Source of the DNA: a virus
Taxonomy: Duplodnaviria; Caudoviricetes
DNA length: 60,740 nt
Strand: one strand, 5' to 3'
Virus record (IMG/VR): IMGVR_UViG_3300035670_000223
Coordinates: 1 to 60,740 of that record
Shown: positions 1 through 60,740 of the stretch, one piece after another
Layout of the letters: each line of letters opens with the position of its first letter
How positions within the stretch are numbered: position 1 is the stretch's first letter
Position numbers and translations under genes: made by a program
Notes under the pieces: generated by a model
Databases searched by the model: none
The model's input: only the letters and a program-made list of their open reading frames with translations
What the model was told of the DNA's origin: nothing

Positions 1-1
1 C

Positions 2-253
2 ACATCAGGTACATCTGGTACTTCTGGTTCTTCTGGTACATCAGGATCTTCTGGTCAATCAGGAACATCAGGAACATCGGGTGCCGCAGGCACATCAGGT
101 ACAGCTGGAACATCTGGTTCTACTGGTACATCAGGCACAACAGGGACATCAGGAACATCGGGTGCGAGAGGAACATCAGGAACATCAGGAACGTCTGGCT
201 CTACTGGTACATCGGGTGTTTCAGGAACAGCCGGAACAGCTGGAACATCTGGA
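2..253 (+). repeat. 9-bp period coding repeat for Gly-X-Y triplets (mostly G-T-S)
   Basis: Units of the form ggN-acN-tcN (ggtacatct, ggaacatca) put Gly at every third residue, with no Pro. Confidence 0.9.
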
Positions 254-1957
254 AATTCATTTACAATAGCTAATGCCGGCGATGATAGAGTTCTTACATC
301 AAACGGCACAACAAACGGAATTATAGCAGAGCCAAGATTCTTATTTACAACAGGTTCAGGAAGATCTAAAGTAACAATTGATTCCGGAACACTTGAATTG
401 TACGATAGAGACGGCTCTAGTATATCCATTGGTTATGGCGCATACCCAAATATGAATACAGCAATTGCAAATGCAACTGCAATTGGCTATCAAGCATTAA
501 ATACTTCACAGGCTGGAAAAGAAAATATTGCAATCGGATATAAAACATTATATAGTTTGACAAGTGCAGAAGATAATGTTGTAGTGGGAAATTATGCTGG
601 TTATTCTATTACAACTGGAGATAAAAATACTATAATTGGTTGGGGTGCACTAGCAACTTCATCTGCTCAATCCGAAAGCGTTAATATAGGATTCAGGGTT
701 GCTGGAAACGATACTGTAACTGGAAATGCAAACGTATTTATCGGGGCATATGCTGGCTACGATTCTACGGCAATATCTCAGAGTGTATTGATAGGATGGC
801 GAGCAGGTGAAAATATTACATCTGGGCCACAAAATACAATAGTAGGTTATGCAGCGGGCAGTCAAGCAACAAACAAGATCGGTTCAAAAAATATCTATTA
901 CGGCTGGTATGCAGGATACCCCGGTGCAACCATGGCAGGTGATGGTGGTGTGTCACCATCAAACGGAAGCACAAATAATATTATTATAGGAAATAATGTT
1001 GGTATTGTAGCCCGTGGATTAACCATAGCATTTAGAAGCAATCAAGTGGTTATTGGAAATAACGATAATGATTATTATTACCAATGGTTGGCGGGCTGGT
1101 ACGCACCATCAGATGCTAGGGATAAAATAGAAACTGGTTCGATAGGTCTTGGGCTTGATTTTATTAATCAGTTAGATATCAAAAAATTCAAATGGAACAA
1201 AAGAAGTAAATACCAAGACGAGGGGTCAAACGATGGGTCATTGGCAAGTTCTAAATATTCATGGGGTGTAATCGCTCAGAATTTAATTGCCTTAACGGGT
1301 AGCTATCCGGTATTATCGGATATAATTGACACCACAGAGGTATCTTATAAAGATGGCACTCCATATGAAATGTATGTATTTAATCATGATTTATTACTGT
1401 GGCCTGCTGTACAAGCGATTAAAGAAGTAGATTCAAAAATCAGTAACTTTAATTCAAATATATCCAGTTCACAGTATTTTTATGACCAGCGTGAGTATGA
1501 AGTTCAAGATTACAGACATCAGTTTTATTATTTTTCGGGAGAAGCATCATCTTCAAGTGCAAATTCATGGTCTGCTGCTACTTCAAATGACCAATCAACG
1601 GGTGCATTAAAAGTAACATTGCCTTTAAATTCAGCTCATCATATAAAAATAAAATGGATAGGTAGATCGGATGAGACAGGAAATATTGTATCAACATTAC
1701 GTGAAGATACTATACTTGTTCAAAAAGACGGTGGAGTACTTACATATATTAATAAAGTTAACACTGTTAGAACAAACGAAGGAATTGGATTTGATACTAA
1801 TTATATTGGACTGGATACAGGAGACGGCTCTGGTGATGGTCTTGCACTTCAATTTAGAATAGGAAACTATGAAGAAAATATAGTGGATCTATCAGCAAGA
1901 AGTTTTAATTTTAGAGTTAAAGCAGTAGTTGAAATATTATCAGTTGATCATTTGTAA
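2..1957 (+). CDS. Tail fibre / adhesin-like protein, 5'-truncated: collagen-like (G-T/S-S)n stalk, YadA-like repeats, Peptidase_S74-type chaperone, extra C-terminal domain
   Basis: The frame of ORF 398..1957 is open back to base 2 (TSGTSGTSGSSG...), so the TTG at 398 is internal. It has NxAIGxxAL-type repeats (ATAIGYQAL, ENIAIGYKTL, NVVVGNYAG) and the S74 motif SDARDK...LGLDFINQL..KKFKW...WGVIAQ starting at 1109. Confidence 0.85.
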   Translation, partial: TSGTSGTSGSSGTSGSSGQSGTSGTSGAAGTSGTAGTSGSTGTSGTTGTSGTSGARGTSGTSGTSGSTGTSGVSGTAGTAGTSGNSFTIANAGDDRVLTSNGTTNGIIAEPRFLFTTGSGRSKVTIDSGTLELYDRDGSSISIGYGAYPNMNTAIANATAIGYQALNTSQAGKENIAIGYKTLYSLTSAEDNVVVGNYAGYSITTGDKNTIIGWGALATSSAQSESVNIGFRVAGNDTVTGNANVFIGAYAGYDSTAISQSVLIGWRAGENITSGPQNTIVGYAAGSQATNKIGSKNIYYGWYAGYPGATMAGDGGVSPSNGSTNNIIIGNNVGIVARGLTIAFRSNQVVIGNNDNDYYYQWLAGWYAPSDARDKIETGSIGLGLDFINQLDIKKFKWNKRSKYQDEGSNDGSLASSKYSWGVIAQNLIALTGSYPVLSDIIDTTEVSYKDGTPYEMYVFNHDLLLWPAVQAIKEVDSKISNFNSNISSSQYFYDQREYEVQDYRHQFYYFSGEASSSSANSWSAATSNDQSTGALKVTLPLNSAHHIKIKWIGRSDETGNIVSTLREDTILVQKDGGVLTYINKVNTVRTNEGIGFDTNYIGLDTGDGSGDGLALQFRIGNYEENIVDLSARSFNFRVKAVVEILSVDHL

Positions 1958-1975
1958 TTATAAAGGGTTTTTAAT

Positions 1976-2587
1976 ATGGATTTAAATGAAAAAAATATAA
2001 CTCCGGAATCATTAAAAAAAATGTTGACAGGAACACATGAAACACAAAATAAAATTCAAATAGGATATACAGGAGAGGCAACACCAACAGAAATTCGAAA
2101 CATTGGAGATAAATGGACAGATTCGGATGGAAACGAATGGGAACAACGAAACGGATATGCGATAAAATTAGGAAAGGAATGGCAACAAGAATTACGTGAA
2201 TATCTAAATGAATTTAAAAATTGCCCAAAGGAAACATGTACATGTACTATGCCTAAGCGATTAGATGAAAAAATGAAAGTAATACATGGTATGTGTTTTG
2301 ATTGTGTATTATCAATGGAACATAAATTAAGAATTGAAGGAAAATTTGAAGAATATGAAAAACAAAAAGTAAAAAATAATGTAATGGCATGGATAAAAGA
2401 AGCAGAAAAGGATAAAGATTTAATAATAGAAGAGTTAACTCGCTCATTGGAGTTTGTAAACTCAAATGGTCTTGTGGAAAAATGGGGAAATAACGTTGAT
2501 CCCATACAGATGAAAAATAAAATAGAAGCCGATTTTGAGAATTTAAAACAAGATCTATTAAAAAAATTGGAGACTACCGATGGCTAA
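1976..2587 (+). CDS. Hypothetical protein with putative Zn-binding Cys cluster
   Basis: 203-aa ORF with CPKETCTC...HGMCFDC and a GDKWTDSDGNEWEQ motif; SD-like aaggg upstream. Confidence 0.75.
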   Translation: MDLNEKNITPESLKKMLTGTHETQNKIQIGYTGEATPTEIRNIGDKWTDSDGNEWEQRNGYAIKLGKEWQQELREYLNEFKNCPKETCTCTMPKRLDEKMKVIHGMCFDCVLSMEHKLRIEGKFEEYEKQKVKNNVMAWIKEAEKDKDLIIEELTRSLEFVNSNGLVEKWGNNVDPIQMKNKIEADFENLKQDLLKKLETTDG

Positions 2588-2849
2588 CAAAACAAAAAAA
2601 TATCTTTTAGAAATGATTTCAGATGTTGACGGTGATGTCAGTTCTAAACGAATTATAGGATTCGTTTTTACTACTGCCGTTTTGATAACATGGTATTTAA
2701 ATTTAATTTATGCAAAGCCAATTGAACAGTTTATTTTTGATGGCTTGCTATATATAATAGGAATAGCTCTTGCAACAACCGCAGCTGAAAAATTTTCAAG
2801 AAAAAATAATACTGAACAAAGTAACGTTGAGGAAACAAATGCAGAATAA
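2580..2849 (+). CDS. Small two-TM membrane protein, holin-like
   Basis: 89 aa with two hydrophobic segments (IIGFVFTTAVLITWYL; FIFDGLLYIIGIALATTAA), an SSKR motif before TM1 and a charged C-tail. Confidence 0.55.
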   Translation: MANKTKKYLLEMISDVDGDVSSKRIIGFVFTTAVLITWYLNLIYAKPIEQFIFDGLLYIIGIALATTAAEKFSRKNNTEQSNVEETNAE

Positions 2850-3225
2850 TCAGGATATACAGGATTTAATACACGATATAAAAGAGCTAAAAAACTCAAT
2901 AGCTGGTTACGGTATATCGCATATAACAGATGCGATGGATGAGATAAAAGTGAAAATGTCTGATTTAAAAACAGATATAACCGATATCAAAAAAGAAATT
3001 TTAAATCCAGAAACTGGAATAATTGTTAGACTTAATAAACTACAAGATCGAATTCATTATATAGAAAAAGAAAAAATTGCAAAAATAGAAGAAGCATTAG
3101 AACAATTAGAAAATTTAGATATTAATTACAGACAAATATCTGGATTTAAAGAAAATACTGTTAAATTTTTATGGTTATTCCTCGGTGGAATTTTAACAAT
3201 GTTAATTCAATTATTTTCAAAGTAA
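2839..3225 (+). CDS. Coiled-coil protein with C-terminal TM helix (possible lysis accessory)
   Basis: ATG at 2839 overlaps the end of the previous gene and is in frame with ORF 2770..3225. Heptad-rich body; ends FLWLFLGGILTMLIQLF. Confidence 0.6.
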   Translation: MQNNQDIQDLIHDIKELKNSIAGYGISHITDAMDEIKVKMSDLKTDITDIKKEILNPETGIIVRLNKLQDRIHYIEKEKIAKIEEALEQLENLDINYRQISGFKENTVKFLWLFLGGILTMLIQLFSK

Positions 3226-3229
3226 AATT

Positions 3230-3790
3230 ATGAAAAATATAAATGAAAAAAATGTACCAGCCAATAAAAAACTCTATAATAGAATAAAAGCTAGAATTAA
3301 GAGTAAATTTAAAGTGTGGCCATCCGCATATGCATCGGCAGCGGTTGTAAAAGCATATAAAGCTGCGGGTGGGGGATATAGAAAAACAAATGAAGTTTTA
3401 GAAGTTTTGGGGTACACTACCGATCAATTTGATAATATTTTAGATGTATATTTTGGTGTCAAAAATTCCTTAACTGAATCTATAATCGAAGAGGCAGAAT
3501 ATAAAGGAAGAAAGGTTAAATTGGGGAAACCTTTTAGAACCCCAGGTGGACCAAAAAAGTTTTCAGTATATGTTAAAAACCCAAAGGGAAATGTTGTAAA
3601 AGTTAATTTTGGTCATAAGGGATCGGGTGGTAAAAAAACAATGAAAATTAAAAAAAGCAATCCTGAACGAAGGGCTGCATTTAGAGCTAGGCACAATTGC
3701 GATACCCCAGGACCAAGGACATCTGCAAGGTATTGGTCATGTAGATTTGGGTGGCCGAAAAGTGGAAAAGGAGCAGTAGATAAGACATAA
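3230..3790 (+). CDS. Basic two-module protein (DUF5872-like N-part plus DUF6321-like C-part); candidate head internal protein
   Basis: Module 1 is LYNRIKARIKSKFKVWPSAYASAAVVKAYKAAGGGY. Module 2 is KKFSVYVKNPKGNVVKVNFG...RRAAFRARHNC...ARYWSC. Family names are from recall. Confidence 0.65.
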   Translation: MKNINEKNVPANKKLYNRIKARIKSKFKVWPSAYASAAVVKAYKAAGGGYRKTNEVLEVLGYTTDQFDNILDVYFGVKNSLTESIIEEAEYKGRKVKLGKPFRTPGGPKKFSVYVKNPKGNVVKVNFGHKGSGGKKTMKIKKSNPERRAAFRARHNCDTPGPRTSARYWSCRFGWPKSGKGAVDKT

Positions 3791-4581
3791 TGGCAGCAAC
3801 ATGGGTTATATTACAAAAAGATTTAGAACTTATCTTTAGATTAAAACAATCACAGGATTTTTCAGATTTTTCTGAGAAATTTACAGATGCATTTTCGAGA
3901 TCTACGTTAAACTTGGCTACAACTACATTCGGACAATTATTAACATATGGAAATTATAATTTAATAAAATCTTCAATAAAATCATTTTTAGATTTTAATC
4001 GTAATCTTGAACCAAATATAGAAAGATTAAAAATATCTTTAGATAAATTACTTGTTATTATTAATGATATTAGTGAAAATGGTAACATACGTAGTTTAGA
4101 ACTACCGTCAGATATACACCCATTATTAAGAAAAATAATATCCCCCAATATTACAGATTTAAATAAAAAAATAAAAAATTTAAATGAAACTAATCAAAAT
4201 TCAGTTTTAGAATTAAATGAATCAATAGAAAAGTTTAAAAATGATGTAGAAAAATTAAATTTAGAATTAATACCCTACATATATTTGGAGAGTGCTTTTA
4301 TAACATTTTGGTCAACCGTTAAGTTTTCTCCATTACCACCAACACCACCTACAATATCACCCCTCTTTGGAACATCAGTTTTAACCCCCGGCGTCCCCGG
4401 TATATTATCTGTTGGATTTAAAAATGCATTTACGTCAAAAGATCCAACTATAGCATCAACAATAATTGCAAACTCATTAGAAATACACGCAAAAACTATT
4501 TCTGGAACATATTCTGGATTCATAGCAAGTCCTTCTGGTCCTATCCCATCCCCCCCTATTCCATGGGTAAGCGTTATTTGA
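3790..4581 (+). CDS. Hypothetical protein, probably virion-associated
   Basis: 263 aa, TAATG-coupled to the previous gene; Pro-rich C-terminus (PLPPTPP...ISGTYSG...PIPW). Confidence 0.7.
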   Translation: MAATWVILQKDLELIFRLKQSQDFSDFSEKFTDAFSRSTLNLATTTFGQLLTYGNYNLIKSSIKSFLDFNRNLEPNIERLKISLDKLLVIINDISENGNIRSLELPSDIHPLLRKIISPNITDLNKKIKNLNETNQNSVLELNESIEKFKNDVEKLNLELIPYIYLESAFITFWSTVKFSPLPPTPPTISPLFGTSVLTPGVPGILSVGFKNAFTSKDPTIASTIIANSLEIHAKTISGTYSGFIASPSGPIPSPPIPWVSVI

Positions 4582-4589
4582 ATATTCGT

Positions 4590-4598
4590 ATATTTATT
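4590..4598 (+). promoter_or_regulatory. Putative late promoter motif ATATTTATT
   Basis: Intergenic copy of the recurrent ATATTTAT(A/T) motif, upstream of 4614. Confidence 0.5.
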
Positions 4599-4613
4599 TA
4601 AAAAGGGAATATT

Positions 4614-4943
4614 ATGGATATTATAGATCAACTATTTATTGAAAATGAATTGCGAGAACTTTTTTTAAAAGAAGGCAAATCTGGTTTAAAAAAATGGTTT
4701 AAAGAAAAATGGGTAGATATATCAAGAAAAACTAAGTCTGGGTCCCATCCCCCATGCGGTGCATCTGCTGGTAAAAAAGAAAGGGGCTCGGGAAAGCGTA
4801 AGTATCCAAAATGTGTACCAGCGGCTAAAGCAGCAAGAATGTCAGCAAAACAAAAAAGAAGTGCCGTAGTGCGTAAACGCAAATATGGTTCAACGGCAAA
4901 AGGTAGTGCAAAGTTTGTTTCTACTTTTAAAAATAAAAAATGA
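4614..4943 (+). CDS. Basic protein, DUF5872-like C-terminal half
   Basis: GLKKWFKEKWVDI...PPCG...YPKCVP motif, preceded by an acidic leader ending FLKE. Confidence 0.65.
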   Translation: MDIIDQLFIENELRELFLKEGKSGLKKWFKEKWVDISRKTKSGSHPPCGASAGKKERGSGKRKYPKCVPAAKAARMSAKQKRSAVVRKRKYGSTAKGSAKFVSTFKNKK

Positions 4944-5260
4944 AAAAAAATAATATCATATCAATACTTGGCGTCATGTTCTTATGTTCTATCATGGGTG
5001 TATTTATTTTTTGCATAAACAAAAAAAATTATCAAATAGAAAAAAATAAAAAAATTATAGATAGTTTACAAAATTCATTGTTAGAATATAGAAAAATAAA
5101 CGATAGTCTTTATATAGTAGCTAATAAACTTGATAGCATAATCTTAAATCAAGAGGCTATTGTAATAAAAGTTAAAGAAAATTTTATTATTTACAAAACC
5201 CCTGAAATGAAAAACAGCTCTGACGCATATATTTATTTAAAAAAGTTTATAGTAGAATAA
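4940..5260 (+). CDS. N-terminally anchored coiled-coil membrane protein (i-spanin-like)
   Basis: N-terminal hydrophobic helix (IISILGVMFLCSIMGVFIFCI) followed by a coiled coil with repeated DSL/DSI. Confidence 0.5.
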   Translation: MKKNNIISILGVMFLCSIMGVFIFCINKKNYQIEKNKKIIDSLQNSLLEYRKINDSLYIVANKLDSIILNQEAIVIKVKENFIIYKTPEMKNSSDAYIYLKKFIVE

Positions 5261-5263
5261 AAT

Positions 5264-5641
5264 ATGAAAAAGTTTTTTTTAATATTATTTTTGATTAGTT
5301 CTGTTTCATTGAGAGCACAACAGCAGGATTCTTTGTTTTATTTTTCAAATAGCGAAGTATTAATATTAGCTAATAAAATTCAATTAATACGGGATTCTTT
5401 AAAATTTAAGACGGCTATAGTATATGAACAAGACTCACTGTTAACACTTCACCAGCAAAGAAGTTTAGTTTTTAAAGACCAATTGCAAAATAAAAATACA
5501 CAAATATTAATATTAGAGCAACAAAATCAAGTATTAAAAGAATCAGTAGAATTATTAACACCGACGTGGTATGACAATAAACTATTTTGGTTTGGAAACG
5601 GAGTTGCAGTCACATTAATAGCAGTTTTATTAATAAAATAA
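5264..5641 (+). CDS. Signal-peptide coiled-coil protein with C-terminal TM (spanin-like partner)
   Basis: Signal peptide MKKFFLILFLISSVSLRA/QQQ, coiled coil, then PTWY and TM FWFGNGVAVTLIAVLLI. Confidence 0.5.
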   Translation: MKKFFLILFLISSVSLRAQQQDSLFYFSNSEVLILANKIQLIRDSLKFKTAIVYEQDSLLTLHQQRSLVFKDQLQNKNTQILILEQQNQVLKESVELLTPTWYDNKLFWFGNGVAVTLIAVLLIK

Positions 5642-5648
5642 GAACCCA

Positions 5649-7229
5649 ATGTCATCGCAAAAAAACATAAAACAATTAATCATAGAAGAATATAAAAAAT
5701 GTGCACTGGATCCAGTGTACTTCATGAAAAAATACTGCCAGATACAACACCCCCAACGCGGAAAAATCTTATTCCATTTATATCCATTTCAAGAAAAAGC
5801 GTTAAAAGAAATATCTAATAACGATTATAATATAATTTTAAAATCTAGACAGCTTGGAATATCTACATTAACAGCTGGTTATGCATTGTGGATGATGATT
5901 TTTAATTCAGATAAAAATGTTCTCGTAATTGCTACTAAACAAGAAGTTGCAAAAAATTTAGTTTTAAAAGTGAGAACGATGCATGATTTATTGCCATCGT
6001 GGTTAAAAAATAAATGTATTGAAGATAATAAACTGTCACTGCGATTTGAAAATGGATCACAAATTAAAGCTGTTTCTGCTGCATCTGATGCTGGTAGATC
6101 TGAATCACTTTCGTTGCTTATAATAGATGAGGCGGCATTTATTGACTATATAGATGAAATATGGGCGTCTGCACAACAAACTCTTGCTAATGGTGGACGT
6201 GCTATAATTTTATCTACCCCAAACGGAACAGGTAATTTCTTCCATAAAACATGGGTAGGTGCAGAAACAGGAGAAAACGGATTTAACACAATATTACTAC
6301 CATGGACGGTACACCCAGAAAGAGATCAGTCATGGAGAGATAAACAGACTCAGCTTCTTGGTGAGAAAATGGCAGCACAGGAATGTGACTGTGACTTCAT
6401 ATCATCTGGTCATACTGTAATCGATGGTTCTATAATTCAATGGTACAACGAGACATATGTAAAAGACCCAATGGAACGCCAAGGAATAGATGGAAATCTC
6501 TGGATATGGGAATATCCAGATTTTACTAAATCATATATTGTTGTTGCAGACGTTGCAAGAGGAGACGGACAAGATTATTCAGCATGCCATGTACTTGACA
6601 TTGAAACATTGCAACAAGTTGCTGAATATAAAGGTAAAATTGACACGAAATCATATGGTAATTTTTTGGTTTCGGTTGCAACACAATACAATGATGCATT
6701 ATTGGTAATAGAAAACTCTAACATAGGATGGGCAGCAATTCAGCAAGCGATTGATCGGGGATATAGAAATCTATACTATTCATATAAAGAAGAAGGATAT
6801 GTAGACCCGGAAGTCCAATTAATAAAGGGATACGATCTAAAAGACAAAACTCAAATGGTAGCTGGCTTTACAATGAGCAGTAGAATACGACCACTTATAA
6901 TATCAAAATTTGAAACGTATTTTAGAGAAAGATTGCCTGTAATATATTCAAAACGATTAATCGAAGAAATGTTTGTATTTATATGGAACGGATCTCGTGC
7001 AGAAGCACTGCGTGGATATAATGATGACTTAGTAATGGCAATGGGCATCGCACTTTGGACTCGTGATTCTGCTATAAAATTAAAAAAAGATGGAATAGAA
7101 TTAACAAAAAATGCACTAAGCAATATTCAAAGACCGAAATTTGCATATAAGAATACTTCAGATGCTAATAATTATTGGAAGATGCAAACTCGTAACAATG
7201 AAAATGAAGATATATCATGGCTTTTATAA
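5649..7229 (+). CDS. terL: Terminase large subunit (T4 gp17-like)
   Basis: LYPFQ (Q motif), KSRQLGIST (Walker A variant), LIIDEAAF (Walker B), STPNG, and nuclease motifs ADVARGDGQDYS and DDLVMA. Confidence 0.96.
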   Translation: MSSQKNIKQLIIEEYKKCALDPVYFMKKYCQIQHPQRGKILFHLYPFQEKALKEISNNDYNIILKSRQLGISTLTAGYALWMMIFNSDKNVLVIATKQEVAKNLVLKVRTMHDLLPSWLKNKCIEDNKLSLRFENGSQIKAVSAASDAGRSESLSLLIIDEAAFIDYIDEIWASAQQTLANGGRAIILSTPNGTGNFFHKTWVGAETGENGFNTILLPWTVHPERDQSWRDKQTQLLGEKMAAQECDCDFISSGHTVIDGSIIQWYNETYVKDPMERQGIDGNLWIWEYPDFTKSYIVVADVARGDGQDYSACHVLDIETLQQVAEYKGKIDTKSYGNFLVSVATQYNDALLVIENSNIGWAAIQQAIDRGYRNLYYSYKEEGYVDPEVQLIKGYDLKDKTQMVAGFTMSSRIRPLIISKFETYFRERLPVIYSKRLIEEMFVFIWNGSRAEALRGYNDDLVMAMGIALWTRDSAIKLKKDGIELTKNALSNIQRPKFAYKNTSDANNYWKMQTRNNENEDISWLL

Positions 7230-7240
7230 AAAGGTGAAAA

Positions 7241-9064
7241 ATGTCAATTTTTGATAAATTAAAAAAATTATTTAGCTCTCCTGTTATTTTAAAAAATGTA
7301 AATGGCAGGCTAAAGGTAGCAGACACTTCGCATTATCAATCACAGGGAAACCCATATCAGACAAAAGTGATCGATAGATATGGAAGACTACATGGGACAA
7401 AAGGAGCGAATGTAAACCCATACCATCAATATAACGGATTTAGTGCAGCTAGACTAGATTTGTATACCGATTACGAAGCAATGGACGAGGATGCCATCAT
7501 CTCATCTGCACTTGATATATATGCAGACGAAACAACAACGAAAAATGAAGAAGGAAAGGTATTAGTTGTTAATACTGAGAATGATTTAATACGAAAAATA
7601 TTAGATAATCTTTTTTATGATATCTTAAATATTGAATACAATATATGGCCTTGGATAAGAAATCTGGTTAAGTATGGTGATTTTTATTTGTTTTTAGATA
7701 TACAAGAAGAACATGGCATTGTCAACGCATTTCCAATGTCAGCGTATGAAATGACCAGAGAGGATGGTGTAAACCCTGGAAATTTATTTGATACAAAGTT
7801 TATCTATGAAGGCCCACTTGGTAAAGGAAAATTTGAAAATTATGAAATTGCTCATTTTAGATTATTATCTGATACTAATTTTTTACCATACGGGAAGTCA
7901 ATTTTAGAAGGTGCTAGAAAATTATTTAAACAATTAATATTAATGGAAGATGCGATGATGATTCATCGTGTAATGCGAGCACCAGAAAAAAGAGTTTATA
8001 AAATTGATATTGGAAACATACCACCAAATGAGGTTGACCAATATATGAAATCGGTAATGAACGAAATGAAAAAAACACCATTTATCGATGAACGAACTGG
8101 GCAATATAATCTTAGATACAACATGCAAAATATTTTGGAAGATTTTTACTTGCCCGTTAGAGGACAAAATAATGGAACTGACATAACTACATTGAACGGT
8201 TTAAATTATCAAGCAATTGAAGATTTAGAATATCTCAGAAGTAAGTTATTTGCCGCATTAAAAATACCAAAGGCGTTTTTAGGCTATGATGAAACAGTAG
8301 AAGGAAAGGCAACGTTAGCAGCCGAAGATATACGATTTGCAAGAACCATAGAAAGAGTCCAGCGTATCGTTGAAAGTGAGCTAACAAAAATTGCAATTGT
8401 TCATTTATATGCACAGGGATTTACCGAAAATGATCTGATAGATTTTTCTTTAAATCTAACTTCACCATCAATTATATATGAGCAAGAAAAAATAAATTTA
8501 TTAAATCAAAAGTTACAAGCATTTTCATTAGCAACTGAGAACCATGCATTATCAAAATGGAACATCTATAAAAATATTTTTAATATGAGCGAAGATGAGG
8601 CCAATGAAGAAATAAATAATATCATTGAAGATGCTAAATTTAAATTTAGAGTGTCGCAAATAGAAACCGAAGGTAATGACCCAGTTGTAACAGCAGAATC
8701 ATTTGGAACTCCACATGATATAGCTACAATGGAAATACCCGGAAAAATGGGCCGACCAAAGGAATATAAATCAACATATGAAACAGATGATCATCCTATG
8801 GGAAGAGACCCACTGGGTAAAAAAGCAGCATCCGATATAAAAATGGATAAAAAAATAAATCATAATTATAGAGGATCCGCCCTTAGCAATGAAAATTCAA
8901 TAGCAGATAAGTATATACCATATCTTAATAATATAAAATTTAAAACAAATGATATTATCAAAAAGTCTATTATAAAGGAAAATGTAGATGTAGATGAAAA
9001 TAATTTCAATGATACAACAGAAAATACATTTCTGAATGAAAAAAATCTAATAAATACCAAATAA
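7241..9064 (+). CDS. Portal protein (T4 gp20-like)
   Basis: LMEDAMMIHRVMRAPEKRVYKIDIGNIP, EDFYLPVRG, ITTLNG and LFAALKIP match gp20-family motifs; follows the terminase. Confidence 0.95.
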   Translation: MSIFDKLKKLFSSPVILKNVNGRLKVADTSHYQSQGNPYQTKVIDRYGRLHGTKGANVNPYHQYNGFSAARLDLYTDYEAMDEDAIISSALDIYADETTTKNEEGKVLVVNTENDLIRKILDNLFYDILNIEYNIWPWIRNLVKYGDFYLFLDIQEEHGIVNAFPMSAYEMTREDGVNPGNLFDTKFIYEGPLGKGKFENYEIAHFRLLSDTNFLPYGKSILEGARKLFKQLILMEDAMMIHRVMRAPEKRVYKIDIGNIPPNEVDQYMKSVMNEMKKTPFIDERTGQYNLRYNMQNILEDFYLPVRGQNNGTDITTLNGLNYQAIEDLEYLRSKLFAALKIPKAFLGYDETVEGKATLAAEDIRFARTIERVQRIVESELTKIAIVHLYAQGFTENDLIDFSLNLTSPSIIYEQEKINLLNQKLQAFSLATENHALSKWNIYKNIFNMSEDEANEEINNIIEDAKFKFRVSQIETEGNDPVVTAESFGTPHDIATMEIPGKMGRPKEYKSTYETDDHPMGRDPLGKKAASDIKMDKKINHNYRGSALSNENSIADKYIPYLNNIKFKTNDIIKKSIIKENVDVDENNFNDTTENTFLNEKNLINTK

Positions 9065-9079
9065 TTAAAAAATATCTAC

Positions 9080-9088
9080 ATATTTATA
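9080..9088 (+). promoter_or_regulatory. Putative late promoter motif ATATTTATA
   Basis: Intergenic, 28 nt upstream of ATG 9116, preceded by an A-tract. Confidence 0.55.
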
Positions 9089-9115
9089 AGTAATATGAAC
9101 TAATAAAATCTAATT

Positions 9116-9973
9116 ATGAAAGAATTAAAGCATTCTAAATTCAAAAATACTGGTATTTTGTTTGAGCTTTTAGCAAGACAAATTACAGCAGATATAATTG
9201 AAGGAAAAACCTCAAAAGCAAGTGCGTTTTTGAAAAAATATTTTTCAAAAAATACTGAAATGTATAAAGAATACATTTTGTATAAGACATTAGTTAATGA
9301 AAAATATACGTCAGAACAAAAAGCATCTATGCTAATAGAAACAGTAGTAGCCACAAGAAAAAAAGTAAACAGGCAAAAATTACAGGAAGAAAAGTTTAAT
9401 TTAATAAAAGAAATTAAACAAGAATTTAACGTAGATGCGTTTTTCAAAACAACAATACCAGAGTATAAAATATACGCATCGATCTATAAATTATTTGAAT
9501 ATAACTCAGATGATAACCCATTGGATACAGTAAGATCCAAAAGTACATTATTTGATCATATTTTAAAAACATCCAAAAGTAATAAATCAGATGATGAATT
9601 TCAAATATTAGAAAATAACTATCAGTACGAATCCGAAGATATCAGATTGTTGTCATATAAAATATTAGTAAATAAATTTAATGAAAAGTATGGATTTTTG
9701 GGAGAAAATCAAAAAAATACATTGCGAGAATTTATACTAAACATTTCAAACTCAAACAATCTAAAAACATTTATAATAAATGAAATTACAAAAATAGAAT
9801 CATTTATTATTGAATCGGAAAATAAAATTGAAGATACTGTTTTAAAAATAAAAATAAATGAACTTTTAAAATTAACAATGTCCTTAAAAGAAATAAAAAT
9901 AGTTACAGATGATCATGTTGTAAAACTTTTAAAATTGCAAGAATTAAAAAATGAATTAGGGAGAATCTTATAA
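9116..9973 (+). CDS. Hypothetical head-module protein
   Basis: 285-aa helical ORF (KHSKFKNTGILFELL) lying between portal and protease. Confidence 0.8.
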   Translation: MKELKHSKFKNTGILFELLARQITADIIEGKTSKASAFLKKYFSKNTEMYKEYILYKTLVNEKYTSEQKASMLIETVVATRKKVNRQKLQEEKFNLIKEIKQEFNVDAFFKTTIPEYKIYASIYKLFEYNSDDNPLDTVRSKSTLFDHILKTSKSNKSDDEFQILENNYQYESEDIRLLSYKILVNKFNEKYGFLGENQKNTLREFILNISNSNNLKTFIINEITKIESFIIESENKIEDTVLKIKINELLKLTMSLKEIKIVTDDHVVKLLKLQELKNELGRIL

Positions 9974-10287
9974 TGTCTATACCTATACACCCATATGACT
10001 ATCCGCCATTAACTACTGAATCATATAATGATTTCGATAGATTAGGACATCCTGGTAAATTTTTTAAATCTATTCCTGCGTCTGGGACCGTTTATTTTAC
10101 TGGATCTAATTATGGAGCAGGTGCAATTTTACCTTTGTCTAGTGCAGCGGGAACTGCATATTTGTCTGGGGGTGGTTCAATTAATATGGCAGAACTTACA
10201 GCAGGATATATACACGAACTTTCAGTCGAGCATGTGGAAAGCGCGGCAAATGTAATAATATTAATACGCAATCAGGCTGTTAGATAA
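9973..10287 (+). CDS. Small hypothetical protein, possibly capsid-associated
   Basis: 104 aa, TAATG-coupled, with a Gly/Ser/Ala-rich beta-like C-terminal part. Confidence 0.7.
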   Translation: MSIPIHPYDYPPLTTESYNDFDRLGHPGKFFKSIPASGTVYFTGSNYGAGAILPLSSAAGTAYLSGGGSINMAELTAGYIHELSVEHVESAANVIILIRNQAVR

Positions 10288-10293
10288 ATTACA

Positions 10294-10827
10294 ATGGAAG
10301 ATGTAAAAGAATATATAAAACAAATTAAAAAATACATTTCCGAAGAGGATGGATCTGTTGGAAATGTAACATCAAATGTTGATGGATACAACATACCCGG
10401 TGCATTTGCTGCATCCGAAGAAGAACACGAAAAAAGAATGGATATTATCTCTAGGGCGTTTGGCTATGTCCCAGTAAAAAAGAAAAAACCAAAATATTTT
10501 ATACCGGTACACAAACAGCCACTAAAGCAAGTAAAAAAAGAAAGTGTATTTCAAGAATTTGCATCGCATTTACATTTAAATGAGGTAAGATATTCCGATT
10601 TTAAAAAAGATGAAACGTTATCAAATTCTAAAAAAATAAATGTTGGTATAAAAAAAATAAACAGATCTTTATATGAGTTAGAATCATTTATAAACCAACA
10701 TTCTAAATTAAAAAATGAAATGAATATAACAAACGATTTATACTGGAAATCTTCAAAAAAGAAATTACATAAAATCGCAGAAAGATTAATTAAAATATCA
10801 AAAAAAATTATAGAACTATCAGCATGA
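10294..10827 (+). CDS. Hypothetical protein, probable prohead core/internal protein
   Basis: 177 aa directly upstream of the protease (ATGA overlap); several (I/L/V/F)xE sites (ISE, FQE, LNE). Confidence 0.7.
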   Translation: MEDVKEYIKQIKKYISEEDGSVGNVTSNVDGYNIPGAFAASEEEHEKRMDIISRAFGYVPVKKKKPKYFIPVHKQPLKQVKKESVFQEFASHLHLNEVRYSDFKKDETLSNSKKINVGIKKINRSLYELESFINQHSKLKNEMNITNDLYWKSSKKKLHKIAERLIKISKKIIELSA

Positions 10828-11483
10828 ATAATACAGAAGATAAACAACTGCTCATAACATTTGTAGGTACAATGGATATTTCACCTGCAATGGTAAATGA
10901 ATCAATGACTACTAATAATGGAAAATTGATTGTAACGGGCCCTTTGCAGCGAGCTGAAGTAAAAAATCAAAATGGGCGTGTTTACCCAAAAGAAATTTTA
11001 GTTAATGAATCTAAAAAATATTATGATACGCTCGTAACAGAACGTAGAGCATGGGGAGAATTAGATCATCCAGACAGTGCTGTTGTTAATTTAAAAAATG
11101 TTAGCCATAGAATTATAGACATGTACTGGAAAGGTAATGATTTAATTGGAAAAATAGAAATAGTAAATACCCCATCTGGTAATATATTAAAAGAATTATT
11201 TAAATCCGGTGGGAAGGTTGGGGTATCCTCCAGGGGCCTTGGAACTGTCAAAGAAGTTAATGAATCACTTGTTGTTCAAGATGATTTTGAATTAATAGCA
11301 TGGGATTTTGTATCAAACCCAAGTACTCATGGAGCCTTTGTTGTTCCAACAAACGAATCGATTATAAAAGAATCTGCTGAATTCAATAATAAAGTAAATT
11401 TAATTGCTGAAAAATACAGCAAAGCAAACAGATTAATACAGGAATTAATTTGTGAATTATCATGCGAATGTAATTTGGAGTAA
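10824..11483 (+). CDS. Prohead core protease (T4 gp21-like)
   Basis: NQNGRVYP, GELDHP, VSH, GVSSRGLG and DFVSNPS are gp21-family catalytic motifs. Confidence 0.96.
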   Translation: MNNTEDKQLLITFVGTMDISPAMVNESMTTNNGKLIVTGPLQRAEVKNQNGRVYPKEILVNESKKYYDTLVTERRAWGELDHPDSAVVNLKNVSHRIIDMYWKGNDLIGKIEIVNTPSGNILKELFKSGGKVGVSSRGLGTVKEVNESLVVQDDFELIAWDFVSNPSTHGAFVVPTNESIIKESAEFNNKVNLIAEKYSKANRLIQELICELSCECNLE

Positions 11484-11485
11484 GT

Positions 11486-12034
11486 ATGCCAGCTAAAAGT
11501 GAAAACCAACAACAATTAATGGCAATGGCTTTAATGTACAAGCGCGGCAAAATGAAAAATGCGTCTCCAGCCGTTAAAGCATTGGCAAAAAATATGTCAG
11601 AAAAAGAATTGGAAAAATATGCAACAACATCCACAAAAGGATTACCAAAGAAACTAAAGAAAGAAGAAATAGTAAAAATTTTTGAAAAATTTATAACTAA
11701 AGTTGATGATTCATATAGAATACGAAGTGCAAAAACGGGCGAGCTATGGCCGCAAAAATATGATTCATATGCACATGCATTAAAAGCATTAAAAGCATAC
11801 CAAGTTCATAAAAATGAAGTATTAGAAGATGTTGAAAAACAAAGAATTGATCAAATAAGCACCATAATTAAAACAAATTCATCGGGTAGAGTAGATGAAG
11901 AAGTAGTCGATGTGCCATCGGCAAACCTAATGATGAGTGTTTATGAAGCGTTGACTTCAATGGAAGCAAGAGCAAAATTTTTAAAATTACCTGTAAAGAA
12001 AATGATAGAGGTTTCACATAAATTAATTAAATGA
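11486..12034 (+). CDS. Multi-module hypothetical protein with DUF3008-like N-terminus; candidate head internal protein
   Basis: MPAKSENQQQLMAMAL...AKNMSEKELEKYATTSTKGLPKK followed by two further small modules. Confidence 0.65.
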   Translation: MPAKSENQQQLMAMALMYKRGKMKNASPAVKALAKNMSEKELEKYATTSTKGLPKKLKKEEIVKIFEKFITKVDDSYRIRSAKTGELWPQKYDSYAHALKALKAYQVHKNEVLEDVEKQRIDQISTIIKTNSSGRVDEEVVDVPSANLMMSVYEALTSMEARAKFLKLPVKKMIEVSHKLIK

Positions 12035-12040
12035 GGTTTT

Positions 12041-12271
12041 ATGAAAAAAGTTATTACGGATAGAGTTAAAAAATACGGAACATACGTAGAAGTAAAAAAC
12101 AATGATATAGAGTCGGCATTGAAAAATTTTAAAAGAAAAGTAAAAGAATTTAGAATTTTAGAGCTATACAGAGAAAAACAAGAATATGTAAAACCGTCTG
12201 AAAAAAGAAAACGTGCAAAACGTGCATCTATTTTAAAACAGAAAAAAAATAGATTTTCGCAAGAATTATAA
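12041..12271 (+). CDS. rpsU: Phage-encoded 30S ribosomal protein bS21
   Basis: VEVKNNDIESALKNFKRKV...ILELYREKQEYVKPSEKRKR matches the bS21 pattern (IExALxxFKR...YxKPS); SD gaggt. Confidence 0.9.
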   Translation: MKKVITDRVKKYGTYVEVKNNDIESALKNFKRKVKEFRILELYREKQEYVKPSEKRKRAKRASILKQKKNRFSQEL

Positions 12272-12289
12272 TGTTTTAAAAAAAATTAT

Positions 12290-12298
12290 ATATTTATT
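12290..12298 (+). promoter_or_regulatory. Putative late promoter motif ATATTTATT
   Basis: Intergenic, after an A-tract, upstream of the scaffold/MCP pair. Confidence 0.55.
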
Positions 12299-12392
12299 AG
12301 ATATAATACTTCGTATTTACGGAGTTCCAAAATAATTTAATTTTATTATAGCGATTAAATAGCTATAGAATTTTTTTCTATGAGGATTTTTT

Positions 12393-13421
12393 ATGTCAAA
12401 AGATTTATTGAGAGAGGCCATAGCCGATGCTAAAGCAGTAAAAGAAACTGCATATGCAAATGCTAAATTAGCATTAGAAGAAGCATTGGCACCACACATC
12501 CAATCAATGATTTCTGCTAAATTGTCAGAAGACTTGGATGAGACGGTCACCGAAGATTCAGTCAATGAAGAAAATACTGAATATGGTACCGATGATATGC
12601 ATAAGGTGAAAGACATTACAGAAGCTGATATGGAAGATAAAGATGAAAAGAAAGATGAGTCTGTATCTGAAATTACAGCTGAAACTGTAGCTGAGGAAAA
12701 GGAAGAAGATAAAGAAGAGATGGATGAGGAAGATGACATGTCAGACCTCGATTTAGAGGCAATTATTCGCGAATTGGAAGAGGAGCTTGCATCATCTGAT
12801 ATTGGTCAAGGCGATAACAAAGAACCATCAGATGTATCATCCGCAGCTGATACCGATGATCCGGGTAAAAATGACCTCATCCATGCCGAAGGAAATGAAA
12901 TGGGCCATGATGATGAAATGAAAAAGCAAGAAGGATCAAAAATGATAGATCTTGAAGAATTGATCCGTGCTTTAAGAGAAGTGGATTCAGATGAGGAAGA
13001 TATGAATGAAGAGGGCTACGGAAAAGATGATGATAGTGATGATAAAAAAATGGAATCATTACAATCAGATCTTGCCGAAGCATATGAAGTGATTACTTTC
13101 TTAAGAAATCAAATCAATGAAATTAATCTTTTGAATGCAAAACTTATGTATTCAACAAAATTATTCAAAAAGTTTGATTTAAATGAATCTCAAAAAGCTA
13201 AAGTGATTGAAAATTTGGATAGAACAAAGTCATTGCGCGAAGCAAAACTTATCTATACAACACTTGCTGAAACATTTCATTCACATAAAACCAAAGCTTC
13301 AACATTAAAGGAATCATTTGCTAGTAATGCAATTCCATCTACAAAGCCTTCAACAACAGAAATTGTTTCTGGTGGAAATGAATTGGCAAGTAGATTTAAA
13401 GTATTAGCAGGATTAAAATAA
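12393..13421 (+). CDS. Prohead scaffolding protein (gp22-like)
   Basis: Highly acidic (D/E/M-rich) with a coiled-coil C-terminus (EINLLNAKLMY); directly upstream of the MCP. Confidence 0.85.
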   Translation: MSKDLLREAIADAKAVKETAYANAKLALEEALAPHIQSMISAKLSEDLDETVTEDSVNEENTEYGTDDMHKVKDITEADMEDKDEKKDESVSEITAETVAEEKEEDKEEMDEEDDMSDLDLEAIIRELEEELASSDIGQGDNKEPSDVSSAADTDDPGKNDLIHAEGNEMGHDDEMKKQEGSKMIDLEELIRALREVDSDEEDMNEEGYGKDDDSDDKKMESLQSDLAEAYEVITFLRNQINEINLLNAKLMYSTKLFKKFDLNESQKAKVIENLDRTKSLREAKLIYTTLAETFHSHKTKASTLKESFASNAIPSTKPSTTEIVSGGNELASRFKVLAGLK

Positions 13422-13463
13422 TAAAAATAATAAAATAAAATTATTTAAATTTAGGAGAAATAA

Positions 13464-15107
13464 ATGAGTGTTAGAGAAATTTTAAGTCAAACATCTAGCC
13501 CATATAAAAAGCAGATGGATGAGGCAAAACCACTTATAAACAAGTGGGAAAAAACAGGCCTTCTTGAAGGTCTTGGTAAGGATTATGATAAGTCAGGAAT
13601 GGCCATTCTTCTTGAAAACCAAGCAAAGCAGCTTATTGAAGAATCATCAAGAACTGGAACAGCCGCAGGTTCAGAGGAGTGGGCAGGCGTTGCTCTCCCA
13701 CTTGTAAGACGTATTTTTGCACAAATTGCAGCAAAAGATTTCGTTTCGGTTCAGCCAATGAACCTCCCTTCAGGACTTGTGTTCTTCCTTGACTTTAAAT
13801 ATGGAACAGCACAACCCGGCTTTACTACTGGTGCTGGTAAGGATTCACAATCAGATTCTGTATTCGGTGTTACCGGAAAAGCTGCAGAAGGTGTAGACCC
13901 ATCTGGTGGTCTCTATGGTGCAGGTAGATTCGGTTACTCAATCAATGAAGCCTCATCAACTACATTAACAATTGCTTCATCCGTTGGTGCATCTAACTTT
14001 GCAACAAGTTCAGTATCTGAAGCAGATTATGACTTTGATACAGAGTTTTATAATACATTTTCTGCATCAATTGCAGCCGGTGAAATTTTTAAGCTTACTG
14101 TATCAAGTGCATCACTTGACGTATCATATGATCAAGAAGCTATTCGTAGCTTTAATATCAGTGGTTCTGGTCTTACTGGATATTTCCCACAGTATACAAA
14201 TACAAATTCAACTGGAACACAGATAACCTTTATTTGCCAACGAGCAGCTGCTACTACACCTGCAAATGCAGTTGTTGACTTCAGCAAGCAGCCAACGGCA
14301 CTTAGTAGAGGCGACTTTGAAGATAGAGCGGGATCATTAGATATTCCAGAAATTAATCTTGAGCTTCGCAGCGAAACAATAGTTGCTAAGACACGCAAGT
14401 TGAAGGCAGTGTGGACACCTGAATTTGCACAGGATTTAAATGCGTATCACTCAATCGATGCGGAAGCAGAATTAACATCAATGTTGTCGGAGTATATCTC
14501 GCAAGAGATCGATCTTGAAATTCTTGACATGCTTATCAAGAACGCACAGACAACTGAAAGATGGTCTGCTCGTGTTGGTCGTCAATATGATGGATTAACT
14601 GGTACATTCCAAGATCTTTCAAGTGCACAAGCACAAGCATCGGCATATACACAGCAAACTTGGTTCCAAACACTTGGCACCAAAATGCAAAAAGTGTCAA
14701 ATGCAATTCACCAAAAAACGATGCGCGGTGGTGCTAACTTCGCGGTAGTTGGACCACAGGTTGCAACTATTCTCGAGTCAATGCCGGGATTTGCTGTAGA
14801 CCCAGGAAGTGGTCAGGAAATGCAATTTGCAATGGGTGTCCAAAAAGTTGGTACATTCCAAGGTCGCTATCAAATCTATAAGAACCCATATATGTTAGAA
14901 AATCAAATTCTTATGGGTTATCGTGGATCACAGTTCCTTGAAACAGGCGCAGTCTATGCCCCATATGTGCCATTGATCATGACACCGCTTGTATACGATC
15001 CAGATACCTTTACACCACGTAAAGGCGTAATGACTCGCTATGCAAAGAAAATTGTTCGTCCTGAATTCTATGGTCTTATCCAAATCGATTCATTGGGCGA
15101 CATCTAA
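13464..15107 (+). CDS. Major capsid protein (T4 gp23-like)
   Basis: LLENQ, LPLVRR, VQPMNLPSGLVF, AKTRKLKAVWTPEFAQDLNAYH, EIDLEI, YAPYVPL and GVMTRY; SD aggag. Confidence 0.97.
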   Translation: MSVREILSQTSSPYKKQMDEAKPLINKWEKTGLLEGLGKDYDKSGMAILLENQAKQLIEESSRTGTAAGSEEWAGVALPLVRRIFAQIAAKDFVSVQPMNLPSGLVFFLDFKYGTAQPGFTTGAGKDSQSDSVFGVTGKAAEGVDPSGGLYGAGRFGYSINEASSTTLTIASSVGASNFATSSVSEADYDFDTEFYNTFSASIAAGEIFKLTVSSASLDVSYDQEAIRSFNISGSGLTGYFPQYTNTNSTGTQITFICQRAAATTPANAVVDFSKQPTALSRGDFEDRAGSLDIPEINLELRSETIVAKTRKLKAVWTPEFAQDLNAYHSIDAEAELTSMLSEYISQEIDLEILDMLIKNAQTTERWSARVGRQYDGLTGTFQDLSSAQAQASAYTQQTWFQTLGTKMQKVSNAIHQKTMRGGANFAVVGPQVATILESMPGFAVDPGSGQEMQFAMGVQKVGTFQGRYQIYKNPYMLENQILMGYRGSQFLETGAVYAPYVPLIMTPLVYDPDTFTPRKGVMTRYAKKIVRPEFYGLIQIDSLGDI

Positions 15108-15129
15108 TCTATCATTAGATAGAAGAAAT

Positions 15130-15165
15130 AAATGGGTAGCAGAAATGCTACCCATTTTTATTTTT
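15130..15165 (+). terminator. Rho-independent terminator after MCP
   Basis: AAATGGGTAGCA-GAAA-TGCTACCCATTT is a perfect stem with a GAAA loop, followed by T-rich sequence. Confidence 0.9.
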
Positions 15166-15193
15166 ATAACTCATATTATATCACTATTTTTTG

Positions 15194-15202
15194 ATATTTA
15201 TT
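15194..15202 (+). promoter_or_regulatory. Putative late promoter motif ATATTTATT
   Basis: Lies between the MCP terminator and phoH. Confidence 0.5.
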
Positions 15203-15235
15203 TTAAACTAATCTTCTTATAATAATGGATTTTTT

Positions 15236-15970
15236 ATGATAAACAATACCAATGTTATTGATGGCGAATTTGCTGATTTTGAAACTAATTTTGGAAAGGA
15301 GTTTGGTATTAAACAAGGAAGAAAACAGTTAAAAAATAAAATAAAATTTGGGTTGTCTTTAAATGAAGAACAAAAAGATGCTAAAGCATCTATATTAAAT
15401 GATTCAATTTCTATAATAACGGGGAAAGCTGGTTCTGGTAAAACACTTTTGGCCTGTCAGATAGCACTTGAATATTTATTTTACCGAGAAATAGACAAAA
15501 TTATAATAACACGGCCAACTGTATCAAACGAAGATATTGGATTTTTGCCGGGTAGTATGGAAGAAAAAATGAATCCATGGGTTGCGCCAATTCATGCAAA
15601 TATGTATATGCTTGCCGGAAAAGAAAAGGTTGAAAAACTAATAGGAGAGGATAAATTAGAAATAGCTCCTATAAGTTTTATGCGAGGTAGAACATTTGTA
15701 AATTCGTGTGTAATAGTAGATGAAGCACAAAATATTACACGATCTCAAATGGAAATGATTGTGTCAAGATTGGGCATGCATTCAAAAATGATAATATGTG
15801 GCGATAGTACCCAAACTGATTTAAAAAATAAAAAAGACAGTGGATTTCCTCATTTATTTAATATGAAAGATACAATATCTGGTATCGGTGTATATGAATT
15901 AAAGAAAAATCACAGACATCCAATTGTTGAACAATTATTATCTTATTTTGAAGAAATACCGACAAAATAA
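15236..15970 (+). CDS. phoH: PhoH-family ATPase
   Basis: GKAGSGKT, ITRP, GFLPG, FMRGRTF, DEAQN, GDSTQTD and RHP motifs. Confidence 0.95.
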   Translation: MINNTNVIDGEFADFETNFGKEFGIKQGRKQLKNKIKFGLSLNEEQKDAKASILNDSISIITGKAGSGKTLLACQIALEYLFYREIDKIIITRPTVSNEDIGFLPGSMEEKMNPWVAPIHANMYMLAGKEKVEKLIGEDKLEIAPISFMRGRTFVNSCVIVDEAQNITRSQMEMIVSRLGMHSKMIICGDSTQTDLKNKKDSGFPHLFNMKDTISGIGVYELKKNHRHPIVEQLLSYFEEIPTK

Positions 15971-16001
15971 ACAATAACTAAAAATATTAAAGAAAAAAAT
16001 A

Positions 16002-16010
16002 ATATTTATA
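16002..16010 (+). promoter_or_regulatory. Putative late promoter motif ATATTTATA
   Basis: Intergenic, after an A-tract, upstream of the neck genes. Confidence 0.55.
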
Positions 16011-16044
16011 CTAGTAGTTAATTATTTAATACGAGAGATTTATT

Positions 16045-17178
16045 ATGGTAGTAATTCCAATATGGCCCGGATCATCTAGCTTTTCTCCAGGAGACACGCC
16101 CTTTGGATTTTATGACGATGAAGCTATATTTACACAGCAAATCGACAAAGCTGCAAAATGGGCTGCAACTAGACTTGGATATCCAATTGTTGATGTGGAA
16201 TTACAACCAGTTAATTTCTATGCATGTTTTGAAGAGGCAGTATATGAATACACGAGCCAAGTAAATCAATTTAATATACGTCAGAATATGTTAAATTTAC
16301 AAGGTGCATCTACCGGTTCAAATTTATCCGGAAAACTTGTAAATGCAAATTTAGGAAGACTAGTTTCAATTGCAGATGAATATGGACAAGAAGTTGGAGT
16401 TGGTGGAGAAATTGACTTTAAAACTGGCTCCATACAACTACAACCAGATGTTCAAAACTATGATTTAAAAACCCTGTTCAATGATATCTACGAGCCAGAC
16501 GGTACGGTTGAAGTCAAGCGGATATTTCACTATAGGGTACCAGCATCATCTAGATTTTTTGATCCGTATTTAGGTAATCAGGCACTTTTAGATGCGTTCG
16601 GATTTGGGCCCTATTCAACGGGTGTTCAGTTTATGTTAATGCCTGTTTATTATGATTTACTTAGAATCCAAGCAATAGAATTCAATGATGAAATAAGAAA
16701 ATCTGCGTATAGTTTTGATTTACGAAATAATAAATTAACCATATTTCCCATTCCATCTGAACCCATAACCTTGTATTTTACATACATTTTAAAGGAAGAT
16801 AGGTCAAACCCAATTAGAAAACCGGTCGATGGATTAATTTCAGATTATAGCAATGCACCATATGGTATATTGCCATTTAGCAGTATAAATGATGTTGGCA
16901 GAGCTTGGATATATTCGTATTTCTTAGCACTATGTAAAGAAATGTTAGGATACATACGTGGTAAGTATTTAGAAATTCCCATACCAAATGCAGAAGTAAC
17001 TCTAAATTATTCCGAATTAATTGATTCTGCAACTGTTGAAAAAGAGAGATTAATTAAAGAGCTTCAGGCAGCACTGGAAGAAACTTCAAGAAAAACACAA
17101 CTTGAAAAAAAGAAGTTAGAATCTGATGCGATCAGAGAAACTTTATCAAATGTACCCTTAAAAATATATATTGGATAA
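16045..17178 (+). CDS. Neck / head-tail adaptor protein (gp13-like)
   Basis: RLGYPIVDVEL and WIYSYFLALCKEMLGYIRGKY...IP...VTLN resemble gp13; syntenic position. Confidence 0.8.
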   Translation: MVVIPIWPGSSSFSPGDTPFGFYDDEAIFTQQIDKAAKWAATRLGYPIVDVELQPVNFYACFEEAVYEYTSQVNQFNIRQNMLNLQGASTGSNLSGKLVNANLGRLVSIADEYGQEVGVGGEIDFKTGSIQLQPDVQNYDLKTLFNDIYEPDGTVEVKRIFHYRVPASSRFFDPYLGNQALLDAFGFGPYSTGVQFMLMPVYYDLLRIQAIEFNDEIRKSAYSFDLRNNKLTIFPIPSEPITLYFTYILKEDRSNPIRKPVDGLISDYSNAPYGILPFSSINDVGRAWIYSYFLALCKEMLGYIRGKYLEIPIPNAEVTLNYSELIDSATVEKERLIKELQAALEETSRKTQLEKKKLESDAIRETLSNVPLKIYIG

Positions 17179-17699
17179 TGGCACTATACGGTAAAAATAG
17201 AGATATAAGTTTGTTTAATACTCTAAACAAGGAGTTAATTGTAGATATAATTGACATTGAAGTTAGTATATTTAAATTATCCTTAGAAAAAACAAATACA
17301 AATATTTACGAAGAAGCAGATAATAAAGTTTATTATTCTGGTGTTAAAGTTCCATGTTTAATAAACAGATCAAATCAACAGTATAATTTTGACAATCCAA
17401 CTATAGATTATTTACAGCCAATAGAATTTCAATTTTTACGTGATATTCTTATAGATGTTGAAATTGTAATTGAAGTGGGTGATCTTGTTGAATATAATGG
17501 AGAATATTACGAAATCGATAACGTAATAGATAACCAGTATATTTTAGGAAAAAATCCAGACTATGCATCAACGGGCACAGAATGGGGATCAAATTTTTCC
17601 ATTATAGCACAGGGGCACATAACAAGACGCAGTAAACTTAACATAGAGCAAGTCAGATCTGGAATCAATAAAGAAAACAACTTACCAAATAACTTTTAA
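17178..17699 (+). CDS. Neck / head-closure protein (gp14-like)
   Basis: NIYEE and EVGDLVEYNGEYYEI head-closure-type motifs; follows the gp13-like gene. Confidence 0.7.
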   Translation: MALYGKNRDISLFNTLNKELIVDIIDIEVSIFKLSLEKTNTNIYEEADNKVYYSGVKVPCLINRSNQQYNFDNPTIDYLQPIEFQFLRDILIDVEIVIEVGDLVEYNGEYYEIDNVIDNQYILGKNPDYASTGTEWGSNFSIIAQGHITRRSKLNIEQVRSGINKENNLPNNF

Positions 17700-17701
17700 T
17701 T

Positions 17702-18613
17702 ATGAAAAATTCTCAAAAATATAGACCACCTTTAAAAAGAACAGTTGATTCTTTTATTGATGATAAAGATAAAATAACCAGACCCAACCATCAATTGGGC
17801 CAAACCAGACATACACAAATAAGAAGAGACCAAGATAAAGTAAAGGGCCCGAGTGTAAGTCTATATGACATTGACTTTGCAATAAAAGCTTTTTTTGAAA
17901 ATGTTATAAAACCAAAAGTTGTAGAAAACGATCAGATTGTGGATGTTCCTATATTGTATATGAATTCTGAAAAATGGGCAAACATTCAAAAAGAAGGATA
18001 TATACGAGATAAAAAAGGAAAAATATTAATACCGGTAATCGCATTTAGAAGATCAACGGTAGATATCGATGAGCAATTGAAAAGAAACAAAGTATCACCA
18101 GTTGAAGATTTGTATTATTTAGCAGAATCTAAATATGATAAAAATTTTAGATATGATCAACTCTCATCGCAAATCGGAGCAACTCGTCAAAATGAATATT
18201 ATCTAATACAACCGCCGGATTATGTTAAAATAACATATGAATTTCAATTTTGGTGTGAATACCAATCACAGCTAAATGATTTAATTGAAACTATGATTTT
18301 TTATGAGGGTCAATCATTTGGCGATAAAAATAATTATAAATTTAGATCATATGCAAATAATTATACGATAGACAATTTACCAAATATAAACGAAGACAGA
18401 TTAGTAAGAGCTACATTTGATATTGAAACATATGGATATCTTGTTAGGGAATCAGTGACAGGAGAAGTTGTGACAAAACGAAGATTAGCTACAAAGCGTA
18501 TAGTATTTAATGAAGAAATTGTCAGTGAAATAGACCAAGATTTTAGAGATAACAGAAAAGGACCAAACGATAAAAAATATTATAGCGATACACTAAATAA
18601 TAATGATTTTTGA
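17702..18613 (+). CDS. Tail completion / sheath stabiliser (gp15-like)
   Basis: VPILYMNSEKW...IPVIAF...PDYVKITYEF; lies between neck and sheath genes. Confidence 0.7.
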   Translation: MKNSQKYRPPLKRTVDSFIDDKDKITRPNHQLGQTRHTQIRRDQDKVKGPSVSLYDIDFAIKAFFENVIKPKVVENDQIVDVPILYMNSEKWANIQKEGYIRDKKGKILIPVIAFRRSTVDIDEQLKRNKVSPVEDLYYLAESKYDKNFRYDQLSSQIGATRQNEYYLIQPPDYVKITYEFQFWCEYQSQLNDLIETMIFYEGQSFGDKNNYKFRSYANNYTIDNLPNINEDRLVRATFDIETYGYLVRESVTGEVVTKRRLATKRIVFNEEIVSEIDQDFRDNRKGPNDKKYYSDTLNNNDF

Positions 18614-18624
18614 AAAAAAAAATA

Positions 18625-18633
18625 ATATTTATT
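18625..18633 (+). promoter_or_regulatory. Putative late promoter motif ATATTTATT
   Basis: Intergenic, after a long A-tract, upstream of the 18668/sheath genes. Confidence 0.55.
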
Positions 18634-18667
18634 AAATGAATAGACATTTTTTTAACATGGAGGTTTT

Positions 18668-18958
18668 ATGGAAGCAGTCAAATTTAGTCAAGAAGACATG
18701 GATAAAATTAAGAAAATTCAAAATCAATACTTCGCATTTTCTACTGAATTAGGGCAAATTGAAATAGAAAAAAATGCGCTTGAAAATAGATTAAACGCTA
18801 TTAATGAAGTTAAACAAGAAGCTTGGAAAAAATACGAAGAATTGAGAAAAGAAGAACAAGAGATGATTCAAGAATTTAATACAAAATATGGAGATGGTGT
18901 TTTAGACTTGGAAAGTGGAACATTCCAACCAAAATCCGAGGAATCACCTAATAACTAA
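18668..18958 (+). CDS. Small coiled-coil hypothetical protein
   Basis: 96 aa with strong SD ggagg; ends KYGDGVLDLESGTF. Confidence 0.8.
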   Translation: MEAVKFSQEDMDKIKKIQNQYFAFSTELGQIEIEKNALENRLNAINEVKQEAWKKYEELRKEEQEMIQEFNTKYGDGVLDLESGTFQPKSEESPNN

Positions 18959-18980
18959 ACAATTAATTTAGGAGAATATT

Positions 18981-21413
18981 GTGGCAGAAAGAATTGTAAG
19001 TCCTGGTGTATTTTCAAGAGAAATTGATTCGTCATTTCTCCCCCAAGCAGTGGCGCAAATTGGTGCTGCTTTAATAGGACCAACAATAAAGGGTCCTGCG
19101 TTTGTTCCAACACCGGTGGGATCATTTAGAGAATTTGTTACCAGATTTGGTGGATTTTCTGAAAATACATACCTACCATATACAGCAAAATCATATTTAA
19201 CTAACGCACCAAGTGCTACGATTGTTAGAGTATTAGGAACTGGTGGGTATGAACTAACTAATCCAATTGCTATTGTTGCAAATTCTGGAAGTGAATCACA
19301 TTTAATTTCAATGCTTCACCCAACATTCGTTGTTACAACAGATGGGTCTACTCCTTTATTTGAAGAATCCACTTTTGTAGAAGGCACAACCGCAGGATCC
19401 TTTGTATTAACTGTATCGGGTTCATTCGTAACTGATACGTCTACATTTACAAATGCCACAGATAAAAACGGAACAGCTTATTCAAGTTCAATCAATCCAA
19501 ATAGTACAGATTATATTGGAAAGCTATTTGGATACAGCCCAGTAGGAACCAGCCCCGTTTACAATTATTCATTGTTTGCAAACAAAGCAGCGGCTTTAAT
19601 TGAAAGCGGATTCGATTCAATTACGATTGAAACTGGATCTGCACTTGATAACTTTGATTTTCAAAATACATATCTACCAGCAGAAACGCCATGGATAACA
19701 TCCCAAAAAGTAGGTGGACAAACAATGAATTTATTCAAGCTTGTTCATCTTTCTGATGGTTCTGCCACAAATATGGACGTGAAAATAGGAATCGCGAATG
19801 TGAGAGCAGCCGGAACAATCGCTGGGTCACAATATGGGCAATTTGATGTTATAGTACGATATGTAGATCAAAGTGACATAAAAAATGCTCCGTTCACACA
19901 CGAAGATGATGATTTAAGGCCAGCAATAGTAGAACAGTTTACTTGTAATTTAGACCCAAATTCACCGCTCTTTATAGCAAGAGTTATTGGAGACAGATAT
20001 TATTCCGTAAATGAAGCTGGTGAAGTTAGTGTGTTGGGAGATTATCCAAACAAATCTAATTTTGTGCGTGTTCAATTAGATGAAGCGGTTAATAATGGTG
20101 CAATTGATCCATCGCTTGTTCCATTTGGATTTAGAGCATTATATAGCCCAATCCCATCTACGTTTACACAACCAGTTGCCGCAACATATGTTGCAGGTCA
20201 AACTATCGGTGGGACATATAATAAAAGAAAATATTGGGGATTTGATTTTGATTTCCAAAATACAGACAACGTAAATTATTTAGCACCGTTGCCAGTAAGT
20301 TCTCAATTATCAACCGGAAATAATGTTGATTTTGTTCTTTCCGATTACAGCCAATCACTTGGCGCGGCATTCCCATCAGCAGCATCACCATATACTGGAT
20401 CTATTGATTTAACATCGAACACATCATTAGATAGTAGAAAATTTATAGTTCCATTGCAGGGTGGATTTGATGGACAGAAGCCAAACCTACAGAAAAGAAC
20501 TGGTCAGTTTATAACAGCTGGAAATACGCAAGGATTTGATATATCATCAACATCCGCTGCTGGATATACCGCATACAAAAAAGCGTTAGACGCTGTATCA
20601 AATAAAGATGAATTCGATATCAATATGGTAATAACACCGGGTGTCTTACATTCGTTACATTCAGCAATAACAACATATGCGAAAGATATAGCAGAAGAAC
20701 GAGGAGATACTTTTTATGTTATGGACATTGCTGGATATGATGCATCAATAACAGATGCAGTTAGCACTGTTGCTGGTTTTGATTCTAGCTATACTGCAAC
20801 GTATTACCCATGGGTAAAAATAGTAGATACTGATAGAAATAAGCCAGTTTGGGTACCACCATCTGTAGTGCTCCCCGGTGTAATTTCATTTAGCGATAGA
20901 ATTGCAGCTGAATGGTTTGCACCTGCTGGTTTGAATCGCGGTGGTTTAACTGAAGTTATTCAAGCAAAATCAAGACTAACCCAAACACAGCGAGATAGTC
21001 TTTATGAAAATAGGATCAATCCAATTGCATCCTTCCCGGGTCAAGGAGTTTGTGTATGGGGGCAGAAGACACTACAGGGAAGACCGTCTGCATTAGACAG
21101 AATAAATGTTAGACGATTGTTAATAGCCGCTAAGAAATTTATTGCAGCTTCTACAAGATTCTTAGTGTTTGAACAAAATACCGCAGCAACACGAAATAGA
21201 TTCTTAAATATCGTAACACCATATTTAGAATCAATTCAACAACGTCAAGGATTATTTGCATTCAGAGTTATTATGGATGAAACAAATAATACTCCGGATG
21301 TAATCGATAGAAATATTATGTATGGACAACTGTATTTACAACCAACCCGGACGGCTGAATTTATTATACTTGATTTTAATATTCAACCAACTGGTGCAGA
21401 ATTCCCAGAATAA
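18981..21413 (+). CDS. Contractile tail sheath protein (gp18-like)
   Basis: SPGVFSREID N-terminus; YYPWV, WFAPAGLNRG, LYENRINPI, GQKTLQ, DRINVRRL, FEQN and DETNNTPDVID; GTG start with SD aggag. Confidence 0.97.
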   Translation: MAERIVSPGVFSREIDSSFLPQAVAQIGAALIGPTIKGPAFVPTPVGSFREFVTRFGGFSENTYLPYTAKSYLTNAPSATIVRVLGTGGYELTNPIAIVANSGSESHLISMLHPTFVVTTDGSTPLFEESTFVEGTTAGSFVLTVSGSFVTDTSTFTNATDKNGTAYSSSINPNSTDYIGKLFGYSPVGTSPVYNYSLFANKAAALIESGFDSITIETGSALDNFDFQNTYLPAETPWITSQKVGGQTMNLFKLVHLSDGSATNMDVKIGIANVRAAGTIAGSQYGQFDVIVRYVDQSDIKNAPFTHEDDDLRPAIVEQFTCNLDPNSPLFIARVIGDRYYSVNEAGEVSVLGDYPNKSNFVRVQLDEAVNNGAIDPSLVPFGFRALYSPIPSTFTQPVAATYVAGQTIGGTYNKRKYWGFDFDFQNTDNVNYLAPLPVSSQLSTGNNVDFVLSDYSQSLGAAFPSAASPYTGSIDLTSNTSLDSRKFIVPLQGGFDGQKPNLQKRTGQFITAGNTQGFDISSTSAAGYTAYKKALDAVSNKDEFDINMVITPGVLHSLHSAITTYAKDIAEERGDTFYVMDIAGYDASITDAVSTVAGFDSSYTATYYPWVKIVDTDRNKPVWVPPSVVLPGVISFSDRIAAEWFAPAGLNRGGLTEVIQAKSRLTQTQRDSLYENRINPIASFPGQGVCVWGQKTLQGRPSALDRINVRRLLIAAKKFIAASTRFLVFEQNTAATRNRFLNIVTPYLESIQQRQGLFAFRVIMDETNNTPDVIDRNIMYGQLYLQPTRTAEFIILDFNIQPTGAEFPE

Positions 21414-21469
21414 TATTTTTAAATTTATATAATTATTATAAAATAACATTTGACATTAAGGAGAAATAA

Positions 21470-21958
21470 ATGGCCGAACTTTTAAGCCCTACCGAAATTA
21501 TGTTTACTGCCTTTGAGCCCAAGGTATTAAATAGATTTATAATGTATATCGAAGGTGTACCTGCATATTTGATAAAGGCAGCACAAAGACCAAATATTAA
21601 TTTCGGCAAGGTTACAATGGAGCACATTAATGTTAAGCGTCAATTAAAGGGTAAAGGTGAATGGCAAGATTTGCAGATAAAATTATATGATCCGATTGTA
21701 CCTTCGGCGGCGCAAGCAACATTAGAATGGATTAGATTATCACACGAATCGGTAACAGGTAGAGATGGTTATGCAGACTTTTACAAAAAAGATATAACAT
21801 TCAATACACTTGGCCCGGTCGGTGATAAAATAGAAGAATGGACAATAAAGGGTGCATTTATCAAAGAAACAAACTTTGGCGATTTTGACTGGGGCACCGA
21901 AAGTGCAGTTGAAATTACATTGACGATATCATATGATTATGCAATATTGCAATTCTAA
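21470..21958 (+). CDS. Tail tube protein (gp19-like)
   Basis: FEPKVLNRF...YKKDI...EEWTIKGAF...ITLTISYD; follows the sheath; SD aaggag. Confidence 0.93.
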   Translation: MAELLSPTEIMFTAFEPKVLNRFIMYIEGVPAYLIKAAQRPNINFGKVTMEHINVKRQLKGKGEWQDLQIKLYDPIVPSAAQATLEWIRLSHESVTGRDGYADFYKKDITFNTLGPVGDKIEEWTIKGAFIKETNFGDFDWGTESAVEITLTISYDYAILQF

Positions 21959-21976
21959 TTAGAAAAAAAATATAAT

Positions 21977-22007
21977 AAAAAATCCCCCTTTGTGGGGATT
22001 TTTTTTT
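21977..22007 (+). terminator. Rho-independent terminator after tail tube
   Basis: AAAAAATCCCC-ctttgt-GGGGATTTTTT followed by a T run. Confidence 0.88.
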
Positions 22008-22018
22008 ATTTAAAAACA

Positions 22019-22027
22019 ATATTTATA
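22019..22027 (+). promoter_or_regulatory. Putative late promoter motif ATATTTATA
   Basis: Immediately after the terminator, upstream of the 2927-aa gene. Confidence 0.6.
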
Positions 22028-22072
22028 GTAGTAACCTACGCATAAAATTTATCTACATTATAGAGAGAAAAA

Positions 22073-25000
22073 ATGAAAATATTCGGAAATACCAATATTG
22101 ATGGACGACTTGTAGCTGATGCTGCATCTTTTGGTACATTTGGATTAAAAACTGGTGAAACAATACCAAATGTGTTTATAGCTGGTACCGATACACAAGA
22201 CTTCAGAAGCGTTCAGGGGAATCGCTCAGTCATTGCTCAAGGACAATATGATTATATAATAACATCACAAGATGTTGGTGGTGTCAATGAGCCTTCTTTT
22301 AAACAAACTGAAGATTTATTACAGGGCTCTGTTATGGGATACCGCGTACAACACGTGGATTCTAAAACAGTATATACATTAGTAGTTGAACGTAATAAAC
22401 CTGCAAATGTAACTGCATCTTTTATAAATGTTTCAGAAAACGGCGGTATAAAATTTGAACGTGCGTATTCAATAGGGATTACAGCGTTTGATATGGAATG
22501 GGTCAATGCAGATGAGGCATATGTAGTTGGTGGAAAGGTTACACCTGGTCTAGACAAAGTTTTTTGGGAAAAATTCAATAAATACGGCCTGCCAGTTATA
22601 ACTACTGCTTCAAACGCATCGAGTAAAACAGCTGTGGTTTATAAAAAAGAGGCAAATTCAAATAATTTTATACCTTGGGGTACATTCCCGGCAAGTTTTT
22701 TTAATGATTGTGCAACGGCAATTGCTGTAAATAAAGATGACAACGATATAGTTTTAGTTGGAACGGAGAATGGAAAAATATACAAATCTGCAGATGGTGC
22801 TCTTACTTGGCAACTTGTTTATAATGGTAGTAATTGCATTAATAAAATTAAGTTTGTAACTGGAAATTCCGCTCACGTTTGGGCAGTTGGTACTAATCAA
22901 ACATTGTTGAGGTCAACATTGGCAGGTGAAGCTGATACATGGGAAACCCTCTCTACCTCAGATTCGAGCAATATAGTTAAATATTATAAAGCAGCAAATG
23001 ATACACGTGTATCAATTGAACGTTCAAAAGCATTCAATGATATTTTATTACCAAATGTTGATAACGCAATCGTAATTGGTGATGATTTTAAATACGTTCT
23101 ACAAACATTAAATTCAAGCCAAGAAGCAGCTGAAGATATCGTTTGGAAAAAAAATCCAACAAATATATTTGCGGATTATGAGCCTATTACAAAAATAAAA
23201 TCCATAATAGTAAATACAACAGCGTACTATGCAGCAATATCGAGAGATAAACTTTTTTATACATCTGATATTAAATATGATAGGCTTTCATCAGACGCAT
23301 CAAATATTAATCTAGCTGGTTTAGACTGGAAAGAATATGCATTAACTGGGGATGGTGTAACCGGAGATGCCATTGATTTAGTTCTAGTAACAGATGAAAA
23401 CCCAACTGTAAATAACACGCAAGGATATGCTTTTATATTAACTACAAATGGATTGTATGAATTTGATTTTTCTACTAATAGATTAAGCCCAAAAAGACAA
23501 TTTCCATCGTCATTTACTTCATCACCATTGGGATTGGTTGCTCATAGTTACAGGGAAATATATATAACTGCTGAAAATGCAAAGATTCTAAGAGGAACAA
23601 AATTTCAATATTCATTTGAGAACAACTTTACATTTGTAGAAGAAACATCATCATTATCAACTGAAATTTTAACAAGCATAAATACTGCAAAAACAGGTAG
23701 AATTTTTGCAGGGACAAACGATGGTATTTTGATTTTTAAGGATACTGGGTCAATTATAGATGAAACAACATATTCAACTGATCCAGTCACATGGACGCAA
23801 GCTACATCAAGCCCAACGGGATCTGCACATACTATAGTACAATTACAAGCTATAGATAATGATAAAATATATGCGTTAATAAAGGATACTGGAACTTTAG
23901 ATACAGTTTTATTTAGATCGGATAATTCTGGAAGCAGTTGGTCTCAGTTGTATGCATATCCAGAGAACGTATCACAGTTTTTTGTTTATGATGATACACC
24001 ATCTAATGAAGAGATATACGCATTAAATCAAGATGGTACACTTATATATGCAACAGCAAATTCATTTTCTACAGTTACACAGTATGCAATTTCATCTGAT
24101 GATAATTCTAATTTTGAATCTATTGAGTACGATTCTACTCAAACGTCAAAAATATTTTTATTGACGGCTAGAAATGGTATTTCAATGACTGATTTACAAA
24201 CCGTTAAACGTGCTGGTCCGTTTGATAGCCAATGGACATTGTGTGCTATAACAGGTGAAGATGGAAATGATTTTTGGATCGCAGGTGGAACAACATTTAC
24301 AGCAAAAAGAGGAACACCAGCATTAAATGACCTTGGTTCAGAACCACTATTATTAAGATCAAGTGCAGTCCCGATTTCTCAAGGGCAAGGGGGTGAAATA
24401 TGGGAAAATTATACAGATAGAATTGAACCAGATGAACCACTGGTAACAGGTACTTCAGGTGGCGATTTTACTCTTACTAGTTTAAGTGAGGGTACTTACA
24501 TCGTTGAAGAAAGCAAAGACATATTTAATGTTTATTCTACAGCGAATGAAGGAGCATCATTTACAAAAGTAAATTCTAATCTTTACAGAGAAGATAACAT
24601 ATACCCCGGTAATATGGATGGTATACAAAAATTAAGATTTTATGATAATAAGTTTGGTGTCGCAGTTAGTGATATATCAATAGATGAAACATTAAAAACT
24701 GCAACTAATATAAACACTGACCCAAATACAACATCTAAAATTTCAATTACAAATGACGGTGGTGTTACTTGGAATTATGCATTTTTACCACTTGAATATA
24801 ATTTCACATCTGTATTTATAACCACAAAATCCTTAAATTTAAATACAAATCAAGATGAATATCAAATATTCGCAACGGCATATCCAACTGATGATTCATC
24901 AGACGGTGTAATATTTAAATCAGACACCTCTGGTCTTACATGGCAAATAATTTATACATTCCCACAGTCAACATCAGGATTATCATATAGGCCCGCTGAT

Positions 25001-28000
25001 ATCTTTTTTGTTAATGATTCAACCGGTTCGGTTTCAGTATATGGAAATATCAATGGAACACCTACCGTTGAGGGGATATATAAAACACAAAATGGTGGAA
25101 ATTCTTGGTCTTTTGTTACTATATCTGATTTTGCAGCTTCAAATACCAAAGGACATTTACAATTTATAACATCAAGAAAAGGGTATGTTGGTGGTGCACA
25201 CGGCACAGACAAATATTCTGGCTTATATAAAACTATAGATTCTGGAGATTCTTGGACTAGGATTTTAACACCATATTCTTCATCTGATAATAGTCCAATA
25301 ACTGCCCTTCACTTTTTAGATGAAGCGGTTGGTGTTATAGGTGTTGGCAATGAAATATGGAAAACAACAGACAGTGGATCATCGTGGTCAAGAACACACC
25401 AATTGAGGAGAATTGTTGGTAGAGATTTTGTAGGAGTCAGTGGTTCAATAAATGATATTAAATTTAATTCAAACGGAACACTTGGATTCGCAGTTGGATT
25501 TTATGCATCTACTAATGATTCTACACGGGGTGAGCATTTTGTACTTAAATCTATAGATTCTGGTTCATCGTGGACTGAAGTCGATTCCAACCATTCATAT
25601 GTTGATTTGGAATTTGATTTTGATAATAGTAGAAATTTAGTAGGACAACCGTCAAACCTATATACGATTGCTTTTGCAGAACAGGTAATATTGGCCGAAG
25701 AAAGTCAATCTGTAGTAGAACCAGATCCCGAAGAACCAAGACCAACGGATGACTGCTTTGGAAGTAAGTTCATGAGTGCATCGTATTATAACTTTGAAAA
25801 TTTTGCATATAAGTGTACTCCATCTGGATCTAGGCCAATATATCATCCAAATATATCTCAGAATATTGGATTAGGACGGGGTATATTTGGTCAGAGAACA
25901 TCTATTGACAGAGCTGTATTAAAAAATACAATCCGATATGGCGCAGCTCTTGGTGTAAATGCATTAGGAAAAGCAGAAAACAGTAAGGGCGATACTGCTG
26001 CTGGCTTTGGTGCAATGGATCAGATGGAAAATACTACAAATAACGTAGCTATTGGATATAAGGCATTGAGTTGGAACCGTCCCGATGCAAATTTAACCGG
26101 TGGAACAAATACAACAAGCACTGCTGGTGTAAATTCTCTTATATTTGCATTAAGAAATAATGCCGCATTGCTAGTATCAGAAAATGGTGGTAGATATTGG
26201 TCAGTAGATAGAACACAGCTGGCGGGCTATGGAACTGGATCGGAAAATTTAGAATTTAGAAAAATATACAAAGTAAGCAATGATGAAGTGCTTGTATTGG
26301 CAAATTCTATATCAGATGATCCGGGAGAAAAAACAGTAATTGCAAAATATAATAAAAAAGCAGATGATTATAGTGTAATATTTACTTCATCAATAGATAG
26401 AATCGATGAACTTGATGTCTTAACACCGTCGATTGTATATGGAATTGATACAAGACAGAAAAAATTCTTCAAATCTATATCAGGGGCAACTGGTTTTGAA
26501 ACTGGAAGTATTTCGGATACAGCTGGTAATTTTTTAAGATCCGTTAATATGTCATCGCAAACAGTAGGATTTATTGTTGGTTCCAAAATTTGGAAATTGC
26601 AAGATGGCAGTCAATTAGAATGGGAAACATCAAGTTATGCAGGTGAGCATATCATTAACGCTATAGACTATGTATCACCGGGAACACGCACATGGGTTGC
26701 AGTTGGTAATAGTGGATCTATTTATAGAACTACAGATAGAGGAGAGACTTGGTCACATATACAACCCAACATAACAACTCAGAATTTAAAGGACGTTAAA
26801 TCGGTTGGTAATAGGGTCATTGCAGTTGGCGATAGTGGAAGTATCCTTGTTAGTAATAATTCCGGATTAACATGGGCAAGTGGGCAATTTGTTCAGGATA
26901 ATGTTGAATATAAAACATTATCAAACATTACCATATTGGACAAAGACTCAATAATTGTTAATCATGATTCTGGATTAATAAAAACATCAGACGGTGGACG
27001 AAACTGGTATGATTTGGAAATACAAGATTTAGCTGAATACTTGTATGGAAGCTTTACCGGATCCGAAGATTTCCCAATGTTAATAAAATCAATTACAAAT
27101 ACAAGATATTCAGTTGATAGGGCGTTTGCACCTAGCAGTGATTTATCTATTATAAATCCATCTGCAGTACGACCAGTCCCTGAACAGATTGCCCAAACTC
27201 GTACTGTTGATGAAAACGTAGCAGTTGGTTCCTATAGCTTATATGCTACGGCAAATTCATCAAAGATGGTAGCGATTGGAGCGAACGCACTCAGAAGCGT
27301 ATCTTCTAATGAACAGGGGAGCCCTCCAAATTCTGGCGAGACAATTTTTTCAACAGCATACGATTTTGTTAGCAATATAACTGCTTCGGGTCTTCCAGCA
27401 ACATATGGTCAAATTGCAATCGGAGCAAACTCACAACAAAAATCAGATAACTCATTTTTTAATACTTCCGTTGGCTATGCTTCATTATATGAATTGGATA
27501 ACTCATCGTATAATACTGCAATTGGATTTTATAGCCAACATTTTAGTAACAATAACAGAAATACATCGCTTGGTGTTTGGGCACTTGGATTAAATGCTGA
27601 TTTAGGATTATCGGATGGAATACTATCTACGGATTCTACAGTAATTTCAAGTTCATTCTTTGGTGGAAGTGATAATATTGCAATTGGCTATAAAGCTTTG
27701 TTGAACAATGTTACTTCACACAGAGTATTTGAAATGAGAAGAGCCGGTACCGATGACCCATATGTTGGTCTGGCTTCACTGGGAAGTAGAAACATTGCAA
27801 TAGGAAATAATGCATTTTTAAATTCAAATGGTTCAGTTGATACAATAGCGATAGGACACGGCGCAGTTGAAAGACGCGGTAGTGATCTAACAGATTCTGT
27901 ATTTGTTGGGAATTTTGTTGGAGAGAATTTTGGACCATTAACCGGATCATATTATTCCAGTTCATTGGAAAATGATTGGAGATTAACTCAAACTGTAGCA

Positions 28001-30856
28001 ATTGGTTCTAGGGCGTTGCAAAATCATTTAGGTTATGATATTGTAGCTGTTGGTGCTAATGCATTGCGTGGCACATTGAGTGGATCAACCGCAGAAGAAC
28101 CAAGTATTAATACATTTATAACACCAGAGTTTGGTGTTTTATTGATGGGATATTTTAACAGTTCCATATTAAGTACAGTTGATACATCGGACTTTTCTAA
28201 AAATGAATGGAAAATTCCATTATATAAAAAGAAAAGTGCGTCCGATCAAACTGAATATTTTATATACGATGAATTAACATCACCTGCGGGTGCTGATTGG
28301 ATATATGCAGATGAGGTACCAACCCCTCGATCTGTGGCGATTGCCAGTAAAGATGTTGCATATGGTGTATTTGCTCTTCCAATAAATAAAGGTAATTTTA
28401 AGGGCAGCTTATACCCAGTAATAATGAAAACATCAACACTGTCTACCGCTGGTACTAATCGTGTAGTATGGAATACAGTTCAACATGTAGATGGACTTAA
28501 TCAACGTCATAAATTAGCACCAAGGCCGGGCGTAATTTATGATGCAGGTGCATTAAAATCAGGAGCAATGGTACTAAAAGCACCGGATAAAAATACCCTT
28601 TATCTTTTAATACGCCAGGGCACCACTCAAAGCGGAATAAATAGTGGACGTTTAAACAGTAAAAGTTTCATATTAAAGTCTGGTGTTGGTCAATATCTTT
28701 TAGGCGGAGAAGGACCGGGATCACGCTTTGAAACTATCTTAACTGGTGAATCTGAAAATAGTGGTGTAGTTACACAATCTATATTTAGAGATATGGCATT
28801 TCCAACCACAGATGATGGTATGGTGGTTGGTAATATTACCCAGTGGGTAAATTCATCCGGTTTCTTATTAACAAATATTCCAACATATGCACGTACAACT
28901 GATGGCGGTTCTACGTGGGAATCGGGAAGTATTGATTCAACCGTATCGGGATCATCCGTTAGCATTAATGGTTTATGGATGAATGAAAGTGCATCCGTTG
29001 CGTATGCAGTTGGCAATTACGGATCAATTTACAAATGGACAAATATTGGTGGATGGGAAAAGAAACTTGGAGCAAGTAGCGATGTTAATTTTAATGGAAG
29101 TGTAAATGATTCATTCTGGTCAAATGCCACATCAATGAGTTTGAATGATATTCCTGTAACTGTGTTAGAGTATTTTCAACAAGAAGCAAACAAATGGCAA
29201 ACTCATGTTGCATTTTTTGATGTTGATTTTGCCAGCGATTCGGTAGGATATGCAATAGGCAAATACCCCGCTTTCATTCAGAAAGCCGTGGGTGGGGGTG
29301 GGCCCGTTGGTTATAACCAATTTATAGCTAAAACTACAGATGGTGGTGATACATGGGAATATCAAGCACTTGATATATTACCAAATCCATGTGTAAACAA
29401 AAATTATGGAGCACAACGAGGTACAGCTGGAGAGAACAAAGCACAGCCATTTGGAGAAATAACCGTTATTGATGAAAATACCGTAATCATTGGAATGAGT
29501 TATGGTACAGTTGTATATACACATGATGGTGGAACAACTTGGTCATATGATGATAAAAATGCCTTTGGCACTGCTGGTAGAACAAATGGTGCGTGTGGTT
29601 GTGACCCATATCCAATATTTTGGTGTAGTGATTATAAGCAATTTGCAGCGGAAATCACATATAGCTCATCTAGCATTTTACCACGTGAAATAACTGAAAC
29701 AGTTACAGTTGGGTCGGATGCCCAACCAAAACAAACAACCGTAACAAATAACGTTGCAGTTGGATACAAGGTTCAGTTTGAATCATCTGGAAGTGCTATT
29801 GACAGCGTTCAAATTGGATCACACGCTACATTAAGAGCAAATGAAATAGAAGATACTGTTGCCATTGGAAATGAAACATTACAATTGACACAGTATTCGT
29901 ATGGAACAACTGCGGTTGGAGCCGAAACATTATATACGTTAGAAGCTGATAAAACAAACCCACAATACCCAGCTCCAATAACAAATCAGATATATGCTTG
30001 GAATGCTGATTATGATTACTATACAAGTAGTAAATCAGAAATAAATACGGTTGTTGGACTGGGTGCCGGATACAGTTTAAAGATGGGCGGGTCTAACGTA
30101 TTTATTGGTCATAATGCAGGTATGTTTAATACCCCAAAAACACCTACATACGGCGATAATAATATCGTAATTGGAACAAATGCACAGAAAACAAATCCAA
30201 ATCAAATTAATCAAATTGCGATTGGAAATTATCAACACAATACTGCAGTTCTTTGGGGACAGCATAACGCAGCACAACCATGGATAGTAATGTCAGATGC
30301 ACGTGACAAAACGGATACGGGTTCATTTGCAACCGGTCTTACATTTATACGTGAACTGGATGTTAAAACGTTTAAGTGGGATGGTCGCTATAATTATCCG
30401 TCTGGATCTGATCCGGATGGAACGCATAAGCAGCCATCTAGTTCATTTGGATTTATTGCACAAGACATAGAATCCGCGGCTAATACAGCTGGGCTTGACC
30501 CAAGAGCATTTGTGGTGGACACAACAGGATCAAGTTCAGATGGATCTGGAAGTTTTGAACAGAAATTAATTGTTCCTGGAATGATTGATTTAATGGTGTA
30601 TAATGCAGTCAGGGAATTGGATACCACAATTCAGAATTCAAAATATGCAGCGTTTATTGGTGACGGTATAAACACATCATATACAGTTACACACAATTTG
30701 AATTCAACTGATATCATTGCCTCTGTATACGATACACAAAATGGTCCAAATACTATTGTGTATCCAACAATGTCAGTTAGTAGTTCAAATGATTTGGTTG
30801 TAACGTTTAATTCAGTTGCACTTCCAAGCCAATATAGAGTTATTGTAATGAAATAA
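22073..30856 (+). CDS. Giant tail fibre / receptor-binding protein with BNR/Asp-box beta-propellers, YadA-like repeats and S74 chaperone
   Basis: Many Asp-boxes (SADGALTW, SDNSGSSW, TNDGGVTW, TQNGGNSW, TTDRGETW, TSDGGRNW, TTDGGSTW, THDGGTTW); NxAIGxxAL repeats; SDARDK...FGFIAQ from 30293. Confidence 0.85.
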   Translation: MKIFGNTNIDGRLVADAASFGTFGLKTGETIPNVFIAGTDTQDFRSVQGNRSVIAQGQYDYIITSQDVGGVNEPSFKQTEDLLQGSVMGYRVQHVDSKTVYTLVVERNKPANVTASFINVSENGGIKFERAYSIGITAFDMEWVNADEAYVVGGKVTPGLDKVFWEKFNKYGLPVITTASNASSKTAVVYKKEANSNNFIPWGTFPASFFNDCATAIAVNKDDNDIVLVGTENGKIYKSADGALTWQLVYNGSNCINKIKFVTGNSAHVWAVGTNQTLLRSTLAGEADTWETLSTSDSSNIVKYYKAANDTRVSIERSKAFNDILLPNVDNAIVIGDDFKYVLQTLNSSQEAAEDIVWKKNPTNIFADYEPITKIKSIIVNTTAYYAAISRDKLFYTSDIKYDRLSSDASNINLAGLDWKEYALTGDGVTGDAIDLVLVTDENPTVNNTQGYAFILTTNGLYEFDFSTNRLSPKRQFPSSFTSSPLGLVAHSYREIYITAENAKILRGTKFQYSFENNFTFVEETSSLSTEILTSINTAKTGRIFAGTNDGILIFKDTGSIIDETTYSTDPVTWTQATSSPTGSAHTIVQLQAIDNDKIYALIKDTGTLDTVLFRSDNSGSSWSQLYAYPENVSQFFVYDDTPSNEEIYALNQDGTLIYATANSFSTVTQYAISSDDNSNFESIEYDSTQTSKIFLLTARNGISMTDLQTVKRAGPFDSQWTLCAITGEDGNDFWIAGGTTFTAKRGTPALNDLGSEPLLLRSSAVPISQGQGGEIWENYTDRIEPDEPLVTGTSGGDFTLTSLSEGTYIVEESKDIFNVYSTANEGASFTKVNSNLYREDNIYPGNMDGIQKLRFYDNKFGVAVSDISIDETLKTATNINTDPNTTSKISITNDGGVTWNYAFLPLEYNFTSVFITTKSLNLNTNQDEYQIFATAYPTDDSSDGVIFKSDTSGLTWQIIYTFPQSTSGLSYRPADIFFVNDSTGSVSVYGNINGTPTVEGIYKTQNGGNSWSFVTISDFAASNTKGHLQFITSRKGYVGGAHGTDKYSGLYKTIDSGDSWTRILTPYSSSDNSPITALHFLDEAVGVIGVGNEIWKTTDSGSSWSRTHQLRRIVGRDFVGVSGSINDIKFNSNGTLGFAVGFYASTNDSTRGEHFVLKSIDSGSSWTEVDSNHSYVDLEFDFDNSRNLVGQPSNLYTIAFAEQVILAEESQSVVEPDPEEPRPTDDCFGSKFMSASYYNFENFAYKCTPSGSRPIYHPNISQNIGLGRGIFGQRTSIDRAVLKNTIRYGAALGVNALGKAENSKGDTAAGFGAMDQMENTTNNVAIGYKALSWNRPDANLTGGTNTTSTAGVNSLIFALRNNAALLVSENGGRYWSVDRTQLAGYGTGSENLEFRKIYKVSNDEVLVLANSISDDPGEKTVIAKYNKKADDYSVIFTSSIDRIDELDVLTPSIVYGIDTRQKKFFKSISGATGFETGSISDTAGNFLRSVNMSSQTVGFIVGSKIWKLQDGSQLEWETSSYAGEHIINAIDYVSPGTRTWVAVGNSGSIYRTTDRGETWSHIQPNITTQNLKDVKSVGNRVIAVGDSGSILVSNNSGLTWASGQFVQDNVEYKTLSNITILDKDSIIVNHDSGLIKTSDGGRNWYDLEIQDLAEYLYGSFTGSEDFPMLIKSITNTRYSVDRAFAPSSDLSIINPSAVRPVPEQIAQTRTVDENVAVGSYSLYATANSSKMVAIGANALRSVSSNEQGSPPNSGETIFSTAYDFVSNITASGLPATYGQIAIGANSQQKSDNSFFNTSVGYASLYELDNSSYNTAIGFYSQHFSNNNRNTSLGVWALGLNADLGLSDGILSTDSTVISSSFFGGSDNIAIGYKALLNNVTSHRVFEMRRAGTDDPYVGLASLGSRNIAIGNNAFLNSNGSVDTIAIGHGAVERRGSDLTDSVFVGNFVGENFGPLTGSYYSSSLENDWRLTQTVAIGSRALQNHLGYDIVAVGANALRGTLSGSTAEEPSINTFITPEFGVLLMGYFNSSILSTVDTSDFSKNEWKIPLYKKKSASDQTEYFIYDELTSPAGADWIYADEVPTPRSVAIASKDVAYGVFALPINKGNFKGSLYPVIMKTSTLSTAGTNRVVWNTVQHVDGLNQRHKLAPRPGVIYDAGALKSGAMVLKAPDKNTLYLLIRQGTTQSGINSGRLNSKSFILKSGVGQYLLGGEGPGSRFETILTGESENSGVVTQSIFRDMAFPTTDDGMVVGNITQWVNSSGFLLTNIPTYARTTDGGSTWESGSIDSTVSGSSVSINGLWMNESASVAYAVGNYGSIYKWTNIGGWEKKLGASSDVNFNGSVNDSFWSNATSMSLNDIPVTVLEYFQQEANKWQTHVAFFDVDFASDSVGYAIGKYPAFIQKAVGGGGPVGYNQFIAKTTDGGDTWEYQALDILPNPCVNKNYGAQRGTAGENKAQPFGEITVIDENTVIIGMSYGTVVYTHDGGTTWSYDDKNAFGTAGRTNGACGCDPYPIFWCSDYKQFAAEITYSSSSILPREITETVTVGSDAQPKQTTVTNNVAVGYKVQFESSGSAIDSVQIGSHATLRANEIEDTVAIGNETLQLTQYSYGTTAVGAETLYTLEADKTNPQYPAPITNQIYAWNADYDYYTSSKSEINTVVGLGAGYSLKMGGSNVFIGHNAGMFNTPKTPTYGDNNIVIGTNAQKTNPNQINQIAIGNYQHNTAVLWGQHNAAQPWIVMSDARDKTDTGSFATGLTFIRELDVKTFKWDGRYNYPSGSDPDGTHKQPSSSFGFIAQDIESAANTAGLDPRAFVVDTTGSSSDGSGSFEQKLIVPGMIDLMVYNAVRELDTTIQNSKYAAFIGDGINTSYTVTHNLNSTDIIASVYDTQNGPNTIVYPTMSVSSSNDLVVTFNSVALPSQYRVIVMK

Positions 30857-30863
30857 ATAAAGT

Positions 30864-30895
30864 AACCCTCCCTGTTTTTACGGGGAGGGTTTTTT
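30864..30895 (+). terminator. Rho-independent terminator after giant fibre gene
   Basis: AACCCTCCCTGT-tttt-ACGGGGAGGGTT followed by a T run. Confidence 0.88.
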
Positions 30896-30904
30896 ATTAT
30901 TTTC

Positions 30905-30913
30905 ATATTTATA
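30905..30913 (+). promoter_or_regulatory. Putative late promoter motif ATATTTATA
   Basis: After the terminator, upstream of 30947. Confidence 0.6.
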
Positions 30914-30946
30914 TAAAATAAAAAAAGTTTATTTAAAGGAGTTTTT

Positions 30947-31783
30947 ATGAGTACTGAAAAACAGTTAACTGATGAACAATTAAAAGAATTAGCACTTCAA
31001 AATTATAAAACAGAAGAAGTTAAAAGTTATAATTTTCCAACAGAAACGGTGCCATTACCATCAAGGGGACTATTGTATCCCAAAGATCACCCGTTGGCAT
31101 CTGGATTTATTGATTTAAAGTATATGACTGCACGGGAGGAAGATATTTTAACATCTGCAAATTTAATAAAACAAGGGACTGTTATAGATAAATTGTTGCA
31201 ATCACTTATAGTTACTCCTATGAGATATGACGATATATATATAGGAGATAAAAATGCAATCATGGTTGCTGCAAGAATTTTGGGGTATGGAAAAGATTAT
31301 GATGTAGAAATAGATGATCCGTTTTCACCGGGAAATAAACAAAGAGTAACAATTGATTTACAAGAAATTCAAGACAAAGAAGTTAATTGGGAAATGATGC
31401 CTGAAAATGAAAATAGATTTGAATTCACATTGCCAAACTCAAAAAGAAAAATTACATTTAGATTGCTCACACATGGAATTGAAAATGAAATATCGCAGGC
31501 ATTAAAAAATAAAAGATTAAAGAAAAACGATGGCATAGATAGAGAATTTACAACACGATTAAAGTATGTGATAACATCAGTTGATGAAGAAACTGATAGA
31601 CAATATATTGATAATTTTGTTGACAATGAACTGTTTTCACTTGATTCGAGAGCATTGCGAGATTATATACAAGAAGTATCCCCAGACATAGACTTAAAAT
31701 TTGAATTTATGTCAGATATAACAGGGGACTCCATGTTAATGGACGTGCCGATGGGGACCTCCTTTTTTTGGCCTAGGGGTTAG
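30947..31783 (+). CDS. Tail assembly chaperone / baseplate hub assembly protein (gp26-like)
   Basis: VPLPSRGLLY, YMTAREEDIL, GDKNAIMVAARILGYG, FTLP..K..ITFRLLT, ends FFWP; directly upstream of the tape measure gene. Confidence 0.8.
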   Translation: MSTEKQLTDEQLKELALQNYKTEEVKSYNFPTETVPLPSRGLLYPKDHPLASGFIDLKYMTAREEDILTSANLIKQGTVIDKLLQSLIVTPMRYDDIYIGDKNAIMVAARILGYGKDYDVEIDDPFSPGNKQRVTIDLQEIQDKEVNWEMMPENENRFEFTLPNSKRKITFRLLTHGIENEISQALKNKRLKKNDGIDREFTTRLKYVITSVDEETDRQYIDNFVDNELFSLDSRALRDYIQEVSPDIDLKFEFMSDITGDSMLMDVPMGTSFFWPRG

Positions 31784-32006
31784 CCACAAGCCCCTTATAC
31801 ACAAGGAAATTTTTCAGTTAGTATTTTATACTAAAGGTTCATTTCCGTGGGAACATGTATACAACATGCCAATTTTTTTAAGAAAATTTTATATAAAAGA
31901 GGTGGAGCAGGCATTTGTTGACAGAGCAAAAGCAATAGATGAAGCAACAAAAGGCGTTAAAAAATCTTCAAATTCTACGTCAAAACCGGGAATTTCGCCT
32001 AAATAA
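31764..32006 (+). CDS. Start-less ORF: predicted frameshift extension of 30947..31783 (lambda gpT / gp51-like domain)
   Basis: The +1 frame is open from 31740 to TAA 32004-32006 and reads FFGLGVSHKPLIHKEIFQLVFYTKGSFPWEHVYNMPIFLRKFYIKEVEQ... There is no ATG/GTG/TTG before 31866. It overlaps the T7 run at 31763-31769. Confidence 0.7.
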   Translation, partial: FFGLGVSHKPLIHKEIFQLVFYTKGSFPWEHVYNMPIFLRKFYIKEVEQAFVDRAKAIDEATKGVKKSSNSTSKPGISPK

Positions 32007-32018
32007 TTTTTTTATAAA

Positions 32019-32027
32019 ATATTTATT
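32019..32027 (+). promoter_or_regulatory. Putative late promoter motif ATATTTATT
   Basis: Upstream of the tape measure gene. Confidence 0.55.
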
Positions 32028-32058
32028 ATAAAGGGTATTATTTTAACTGGGCGAATAA

Positions 32059-35000
32059 ATGGCAACTAGCGAAGATTTACAAAAACAGAAAAAAGCTTTA
32101 GAAAAATTGGTCAAATTGAAAGAACAATTTGCTGAAATAGATTTTTCTACATCGTCTGCCTCTGCCCAAAAATTAAAAAATAATATAGATAAAGTTACTG
32201 AATCCTTAGTTAAAATGGGAATGGCTGAGGAAAGGATTGACGCATTTTATAAAGCATTTGTAAAGGCGAATGCTTCTGTAAATGATATATCAATTAGTTT
32301 AAGCGGTAATTTACTTAAAAATATAAACAAGCTTAACGAAAATATTTCAGAGGGTGTTAAACAGTTTTCAACACCTTTAGAAGATTTTAAAGCAGGTGCA
32401 GAAAACATAATTGATTTATTACAAAATACAATTAAAAAATCAGCAGATTTAGAAACATATGCGCTAGAAAGACGTAGAGAAAATACACGCGGATTTGTAG
32501 AAAAGTCAATTAAATTAACATCTGATTTATCTAAAGCATATGATAATCTAATAAAGAATGAAGCCAATTTAGGAACTGCCAAATTTGCCAATTTAAACGT
32601 TGAGCAGGAAATTGCAAACACGCTTCTTTATATAAATGAATTAGATAAAATGAAGCTGCAACTTGCAGGCGGATATTATAGTAGTTTGAGAATGCAAGCA
32701 ACTACTGTTTTGGAAATGCTAAACGATATAACTACATTGAATAAGGTTCATAGAGCAAACCACGATTTAGCAAAAGATGCATTGGAAACAGAGCGTGAAC
32801 GTTTGCAATTAGAAAAAGAAATTGCAGCCGAAGAAAAAAAAATGCAACAAGAAAAAGAAAAATTTGATCAAAAGCAAGAAAAAATGGATCGAGAACTAAG
32901 AGCAAGAGAATTGAATCGGGTCTTTGGTCCAGTGTTAGCTGAAATAGCTGCATTAGAAAAGCTAGAAGAAGAGAGAGAAAAAATTTATGAAAAGCGAGAA
33001 AAAATAGATCGAGAACGAAGAGCAAGAGAGTTGAACCGTGTTTTCGGTCCAGTATTAGCTGAAATAGCTGCATTAGAAAAGCTAGAAGACGAAATAGAAA
33101 AATTTAATCAAAAACGAGAAAAAATAGACCGAGATCAGAGAGCAAGAGACTTGAATCGCGTTTTTGGTCCATTGCAGCAAAAATTAAATGCTGAAGAAAA
33201 AATGCAAGAGGAATTAAATAAGTTACGAGAAAAAGAAGAGGAAAAAGCCAAACAAGCATATGACAACTTCTTTAATAAAGCAATATCAAAAATGCCGCTT
33301 AGTGGTATACTTTCTAAAACAGCAGCGTTGGGTGCTGTTGCGCAAATGTTATCATTAATTGTTGGTGGGATTCTTTATTTACTTACCAAATGGGATTTTT
33401 TAGTTTCTAAATTTGCAGAAAAACTATCTATAGCACGTGCACAGGCCGAAGCAACATTAAAAGTTGCAGGCGATTTGGCTTCTAAATTTAGTCTAATAAA
33501 TTCAAATATGGAGCAAGTCGCTATTGCGATTGCTGAAGTTGTTGAGGGGTTGGGTGGAGCGGATATAACAACAGCGTTGATTTCAAATAATCGATTTGTA
33601 GAACGGTTGACTCAAGGTGCCACTGTATTGAGTGATACATTTGGATTAGCTGGAAAAGAAATAGCTGGAATGGTGGATGCATCGACCGCAATGGGAGTTT
33701 CGTTATCAAGTAATACCATAATGGCTACTGCCATGTCTAAAGGTATTATGAGTGTAAACAAATTGATGCAATCACTTGCTAATTTATCTCCAAAAATTTT
33801 AACGGGGTTTAAGGGCTCAAATTCACAGTTAATATCCATGGTTACAAAAATGAAATTACTTGGAGTTGAAGCTAATAATGTTGTATCTGCTAATAATAAG
33901 CTATTAGATATTGAAAGTTCGATAACAAATGCCTTTGAAGCACAGGTTGCAACTGGGGCGCAAATAAACATAGATAGGCTAATGGCGTTACAGATGTCAG
34001 GAAAATACAGCGATGTATTGGATGAACAACTTAAAACATTACAGCAAAGCGATTATTTAAATAGATCACCACTAGCACAACAATTAATTGCAGAAGGTCT
34101 TGGATTAGATGCCGAAACTGCATCACAGATGATGCTCAGAAATCTTTTAATGGAGAGAGTGGGTCTAACTGATGAATTAATTGCAAAAAGACAACAAGAA
34201 GGAAAGCTATTAGAAAATGACATAAGACTTGCCGAAAAACAAGGACGAATTAGTAAAATTGAAGCCGATAGATTAATGGACATTTCTAAAGAATATGACA
34301 GTAAAACTATTCAAGAAAAATTTATACGTGCTCTTAATGAATTTACAGCTGCGTTAAGTTCTACACTTGGTCCTTTAACAGACATATTGCGCACCTTAGC
34401 ATCTGGAATTAATTCAATCTCACAATCCATTGGCGGATTGACGTATGGCCTCGGAAATGTTGGCACTGGTATAATGTCTGGAATTGCAGGTATTGGTCTA
34501 GCGGCTTCTGTTATTTTATTAGCTAAAAAAGGTATTGGTGCAGTTAGGGGCATGGCAGCGGTATTACGGGGAGGTGCCGGGGGAGGAGTCGGCGCAGCAT
34601 CAACTGCAGCAGGCGCAACTGAAGCAGCTGCACAAGCAATGACAGGTACGGGAACAGCAAAGGGAATTGGAACTGCAAGTAAATTTATGAAAGGATTAAA
34701 AGCAGGTGGTGTTCTCGGTGGGATAGCAACTGCTGCTGAATTTGGTGTGAATTTATCACAGGGGCAGTCATTAGGTGAAGCTGCTGGAAGAGCGGGACTA
34801 TCAGGGGGTCTCGGAATCGCGGGCGCAGCATTGGGATCATTAATACCATTGCCTGTTGTTGGAACACTGGCGGGTGGTTTCTTGGGTAGCGCATTGGGAG
34901 ATTTCATAGGAAATCAAATATATGGCAATCAAATGACGCCAGAAGATTCTGCATTTTTAGAATCAAACATATCTGCATATCAAAATGCAAATGCTGCATC

Positions 35001-35253
35001 ACAAGCGACAGCAACTACTATTTCATCCGAATTAATAAATGCTATAAATATGATGTCATCTAAATTGGATACTACAAATAGTTTGTTAAGTACAATGAAT
35101 AATAAGCAAACAGAAATTGCAGTTGAATTAGACGGTGAGCGTGTAGGAAAAGCAGTTATGAGTTATTCATCTGCCACAATGGATAGAAACAGAATTATAG
35201 GCAACAATTTTGGTGCCAATCGAGATCAATATTCAAATCGTGTTCCACGTTAA
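32059..35253 (+). CDS. Tape measure protein
   Basis: 1064 aa, helical and Ala/Leu-rich; LLDIESSI..AFEAQV.TG..IN motif; Gly-rich hydrophobic C-terminal region and VELDGERVG end; follows the chaperone. Confidence 0.85.
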   Translation: MATSEDLQKQKKALEKLVKLKEQFAEIDFSTSSASAQKLKNNIDKVTESLVKMGMAEERIDAFYKAFVKANASVNDISISLSGNLLKNINKLNENISEGVKQFSTPLEDFKAGAENIIDLLQNTIKKSADLETYALERRRENTRGFVEKSIKLTSDLSKAYDNLIKNEANLGTAKFANLNVEQEIANTLLYINELDKMKLQLAGGYYSSLRMQATTVLEMLNDITTLNKVHRANHDLAKDALETERERLQLEKEIAAEEKKMQQEKEKFDQKQEKMDRELRARELNRVFGPVLAEIAALEKLEEEREKIYEKREKIDRERRARELNRVFGPVLAEIAALEKLEDEIEKFNQKREKIDRDQRARDLNRVFGPLQQKLNAEEKMQEELNKLREKEEEKAKQAYDNFFNKAISKMPLSGILSKTAALGAVAQMLSLIVGGILYLLTKWDFLVSKFAEKLSIARAQAEATLKVAGDLASKFSLINSNMEQVAIAIAEVVEGLGGADITTALISNNRFVERLTQGATVLSDTFGLAGKEIAGMVDASTAMGVSLSSNTIMATAMSKGIMSVNKLMQSLANLSPKILTGFKGSNSQLISMVTKMKLLGVEANNVVSANNKLLDIESSITNAFEAQVATGAQINIDRLMALQMSGKYSDVLDEQLKTLQQSDYLNRSPLAQQLIAEGLGLDAETASQMMLRNLLMERVGLTDELIAKRQQEGKLLENDIRLAEKQGRISKIEADRLMDISKEYDSKTIQEKFIRALNEFTAALSSTLGPLTDILRTLASGINSISQSIGGLTYGLGNVGTGIMSGIAGIGLAASVILLAKKGIGAVRGMAAVLRGGAGGGVGAASTAAGATEAAAQAMTGTGTAKGIGTASKFMKGLKAGGVLGGIATAAEFGVNLSQGQSLGEAAGRAGLSGGLGIAGAALGSLIPLPVVGTLAGGFLGSALGDFIGNQIYGNQMTPEDSAFLESNISAYQNANAASQATATTISSELINAINMMSSKLDTTNSLLSTMNNKQTEIAVELDGERVGKAVMSYSSATMDRNRIIGNNFGANRDQYSNRVPR
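32857..33171 (+). repeat. 120-bp (40-aa) tandem repeat, about 2.6 copies, in the tape measure gene
   Basis: Near-identical DNA at 32881, 33001 and 33121; encodes RARELNRVFGPVLAEIAALEKLE. Confidence 0.92.
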
Positions 35254-35269
35254 CTAAAATAATAAAAAT

Positions 35270-38200
35270 ATGCCACTTATAGATTACAAATCGACATTAT
35301 CAAATTATAGAAGGGTTATCAAACCAAAACCAAGCGAAAATTCTGCACAGCCACCCGTGCCATTTGGTGAATATACCCCAGTCACGAATCACCTTGAAGA
35401 ATATCAAGATGACATTTATGGTTTTGATACAAAAAAATTAGAAACATTTGATAGAAAACAAATAAATGACTTATTTGAAACTGATTCTGTTTTAGAAAAA
35501 AATTCAATATATGATGATGTAAATGCAGAAAAAAAGGATTTAAAAAAATCAAAGGTAATTGATAATACACAAGAACCATTTGAAAATATAAAAACTTTTG
35601 GTAATAACGAAGAAAGCCCAACTAATATAGTACCTATATTAAATAAGGAAGACAAAGAATCTCAAGCAAAAACAATTTTACCGGTAAGCCAAGAAGACAA
35701 ACCCTCCAAATTGGTATCAAAATATCAATTAATAAATAAAATAGAAGTTGGAGATGAAAAAAAATTAGAATCAATCGATTCAAAATATGATATAGATGGT
35801 CCCATAAAACCAACACAGACAAGCGGTAGATATGAAAAAGAAAAAGAATCAAGATTTGGATTTTTATCAAATTCTAAGCCATATGTCAATGCATTTTCTG
35901 ACAAATTTAATGTTGGATTTAAAATAAAAGATCCGAGTGGATTTACCCAAGCGGCGTTTGATTATTCTTGGCTTGGGACAAATGAAAATGCACCGAGTGT
36001 TGACTTTTTTTCAAACACTTTTGTAAAAAACGGTTTTGTAAAATTTTCAAAATTAGGTCAAACACAGTATAAAGAAAGTTTATTGCCATCAATAAAACAA
36101 ACAGATTCGTTTTCTAACCGATACAATAAAAATTTTATAATTAAACAGACAAAAACAGAGTTTACTGATTTAGCTTTACAATATACCACGGTAAAAGCAG
36201 TTGATTATTTTAAAAATGATTATAGCGAAAATTTTAAAATAAACACAAATCCGCTAGAAACCGCGTACACAGAAACCGGGTTAACTTATGGATTAAAACA
36301 ACTGGGAGCGGTTAATTATTTTGATATAAATAAAGCCTATACGATATCAGGATTTGCATTAAATCAAAAATTATATACTACAGACTTTAATGATATTGCA
36401 TTAGACTGGGGATTGAAAAAAGACCAACCTGCAACAAACTATTTTGATGTAAATAAAACGTTTACAAATTCCGGATTTACTATAAAGCAAAAAATATATG
36501 AAACAGAATTTAATACTTTAGCATTGGATTATGGCTTGCAGGGTATATTTGAAACAACTAATTATTTTGATGAAAATAATAATTTTACTGACAACGGATT
36601 TGTATTTAAGCAACAATTATATACAACAGATTTTAATAAGTCTGCACTAGATTGGGGACTGCGTGGCACATACCCAACAACAGATTACTTTGACCAAAAT
36701 AAAGAGTTCACAAATAAAGGATTTACTTTTAAGCAACAGCTATATGCTACAGATTTTAATAAATCTGCATTAGACTGGGGGCTTCGTGGAATCTATCCAA
36801 ATGTAAACTATTTTGATCAAAATTATAAATTCACAAATAACGGGTTTGTGATAAACCAGCGTATTTTATCAACTGATTTCAATTCATCTGCATTGGATTG
36901 GGGGCTTAGGGGGTCATATCCAACAACAGATTATTTTGATCAAAATAAACAATTTACTGATACAGGTTTTACTTTTAAGCAACAGCTGTATGCTACTGAT
37001 TTCAATCCATCTGCCTTAGACTGGGGATTACAAGGATCTTATCCAACAACAGATTATTTTGATCAAAATAAACAATTTACTAATACGGGATTTACTTTTA
37101 AGCAGCCAATATTAAAAACAGATTTTAACGTGTCAGCATTGGATTGGGGACTTCGGGGTTCTTATCCAACAACGGACTACTTTGACCAAAGCAAACAATT
37201 TACTGATACAGGTTTTACTTTTAAGCAACAACTATATATTACCGATTTCAATTCATCTGCATTGGACTGGGGACTCCGGGGATCTTATCCAACAACAGAT
37301 TATTTTGATCAAAGCAAACAATTTACAGATACTGGGTTTACCTTTAAGCAACAATTGTATATTACCGATTTTAATTCAGCTGCATTGGACTGGGGACTTC
37401 AAGGTTCTTACCCAACAACAGACTACTTTGATCAAAATAAACAATTTACTAAGTCTGGGTTTACTTTTAAGCAGCCACTATTAATGACTGATTTTAATTT
37501 ATCAGCATTAGATTGGGGGCTTAAAGGTATTTACCCAACAACAGATTATTTTGATCAACGCAAACAATTTACGGATACTGGTTTTACTTTTAAGCAACAA
37601 CTGTTAATAACCGATTTTAATCCTACAGCATTGGACTGGGGTCTTAAAGGCATTTATCCAACAACAAATTATTTTGATCAAATTAACCAATTTACAGATA
37701 GTGGATTTACTTTTAAGCAACAGATATATGCAACGGATTTTAATTCTTCTGCATTGGACTGGGGACTTCAGGGTTCTTACCCAACAACTGACTACTTTGA
37801 TCAGAGCAAACAATTTACTAATACAGGATTTACTTTTAAGCAGCCATTATTAATAACTGATTTTAATTCGTCTGCATTAGACTGGGGACTCCGTGGTGCT
37901 TACCCAACAACAGACTATTTTGACCAAAATAAACAATTTACTGATACGGGATTTACTTTTAAGCAAAAATTATACACCACTGATTTTAATGGTGATGCAT
38001 TAGATTACAGCTTAAAAAATATACCACCGTTAGCGTCAGGACTTCCCTCGGTAAATTTAACGTTAGTTTCAGGAAAACAGTTTGCCGAAACAGATTATTT
38101 TGATATACAAAAAATAAATACAACACGTGGATTTCACGTTTTTGCTAAACCGTTAGAACCTACCAGTTATAAAACAGATTCAACCCAATATTTTACGGTA

Positions 38201-40834
38201 CCTGCATCAGATTTTGAAATACCAAGAATTGGGTCTCCTGTTCACAATATAAATTCTCAGCTAGTGAAATCTCCTATATTTTTGAATATAGGATTTGTAA
38301 AGGAAAACAAAAATACATATGCAGAATTAATAAGATCTAGAAATTATGAATCATTTTTAGGTGATGTATCTACAAAAAGAAATAGTCCATCATTATTAGA
38401 TATCCAATACGAAAAATATTCATTACAAGATGAAGCTATAAATTACGATGTAAGTTTGTTTGGAAGACAGCCATACATAACCCGAGGTATTCAAAACAAA
38501 GGACAGATTGAAAATGAAAGATGGGGCTTTGGTGTAAGTTTTGATGATGGGTTTATTAGGGGGGGTGCAGTTACCGCAGCAGATCGGGCTAAAAATGATG
38601 TTATTCGATTAACGAAATGGTCTACTACCACAAAGGGATATCTATATTTAGTCAAGCAAACTGCACTACAGCTGGCAAATCCTCAAACAGAAGCGGCTGG
38701 CTTGGCTTCTACACGGATATACCAACCATTGTCTCCATTGTTGGCAGCAGCCGGTACTGCATTTGGTATACATCCACCTCGCCATGGGCTGCTTCCGTTT
38801 ATAGTATCGGGTAAATATCAAGATATCATAAAAGAAAAAACAATGTTATTTATGAATTCCCCCGAAGCATCAAACAGGAATATTGAAAATGCGAGTACAC
38901 TTTATTCCGATGGGGGTGTTCCAAGGGAAACTGGATTAAGCAATAGATTAAAAGGATATTACGCGCCTGCCTTAATTACAATTGGAAAAAATACAACACG
39001 ATCAACAGTACCACCAGCTGGTAGGCGTGAGATTGGTCCACTTGAAACACCAAGCGATTCTTCTCTATTAAAATTAGAACGGTTATATAACATACTATCC
39101 GATCATGCATTTAGAGAAACAGGATTAAATCCATTTGGATATTATGATAAAAAATATGATGAAGATGATAACCTTGATATAAATTTTTATATAAAAAACC
39201 GCTTAAACCCGTTCGGCAAGATTATTCCGGGGGGAGATGACGGGTATCATAATATAAGTAAAAAGGTAAGTGGAGATTCATCACCAAGACCCGAATATAT
39301 ATATAGCCGGAATTCATTAAGAGAGTATGCAACCACCGAATATGCAGAAATACCAAACGGCTATAATGAAAAATTTTTAGATTTTAGATATAACTTACAA
39401 AATTTTCTAACATTGAATACAGGGACAAACGGAGAACAAAATGTTGCAATAGACATAGTAGGACGTGTTAATTTTGCGTCAAACCCTGCTATAATAAAAT
39501 ATAGATCAAACAATTTAGAAGATAAAGCCGGATATGGACAACACGGGTTACCTGGAATGAATAGGACAAATCCAGTGTTATCGTTCTTGTGTGGACGTGT
39601 TTCCCAAGGTATTAGAAAGATAGGCGGTGATCAATATAATGGTGAATATTTATTTAGGGGTGATCGTGTAAACCTAGTAGATTTTAGACATGATAAATCT
39701 ACAACAGATATTCGAGAAATATATGAGCTTGGTGAAAATTCATTAATACCCGGTAAAAAAGATTTAATAGAATTTTATGTCACTGGTACTGGTGCCCGTG
39801 ATAGAGTAATTGTTTTTAGAGCATCGATTACTGAGGTAAGCGATACATTTAATCCATCTTGGGAAACTGTAAAATATCTGAATAGAGCTGATCCAGCATA
39901 CATATATAGAGGCTTTGAACGAGATGTTTCAATTGCTTTTGATATAGGGATTACGTCTAGAGATGAGCTAAGAACACGCTGGCGATCGTTAAATGCATTG
40001 GCAGGGTTTACTGCTCCTGAATATTTAAATTCACCAAATCCTGATTTAGATGGAAGAATGAAGGCACCATTAATGAAATTAACACTTGGCCATTTATTTA
40101 GATCTACTCCATGTATAATTACAAATTTAAATTATTCCTTCGATAATTCACAAGTAGTTTGGGAAACGGCAAAGTTAACTCGATGGGTAAATGGCCAAGA
40201 AATAGAAGAAACAATCACCACGGATGATTTAGATGATCCAGCATGCTGTGTAGCATTGCAGTTACCAAAAATGATAAAAGTAACAATGAATTTAAAAATA
40301 ATTGGAAATTATAGACCACAATCAAATGGCGGTGCATCTGGCTATCCTGACATGGGTGTTTTTTACCAATTATATGCAAATGATGATGCTGTAACCGATG
40401 GTCAACTACCAAGAAAAGGTGGCATTTATGTAAATTATTATAATAGAGAATGCACGGTTGTAAACCTTCCACCAGAACAACCAAAATTCAGAGAAGAGCC
40501 ACAAATAACAAAAGAAAAGGATGTATTCGTAAAAGAGCCTCAACTAACAAAAGAGGAAATTAAACGGAATCCACCAGCCACTATACCAGATGACCCACCA
40601 TCCAGAGGAGGCAAAGATAATGAAATCGATGATACACAGTCGATAGAAAGAATACAAGAAGAAGTAGATACAGGAAAGGGTGAAGGTATACAAAAACGCC
40701 AAGGCCCGTCTAGTACTAAAAAGCCAAGAAGATTAAATTCAAATGGTTCAAAGTCATCACGTGATCTACAACCAAATCCATCTAGTGTAAATAACCCAAG
40801 AACTGCAGCGGGTCAAGCTGTACCATACCCATAA
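35270..40834 (+). CDS. Large baseplate / tube-initiator-type protein with internal repeat array
   Basis: Follows the tape measure gene. The C-terminal region FRASITEVSDTFNPSW...YLNRADPAYIYRGFERDVSIAF...APLMKLTLG resembles tube-fold baseplate proteins. Confidence 0.7.
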   Translation: MPLIDYKSTLSNYRRVIKPKPSENSAQPPVPFGEYTPVTNHLEEYQDDIYGFDTKKLETFDRKQINDLFETDSVLEKNSIYDDVNAEKKDLKKSKVIDNTQEPFENIKTFGNNEESPTNIVPILNKEDKESQAKTILPVSQEDKPSKLVSKYQLINKIEVGDEKKLESIDSKYDIDGPIKPTQTSGRYEKEKESRFGFLSNSKPYVNAFSDKFNVGFKIKDPSGFTQAAFDYSWLGTNENAPSVDFFSNTFVKNGFVKFSKLGQTQYKESLLPSIKQTDSFSNRYNKNFIIKQTKTEFTDLALQYTTVKAVDYFKNDYSENFKINTNPLETAYTETGLTYGLKQLGAVNYFDINKAYTISGFALNQKLYTTDFNDIALDWGLKKDQPATNYFDVNKTFTNSGFTIKQKIYETEFNTLALDYGLQGIFETTNYFDENNNFTDNGFVFKQQLYTTDFNKSALDWGLRGTYPTTDYFDQNKEFTNKGFTFKQQLYATDFNKSALDWGLRGIYPNVNYFDQNYKFTNNGFVINQRILSTDFNSSALDWGLRGSYPTTDYFDQNKQFTDTGFTFKQQLYATDFNPSALDWGLQGSYPTTDYFDQNKQFTNTGFTFKQPILKTDFNVSALDWGLRGSYPTTDYFDQSKQFTDTGFTFKQQLYITDFNSSALDWGLRGSYPTTDYFDQSKQFTDTGFTFKQQLYITDFNSAALDWGLQGSYPTTDYFDQNKQFTKSGFTFKQPLLMTDFNLSALDWGLKGIYPTTDYFDQRKQFTDTGFTFKQQLLITDFNPTALDWGLKGIYPTTNYFDQINQFTDSGFTFKQQIYATDFNSSALDWGLQGSYPTTDYFDQSKQFTNTGFTFKQPLLITDFNSSALDWGLRGAYPTTDYFDQNKQFTDTGFTFKQKLYTTDFNGDALDYSLKNIPPLASGLPSVNLTLVSGKQFAETDYFDIQKINTTRGFHVFAKPLEPTSYKTDSTQYFTVPASDFEIPRIGSPVHNINSQLVKSPIFLNIGFVKENKNTYAELIRSRNYESFLGDVSTKRNSPSLLDIQYEKYSLQDEAINYDVSLFGRQPYITRGIQNKGQIENERWGFGVSFDDGFIRGGAVTAADRAKNDVIRLTKWSTTTKGYLYLVKQTALQLANPQTEAAGLASTRIYQPLSPLLAAAGTAFGIHPPRHGLLPFIVSGKYQDIIKEKTMLFMNSPEASNRNIENASTLYSDGGVPRETGLSNRLKGYYAPALITIGKNTTRSTVPPAGRREIGPLETPSDSSLLKLERLYNILSDHAFRETGLNPFGYYDKKYDEDDNLDINFYIKNRLNPFGKIIPGGDDGYHNISKKVSGDSSPRPEYIYSRNSLREYATTEYAEIPNGYNEKFLDFRYNLQNFLTLNTGTNGEQNVAIDIVGRVNFASNPAIIKYRSNNLEDKAGYGQHGLPGMNRTNPVLSFLCGRVSQGIRKIGGDQYNGEYLFRGDRVNLVDFRHDKSTTDIREIYELGENSLIPGKKDLIEFYVTGTGARDRVIVFRASITEVSDTFNPSWETVKYLNRADPAYIYRGFERDVSIAFDIGITSRDELRTRWRSLNALAGFTAPEYLNSPNPDLDGRMKAPLMKLTLGHLFRSTPCIITNLNYSFDNSQVVWETAKLTRWVNGQEIEETITTDDLDDPACCVALQLPKMIKVTMNLKIIGNYRPQSNGGASGYPDMGVFYQLYANDDAVTDGQLPRKGGIYVNYYNRECTVVNLPPEQPKFREEPQITKEKDVFVKEPQLTKEEIKRNPPATIPDDPPSRGGKDNEIDDTQSIERIQEEVDTGKGEGIQKRQGPSSTKKPRRLNSNGSKSSRDLQPNPSSVNNPRTAAGQAVPYP
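36314..38020 (+). repeat. 123-bp (41-aa) tandem repeat, 14 well-conserved copies
   Basis: Consensus DYFDQNKQFTDTGFTFKQQLYxTDFNxSALDWGLxGSYPTT; gattattttgat at 36929 and 37052 is 123 bp apart. Confidence 0.95.
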
Positions 40835-40848
40835 CAGAGGAAATATTT

Positions 40849-41187
40849 ATGGCAAATCGATATCAATATGTTAAAGAAAAAAATACAACGGAAACAACTG
40901 GCAGAAAAACTATAATTAAAAAAACTTTAAAAACACAGATAGTGCCACAAGTTGGAACCGATGCTGGTGATATATTTATATTAACAAAATTTGGAGATCG
41001 ATTAGACAGATTAGCATATTTATATTATGGGGATGCAAGTCTTTGGTGGTTTATAGGCAAGGCGAATAATTTAGGCAAGGGAACATGGGCAATTAACCCT
41101 GGAACTGTATTACGAATTCCTGCAAAGGTTGACGGGGAATTTACGCTATTAACAGAGTTACAAAAATACAATGAGCAATATAGATGA
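40849..41187 (+). CDS. LysM-like baseplate wedge protein (gp53/tail-X-like)
   Basis: GDRLDRLAYLYYGDASLWWFIGKAN...PGTVLRIP. Confidence 0.88.
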   Translation: MANRYQYVKEKNTTETTGRKTIIKKTLKTQIVPQVGTDAGDIFILTKFGDRLDRLAYLYYGDASLWWFIGKANNLGKGTWAINPGTVLRIPAKVDGEFTLLTELQKYNEQYR

Positions 41188-44100
41188 TTATAAATCAGTA
41201 TTATAATTTTTACACCAACGAGGTATCAAGACCAGTTGCAGATGAATTAATAGCAAGAATGGATGCACTTAGTTCTTTAAATAGAAATGTTTCTCAATTT
41301 GCATCATCAAAACAATTCTTCGCAGTAAAAAATAGCAATAATGCAAAGCCAGAATTATTACGTAAATTTCAAGAATGGAGAGATAGAAAAGTTGCGTATG
41401 GTGAGGTTAGGGCATTTAGAAAAGTTTCTCAATGTTGTAAAGGCCAACTGGTAAAGGATACCGAAGAATCTCCATTTGTAATTACAGTTAATTATGATGA
41501 TAAAAATGGCACAGTTCCAACATCATCACCCGATATATCTGATTTTACGATAGCCGATAATGGATTATCGTATAGAAAGTCTTATGGTGATATTAAATAT
41601 TCAGTTGCAGATGGACTTAATAAACCATCATTTTATAATGGACAACCACAGGCATTTTTACAATCCATACGAGTTTCAAATGAGGGATATGGTGGAGTTG
41701 TTCAGCGCGTCACTATAAAAATGAGAGTTTTTACAAAAGAGGCGTTTGAAATTATAGATAAATGGTATTTGCGTCCTGGAAATGAAATGTTAGTAAAATT
41801 TGGATGGTCGGTTCCATTGACTAGTATGGAGACATCGTCTGAGGTTATACATGCAGTTATATTCAATTTTAATGCTGTATTAACAGATGATATTGGGTGG
41901 GAAGTAACTGTACACGGAATAGCAAAGGGAAACTTGGCTGTAGGCTTGGCATTGGGATCTTCAGCAGTAGAAACAGTTGCTCTTAATAATGCAAATAATA
42001 CACAACAACCAAATATAGACCCAAATGTAATACCAAATTTAACAACAATATTAAAAGATGAATTAAATAAAATACGAATTGGGTTTCCGGGAATAACTGA
42101 AAGCGATGTGTCAAATATATATGATGCAAATACCGATTTAGATTCTGATAATCGTCCATACGGTATAGTATATGAATCTGATATTTTTCCACACGGAATT
42201 GGAAGAATAAAATTTGCAATTGAAACAGCTCCCCAAGATGCAAACATTGCACCGGCTGCAAATCAAGCAGCAATACAAAATGACCCATTATTTGAAAAAC
42301 GCCAAGCAACGGATGCGGAATTAAATACTTGGCTTGAAGGATTTAGAATTGCTAACCCAAGATTTGTAGAACTCGAAGCTGAATACGGCATAAAATCACC
42401 AAAAGCTTTTATTGAATTTTATAAAGGAAATTTCGGAGTAATTCGGTCAGGGTTAGTAGGCGAAATTGTTTTTCCAAGACGTGATAAGGTACTCCTAACA
42501 GAAGAGTTTATAACGGGAAAAAATCCAGAAGTAACAGATCAACAATCACAAACACAGAGAACAGAAATTTTTTTTGAGGAAGCTGCTGGAGATGTAATTG
42601 GGTCATACCTTGAACGCCAACGCCAACCAGAAAGCCAAAATTACGCAAGCCTTAGACCACCATTTGGTCCATTAAGAAGACGTGTATTAAATATAATGTA
42701 TAACGATTTACCGGATACTAGGTCTGAGCAACAAAAACAATTGGAAGCTGCTCAACAAGAGCAACTTGTGTCAATACAACAACAAATTCAACAGCAAGAT
42801 GCATTACAGGGTGGTGTATATAATGATGCAAGGATTACAGACCCACAAAGTACAGTTAGATATTTTATATGTTTGGGCGACTTGGTTTACTTTTTTAACG
42901 AAAAAATATTTAAGCAAGCTCCTGAGTTATATACAGCAGTTCAATTGCTCGTAGAAAATCAACCAACATCGTATGATCCCAATTTAGTATCGGCCATACC
43001 GACAGAAGTTATATTATCAAATGCCAGAAATACACAGGGTGGTATGTCTTCATACGGTTATTATAATTCTGTTAATTACGGGTTTAAATATAAAAAATTA
43101 AAAATAAACAATGAGCTGGTTGATGCCTTTGGATGCGACGGGGTTGATTTTTATCCAAGTGAAGAATTCAATTCAAAAGAAGATATGGCCAATCATAGAG
43201 AAGATTGGGGTGTCTATTTAAGAGAAAACGGTGGTGAAAAAATAGCAGCATTTAATATAGCACACATATGGATTTCAGTTGATGTGATAAATGAAGCATA
43301 TACATTTGTTTTAAAAGACAAAGCAATTGATCCGCAATATAAAACAGTATTTGACTTTTTTGAGCAAATATTCAGAAGAATAGCACAGGCAAGTGCTGGG
43401 TCTATACAATTAACATTAATGCCAGACAACAACGAGTTATACAATAATAATCCACTACAATCGAAGATTTTATCTTTAGAAAATCCATTAATAAATAAAA
43501 CCCAATTATTTAGAATTGTTGACAATAATTTTCAAGTACCACATAATCTACCCGGTGCGCCCAGAAGTTTTGATTTTAAAGTTAATGATGTTAACGCTAC
43601 AATGTTACGTGATGTTAACGTAGCTTTAAAAATACCATCAAAATTACAAACTGTTGCATATACATACGGTAGGTCGGGTATGAATGAAGATATTGTTGAT
43701 ATAGATGATTCAGCAGATGGCACTGGCGGTATTTGTCAAAAAGATTATGATCAATTAGTCCAAAAAAGAAACGAAATATTAAAAAAATTAAATGATATAA
43801 AAAATGAAGTAGCGTTTAATATGTCAGCCGATAACATAGAAAAACTTATAAATGCATTAAGTCAATATATTATAAATCCAGTCCCAGTTGGTTCTGATTC
43901 ACTTGATACTTCACCAAATGCCTCTATACATCAAGGTTGGTTATATTCTAAGTTATATCCGGTTGAACTTCAATTTAAATTGGATGGTATATCCGGCTTT
44001 TTATACGGAAATAAAGTTAATATTTTAAATGCGCTTCCCTCTAGGTATTCAAATAGAGTTTATTTTACTTTGATAAAAATTGAACATGAGGTTCAAAATA

Positions 44101-44441
44101 ATGATTGGATTACCACATTAACTGCAATAGCAAGATTAAAAAATTCAAATGGACTGGTGCAGTTCCCACGAGTCGTAACAACGGAAGCAAGACCAGACTT
44201 ATGTGATAAAGTACCTGAAATCCAAACACCACTACCACCCGTTGGTGGTGCATCACCACTCCCAGCCCCAACTCCGCAGACAACACAAGTTCCGGAAAGT
44301 TTGGCAACCCCCAATTCTATACCACAAGTCGGAACAGTTGGAGTAAATGCAACTGGATTAAGCGCGTTTCCATTGCCCGGTGTTCCCGGTGGGGGTGGTG
44401 GATTCGGACTACCCGAACCAGATAGACCAGTATTGCCATAG
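41184..44441 (+). CDS. Baseplate hub protein (gp27/late-control-D-like) with large insertions
   Basis: YLRPGNEMLVKFGWS near the N-terminus and LQFKLDGISGFLYG...IEHEVQNNDWITTL near the C-terminus; follows the LysM gene. Confidence 0.7.
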   Translation: MIINQYYNFYTNEVSRPVADELIARMDALSSLNRNVSQFASSKQFFAVKNSNNAKPELLRKFQEWRDRKVAYGEVRAFRKVSQCCKGQLVKDTEESPFVITVNYDDKNGTVPTSSPDISDFTIADNGLSYRKSYGDIKYSVADGLNKPSFYNGQPQAFLQSIRVSNEGYGGVVQRVTIKMRVFTKEAFEIIDKWYLRPGNEMLVKFGWSVPLTSMETSSEVIHAVIFNFNAVLTDDIGWEVTVHGIAKGNLAVGLALGSSAVETVALNNANNTQQPNIDPNVIPNLTTILKDELNKIRIGFPGITESDVSNIYDANTDLDSDNRPYGIVYESDIFPHGIGRIKFAIETAPQDANIAPAANQAAIQNDPLFEKRQATDAELNTWLEGFRIANPRFVELEAEYGIKSPKAFIEFYKGNFGVIRSGLVGEIVFPRRDKVLLTEEFITGKNPEVTDQQSQTQRTEIFFEEAAGDVIGSYLERQRQPESQNYASLRPPFGPLRRRVLNIMYNDLPDTRSEQQKQLEAAQQEQLVSIQQQIQQQDALQGGVYNDARITDPQSTVRYFICLGDLVYFFNEKIFKQAPELYTAVQLLVENQPTSYDPNLVSAIPTEVILSNARNTQGGMSSYGYYNSVNYGFKYKKLKINNELVDAFGCDGVDFYPSEEFNSKEDMANHREDWGVYLRENGGEKIAAFNIAHIWISVDVINEAYTFVLKDKAIDPQYKTVFDFFEQIFRRIAQASAGSIQLTLMPDNNELYNNNPLQSKILSLENPLINKTQLFRIVDNNFQVPHNLPGAPRSFDFKVNDVNATMLRDVNVALKIPSKLQTVAYTYGRSGMNEDIVDIDDSADGTGGICQKDYDQLVQKRNEILKKLNDIKNEVAFNMSADNIEKLINALSQYIINPVPVGSDSLDTSPNASIHQGWLYSKLYPVELQFKLDGISGFLYGNKVNILNALPSRYSNRVYFTLIKIEHEVQNNDWITTLTAIARLKNSNGLVQFPRVVTTEARPDLCDKVPEIQTPLPPVGGASPLPAPTPQTTQVPESLATPNSIPQVGTVGVNATGLSAFPLPGVPGGGGGFGLPEPDRPVLP

Positions 44442-44450
44442 GAGAAAAAA

Positions 44451-45092
44451 ATGAAAAGATCTAAATTATATTACCCTAAAACTGCAATAACTGAAAACCT
44501 GTATACAAATGGCGGAGAATATATGTTTGAAACCGGAACAATGTATGTTGGTTATTACCACAAGTATGACACCGGTGAAGTTTTTACAAGACCAGTGTGG
44601 GATCCTAACAAATCTATAAAATTATTACCATACACAGATATTTCGGGATTACCTGCTGGTAGTTATCAAACACCGGGTCAACTTAAAGCTTTTTTATTAT
44701 CTGATTTAAACCAAAAGAAATATAAAAATCCAATTTCAAATACAACAAGTCCATCTGATGATGATTATATACGTGGTTATTATTATAGATATTTTACGGT
44801 AAAACGAAATGAACCGGAAAAAATGACAGAGATAACTAGAACTGAATTTTTAAACGCAGGAAATGTTTCTGGTATAAATACATTTTTATATAAAGTTGGA
44901 AAAATAAAATGGCATTTAATTGGAGACGAATACGATACTAAAAATCAAAATGGCGTTGTAATAAAAAAAGGTGTAATAGATAATAATGCAAGAGAAGTGT
45001 TTGCTTTATTGCAAACATATCCTTATATTTATACGTTATTTGGTGATTATAGGCAATATACACAATATAGTAGATTATACACACGGTTATGA
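44451..45092 (+). CDS. Hypothetical baseplate-cluster protein
   Basis: YYPK...NLYTNGGEY...YVGYYH and PSDDDYIRGYYYRYF; SD aggag. Confidence 0.75.
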   Translation: MKRSKLYYPKTAITENLYTNGGEYMFETGTMYVGYYHKYDTGEVFTRPVWDPNKSIKLLPYTDISGLPAGSYQTPGQLKAFLLSDLNQKKYKNPISNTTSPSDDDYIRGYYYRYFTVKRNEPEKMTEITRTEFLNAGNVSGINTFLYKVGKIKWHLIGDEYDTKNQNGVVIKKGVIDNNAREVFALLQTYPYIYTLFGDYRQYTQYSRLYTRL

Positions 45093-46336
45093 TTTTTATT
45101 GAAACACCCGATGAACTGGAAATATTAACAAATAAAAGAATAATTGTTGTACCAGTTGTCGATGGAAAACAGCATTTTATCTATGAAATGGCGGTTCTTA
45201 TATACATAATCGATGTGGATTCGCATGAAGAGTATGTTATAAATTTAACACATCCAGACTATACATCATATGCAGGGCCATTGCCAAATATGACAAACGC
45301 ATTTGTTTTGGGATTAAATAAAAAGTTCTTGTATCATAATAAAGTTGTAAGCGATAATTCAGTAGATTTAAATTTTTTTATTTACCCAGACAAACATAAA
45401 AAGTTTGATTTTTACGAATATATACCAAAGCCATATTTAATTTATCAAAATAGATTTGTTGAATGGAAAACATACCCATTATCTATTTTGATAAAGATGT
45501 GTAATGATGTTGCATTAGAGATGCTGGCATATGTGAATAAGTTTGACGATTATTTATTAGAAATTAAAAAATTTGATAACTTATACTATAATTCTTTATT
45601 TAAAACCGAAACAAATATATTTGAATTTGATAACGATGGTGTGTATTCTAATTATAATCCATACACCCTAACGAATAGACCATCGAATTCTTCGTTTGAT
45701 ATTAATCTGTCTGCGTTACCAAAAAAGGGAAATATTAGAGATAAAATTAAATCTTCTACCAATAAAAAATTGGTTCAATTTGATTATACGTCATTTCATG
45801 TTTACTTATTAACAAAAATGTTAAATTTTGAGTTGCCAAATAATATAGACATTTATTTATTTTTAAATGATGCTTATAATTTTTCATCCAAAACAGATAG
45901 AGATGAAATAAAAATGGATTTTTTCAAGTATATATACGGAAAAACAGAACACAACTCAGATTTATCTAATATCATTAGTGATTTTAAACATACTTTATTT
46001 GAGTATTATAAAAATAATGGTCATGTAATATCTTTTTTCTTAAAACGAAAGATATTTTTTAATAATCATGATATTGATCAAAGTAATAAGCTGTTTAATT
46101 ATTATTTACAAAATGCAGAAACGGAATACAATTTCTTAAAAATACAGGAAATCATTGAACGTATACCAAGTCAAGAAGCTAATCTATTTTTGTATACATT
46201 TGATAGCTTTTTATTTGAATTCAATGATAATAATCCAGATATAATTTATAAAATAAAACAGCTTTTAGAAAAAGATGGAATACCAGTAACCACTAAAGTT
46301 GGATCAACTTATGGTAATTTAATTGATATTTATTAA
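45089..46336 (+). CDS. Compact, divergent family A DNA polymerase-like protein
   Basis: TLTNRPSNSSFDINLSALP (cf. TGRLSS..PNLQNIP), motif A LVQFDYTSFH, motif B RDEIKMDFFKYIYG, NYYLQNAETE (cf. N..IQGSAAD), motif C LYTFDSFLFE. Confidence 0.75.
   Translation: MIFIETPDELEILTNKRIIVVPVVDGKQHFIYEMAVLIYIIDVDSHEEYVINLTHPDYTSYAGPLPNMTNAFVLGLNKKFLYHNKVVSDNSVDLNFFIYPDKHKKFDFYEYIPKPYLIYQNRFVEWKTYPLSILIKMCNDVALEMLAYVNKFDDYLLEIKKFDNLYYNSLFKTETNIFEFDNDGVYSNYNPYTLTNRPSNSSFDINLSALPKKGNIRDKIKSSTNKKLVQFDYTSFHVYLLTKMLNFELPNNIDIYLFLNDAYNFSSKTDRDEIKMDFFKYIYGKTEHNSDLSNIISDFKHTLFEYYKNNGHVISFFLKRKIFFNNHDIDQSNKLFNYYLQNAETEYNFLKIQEIIERIPSQEANLFLYTFDSFLFEFNDNNPDIIYKIKQLLEKDGIPVTTKVGSTYGNLIDIY
46326..46334 (+). promoter_or_regulatory. 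Putative late promoter motif ATATTTATT
   Basis: At the 3' end of the PolA-like gene, 28 nt upstream of ATG 46362. Confidence 0.5.
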
Positions 46337-46361
46337 TAATAAGTTTAATATTGGTATTCAA

Positions 46362-48125
46362 ATGCAAAATGATCAAAAACAAATAATAGAATTAATAACA
46401 GAAAACATATTAAATGAAGTTTTAGGCGTAGACCCAAACTCGCTTGAGTTTGATTTTATGGTTGAAAAGATTTTAATCAATTGTGGATTGGAAGAGAAAT
46501 ATGTTTTTGAATTAATTAATACTTTGAAAAAATCATTAAATGAAACAAAAAATTATAATAATATTTTTATTAAAAAAGAGATTAGTAATTTTGTAGATAT
46601 TGTTTTTGAAGAAAAAAGACAGGTAGATAAAATTGCAGTAAGAAACAAGCAGTCTGGTGCAATTCAATTGGTATCGAAAAAAACATATCAAGCAAATTCA
46701 CAGATTTATACTCCGTTGTCTGCTGGGTGGGCTAAAGCAAATGTCATAATGGTTAGAAATAAAACCAGTGGTGAAGAATACCCCATCTTATTAAAGAACT
46801 TTGATTCAAATAAACATGAAAAAGTAGGAACGGGACGACCGCCAGAAGAAAAAGAAAAGGAAGCACCGTTGCAGGCTAAACCCGCCGTGCCTGTTCCTAA
46901 TCGAAAAGATAAAAAACAAAAAGACGCAGAACTGCCTAAAAAATCAAAGGATACGGTTAGACCGATTATGATTGAGCCTAGTTTAAAGGCAAAAACAATG
47001 ACAGCATTCATACTTCCAAAAGATATAAGTAAGCAACAAACCCCACCAGAATTCCCAGAAAAAGAAAGTGATATAATATCAAAAGTAAATCAATCTATAA
47101 AAGATAAAAAACTAAATAAAAATCTTCCATTGGAACGCCCATCCTTCAAGTATGCTGGGGATGACGGTGATTATGAAATATACGATAAACTGGGAGATTC
47201 TGGTCTTTTACCACCGGGCTTTAATTTAAATAAACGATATACTATACCCAATAGTTTAACGAATAAAATTAAAATACCACGTGGTTATGTTACAATAATA
47301 GAACAATTAATTAACACTATAAATGGGGAAAATACAACAATTGGATCATATAGCATTCCATTTGCAATTAAAACAAACCCAAATGCAAAACTATCGCTAT
47401 TTGAGCTAATACTGTTATATTCAGTATGCTTAGATAATGAAGATTTTTCAAAATTTTCAATTTCAATTGAAACGTTTATTAATTCTGGAATTGAAAGTAA
47501 TTTAACAAAAGAATTATGGGATAGTGTTATAGCAGAAAGAAAGTTAATTATAAACTATCTGATAAAAAAGTATTCGTCAATTTATACCATCGTTGCCGGT
47601 GCATGGAAAACAGAGGACCATCAGCTAGATCTAGGAATAGATGATTCAGAAATTGATATGGATAAAGTGTCAGATATTTTTCTTAGGATAAAAAATGAAG
47701 AAGGATCAGATATTTTAGAAGAATTTTTAGTTACTCCAAATAGATCTACGTTAATTTATTTAGACAAACCACAATTCGTAAAATATATAAAAGTTAAAAA
47801 AGAAAATATAAAAGCAAAATTATTAATGTTTATTTTAAAAATGTTTCCACTTCAACGTATATTAGAAGGTAATATAGCCGTTGTATTTCCAAATGTTATA
47901 TATGACAACATTACATTAATCGAACTTTTTAAAACACAATCCGTAGACAATCTTGAATTAAAATTAAAACATGCTGATAAGCAAATACATTTAATGTATA
48001 AACTGGAAGAACAGTATAAGAATATAATTTCAATTATGATCGATGACATCATTAATTTAAAAATTGATGACGCATTTGAAAAAGACTGTATTACAATTAA
48101 CAATAAAATTTATAAAATAGACTAA
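46362..48125 (+). CDS. Hypothetical protein, candidate head internal protein
   Basis: ATG 46362 is in frame with ORF 46323..48125. The N-terminal region has repeated (I/L)xE sites (IIE, ITE, LNE), two short VRNKxSG repeats and a Pro/Lys linker. Confidence 0.7.
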   Translation: MQNDQKQIIELITENILNEVLGVDPNSLEFDFMVEKILINCGLEEKYVFELINTLKKSLNETKNYNNIFIKKEISNFVDIVFEEKRQVDKIAVRNKQSGAIQLVSKKTYQANSQIYTPLSAGWAKANVIMVRNKTSGEEYPILLKNFDSNKHEKVGTGRPPEEKEKEAPLQAKPAVPVPNRKDKKQKDAELPKKSKDTVRPIMIEPSLKAKTMTAFILPKDISKQQTPPEFPEKESDIISKVNQSIKDKKLNKNLPLERPSFKYAGDDGDYEIYDKLGDSGLLPPGFNLNKRYTIPNSLTNKIKIPRGYVTIIEQLINTINGENTTIGSYSIPFAIKTNPNAKLSLFELILLYSVCLDNEDFSKFSISIETFINSGIESNLTKELWDSVIAERKLIINYLIKKYSSIYTIVAGAWKTEDHQLDLGIDDSEIDMDKVSDIFLRIKNEEGSDILEEFLVTPNRSTLIYLDKPQFVKYIKVKKENIKAKLLMFILKMFPLQRILEGNIAVVFPNVIYDNITLIELFKTQSVDNLELKLKHADKQIHLMYKLEEQYKNIISIMIDDIINLKIDDAFEKDCITINNKIYKID

Positions 48126-48139
48126 TCTGAGGTAAATAT

Positions 48140-48532
48140 GTGAAAGGTATATTATTATGTACGTTTGTTCGCGGATACGCCATAAATTCTGTAATTGATG
48201 ATCTGTTATATGAGTATGGCGATCTTTTTGATAACAACAAAATTTTTTTATTTGCAACTGATGACAAAAATCGTTATATTTTATCTTACAATCTTTTAGT
48301 AGACAGAGAAATACAATTTTATAATAATACGGTGTTGGTTCACCGAAAAAAAGAAACAAATACAATGTATACTATAAACGCAATAAACGAACTTATAAAA
48401 AATTTGAATAATGGTATACTTGATAAAAGTTATAAAATAGACTGGGAATTATATAAAAATTCATTGCTTGTCTCTAATAATGGAAATTTTAGGACAATTC
48501 CCACACAATTGAAAAAAATTTACAATATTTAA
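48140..48532 (+). CDS. Hypothetical protein
   Basis: GTG start with SD gaggt; LLCTF...HRKKETNTMYTINAIN...IDW. Confidence 0.8.
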   Translation: MKGILLCTFVRGYAINSVIDDLLYEYGDLFDNNKIFLFATDDKNRYILSYNLLVDREIQFYNNTVLVHRKKETNTMYTINAINELIKNLNNGILDKSYKIDWELYKNSLLVSNNGNFRTIPTQLKKIYNI

Positions 48533-48533
48533 T

Positions 48534-48562
48534 TTGCATATTTAGGCCAAATTTATTATTAT
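48534..48562 (+). promoter_or_regulatory. Sigma70-like promoter upstream of ssb
   Basis: TTGCAT-N17-TATTAT. Confidence 0.6.
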
Positions 48563-48604
48563 CGTTAACACAAACAACAGTTATTTTTAAGTAAGGAGTT
48601 TTTT

Positions 48605-49396
48605 ATGGCTATCAATTTAGATTCAATAAAGAATCGATTGCAAACGTTGCAAGATCAAACGTCGGATAAGACGGAAAAGAAATCAACGTTGGACGACATC
48701 TGGAAACCAGAAGTTGGACAACACCAAGTTAGGATTGTACCATACGCCCATAATAAAGAAAATCCATTTATTGAAATGTATTTTCATTATAATTTAGGAA
48801 AGCGCACATTTCTTTCCCCTGCAACTTACGGAAACCCCGATCCTGTTGTTGAATTTGCGCAAAAATTACAAGGTAAGGGCACAAAAGAAGATTGGGTTGC
48901 TGGTAAAAAACTAGAACCAAAACTTCGTGTTTATGCACCGGTAATAGTTAGAGGAGAAGAAGATAAAGGCGTTAGGTTCTGGGGGTTTGGTATTACTGTA
49001 TATCAAGAATTGCTTTCATATATATCAGATTCTGATTACGGTGATATCACCGATCCATTAAATGGAAGGGATATCGTATTGGATGTACAGCCACCAGAAA
49101 AAACAGGCAAAAAATTTCCAACAACTGCAATACGTATAAAACCAAACACATCTAAAGTCTCTGAAGACCCTTCTGTAATCAGTTCAATTAAAAATCAAAA
49201 AAATATAACTGAAATATTTTCAGAACCATCTTACGATGAATTAAGCCAAGCACTTGAAAAATATCTCTTCCCAGAACAGGAATCTGAAGTACAGACTGAT
49301 TATTCAACTTCCATTGCATCGGAATCAACACAATCTACAAAATCAACTGTAGATCAAATAGAGCAGCAATGGAAAGAATTATTTGACGAAGAATAA
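48605..49396 (+). CDS. Single-stranded DNA-binding protein (gp32-like)
   Basis: WKPEVG..QVRIVP, GVRFWGFG..VYQEL, DITDPLNGRDI and an acidic tail ELFDEE. Confidence 0.88.
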   Translation: MAINLDSIKNRLQTLQDQTSDKTEKKSTLDDIWKPEVGQHQVRIVPYAHNKENPFIEMYFHYNLGKRTFLSPATYGNPDPVVEFAQKLQGKGTKEDWVAGKKLEPKLRVYAPVIVRGEEDKGVRFWGFGITVYQELLSYISDSDYGDITDPLNGRDIVLDVQPPEKTGKKFPTTAIRIKPNTSKVSEDPSVISSIKNQKNITEIFSEPSYDELSQALEKYLFPEQESEVQTDYSTSIASESTQSTKSTVDQIEQQWKELFDEE

Positions 49397-49407
49397 GGGA
49401 GTTTTAA

Positions 49408-50559
49408 ATGGCAAAAACAAAAACAACTTCAGAAGTATCTGAAGACTTAGGCGCACTGTTGGCCGATACATTGAATAAAAAATTCAAAGAAAGTTCATTT
49501 AAAACAGCTTATTTTTTAGAAGGCGATCCAGACGCACCAGTTCACGTAAACGAATTTGTTTCAACCGGTTCTTCTATTTTGGATTTGGCAATATCAAATA
49601 AAAAAGATGGTGGATTTCCAGTGGGCCGTATTACCGAAATAACAGGGTTGGAGCAAAGCGGTAAATCTTTACTTGCTGCTCATGCGATAGCAAACACACA
49701 GAAAAAGGGTGGTATGGCTATATTCATTGATACTGAAAACGCATTCCCGCCTGAATTTTTTACGGCGATTGGAATCGATTTGAAAAAAATGCTTTACATA
49801 CCGATGGATACCGTTGAAGATATATTTGAAGCAATAGAAACAATGGTAGAAAAAGTACGAGCGTCTGACAAAAAAAAATTGGTTACAATTGTTGTTGATT
49901 CGGTTGCTGGTGCATCTACAAAGCAAGAAATGGAATCCGATTTTGAAAAAGATGGCTATGCAACAGCAAAGGCAATCATAATTTCTAAAGCTATGCGAAA
50001 AATTACCAATTTAATTGGAAGAGAGCGAATTTGTTTGATTTTTACAAATCAGCTTAGAACAAAGATGGGCGTTAGCTTTGGTGATCCGTACACAACTTCA
50101 GGTGGAAAGGCAATTGCATATCACTCAAGTGTTCGTCTTAGATTAAAAAATATTGGAAATATCAAGGCAAAACTAAACGGTGTTGAGCAAATTGTTGGTA
50201 AAAAAACTTCTGCAAATGTTGTAAAAAATAGACTAGGCCCACCTGAACGCGGGTGTGACTACGAAGTATTTTATGCATCCGGTATAGATAACTATAATAG
50301 TTGGTTAGGAGTATTAAAAGAATACAAACTAGTAAACCAAGCCGGGGCATGGTATTCATATATCAATAAGATTTCAGGTGAAGAAATAAAATTTCAAGCA
50401 AAAGATTTTAAAAATCTTATATTAAACGATCAACAATTGTATGACACAATTTATGATGAAATATGTGAACATCTTATAATGAAATATGAAACATCTGCGT
50501 CTCTTTTAGAACTGGATGATGTTATTACCGATACGGCAGATGTAGATGAGCTTTCGTAA
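49408..50559 (+). CDS. uvsX: RecA/UvsX-family recombinase
   Basis: STGSSILD, GRITEITGLEQSGKS, FIDTE, VVDSVA, FTNQLR, TTSGGKAI, VVKNRLGPP and GAWY. Confidence 0.95.
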   Translation: MAKTKTTSEVSEDLGALLADTLNKKFKESSFKTAYFLEGDPDAPVHVNEFVSTGSSILDLAISNKKDGGFPVGRITEITGLEQSGKSLLAAHAIANTQKKGGMAIFIDTENAFPPEFFTAIGIDLKKMLYIPMDTVEDIFEAIETMVEKVRASDKKKLVTIVVDSVAGASTKQEMESDFEKDGYATAKAIIISKAMRKITNLIGRERICLIFTNQLRTKMGVSFGDPYTTSGGKAIAYHSSVRLRLKNIGNIKAKLNGVEQIVGKKTSANVVKNRLGPPERGCDYEVFYASGIDNYNSWLGVLKEYKLVNQAGAWYSYINKISGEEIKFQAKDFKNLILNDQQLYDTIYDEICEHLIMKYETSASLLELDDVITDTADVDELS

Positions 50560-51587
50560 TGAATAAAAAGTATTCAGAGTTATTTAAACAGGTAAAAGAA
50601 GAGCATTCAAATAGAGCCAACTTAAATAAGAATAGTAAAGTTCTTATAATAGATGGCATGAATACCTACATAAGAACCTTTTCTGCTAGTCCTGCATTAA
50701 ATGATAATGGCGAACACGTGGGTGGGTATTATGGTTTTATTAATGTTTTAAAAAATATAATAAAACTTATAAATCCCACCCGCGTTATTATAGTTTTTGA
50801 TGGAAAAGGCGGATCTCAGAAAAGAAAAAAAATTTACGCTAATTACAAAGAAGGCCGCGCAATTAAGAATAAGTTAAACAGGGTTTTAGAATTAGATGTA
50901 AACGATGAACAAAAAATCTTAAAACTCCAATTTATACGTCTTTTGGAATATCTAGAATGCCTTCCCATAACTATAATGTCTTATGATTATATAGAGGCAG
51001 ACGATGTCATTGCTTTTTTAGCAACAGAATGTTTAAAAGAAGAAGTTATTATCTATTCAAACGATAAGGATTATTATCAACTTATAAATGACCGCATCTC
51101 AGTATATTTCCCAGCAAAAACAAAACTTTATACAAAGACAGATATAATAACAGAGTATAATATTTTGCCAGAAAATTTTATATGGCAAAAAGTTATTTTG
51201 GGAGATAAGTCAGACAATGTAAAAGGAATAAGGGGAGTTGGTATTGGGAAGTTTAATCTAGCATTTTCTTTTTTAAAAGAGAAAATCTATTCTTTGGATG
51301 AATTTAAGGAAATACTTCTCGAATCAGATAGTAAAATTTTGAACAAAGTAAAAAATTCAATTGACATTGTTGAGAGAAACTATTATATTATGCAGTTGTC
51401 TGATGTTGACATTAGTGGCAACACAAAATCAAAAATAATAAATTTATTAGATGGTGAACCACCACAGCTAAATAAACCCAAGTTAAAAACGCTAATGATA
51501 ACAGATAAGCTAAATTCATTAATAAAAAATTATGAAATATGGATTTCAAACGCATTCGATAAACTAAACTACTATAGGAATAAATAA
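50559..51587 (+). CDS. 5'-3' exonuclease / flap endonuclease (T4 RNase H / PolI N-domain-like)
   Basis: LIIDGMN, VFDG, YKEGR, EADDVIA, SNDKDYYQL and GDKSDNVKGIRGVG. Confidence 0.93.
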   Translation: MNKKYSELFKQVKEEHSNRANLNKNSKVLIIDGMNTYIRTFSASPALNDNGEHVGGYYGFINVLKNIIKLINPTRVIIVFDGKGGSQKRKKIYANYKEGRAIKNKLNRVLELDVNDEQKILKLQFIRLLEYLECLPITIMSYDYIEADDVIAFLATECLKEEVIIYSNDKDYYQLINDRISVYFPAKTKLYTKTDIITEYNILPENFIWQKVILGDKSDNVKGIRGVGIGKFNLAFSFLKEKIYSLDEFKEILLESDSKILNKVKNSIDIVERNYYIMQLSDVDISGNTKSKIINLLDGEPPQLNKPKLKTLMITDKLNSLIKNYEIWISNAFDKLNYYRNK

Positions 51588-52936
51588 TGACAGACAGATT
51601 AGATAGTTATGGCTATAACTTTCAGATTAAAATCATCACATGTCTATTAAAAGACCGTGCATTTTTACATCAAGTTAGTGATGTTCTTAACCCAAATTAC
51701 TTTGAATCTGAAGCTACCAACTGGATTGTTAGAACCATATTAAACTACTGGGATGCATACCGAAATTCACCAACAATTGAAGTTTTAAAAGTAGAGATAG
51801 AAAAAATAGATTTAGACATTTTAAAAATAGAAGTAAAAGATAAGGTAAAGGATGCTGTCAAAAATTTTGACGCAACTGATCTGGATTATGTTAAACAGCA
51901 AACACTAGATTTTTGCAAAAATCAAACTTTAAAAAAAGCAATTTTAGATTCAGTTGATCTTCTTAAAACTGGTGAATACGATAAAATCAAATATAAAATA
52001 GATAATGCAATACGTTCTGGAACAGACAGAAATTTGGGCCACATTTATTCAAAAGAAATAGATGATCGGTATTCACAGTATGCAAGAAGTCCACTTTCAA
52101 CTGGATGGGATCTGCTTGATAAATTGATGGATGGTGGCCTTGGCAAAGGCGAGCTTGGCGCGGTTATGGCCCCGGCTGGTATTGGAAAAAGCTGGATGCT
52201 TGTTAGTATAGCGGCCAACGCTGTAAAACATGGAAAAACTGTTATTTATTATACAATGGAATTGAACCCGTATTATGTTGGACAACGATTTGACGCTTGG
52301 TTTACAGGCGTCCCGTTTCAAAACTTGAAAGATGACTCAAACAGAGAACGGTTAAACAGTATCATTGGTAATATAAATGGCGAATTAATTGTAAAATATT
52401 ACCCAACTAAAAGCCCAACCGTATCAACAATTTCAGCGCATATCGAAAAATGCATTATGCAAGAAAAAAAGCCAGATCTTATTATAGTAGATTATGCCGA
52501 TCTCATGAGAGCTTCTTCTGGGGTGTCTGATTCAGAATCTGAATCAAATCAAATATATGTAGAATTGCGCGGGTTAGCCGGTGAATACGATATACCAGTA
52601 TGGACGGCTTCTCAGACAAATAGGGGCGGTTTAAAAGAAGATGTAATTGGGGGTGATAACATTGCATCGTCATATAGAAAGCTGGCTCATAGCGATTTTA
52701 TGATGTCTTTAAGCAGAAAAATAGAAGATAAGGTTTCTGGAACAGGTAGAATTCACATAATAAAAAATAGATTTGGTGCGGATGGAATCACTTTCCCAAG
52801 TAAAATAAATACGTTTAATGGTCACATTGAATTATTTGAACCGAACAGTGAAGCCAGTAGAGATATGCAACCTGCGAGTCAAGAAGAAATAGTTAGAAAA
52901 TCTTTAGCTGAAAAATTTAAAGCACTTAAATCATAA
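51587..52936 (+). CDS. Replicative DnaB-like helicase (gp41-like)
   Basis: APAGIGKS, YYTME, IVDYAD, WTASQTNR and KNRFG. Confidence 0.94.
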   Translation: MTDRLDSYGYNFQIKIITCLLKDRAFLHQVSDVLNPNYFESEATNWIVRTILNYWDAYRNSPTIEVLKVEIEKIDLDILKIEVKDKVKDAVKNFDATDLDYVKQQTLDFCKNQTLKKAILDSVDLLKTGEYDKIKYKIDNAIRSGTDRNLGHIYSKEIDDRYSQYARSPLSTGWDLLDKLMDGGLGKGELGAVMAPAGIGKSWMLVSIAANAVKHGKTVIYYTMELNPYYVGQRFDAWFTGVPFQNLKDDSNRERLNSIIGNINGELIVKYYPTKSPTVSTISAHIEKCIMQEKKPDLIIVDYADLMRASSGVSDSESESNQIYVELRGLAGEYDIPVWTASQTNRGGLKEDVIGGDNIASSYRKLAHSDFMMSLSRKIEDKVSGTGRIHIIKNRFGADGITFPSKINTFNGHIELFEPNSEASRDMQPASQEEIVRKSLAEKFKALKS

Positions 52937-53019
52937 ATCGCCTATTTTTTACAAAAAAATTACATAGTTATAGTTTACAATGAGATTTTTAATAAAAAAA
53001 CCCGTATTTAGGAGAAAAA

Positions 53020-54876
53020 ATGGAATTAAGCAATAAAATTTTATCCGATATAACAGTATATATGAAATATGCAAGATTTATACCGGAATTAAATAGAAGG
53101 GAAACGTGGGAAGAATTAGTTACTAGAAATAAAGAAATGCATCAAAGAAAGTACCCGCAGCTTAAGGATGAGATAGAATCTGTTTATAAATTTGTTTATG
53201 AGAAAAAGGTACTTCCTTCAATGCGCTCTTTACAATTTGGTGGCAAACCGATTGAAATAAGCCCAAATAGAGTTTACAATTGTGCGTATTTACCAATTGA
53301 TGACTGGAGGGCATTTGGAGAAGTTATGTTTCTTTTGCTGGGTGGTACTGGGGTTGGATATTCTGTTCAAAAACACCATATCGAAAAACTTCCAGAAATC
53401 CGTAAACCAAAGGCAGATAGAGAAAGAAGATTCTTAGTTTCTGATTCTATTGAAGGCTGGGCAGATGCCGTAAAAGCAGTTATTAAATCATACTTTACAG
53501 GTGGGTCATCATTAAGATTCGATTATTCTGATATACGTCCAAAGGGGTCACGTCTTATAACGTCAGGTGGAAAAGCACCGGGACCAGAGCCATTGCGCAT
53601 TTGCATTGAAAAAATAAGATCCATATTAGATTCAAAAAAAGATGGTGAAAAATTATCTCCAATTCAAGTTCATGACATGATCTGTCATATTGCAGATGCA
53701 GTTCTTGCAGGTGGTATCCGCCGTGCTGCTCTTATCTCCCTTTTCTCGGCAGATGATGACGAAATGGTTTCTTGTAAATTTGGTGCATGGTGGGAACTAA
53801 ATCCTCAGCGCGGGCGAGCAAACAATTCAGCTGTATTACTCCGCAGCAAAGTAACCGAAGAATTTTTTAAGGGACTTTGGAAGAAGATTGAACTCTCAAA
53901 TGCAGGTGAGCCAGGAATTTACTTTTCTAATGATAAGGACTGGGGAACAAATCCCTGCTGCGAAATAGGTCTTCGTCCTTTCCAGTTTTGTAATTTGTGC
54001 GAAGTAAATGTTTCAGATGTTGCGGATCAGCAAGACTTAGAAGACAGAGTTCGTGCAGCAACATTTATTGGAACACTTCAAGCTGGATATACTGACTTCC
54101 ATTACCTTCGTCCAATTTGGCAAAGAACAACAGAAAAGGATGCTCTGTTGGGTGTTGGTATGACCGGAATAGGATCGGGGGCTGTCCAGAAGTTAGACGT
54201 AAAGGCAGCGGCTAGGGTTGCAAAGGAAGAAAACGAACGAGTGGCAAACATGCTAGGAATCAACAAAGCAGCTCGTATAACAACCATCAAACCAGCGGGC
54301 ACGTCGTCTCTTACGCTTGGATCATCGTCGGGAATTCACGCATGGCATAACGATTATTATCTTCGTCGTATTCGCGTTGGGAAAAATGAAGCCATTTATC
54401 CTTTCTTAAAAGAACATCACCCAGAGTTAGTAGAAGATGAATACTTCCGTCCACATGATACTGCTGTTATTGGTGTTCCACAGAAAGCACCAGAAGGCTC
54501 TATATTACGCACAGAATCGCCATTACAGCTTCTTGAAAGGGTTAAATGGTTCAGTCAACATTGGATAAAGCCGGGCCATCGAAGCGGCATGAATACGCAT
54601 AACATTTCTGCAACAGTTTCAATTCGCGAACACGAGTGGGACGCCGTTGGAAAATGGATGTGGGAAAACAGAGAATTTTATAATGGTCTTTCTGTTCTTA
54701 ATTACGATGGGGGCTCTTACACGCAAGCCCCGTTTGAAGATATTACAAAAGATGAGTATGATCGTTTAATGAACGCATTAAAGGGCGTTGATCTGAGTAA
54801 TGTTATTGAAATGGATGATAATACTGATTTAACTGGCGAACTAGCGTGTGCTGGGGGTGCCTGCGAAATCCGCTAA
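53020..54876 (+). CDS. nrdJ: Class II (adenosylcobalamin-dependent) ribonucleotide reductase
   Basis: KYAR...RRETWEE, PSMRSLQ, YNCAY, GTGVG, GGIRRAALI, TNPCCEI, FCNL, TTIKPAGT, QAPFE and C-terminal CAGGACEI; no R2 subunit gene adjacent. Confidence 0.93.
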   Translation: MELSNKILSDITVYMKYARFIPELNRRETWEELVTRNKEMHQRKYPQLKDEIESVYKFVYEKKVLPSMRSLQFGGKPIEISPNRVYNCAYLPIDDWRAFGEVMFLLLGGTGVGYSVQKHHIEKLPEIRKPKADRERRFLVSDSIEGWADAVKAVIKSYFTGGSSLRFDYSDIRPKGSRLITSGGKAPGPEPLRICIEKIRSILDSKKDGEKLSPIQVHDMICHIADAVLAGGIRRAALISLFSADDDEMVSCKFGAWWELNPQRGRANNSAVLLRSKVTEEFFKGLWKKIELSNAGEPGIYFSNDKDWGTNPCCEIGLRPFQFCNLCEVNVSDVADQQDLEDRVRAATFIGTLQAGYTDFHYLRPIWQRTTEKDALLGVGMTGIGSGAVQKLDVKAAARVAKEENERVANMLGINKAARITTIKPAGTSSLTLGSSSGIHAWHNDYYLRRIRVGKNEAIYPFLKEHHPELVEDEYFRPHDTAVIGVPQKAPEGSILRTESPLQLLERVKWFSQHWIKPGHRSGMNTHNISATVSIREHEWDAVGKWMWENREFYNGLSVLNYDGGSYTQAPFEDITKDEYDRLMNALKGVDLSNVIEMDDNTDLTGELACAGGACEIR

Positions 54877-54911
54877 ACAATTTTATTTATTATTATATAA
54901 TGGAGTTTAAT

Positions 54912-55160
54912 ATGAGTTATAATGATGTTAGAGAAATGATTGATACACTTGAGCAAGAAAATAAAAAGCTTAGAAAAATTGCCCATGAGTTATATAACAT
55001 GACACGAGAATTTTTAGAGGAGTCTGGTTTAGACACAATAAATGCGTATGGGTATGATGGCACTCATTTGCAAAGACAAGGACGGGCAGTAACTGATAGA
55101 GCATATAGAGTGTTATATACTGAGAATAAAATGATTCCACAGACTGAAAAAATGATTTAA
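54912..55160 (+). CDS. Hypothetical protein
   Basis: ATG 54912 has SD ggag and is in frame with ORF 54846..55160. Confidence 0.7.
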   Translation: MSYNDVREMIDTLEQENKKLRKIAHELYNMTREFLEESGLDTINAYGYDGTHLQRQGRAVTDRAYRVLYTENKMIPQTEKMI

Positions 55161-55181
55161 TAACAATTAAGGATATATACA

Positions 55182-55364
55182 ATGACAAAAGAACAACTTT
55201 ATACTCAAATGAAAGAATTGTTTCAAGAGTTTGACAGAGCACACAATTCAACAAAGAAAAAAGATGCCGCTGCTGCACGTAAAGCTGCCGGTGCATTTAA
55301 AAAGCTAGTCACGCCATATAATCAAGCATCTGTTGCTGAGGCAAAAGCTGCAAAAGGCGAGTAA
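55182..55364 (+). CDS. Small basic Hc1 (histone H1-like)-type protein
   Basis: 60 aa, Lys/Ala-rich; KKKDAAAARKAAGAFKKL resembles the Hc1 pattern (K..AA..ARKA...L.KL). Confidence 0.6.
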   Translation: MTKEQLYTQMKELFQEFDRAHNSTKKKDAAAARKAAGAFKKLVTPYNQASVAEAKAAKGE

Positions 55365-55395
55365 TATAATTTATTAATTTATTTGGAGATTAGTT

Positions 55396-56052
<657 letters not shown>

Positions 56053-56148
56053 TTAGAACGATATCTGCTTGATGATTGATCAAGTTTCAATGGGTGGGCT
56101 CCGTTGAGTAAAACGATAGGCCCTTATTAATTATTATTGAGGTGTTTT

Positions 56149-58668
56149 ATGTATCAAAATGTTTTTTATGACAAGGGCACGAAAATTGCCCATATATGGG
56201 ATGATGAAAAGGGCCATATAACGTTTCCTTTTACTCCATATGCGTTTAGGAAATCTTCACGAGGAACTTATACATCGTTGTTTGGTGATAAGTTAGAAAA
56301 AATAACGTATTTTGATAAAAATGATCCGACGTTATTTGAAGCCGATGTTGCTGAGACTACTAGAATATTAGTAGACATGTATACGGATTCGGATGCTGTT
56401 TCAACTGGACACAATATTATGTTTTTTGATATTGAAGTTGAGATGGACTCTGGGACCCCCGACACTGAAAAAGCAGAAAATGAAATAACATCTATTGCTA
56501 CATATTTTTCTAATACAAAAAAATATACTGTATTTGTATTAGATAAAGATAATTCTGCTTCAAAAACAAAATTAGAAGATTCAAGTGTTGATCTTATATC
56601 ATGCTTGACGGAAAAAGATTTGTTGAAACGATTTTATGATTTGTACGAAAAAGAAAAGCCGACAATTATAACCGGGTGGAACTGTGATTTTTTCGACATT
56701 CCTTATTTGTTTAATAGAACAAAAAACATTCTTGGTAAAAAAGCTGCGTTGAGAATTTCCCCAATTGGAGAACACTTTTTCTCTCCATATAGAAATAGAT
56801 TTTTCTTTGGTGGCGTCTCTGTCTTAGACTACCTGAGTATTTACAAGAAATTTACATATACGCAATTGCCCTCCTATTCATTGGATGCTGTATCTAAAAA
56901 AGAATTAGGACGGGGTAAGGTTGAGTATGAGGGAAACTTGGATGAATTAAAAAAGAATGATTTAAAAAAATTCATTGAATACAACATAACAGACGTTGAA
57001 CTTATCGTAGAGATGAATGAAAAACTTCAATTCATTGATCTTGTAAAGGGTATATGTCATGTTGGGCATGTTTCATACGAAGATTACGTATATTCATCTA
57101 AGTATTTAGAGGGTGCCGTATTAACATATTTAAAGCGCAGAAACATTATTGCACCAAATAAGCCAGCAGATAGACAAGAGCGAATGGCAGCCGTTAGGGA
57201 ATCTGGGGAAGAAAAGTTTATTGGTGCTTATGTGAAAGATCCAATTGTAGGCAAATATGAGTGGATATATGACCTAGACCTTACATCGCTGTATCCATCG
57301 ATTATTATGTCTTTAAACATATCCCCAGAAACAAAAATTGGTAAAATAGATAATTGGAATGCAGAAGATTACATTAAAGGTGTTCAGAAAGAATATATCG
57401 TTGATGGTGAAATTATAGAAAAAGAGCAAGTTGAAAAGTTTTTCAAAACATACAACTACTCAGTTGCATCAAACGGTGTATTATATAATACGGAAAAGAA
57501 GGGTGTAATTCCATCAATTTTGGATGAATGGTTTGACCAGCGTGTTGAATATAAAAATTTGATGAAAGAGTATGGCAAATCTGGCGATAATGAAAAATAT
57601 AATTTTTATAAGCAGCGTCAATTAGTTCAAAAAATTCTGTTGAACTCTTTATACGGGGTATTGGGATTGCCCGCATTTAGATTTTATGATATAGATAATG
57701 CAGAAGCTGTAACTCTTACAGGACAAACTGTAATTAAAAAAACAGCTGAAGTTTTAAATAAAAAATACAATAAAGAACTTCAAACAGAAAATGTAGATTA
57801 TAATATTTACATTGACACTGATAGCTGCTTTTTCTCTGCCTTACCGCTAGTGGTGCATAGATTCCCAGATGTGGATACATCCGATGATGCTATAATGACA
57901 GAAAAGATTTATGATATTGCAAATGAAAGTCAATCATTTATAAATTCATTTTATGATATTTTCTCTAAAAAATACTTTAATATAAATTCACACCGCTTTG
58001 AAATTAAGCAAGAAATGATAGCCAAATCCGGTATATGGATAGCTAAAAAAAGATATGCTCAATGGATTATAGCGGATAACGGTGTTAGAGTTGATAAATT
58101 AGATGTAAAAGGTCTTGATGTTGTTAGATCATCATTCCCAAAAGCATTTCAAAAATTCATGTCAAATCTTTTAATATCTATTTTGAAGGGTGCATCGAAA
58201 GATGAAATAGATAACATGATTTTGGAAATGAAAAAAAATGTTCGTAATGTTGACATCGTTGACTTGGCTAAAAACTCTTCTTTAAATAACTTAGTTAAAT
58301 ATAGTGGAAAAATAGATGTTGATAGAATAAATTCGTTTGGCAAAGGTACACCTGCACAGGTTAAAGCTGCCATTGCATATAACAGATTATTAGAACATTA
58401 TAAGTGTCCGTTTAAGTATATGCCGTTTCGAGATGGCGATAAATTAAAATGGATTTATTTAAAGGATAATCCGTTTGGAATAGATACGTTGGCATTTAGG
58501 GGAGATAGCGACCCAAAGGAAATCAAAAAATTTATTACAACATATGTAGATCCAGACTTTATGTTTACATCTGAGTTGGATAACAAATTAGAAGATTTTT
58601 ATAGCGCATTAAAATGGAAAATGCCATCACCAAGTAGTAAACTTATTAACGAATTTTTTCAGTTTTAA
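56149..58668 (+). CDS. Family B DNA polymerase (gp43-like)
   Basis: Exo motifs FDIEV, GWNCDFFDIPY and YNITDV; polymerase motifs DLTSLYPS, KILLNSLYG, YIDTDS and KKRY; ATG 56149 with SD gaggtg; C-terminal LINEFFQF. Confidence 0.97.
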   Translation: MYQNVFYDKGTKIAHIWDDEKGHITFPFTPYAFRKSSRGTYTSLFGDKLEKITYFDKNDPTLFEADVAETTRILVDMYTDSDAVSTGHNIMFFDIEVEMDSGTPDTEKAENEITSIATYFSNTKKYTVFVLDKDNSASKTKLEDSSVDLISCLTEKDLLKRFYDLYEKEKPTIITGWNCDFFDIPYLFNRTKNILGKKAALRISPIGEHFFSPYRNRFFFGGVSVLDYLSIYKKFTYTQLPSYSLDAVSKKELGRGKVEYEGNLDELKKNDLKKFIEYNITDVELIVEMNEKLQFIDLVKGICHVGHVSYEDYVYSSKYLEGAVLTYLKRRNIIAPNKPADRQERMAAVRESGEEKFIGAYVKDPIVGKYEWIYDLDLTSLYPSIIMSLNISPETKIGKIDNWNAEDYIKGVQKEYIVDGEIIEKEQVEKFFKTYNYSVASNGVLYNTEKKGVIPSILDEWFDQRVEYKNLMKEYGKSGDNEKYNFYKQRQLVQKILLNSLYGVLGLPAFRFYDIDNAEAVTLTGQTVIKKTAEVLNKKYNKELQTENVDYNIYIDTDSCFFSALPLVVHRFPDVDTSDDAIMTEKIYDIANESQSFINSFYDIFSKKYFNINSHRFEIKQEMIAKSGIWIAKKRYAQWIIADNGVRVDKLDVKGLDVVRSSFPKAFQKFMSNLLISILKGASKDEIDNMILEMKKNVRNVDIVDLAKNSSLNNLVKYSGKIDVDRINSFGKGTPAQVKAAIAYNRLLEHYKCPFKYMPFRDGDKLKWIYLKDNPFGIDTLAFRGDSDPKEIKKFITTYVDPDFMFTSELDNKLEDFYSALKWKMPSPSSKLINEFFQF

Positions 58669-58680
58669 AAGAAAATTATT

Positions 58681-59412
58681 ATGGAAAAAAATAAACTATT
58701 TTCATTTATATCCAAATACTCGCTCGGCGGATTGATAGAATCCGCCGAGTGGAGCTTAACACAAGATGAATTATCAACAAAATTTATTTCTGACGATGAC
58801 AATGCACTTGGAGAGGTAAGACTCCATAATGTTGAAAACTTAAATTATTCAAATGATGAATTGTTTGGAATTGCAAATACAGGATTTTTGGTTAAAATGA
58901 TGTCTGTGCTGGGAGACAATATACAATTTGAATTGAAAGCAAAGACGGGTATGGTTCCGGATACATTAAAAATTTCAGATGGAGAATCTGAAATAAATTA
59001 CATGTTAGCTGATCCAGTTATTATACCAAAGGCACCAAGTCCTAAAAACTTACCAGATCCAACATATGAATTTGATTTTGATAAAAGCAGTTTTTTGGAT
59101 AAATTTATAAAGGCAAAATCAGCATTTTCTGATGTAGAGACTTTTACACTAAATCCAACGAAAAAAGGATTGGAAGTTATAATCGGAAATTCTGTAAACA
59201 AAATAAAAATGCCAATAAAATCTGATATAATTGGCACGCCATCTAGACCTATCGTATTTAGCGCAAAGTATTTCAAGGAAATGCTTTCTGCTAATAAAGA
59301 AATGATATCGGCTACATTTTCTGTATATGAACGTGGGATGTCTAGAGTAAAATTTAATCATGCAGATACAGATGTCACTTATTTTTTAACAGAAATAATA
59401 ATACAACCTTGA
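58681..59412 (+). CDS. Sliding clamp (gp45-like)
   Basis: 243 aa, two alpha/beta repeats, INYMLADP..I..AP linker; directly after the polymerase. Confidence 0.7.
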   Translation: MEKNKLFSFISKYSLGGLIESAEWSLTQDELSTKFISDDDNALGEVRLHNVENLNYSNDELFGIANTGFLVKMMSVLGDNIQFELKAKTGMVPDTLKISDGESEINYMLADPVIIPKAPSPKNLPDPTYEFDFDKSSFLDKFIKAKSAFSDVETFTLNPTKKGLEVIIGNSVNKIKMPIKSDIIGTPSRPIVFSAKYFKEMLSANKEMISATFSVYERGMSRVKFNHADTDVTYFLTEIIIQP

Positions 59413-59437
59413 TTTTCTGCATTATGTTTTGTATATT
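59409..59437 (+). promoter_or_regulatory. Sigma70-like promoter
   Basis: TTGATT-N17-TATATT upstream of 59472. Confidence 0.55.
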
Positions 59438-59471
59438 ACTCTTTATTTTTTCACACATAAATTAATAAAAC

Positions 59472-60188
59472 ATGATTATTGCAATAGGCGATGTACACGA
59501 AAAGTTCAGGGAAATGAAAATAAAAATGCAAGGCATTATGAATGAAAAATTTCCCGAAACAATCCCTATAAATTTTATCCAAGTAGGTGATTTTGGTATA
59601 GGGTTTAATGACCCAGAAGAGGAATATAATGAATTAGTATTACTCGATACACGTCTATTTGAAACTAATTCAAATCTTTATGTAATTAGGGGCAACCATG
59701 ATAGACCATCTTTTTGGGAATCTGATTCGTATAAATTTAACAATATACATTTTATCAAAGATGATACGATTATAACAATAGAAGGAAAGACCTGTTATTT
59801 TGCAGGCGGTGGTATATCAATTGATAGAACAGAACGAATTCACGGTGTATCGTATTGGGATAATGAAAAATATGTTTTCAATTATGTAGAAGATAATTTT
59901 AAAGATAAAAAAATTGATATTTTATTTACACATGATGTATACACAGTATTATCCAATTTAAATTTTTTAGAAAGTACACCTGTTAGAAATTGGAAAATAC
60001 GTGATCAAAAATTAAACGAAGATTTGATTGAACAACAAAATCAAATTAAAAAATTATACGAATGTGTATTAAAAACAAATTCAAAGTTAAAGTGGTATCA
60101 TGGTCACTATCATCGATCATATACAAATTATGTAAATGAACAAACCATATGTTGCTTAGATGAATTAGAATTTAAACAAATTTTTTAA
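59472..60188 (+). CDS. Calcineurin-like metallophosphoesterase
   Basis: GDVH, GDFG, GNHD, FTHD and HGHYH. Confidence 0.92.
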   Translation: MIIAIGDVHEKFREMKIKMQGIMNEKFPETIPINFIQVGDFGIGFNDPEEEYNELVLLDTRLFETNSNLYVIRGNHDRPSFWESDSYKFNNIHFIKDDTIITIEGKTCYFAGGGISIDRTERIHGVSYWDNEKYVFNYVEDNFKDKKIDILFTHDVYTVLSNLNFLESTPVRNWKIRDQKLNEDLIEQQNQIKKLYECVLKTNSKLKWYHGHYHRSYTNYVNEQTICCLDELEFKQIF

Positions 60189-60198
60189 AGGAGGTATA

Positions 60199-60471
60199 AT
60201 GATAACAGTTACTAGATTTACTGCTAATTGGTGTATTCCGTGTAAAACGGTTGGGCCTATTATGGAAGGAATTAAAAATGATTCCTATTTTTCAAATGTT
60301 AATTTCATAACGATTGACATTGATTCAAATAGAGAATTAGCTTCTAAATATGGAATCCGCTCTATCCCAACGGTTGTTATAGAAAATAATGGAGTTGTTG
60401 TGGAACAATTAGTTGGTACAAAAAGTAGAGCAGATTATGAAGATTCAATTAAAAAATGGACATCCAAATAA
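60199..60471 (+). CDS. trxA: Thioredoxin
   Basis: FTANWCIPCK and YGIRSIPT; SD aggagg. Confidence 0.93.
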   Translation: MITVTRFTANWCIPCKTVGPIMEGIKNDSYFSNVNFITIDIDSNRELASKYGIRSIPTVVIENNGVVVEQLVGTKSRADYEDSIKKWTSK

Positions 60472-60484
60472 TATAGGAGATAAT

Positions 60485-60740
60485 ATGAACGGTAAAAACT
60501 GGTGGTCAACTACCCCACCCACTGAATTTGCTTACGATGATAATGGGAATTTAATTGCAAACACACTAAAAGTAAAATTTAAAAAGCTTCATCCAGAAGC
60601 AACCACACCATCATATGCAAAAGATGGTGATGCTGGCCTTGATCTAACTGCAACCAGCATGGTTATGACACCAACAACCATCGAGTATTATACCGGAATT
60701 GCAGTTGAAATACCGGCTGGTTATGTTGGTCTTCTATTTC
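60485..60740 (+). CDS. dut: Trimeric dUTPase, 3'-truncated (not in the ORF track)
   Basis: ATG 60485 with SD aggag; reads ...KVKFKKLHPEATTPSYAKDGDAGLDL...TGIAVEIPAGYVGLLF (motif 1 DAGLDL). Confidence 0.92.
   Translation, partial: MNGKNWWSTTPPTEFAYDDNGNLIANTLKVKFKKLHPEATTPSYAKDGDAGLDLTATSMVMTPTTIEYYTGIAVEIPAGYVGLLF

Follow-up and report, generated by a model that had tools for sequence, protein, structure and literature searches.

The window analyzed here, viral record IMGVR_UViG_3300035670_000223, is a linear fragment of 60,740 bases that CheckV rates as about 33% complete. It encodes a protein of the divPolA1 type, P0001, directly after a block of structural genes, and a series of replication and recombination genes follows. 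The genes considered below are listed with their evidence; fractions of loci count homologues downstream of divPolA1 genes in the 42 IMG/VR loci that extend at least 6 kb in that direction.

44451..45092, plus strand: 213-aa ORF, last gene of the structural block, without a Pfam or PHROG match
45089..46336, plus strand: divPolA1-type gene P0001, predicted 415-aa family A DNA polymerase, thumb-truncated and exonuclease-dead (ORF with ATG start, AF2, Foldseek, hhalign)
46362..48125, plus strand: 587-aa ORF, variable accessory gene (listed from a TTG at 46323, but more likely to start at the in-frame ATG of 46362)
48140..48532, plus strand: conserved 130-aa ORF between the divPolA1 and SSB genes (synteny; AF2 pLDDT 95.2), 41/42 loci
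48605..49396, plus strand: gp32-like ssDNA-binding protein (SSB; PF08804, E 1.1e-11), 41/42 loci
49408..50559, plus strand: RecA/UvsX-like recombinase (PF00154, E 1.9e-57; phrog_97), 39/42 loci
50559..51587, plus strand: 5'-3' exonuclease/flap endonuclease (FEN; PF02739, E 2.9e-34), 37/42 loci
51587..52936, plus strand: DnaB-like replicative helicase (PF03796, E 9e-19; phrog_19, E 1.8e-84), 27/42 loci
56137..58668, plus strand: family B DNA polymerase (PolB), T4 gp43-like (PF00136, PF03104; phrog_262, E 4.2e-196)
58681..59412: clamp-like gene, weak match (phrog_223, E 1.4e-6)

The original prediction described the polymerase gene as ATGA-coupled to its upstream neighbor. The overlap is present at 45089 to 45092, where the ATG of P0001 lies on the TGA of the 213-aa ORF, and this ORF shares 34% identity with the one upstream of the divPolA1 gene in phage Mel-JY01. 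However, the coupling is a local arrangement and not a family feature: among 50 loci that reach 5 kb or more upstream, a homologue of the 213-aa ORF lies upstream in 20 and directly adjacent in 8, and on these counts the ORF was rejected as a dedicated partner of divPolA1. The 587-aa ORF was likewise rejected as a universal partner, since 43 of 80 IMG/VR loci have a member of its family and neither of the complete relatives, Mel-JY01 and Flavobacterium phage immuto, does; it has no Pfam or PHROG match, and five family members scanned against Pfam gave none.

Fold and family of P0001

Direct sequence searches with P0001 returned no Pfam family at E ≤ 10 (PF00476 included), a best PHROG match at only E 0.65, and unrelated PDB proteins from E 0.26 upward (phmmer); a 25-sequence family profile searched against PDB sequences with hmmsearch yielded only noise at E 0.55. 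Because these searches gave no Pfam, PHROG, or PDB match, the family was assigned by profile-profile and fold comparison. The AF2 model is of high confidence (pLDDT 91.1, pTM 0.89), and of its best 500 Foldseek matches in the PDB, 231 have E ≤ 1e-3. All of those listed are family A DNA polymerases (PolA). The best E values, 1e-15 to 1e-13, belong to the apicoplast polymerase apPOL (E 2.9e-15), Pol nu, and Pol theta; Klenow lies in the same range, and Mycobacterium smegmatis Pol1 is also among the matches. TMq was 0.72 for Klenow (1kfd/1d8y), aligned over the whole length, and 0.71 for Bst; the range over solved PolAs, 0.60 to 0.72, corresponds to a Klenow-type palm and fingers. The top BFVD matches of the model are phage PolA proteins. 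A structure search had been proposed beforehand as the check for a PolA fold, and the fold was found.

Profile comparison led to the same family. A 54-member family profile aligned with Escherichia coli Pol I over 227 columns (hhalign probability 96.1%, E 3.1e-9), with residues 185 to 406 of P0001 corresponding to 655 to 920 of Pol I, and the family A motifs A (DYS..), B (R/K..F..YG), and C (.D.) occur in this order. The Pfam DNA_pol_A model is matched by 10 of 25 close homologues (best E 1.4e-8), and the immuto homologue reaches 43.9 bits summed over PF00476 against a gathering cutoff of 34.3.

The gene type is already published and does not represent a new class. By the published account, divPolA1 was named and described in 2024 from 14 phages, with the protein of immuto as the type; these phages are large and aquatic, with genomes of 155 to 190 kb, and also encode a regular DNA polymerase (DNAP) of family A, B, or C (Virol J 2024;21:200; PMC11348598). 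The completeness estimate of the window fits this size range without proving it. Our literature search returned the term divPolA1 only in the 2024 paper and its preprint. P0001 (415 aa) and the immuto protein (gene 1, 441 aa) are homologous over their full length (family profile hhalign probability 100%, E 6.6e-76, 429 columns; tblastn E 8e-16, 89% coverage).

The family proved to be large. P0001 has 26 homologues at E ≤ 1e-3 beside its own cluster (27 rows), down to E 1.4e-155, and the family comprises 1,459 representative clusters (50% identity) at E ≤ 1e-3, 621 of them at E ≤ 1e-30. At least 576 IMG/VR viral contigs carry it, while a pattern search of 185,579 species genomes located divPolA1 loci only on 13 MAG contigs; one other pattern set used in the same search for cellular copies gave no loci. 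Because the family count is so large and only 13 MAG contigs carry such loci, divPolA1 can be regarded as a hallmark gene of an abundant aquatic phage group.

Domains and active-site residues

The P0001 gene was divided into the following parts, all on the plus strand. From motif 2 onward, Pol I positions were taken from hhalign of the 54-member alignment, and column counts refer to 168 members of the divPolA1 family.

45089..45472, plus strand: N-terminal 3'-5' exonuclease-like domain, aa 1-128 (Foldseek to Klenow; weak hhalign to Pol I 331-550)
45479..45640, plus strand: thumb stump, aa 131-184, with two helices, motif 1 Glu E174, and a hairpin (model secondary structure, alignments)
45641..45727, plus strand: motif 2 region, aa 185-213, R197 = Pol I R668 (hhalign)
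45770..45811, plus strand: motif A, aa 228-241, LVQFDYTSFHVYLL, D232 = D705 (codon 45782-45784), H237 at the E710 position (hhalign)
45899..45940, plus strand: motif B/O-helix, aa 271-284 (hhalign)
46190..46213, plus strand: motif C, aa 368-375, LYTFDSFL, D372 = D882 (codon 46202-46204), S373 for E883 (hhalign)

The N-terminal 183 residues align weakly with Pol I 331 to 550 (probability 48%, E 1.8e-4). In this weak alignment, which was made without residue-level superposition, the exonuclease carboxylates D355, E357, and D424 of Pol I fall on D25, K27, and N77. Across the family, the D355 position is Asp in 95 of 168 members and the D424 position in 73, and the E357 position is Glu in only 15. 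Structural motifs of the domain are kept, namely H55 (PVAHDY in Pol I) and D93..Y99 (FDTMLESY). With the caution that a weak alignment imposes, the substitutions K27 and N77 agree with the earlier observation that there is no clear proofreading DxE.

The thumb, suspected from the outset to be largely deleted, is reduced in the model to two helices (131 to 151 and 153 to 167) and a hairpin, with the motif 1 Glu retained in 164 of 168 members. Because the alignment stops at Pol I 550, in its low-confidence N-terminal part (48%), and restarts at 655, approximately 100 thumb residues (about 551 to 654 of Pol I) have no counterpart in P0001. The architecture is, in sum, a degenerate, noncatalytic 3'-5' exonuclease-like domain followed by a palm and shortened fingers, with nearly all of the thumb lost. 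A thumb-truncated Pol I is described as active, with lower processivity and fidelity (Minnick 1996, cited in PMC10061031). The thumb loss in P0001 goes further than the tip deletion that leaves Klenow active, an observation that counts against an active enzyme.

The palm and fingers are much better conserved. Both catalytic aspartates, D232 (within the QFDY of motif A) and D372, are present in 168/168 sequences, as are R197, N206, K275, and the Q849 equivalent; the N845 equivalent is kept in 161. In motif B, R271, K275, F279, Y283, and G284 correspond to R754, K758, F762, Y766, and G767, with F279 in 164 members and Y283 in 163; the Arg of the R754 column is kept within the clade of P0001 but is not conserved across the wider family. 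Motif C reads F371-D372-S373 in place of H881-D882-E883. The motifs first picked out from the sequence (QFDY, R..K...YG, and FDS for HDE) are real and all map onto Pol I, and the two aspartates, whose conservation among homologues had been named as a check, are invariant. Two further columns depart from Pol I: the E710 position is His in 164 of 168 members, and the S373 column is Ser in 137, Ala in 29, Gly in 2, and acidic in none.

In Klenow, R668, Q849, and N845 sense the minor groove where primer and template are paired. Because their equivalents are conserved, templated primer extension is the favored chemistry for P0001. Meanwhile, the replacement of E883 by Ser or Ala and of E710 by His, together with the variable R754 column, means that kinetics or substrate choice could differ from those of Pol I. 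The same His at the E710 steric gate would suit an RNA polymerase or a sugar-permissive enzyme, and motif C, YDSF in this comparison, resembles the HDSF at residues 811 to 814 of T7 RNA polymerase; the idea of an RNA polymerase has also been raised, in the published description, for the sister variant divPolA2 (PMC11348598). We nevertheless give ribonucleotide use very little credence, since the family aligns to T7 RNA polymerase with an hhalign probability of 0.06% (E 0.74) against 96% to Pol I, the Foldseek matches listed are all DNA polymerases, the residues equivalent to F762 and Y766 are those of a DNA polymerase, and there is no promoter-recognition N-terminal domain. Kinship with T7 RNA polymerase was rejected on the 0.06% probability; hhalign to T7 DNA polymerase gave only 1.1%.

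The losses (E883 and the thumb gone, R754 variable in the wider family) might also be read as those of a catalytically dead relic kept as a scaffold or regulator. This is hardly credible, because eight active-site and DNA-contact positions are kept in 168 sequences that are elsewhere only 22 to 30% identical; such conservation would be unexpected in the absence of selection on catalysis. Taking identity and competence together, it is highly probable, from sequence and model, that P0001 is a catalytically competent, compact Pol I-like DNA polymerase of the divPolA1 family. The family-wide changes E710 to His and E883 to Ser or Ala, as well as the thumb loss, yield testable predictions on sugar selectivity, processivity, and fidelity, and the compact 415-aa scaffold may attract enzyme engineers.

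The replication module and possible roles

The SSB-RecA-FEN-DnaB order at 48605 to 52936 is the order seen in immuto, Mel-JY01, and the IMG/VR loci, and divPolA1 is the first gene of this conserved replication and recombination module (130-aa ORF, SSB, RecA/UvsX, FEN, DnaB) of large aquatic myophages. An SSB-RecA-5'-3' exonuclease-DnaB module downstream of divPolA1 is likewise part of the published description (PMC11348598). The model of the 130-aa protein found no PDB fold match at E ≤ 1e-3 and no OB-fold in the fold search, and a protein atlas search with it was uninformative (scores ≤ 0.87). Its predicted complex with P0001 (score 0.00, mark 0.32) speaks neither for nor against binding.

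A family B replicase and a separate 5'-3' exonuclease had been noted downstream, and Pfam and PHROG matches located both; for the clamp named with them, there is a clamp-like gene with a weak match. PolB has its motifs intact (DIE, SLYPS, KILLNSLYG, and DTD). Together with the fold, the motif mapping, and the conserved aspartates, this bears out the view of P0001 as a second, miniaturized PolA beside a full PolB. Among the relatives, Mel-JY01 encodes a PolB and immuto a full 778-aa PolA; three of five long related contigs carry a PolB, and the remaining two end near divPolA1. One could invert the relation and take divPolA1 for the true core replicase, with the regular polymerase as its auxiliary, since divPolA1 is described as lying in the conserved replication module and the regular DNAPs as lying in a semiconserved, mixed neighborhood and being swapped between families (PMC11348598). 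This is very improbable: an enzyme without proofreading and thumb would have low fidelity and processivity, which is implausible for genomes of 155 to 190 kb, and PolB here keeps all catalytic and exonuclease motifs, with the clamp-like gene adjacent.

According to the above-described analysis, P0001 would be an active, template- and primer-dependent, nonproofreading, and distributive DNA polymerase. Its most likely role appears to be distributive, error-prone gap filling with the flap nuclease. More generally, we propose, tentatively and at somewhat less than even chances, that divPolA1 carries out short-patch synthesis poorly done by the main replicase. The flap nuclease would remove RNA primers and leave gaps for divPolA1 to fill, so that divPolA1 and the neighboring flap nuclease might amount to a Pol I split in two, divPolA1 being its polymerase half; alternatively, it could extend recombination intermediates made by the adjacent RecA and SSB. 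It is solely gene order that suggests the gap-filling role. T4-type systems mature Okazaki fragments with PolB, RNase H, and ligase, and because they manage without a dedicated gap-filling polymerase, such an enzyme is not obviously required.

The missing proofreading site and thumb would also suit a damage-tolerance polymerase that, like Pol theta or Pol nu, bypasses template damage, for instance from UV light in surface waters, or modified bases stalling the accurate replicase. Both enzymes are among the top structural matches, although Klenow and apPOL are too; the divPolA1 gene adjoins RecA and SSB, and immuto carries annotated 7-deazaguanine DNA modification genes. However, 415 residues leave no room for the insertions of Pol theta and Pol nu, the R668 and Q849 equivalents are invariant, as is typical of accurate PolAs, and the scanned parts of the window hold no modification genes. 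A translesion or mutagenic role therefore seems unlikely.

Priming had been among the roles first suggested for P0001. Like CcPol-MP of SCC elements, it might be a PolA that serves as primase or initiator, starting chains de novo on ssDNA with the 130-aa protein or SSB as partner and then handing over to the replicase of the phage, whatever its family. In the published descriptions, CcPol is a PolA whose exonuclease domain is partial and whose thumb is shortened; a small partner makes it a primase, and its gene lies upstream of a helicase (PMC10061031, PMC10201439). Similarly, divPolA1 heads an operon with a small ORF, SSB, and helicase; divPolA1 is also reported as constant while the regular DNAP switches among families A, B, and C (PMC11348598). 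A Prim-Pol profile search gave no match, and a Toprim primase search gave none in the window, which is about a third of a genome. An argument from the absence of other primases was nevertheless rejected, because Toprim ORFs exist in both complete relatives: a 314-aa ORF in immuto matches Toprim_2 (E 3.1e-5) and a DnaG zinc ribbon (E 2.1e-4), and a 333-aa ORF in Mel-JY01 matches Toprim_2 at E 0.0011, below the Pfam cutoff. Since these relatives encode a DnaG-type primase elsewhere, a priming role is less needed and less likely. The 130-aa protein is without an OB-fold or any PDB match, and the conserved R668 and Q849 equivalents suggest binding of a duplex primer-template, so that a CcPol-MP-like primase is distinctly improbable.

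A related proposal, quite unlikely in our estimate, draws on the His at the steric gate and the Ser at E883 and makes divPolA1 a constant start-up polymerase, either a PolA-derived primase-polymerase or a sugar-permissive primer extender. Acting at forks and D-loops, it would start nascent strands or lengthen them before an interchangeable replicase takes over; if true, this would explain why the main DNAP is swapped among families A, B, and C while divPolA1 is never lost.

Comparison with known polymerases

P0001 shares the overall fold of Klenow, including the exonuclease-like domain (TMq 0.72), and motifs 1, 2, A, B, the N845/Q849 helix, and motif C can all be aligned. It differs in the absence of about 100 thumb residues, in shorter fingers (66 residues between K275 and Q341, against 91 between K758 and Q849), in the lost exonuclease carboxylates, and in His for E710 and Ser for E883. 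Pol I also carries a fused 5' nuclease, whereas P0001 does not, FEN being encoded separately and 4 kb downstream. Like P0001, Pol nu and Pol theta are without proofreading; however, Pol nu, Pol theta, and apPOL have polymerase domains of 570 to 650 residues with complete thumbs and lineage-specific inserts, and they are only 9 to 15% identical to P0001.

Going by their description, the CcPol-MP/PolA-SSB primases of Bacillota mobile elements are, like P0001, small PolAs with a reduced exonuclease and a shortened thumb (PMC10061031), and their gene, as that of divPolA1, is carried by a mobile or viral genome and followed by genes for a small protein and a helicase. In contrast, their hosts are Bacillota islands and not aquatic myophages, and their partner is a small OB-fold ssDNA-binding protein, whereas the 130-aa ORF here has no OB-fold match and a gp32-like SSB is encoded further downstream. 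The DnaG-type primase of the divPolA1 relatives is another difference. Barbaviruses carry divPolA2, as described a second divergent, thumbless PolA beside a PolB; the same description sets it apart from divPolA1 by the missing exonuclease domain, an unrelated N-terminal globular domain, and variable neighborhoods (PMC11348598).

The closest counterpart is published divPolA1 itself, for which the structural reading in PMC11348598 gives a truncated thumb, an inactivated exonuclease, and conserved main palm catalytic residues. P0001 has these features in common with it, as well as the position at the head of the module and a coresident regular DNAP. New here are a family extending far beyond the 14 published phages, the invariance of its catalytic residues, and the change of E710 to His. 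Identity of P0001 with the immuto protein is only 23%, and with the Mel-JY01 protein 29%; because identity is so low, P0001 belongs to a distinct clade of approximately 417-aa proteins. A retained Arg at the R754 position sets this clade apart from the wider divPolA1 family, and at the P0001 locus, unlike in immuto and Mel-JY01, the 587-aa ORF is inserted after divPolA1.

Catalytic core of P0001

45089-46336, + strand: P0001 gene, ATG start, 415 codons, TAA stop at 46334-46336

Routine annotation of P0001, the 415-aa product of this gene, returned 0 Pfam families at E ≤ 10, a best PHROGs match of only E 0.65, and unrelated chains in a PDB sequence search (best E 0.26); therefore, the motif-based reading could not be checked by this route. 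The AlphaFold2 model, built from a 25-sequence alignment, had a mean pLDDT of 91.1 and a pTM of 0.89, with no segment below 50. Of the best 500 Foldseek hits in the PDB, 231 reached E ≤ 1e-3, and all of the matches listed were family A DNA polymerases, including the P. falciparum apicoplast polymerase (E 2.9e-15), human Pol nu and Pol theta, the M. smegmatis Pol1 POL domain (TMq 0.70), the Klenow fragment (1kfd and 1d8y, TMq 0.72), and the Bacillus fragment (TMq 0.71). These alignments spanned 500 to 650 columns and so took in the polymerase domain as well as the N-terminal one. The viral structure library likewise returned phage PolA proteins (best E 2.7e-16, TMq 0.74). The family A fold, whose absence would have counted against the original prediction, was recovered.

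To number the residues, E. coli polA from NC_000913.3 (Pol I) was aligned by hhalign to a 54-member alignment of the P0001 family, which placed P0001 185-406 on Pol I 655-920 (probability 96.1%, E 3.1e-9). R197 corresponds to R668; in motif A, D232, Y233, and H237 correspond to D705, Y706, and E710; in motif B, R271, K275, F279, Y283, and G284 correspond to R754, K758, F762, Y766, and G767; N337 and Q341 correspond to N845 and Q849; and in motif C, F371, D372, and S373 correspond to H881, D882, and E883. This mapping bore out the predicted motifs QFDY, R..K...YG, and FDS in place of HDE. Among 168 family members of 380-480 aa, taken from 175 proteins, D232, D372, K275, R197, Q341, E344, N206, and G405 are invariant (168/168), and F279, Y283, and N337 are kept in 164, 163, and 161 members. 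Loss of the two catalytic Asp residues among homologues, the other outcome that would have counted against the original prediction, was thus not seen in these members. The E710 position is His in 164/168, the E883 position is S in 137, A in 29, and G in 2 but never acidic, and the R754 position shows no conservation in the family at large (43 E, 25 R, 22 P, and other residues), but is Arg in P0001's own clade. P0001 is an enzyme of the Klenow fold, and strict selection acts on its residues for nucleotidyl transfer and duplex sensing; that it is a dead scaffold is barely credible.

Klenow studies place R668 and Q849 in contact with the minor groove of the primer-template duplex. The invariance of their equivalents argues for templated primer extension as opposed to terminal-transferase chemistry. 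Use of ribonucleotides could be read from the His at the steric gate and from the resemblance of YDSF to HDSF at T7 RNAP 811-814, but the hhalign probability to T7 RNAP was 0.06% versus 96% to Pol I, and we consider it extremely unlikely. The invariant E344 (46118-46120) aligns to Pol I Ala852, three residues past the Q849 equivalent. Canonical PolA enzymes lack an equivalent of this Glu, which might make up for the loss of E883 or E710.

Thumb and exonuclease domain

Residue 183 falls near Pol I 550 and residue 185 at Pol I 655; therefore, about 100 thumb residues have no counterpart in P0001, in agreement with the predicted thumb deletion, and the AlphaFold2 model has two helices and a hairpin in their place. 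The fingers are also shorter (K275-Q341, 66 residues versus 91 in Pol I).

A 168-sequence profile of residues 1-184 matched Pol I 324-660 only weakly (probability 48%, E 1.8e-4, 166 columns), placing P0001 2-183 on Pol I 331-550. In this weak alignment, H55 (156/168) falls on the His of 'PVAHDY', D93..Y99 on 'FDTMLESY' given a one-residue shift, and E174, kept in 164/168, on the Glu of 'IERNG'; these motifs belong to the structure of the Pol I exonuclease domain and to motif 1. The D355, E357, and D424 positions, occupied in P0001 by D25 (D in 95/168), K27 (E in 15/168), and N77 (D 73, N 54 of 168), are not conserved in the same weak alignment, as expected from the predicted lack of a proofreading site, and the N-terminal alignment holds no acidic counterpart of Y497 and D501. 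With structural motifs kept and catalytic positions altered, the exonuclease domain appears to be retained as a fold and degenerate as an enzyme. H29 (45173-45175, 159/168), H55 (45251-45253), D/E57 (45257-45259, 165/168), and D93 (45365-45367, 158/168) are potential metal ligands in this exonuclease-like domain; the Pol I motif matches cover H55 and D93, but not H29 or D/E57.

Proofreading and the thumb are lost from P0001. Thumb-truncated Pol I remains active with reduced processivity and fidelity, according to work cited in PMC10061031. We infer that P0001 is an active polymerase that depends on primer and template, is error-prone, and works distributively.

Genomic setting and possible role

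Upstream: myovirus structural block (portal, major head, sheath, baseplate hub and wedge genes)
46362-48125, + strand: 587-aa ORF after the P0001 gene (listed start TTG 46323, in-frame ATG 46362)
48140-48532, + strand: 130-aa ORF between the P0001 and SSB genes, no Pfam/PHROG match
Downstream: gp32-like SSB (PF08804, 1.1e-11)
Downstream: RecA/UvsX (PF00154, 1.9e-57)
Downstream: 5'-3' exonuclease (FEN; PF02739, 2.9e-34)
Downstream: DnaB-like helicase
Downstream: class II-like ribonucleotide reductase
Downstream: PolB, 843 aa (phrog_262, 4.2e-196; motifs DIE, SLYPS, KILLNSLYG, DTD)
Downstream: weak clamp-like ORF (phrog_223, 1.4e-6)

P0001 is an extra polymerase within a replication-recombination operon. 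Profile matches located the predicted PolB and separate 5'-3' exonuclease; a clamp-like ORF is also present, yet its match is weak. The P0001 start codon shares the bases ATGA with the stop codon of the 213-codon ORF before it, but this predicted coupling is local and not general, since the 213-aa gene lies upstream in 20/50 loci and is adjacent in only 8/50. Gene order is the same across 80 IMG/VR loci; among the 42 that extend 6 kb or more downstream, 41 have the 130-aa ORF, 41 SSB, 39 RecA, 37 FEN, and 27 DnaB. The 587-aa ORF family occupies the same slot in 43/80 loci (median 734 aa), is absent from both complete relatives (Microcystis phage Mel-JY01 and Flavobacterium phage immuto), and gave no match in a Pfam scan of five members. 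The listed PolB start is TTG (56137-56151, translation LRCFM); codon 5, an ATG (56149), is the likelier one. Four very large ORFs occupy the tail/baseplate block, the last three without matches in a Pfam and PHROG scan:

22073-30856, + strand: 2927 aa
32059-35253, + strand: 1064 aa
35270-40834, + strand: 1854 aa
41184-44441, + strand: 1085 aa

The role we prefer, tentatively, is short-patch synthesis, in which P0001 would work alongside the neighbouring flap nuclease and RecA/SSB in Okazaki-gap filling or recombination-intermediate extension (a 'split Pol I'). A role in damage tolerance is unlikely. A primase or initiator of the CcPol-MP type is improbable. The DnaG-type primases of relatives make this reading less likely: a Toprim ORF (314-333 aa) occurs in both Mel-JY01 and immuto (with a DnaG zinc ribbon in immuto and a Toprim match below the Pfam cut-off in Mel-JY01), and neither has a Prim-Pol match. 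It is further weakened by the 130-aa protein, which is non-OB by fold search; its very confident AlphaFold2 model (pLDDT 95.2) matched no PDB fold at E ≤ 1e-3. In 46 homologues of this protein, L5, F9, N51, H68, K70, N74, Y77, T78, N80, N83, G92, D95, and W102 are invariant. It may be a replication or recombination mediator that has escaped recognition. That P0001 is the true replicase is very unlikely. Among relatives, the Mel-JY01 PolB is 53% identical to that of the window, an 851-859-aa PolB is found on 3/5 long related contigs (the other two end near the P0001 relative), and immuto has a 778-aa PolA and no PolB. Beside that regular PolA, at 18.6-37 kb, immuto carries a full 7-deazaguanine DNA-modification set (QueC/D/E/F, FolE, DpdA) and GroES/GroEL, none of which was seen in the scanned parts of the window. 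Overall, the observation behind the original prediction was confirmed, but its interpretation was only partly supported.

The divPolA1 family

A word-indexed search with a threshold of E ≤ 1e-3 found 27 homologues, counting the query's own cluster; 23 have lengths of 378-419 aa and identities of 45-61%, and 3 are distant; Pfam DNA_pol_A was matched by 10/25 aligned members (best E 1.4e-8). The profile search of 1.84 billion representatives returned 1459 proteins at E ≤ 1e-3, 948 at ≤ 1e-10, and 621 at ≤ 1e-30, with lengths of 400-470 aa in nearly all of the best 150 listed. At least 597 pattern matches were found in IMG/VR, at least 576 of them encoding a P0001 relative. In prokaryotic genomes (one per species, 185,579 species), close-clade patterns did not occur, and broader patterns gave 13 loci, all on short contigs (4-43 kb) of metagenome-assembled genomes whose labels name unrelated bacteria and one archaeon. 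Mis-binned viral contigs have this appearance, and therefore the family appears viral.

By tblastn, P0001 matched six phage records. The Mel-JY01 match (E 3e-29) has 95% coverage at 28.7% identity and is annotated as hypothetical. Four records of immuto, labelled 'DNA polymerase family A', match at E 8e-16 with 23.3% identity, and the sixth, LR756508.1 from an uncultured phage, is unannotated and aligns to 56% of the query at 33.6% identity (E 1e-25). The paper describing divPolA1 defines this family from immuto and its relatives, 14 phages of 155-190 kb, with AlphaFold models in which palm residues are conserved, the thumb is truncated, and all three catalytic Asp of the exonuclease domain are replaced (PMC11348598; Virol J 2024;21:200). 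The P0001 family profile matched immuto gene 1 over 429 columns (hhalign, probability 100%, E 6.6e-76), which identifies the gene as a divPolA1, in a clade only distantly related to the published examples. In the literature searched, the term occurs only in the 2024 paper and its preprint, and no biochemical follow-up was found. What is new here is the size of the family; a Pol I numbering made explicit, with residue counts across all members compared (His for E710, Ser/Ala for E883, R754 variable); evidence for Pol I structural motifs kept in the exonuclease domain; and the linked 130-aa protein (41/42 loci) without a known fold match in the PDB. P0001 is thus a new divergent member of the 2024 family, not a novel class.
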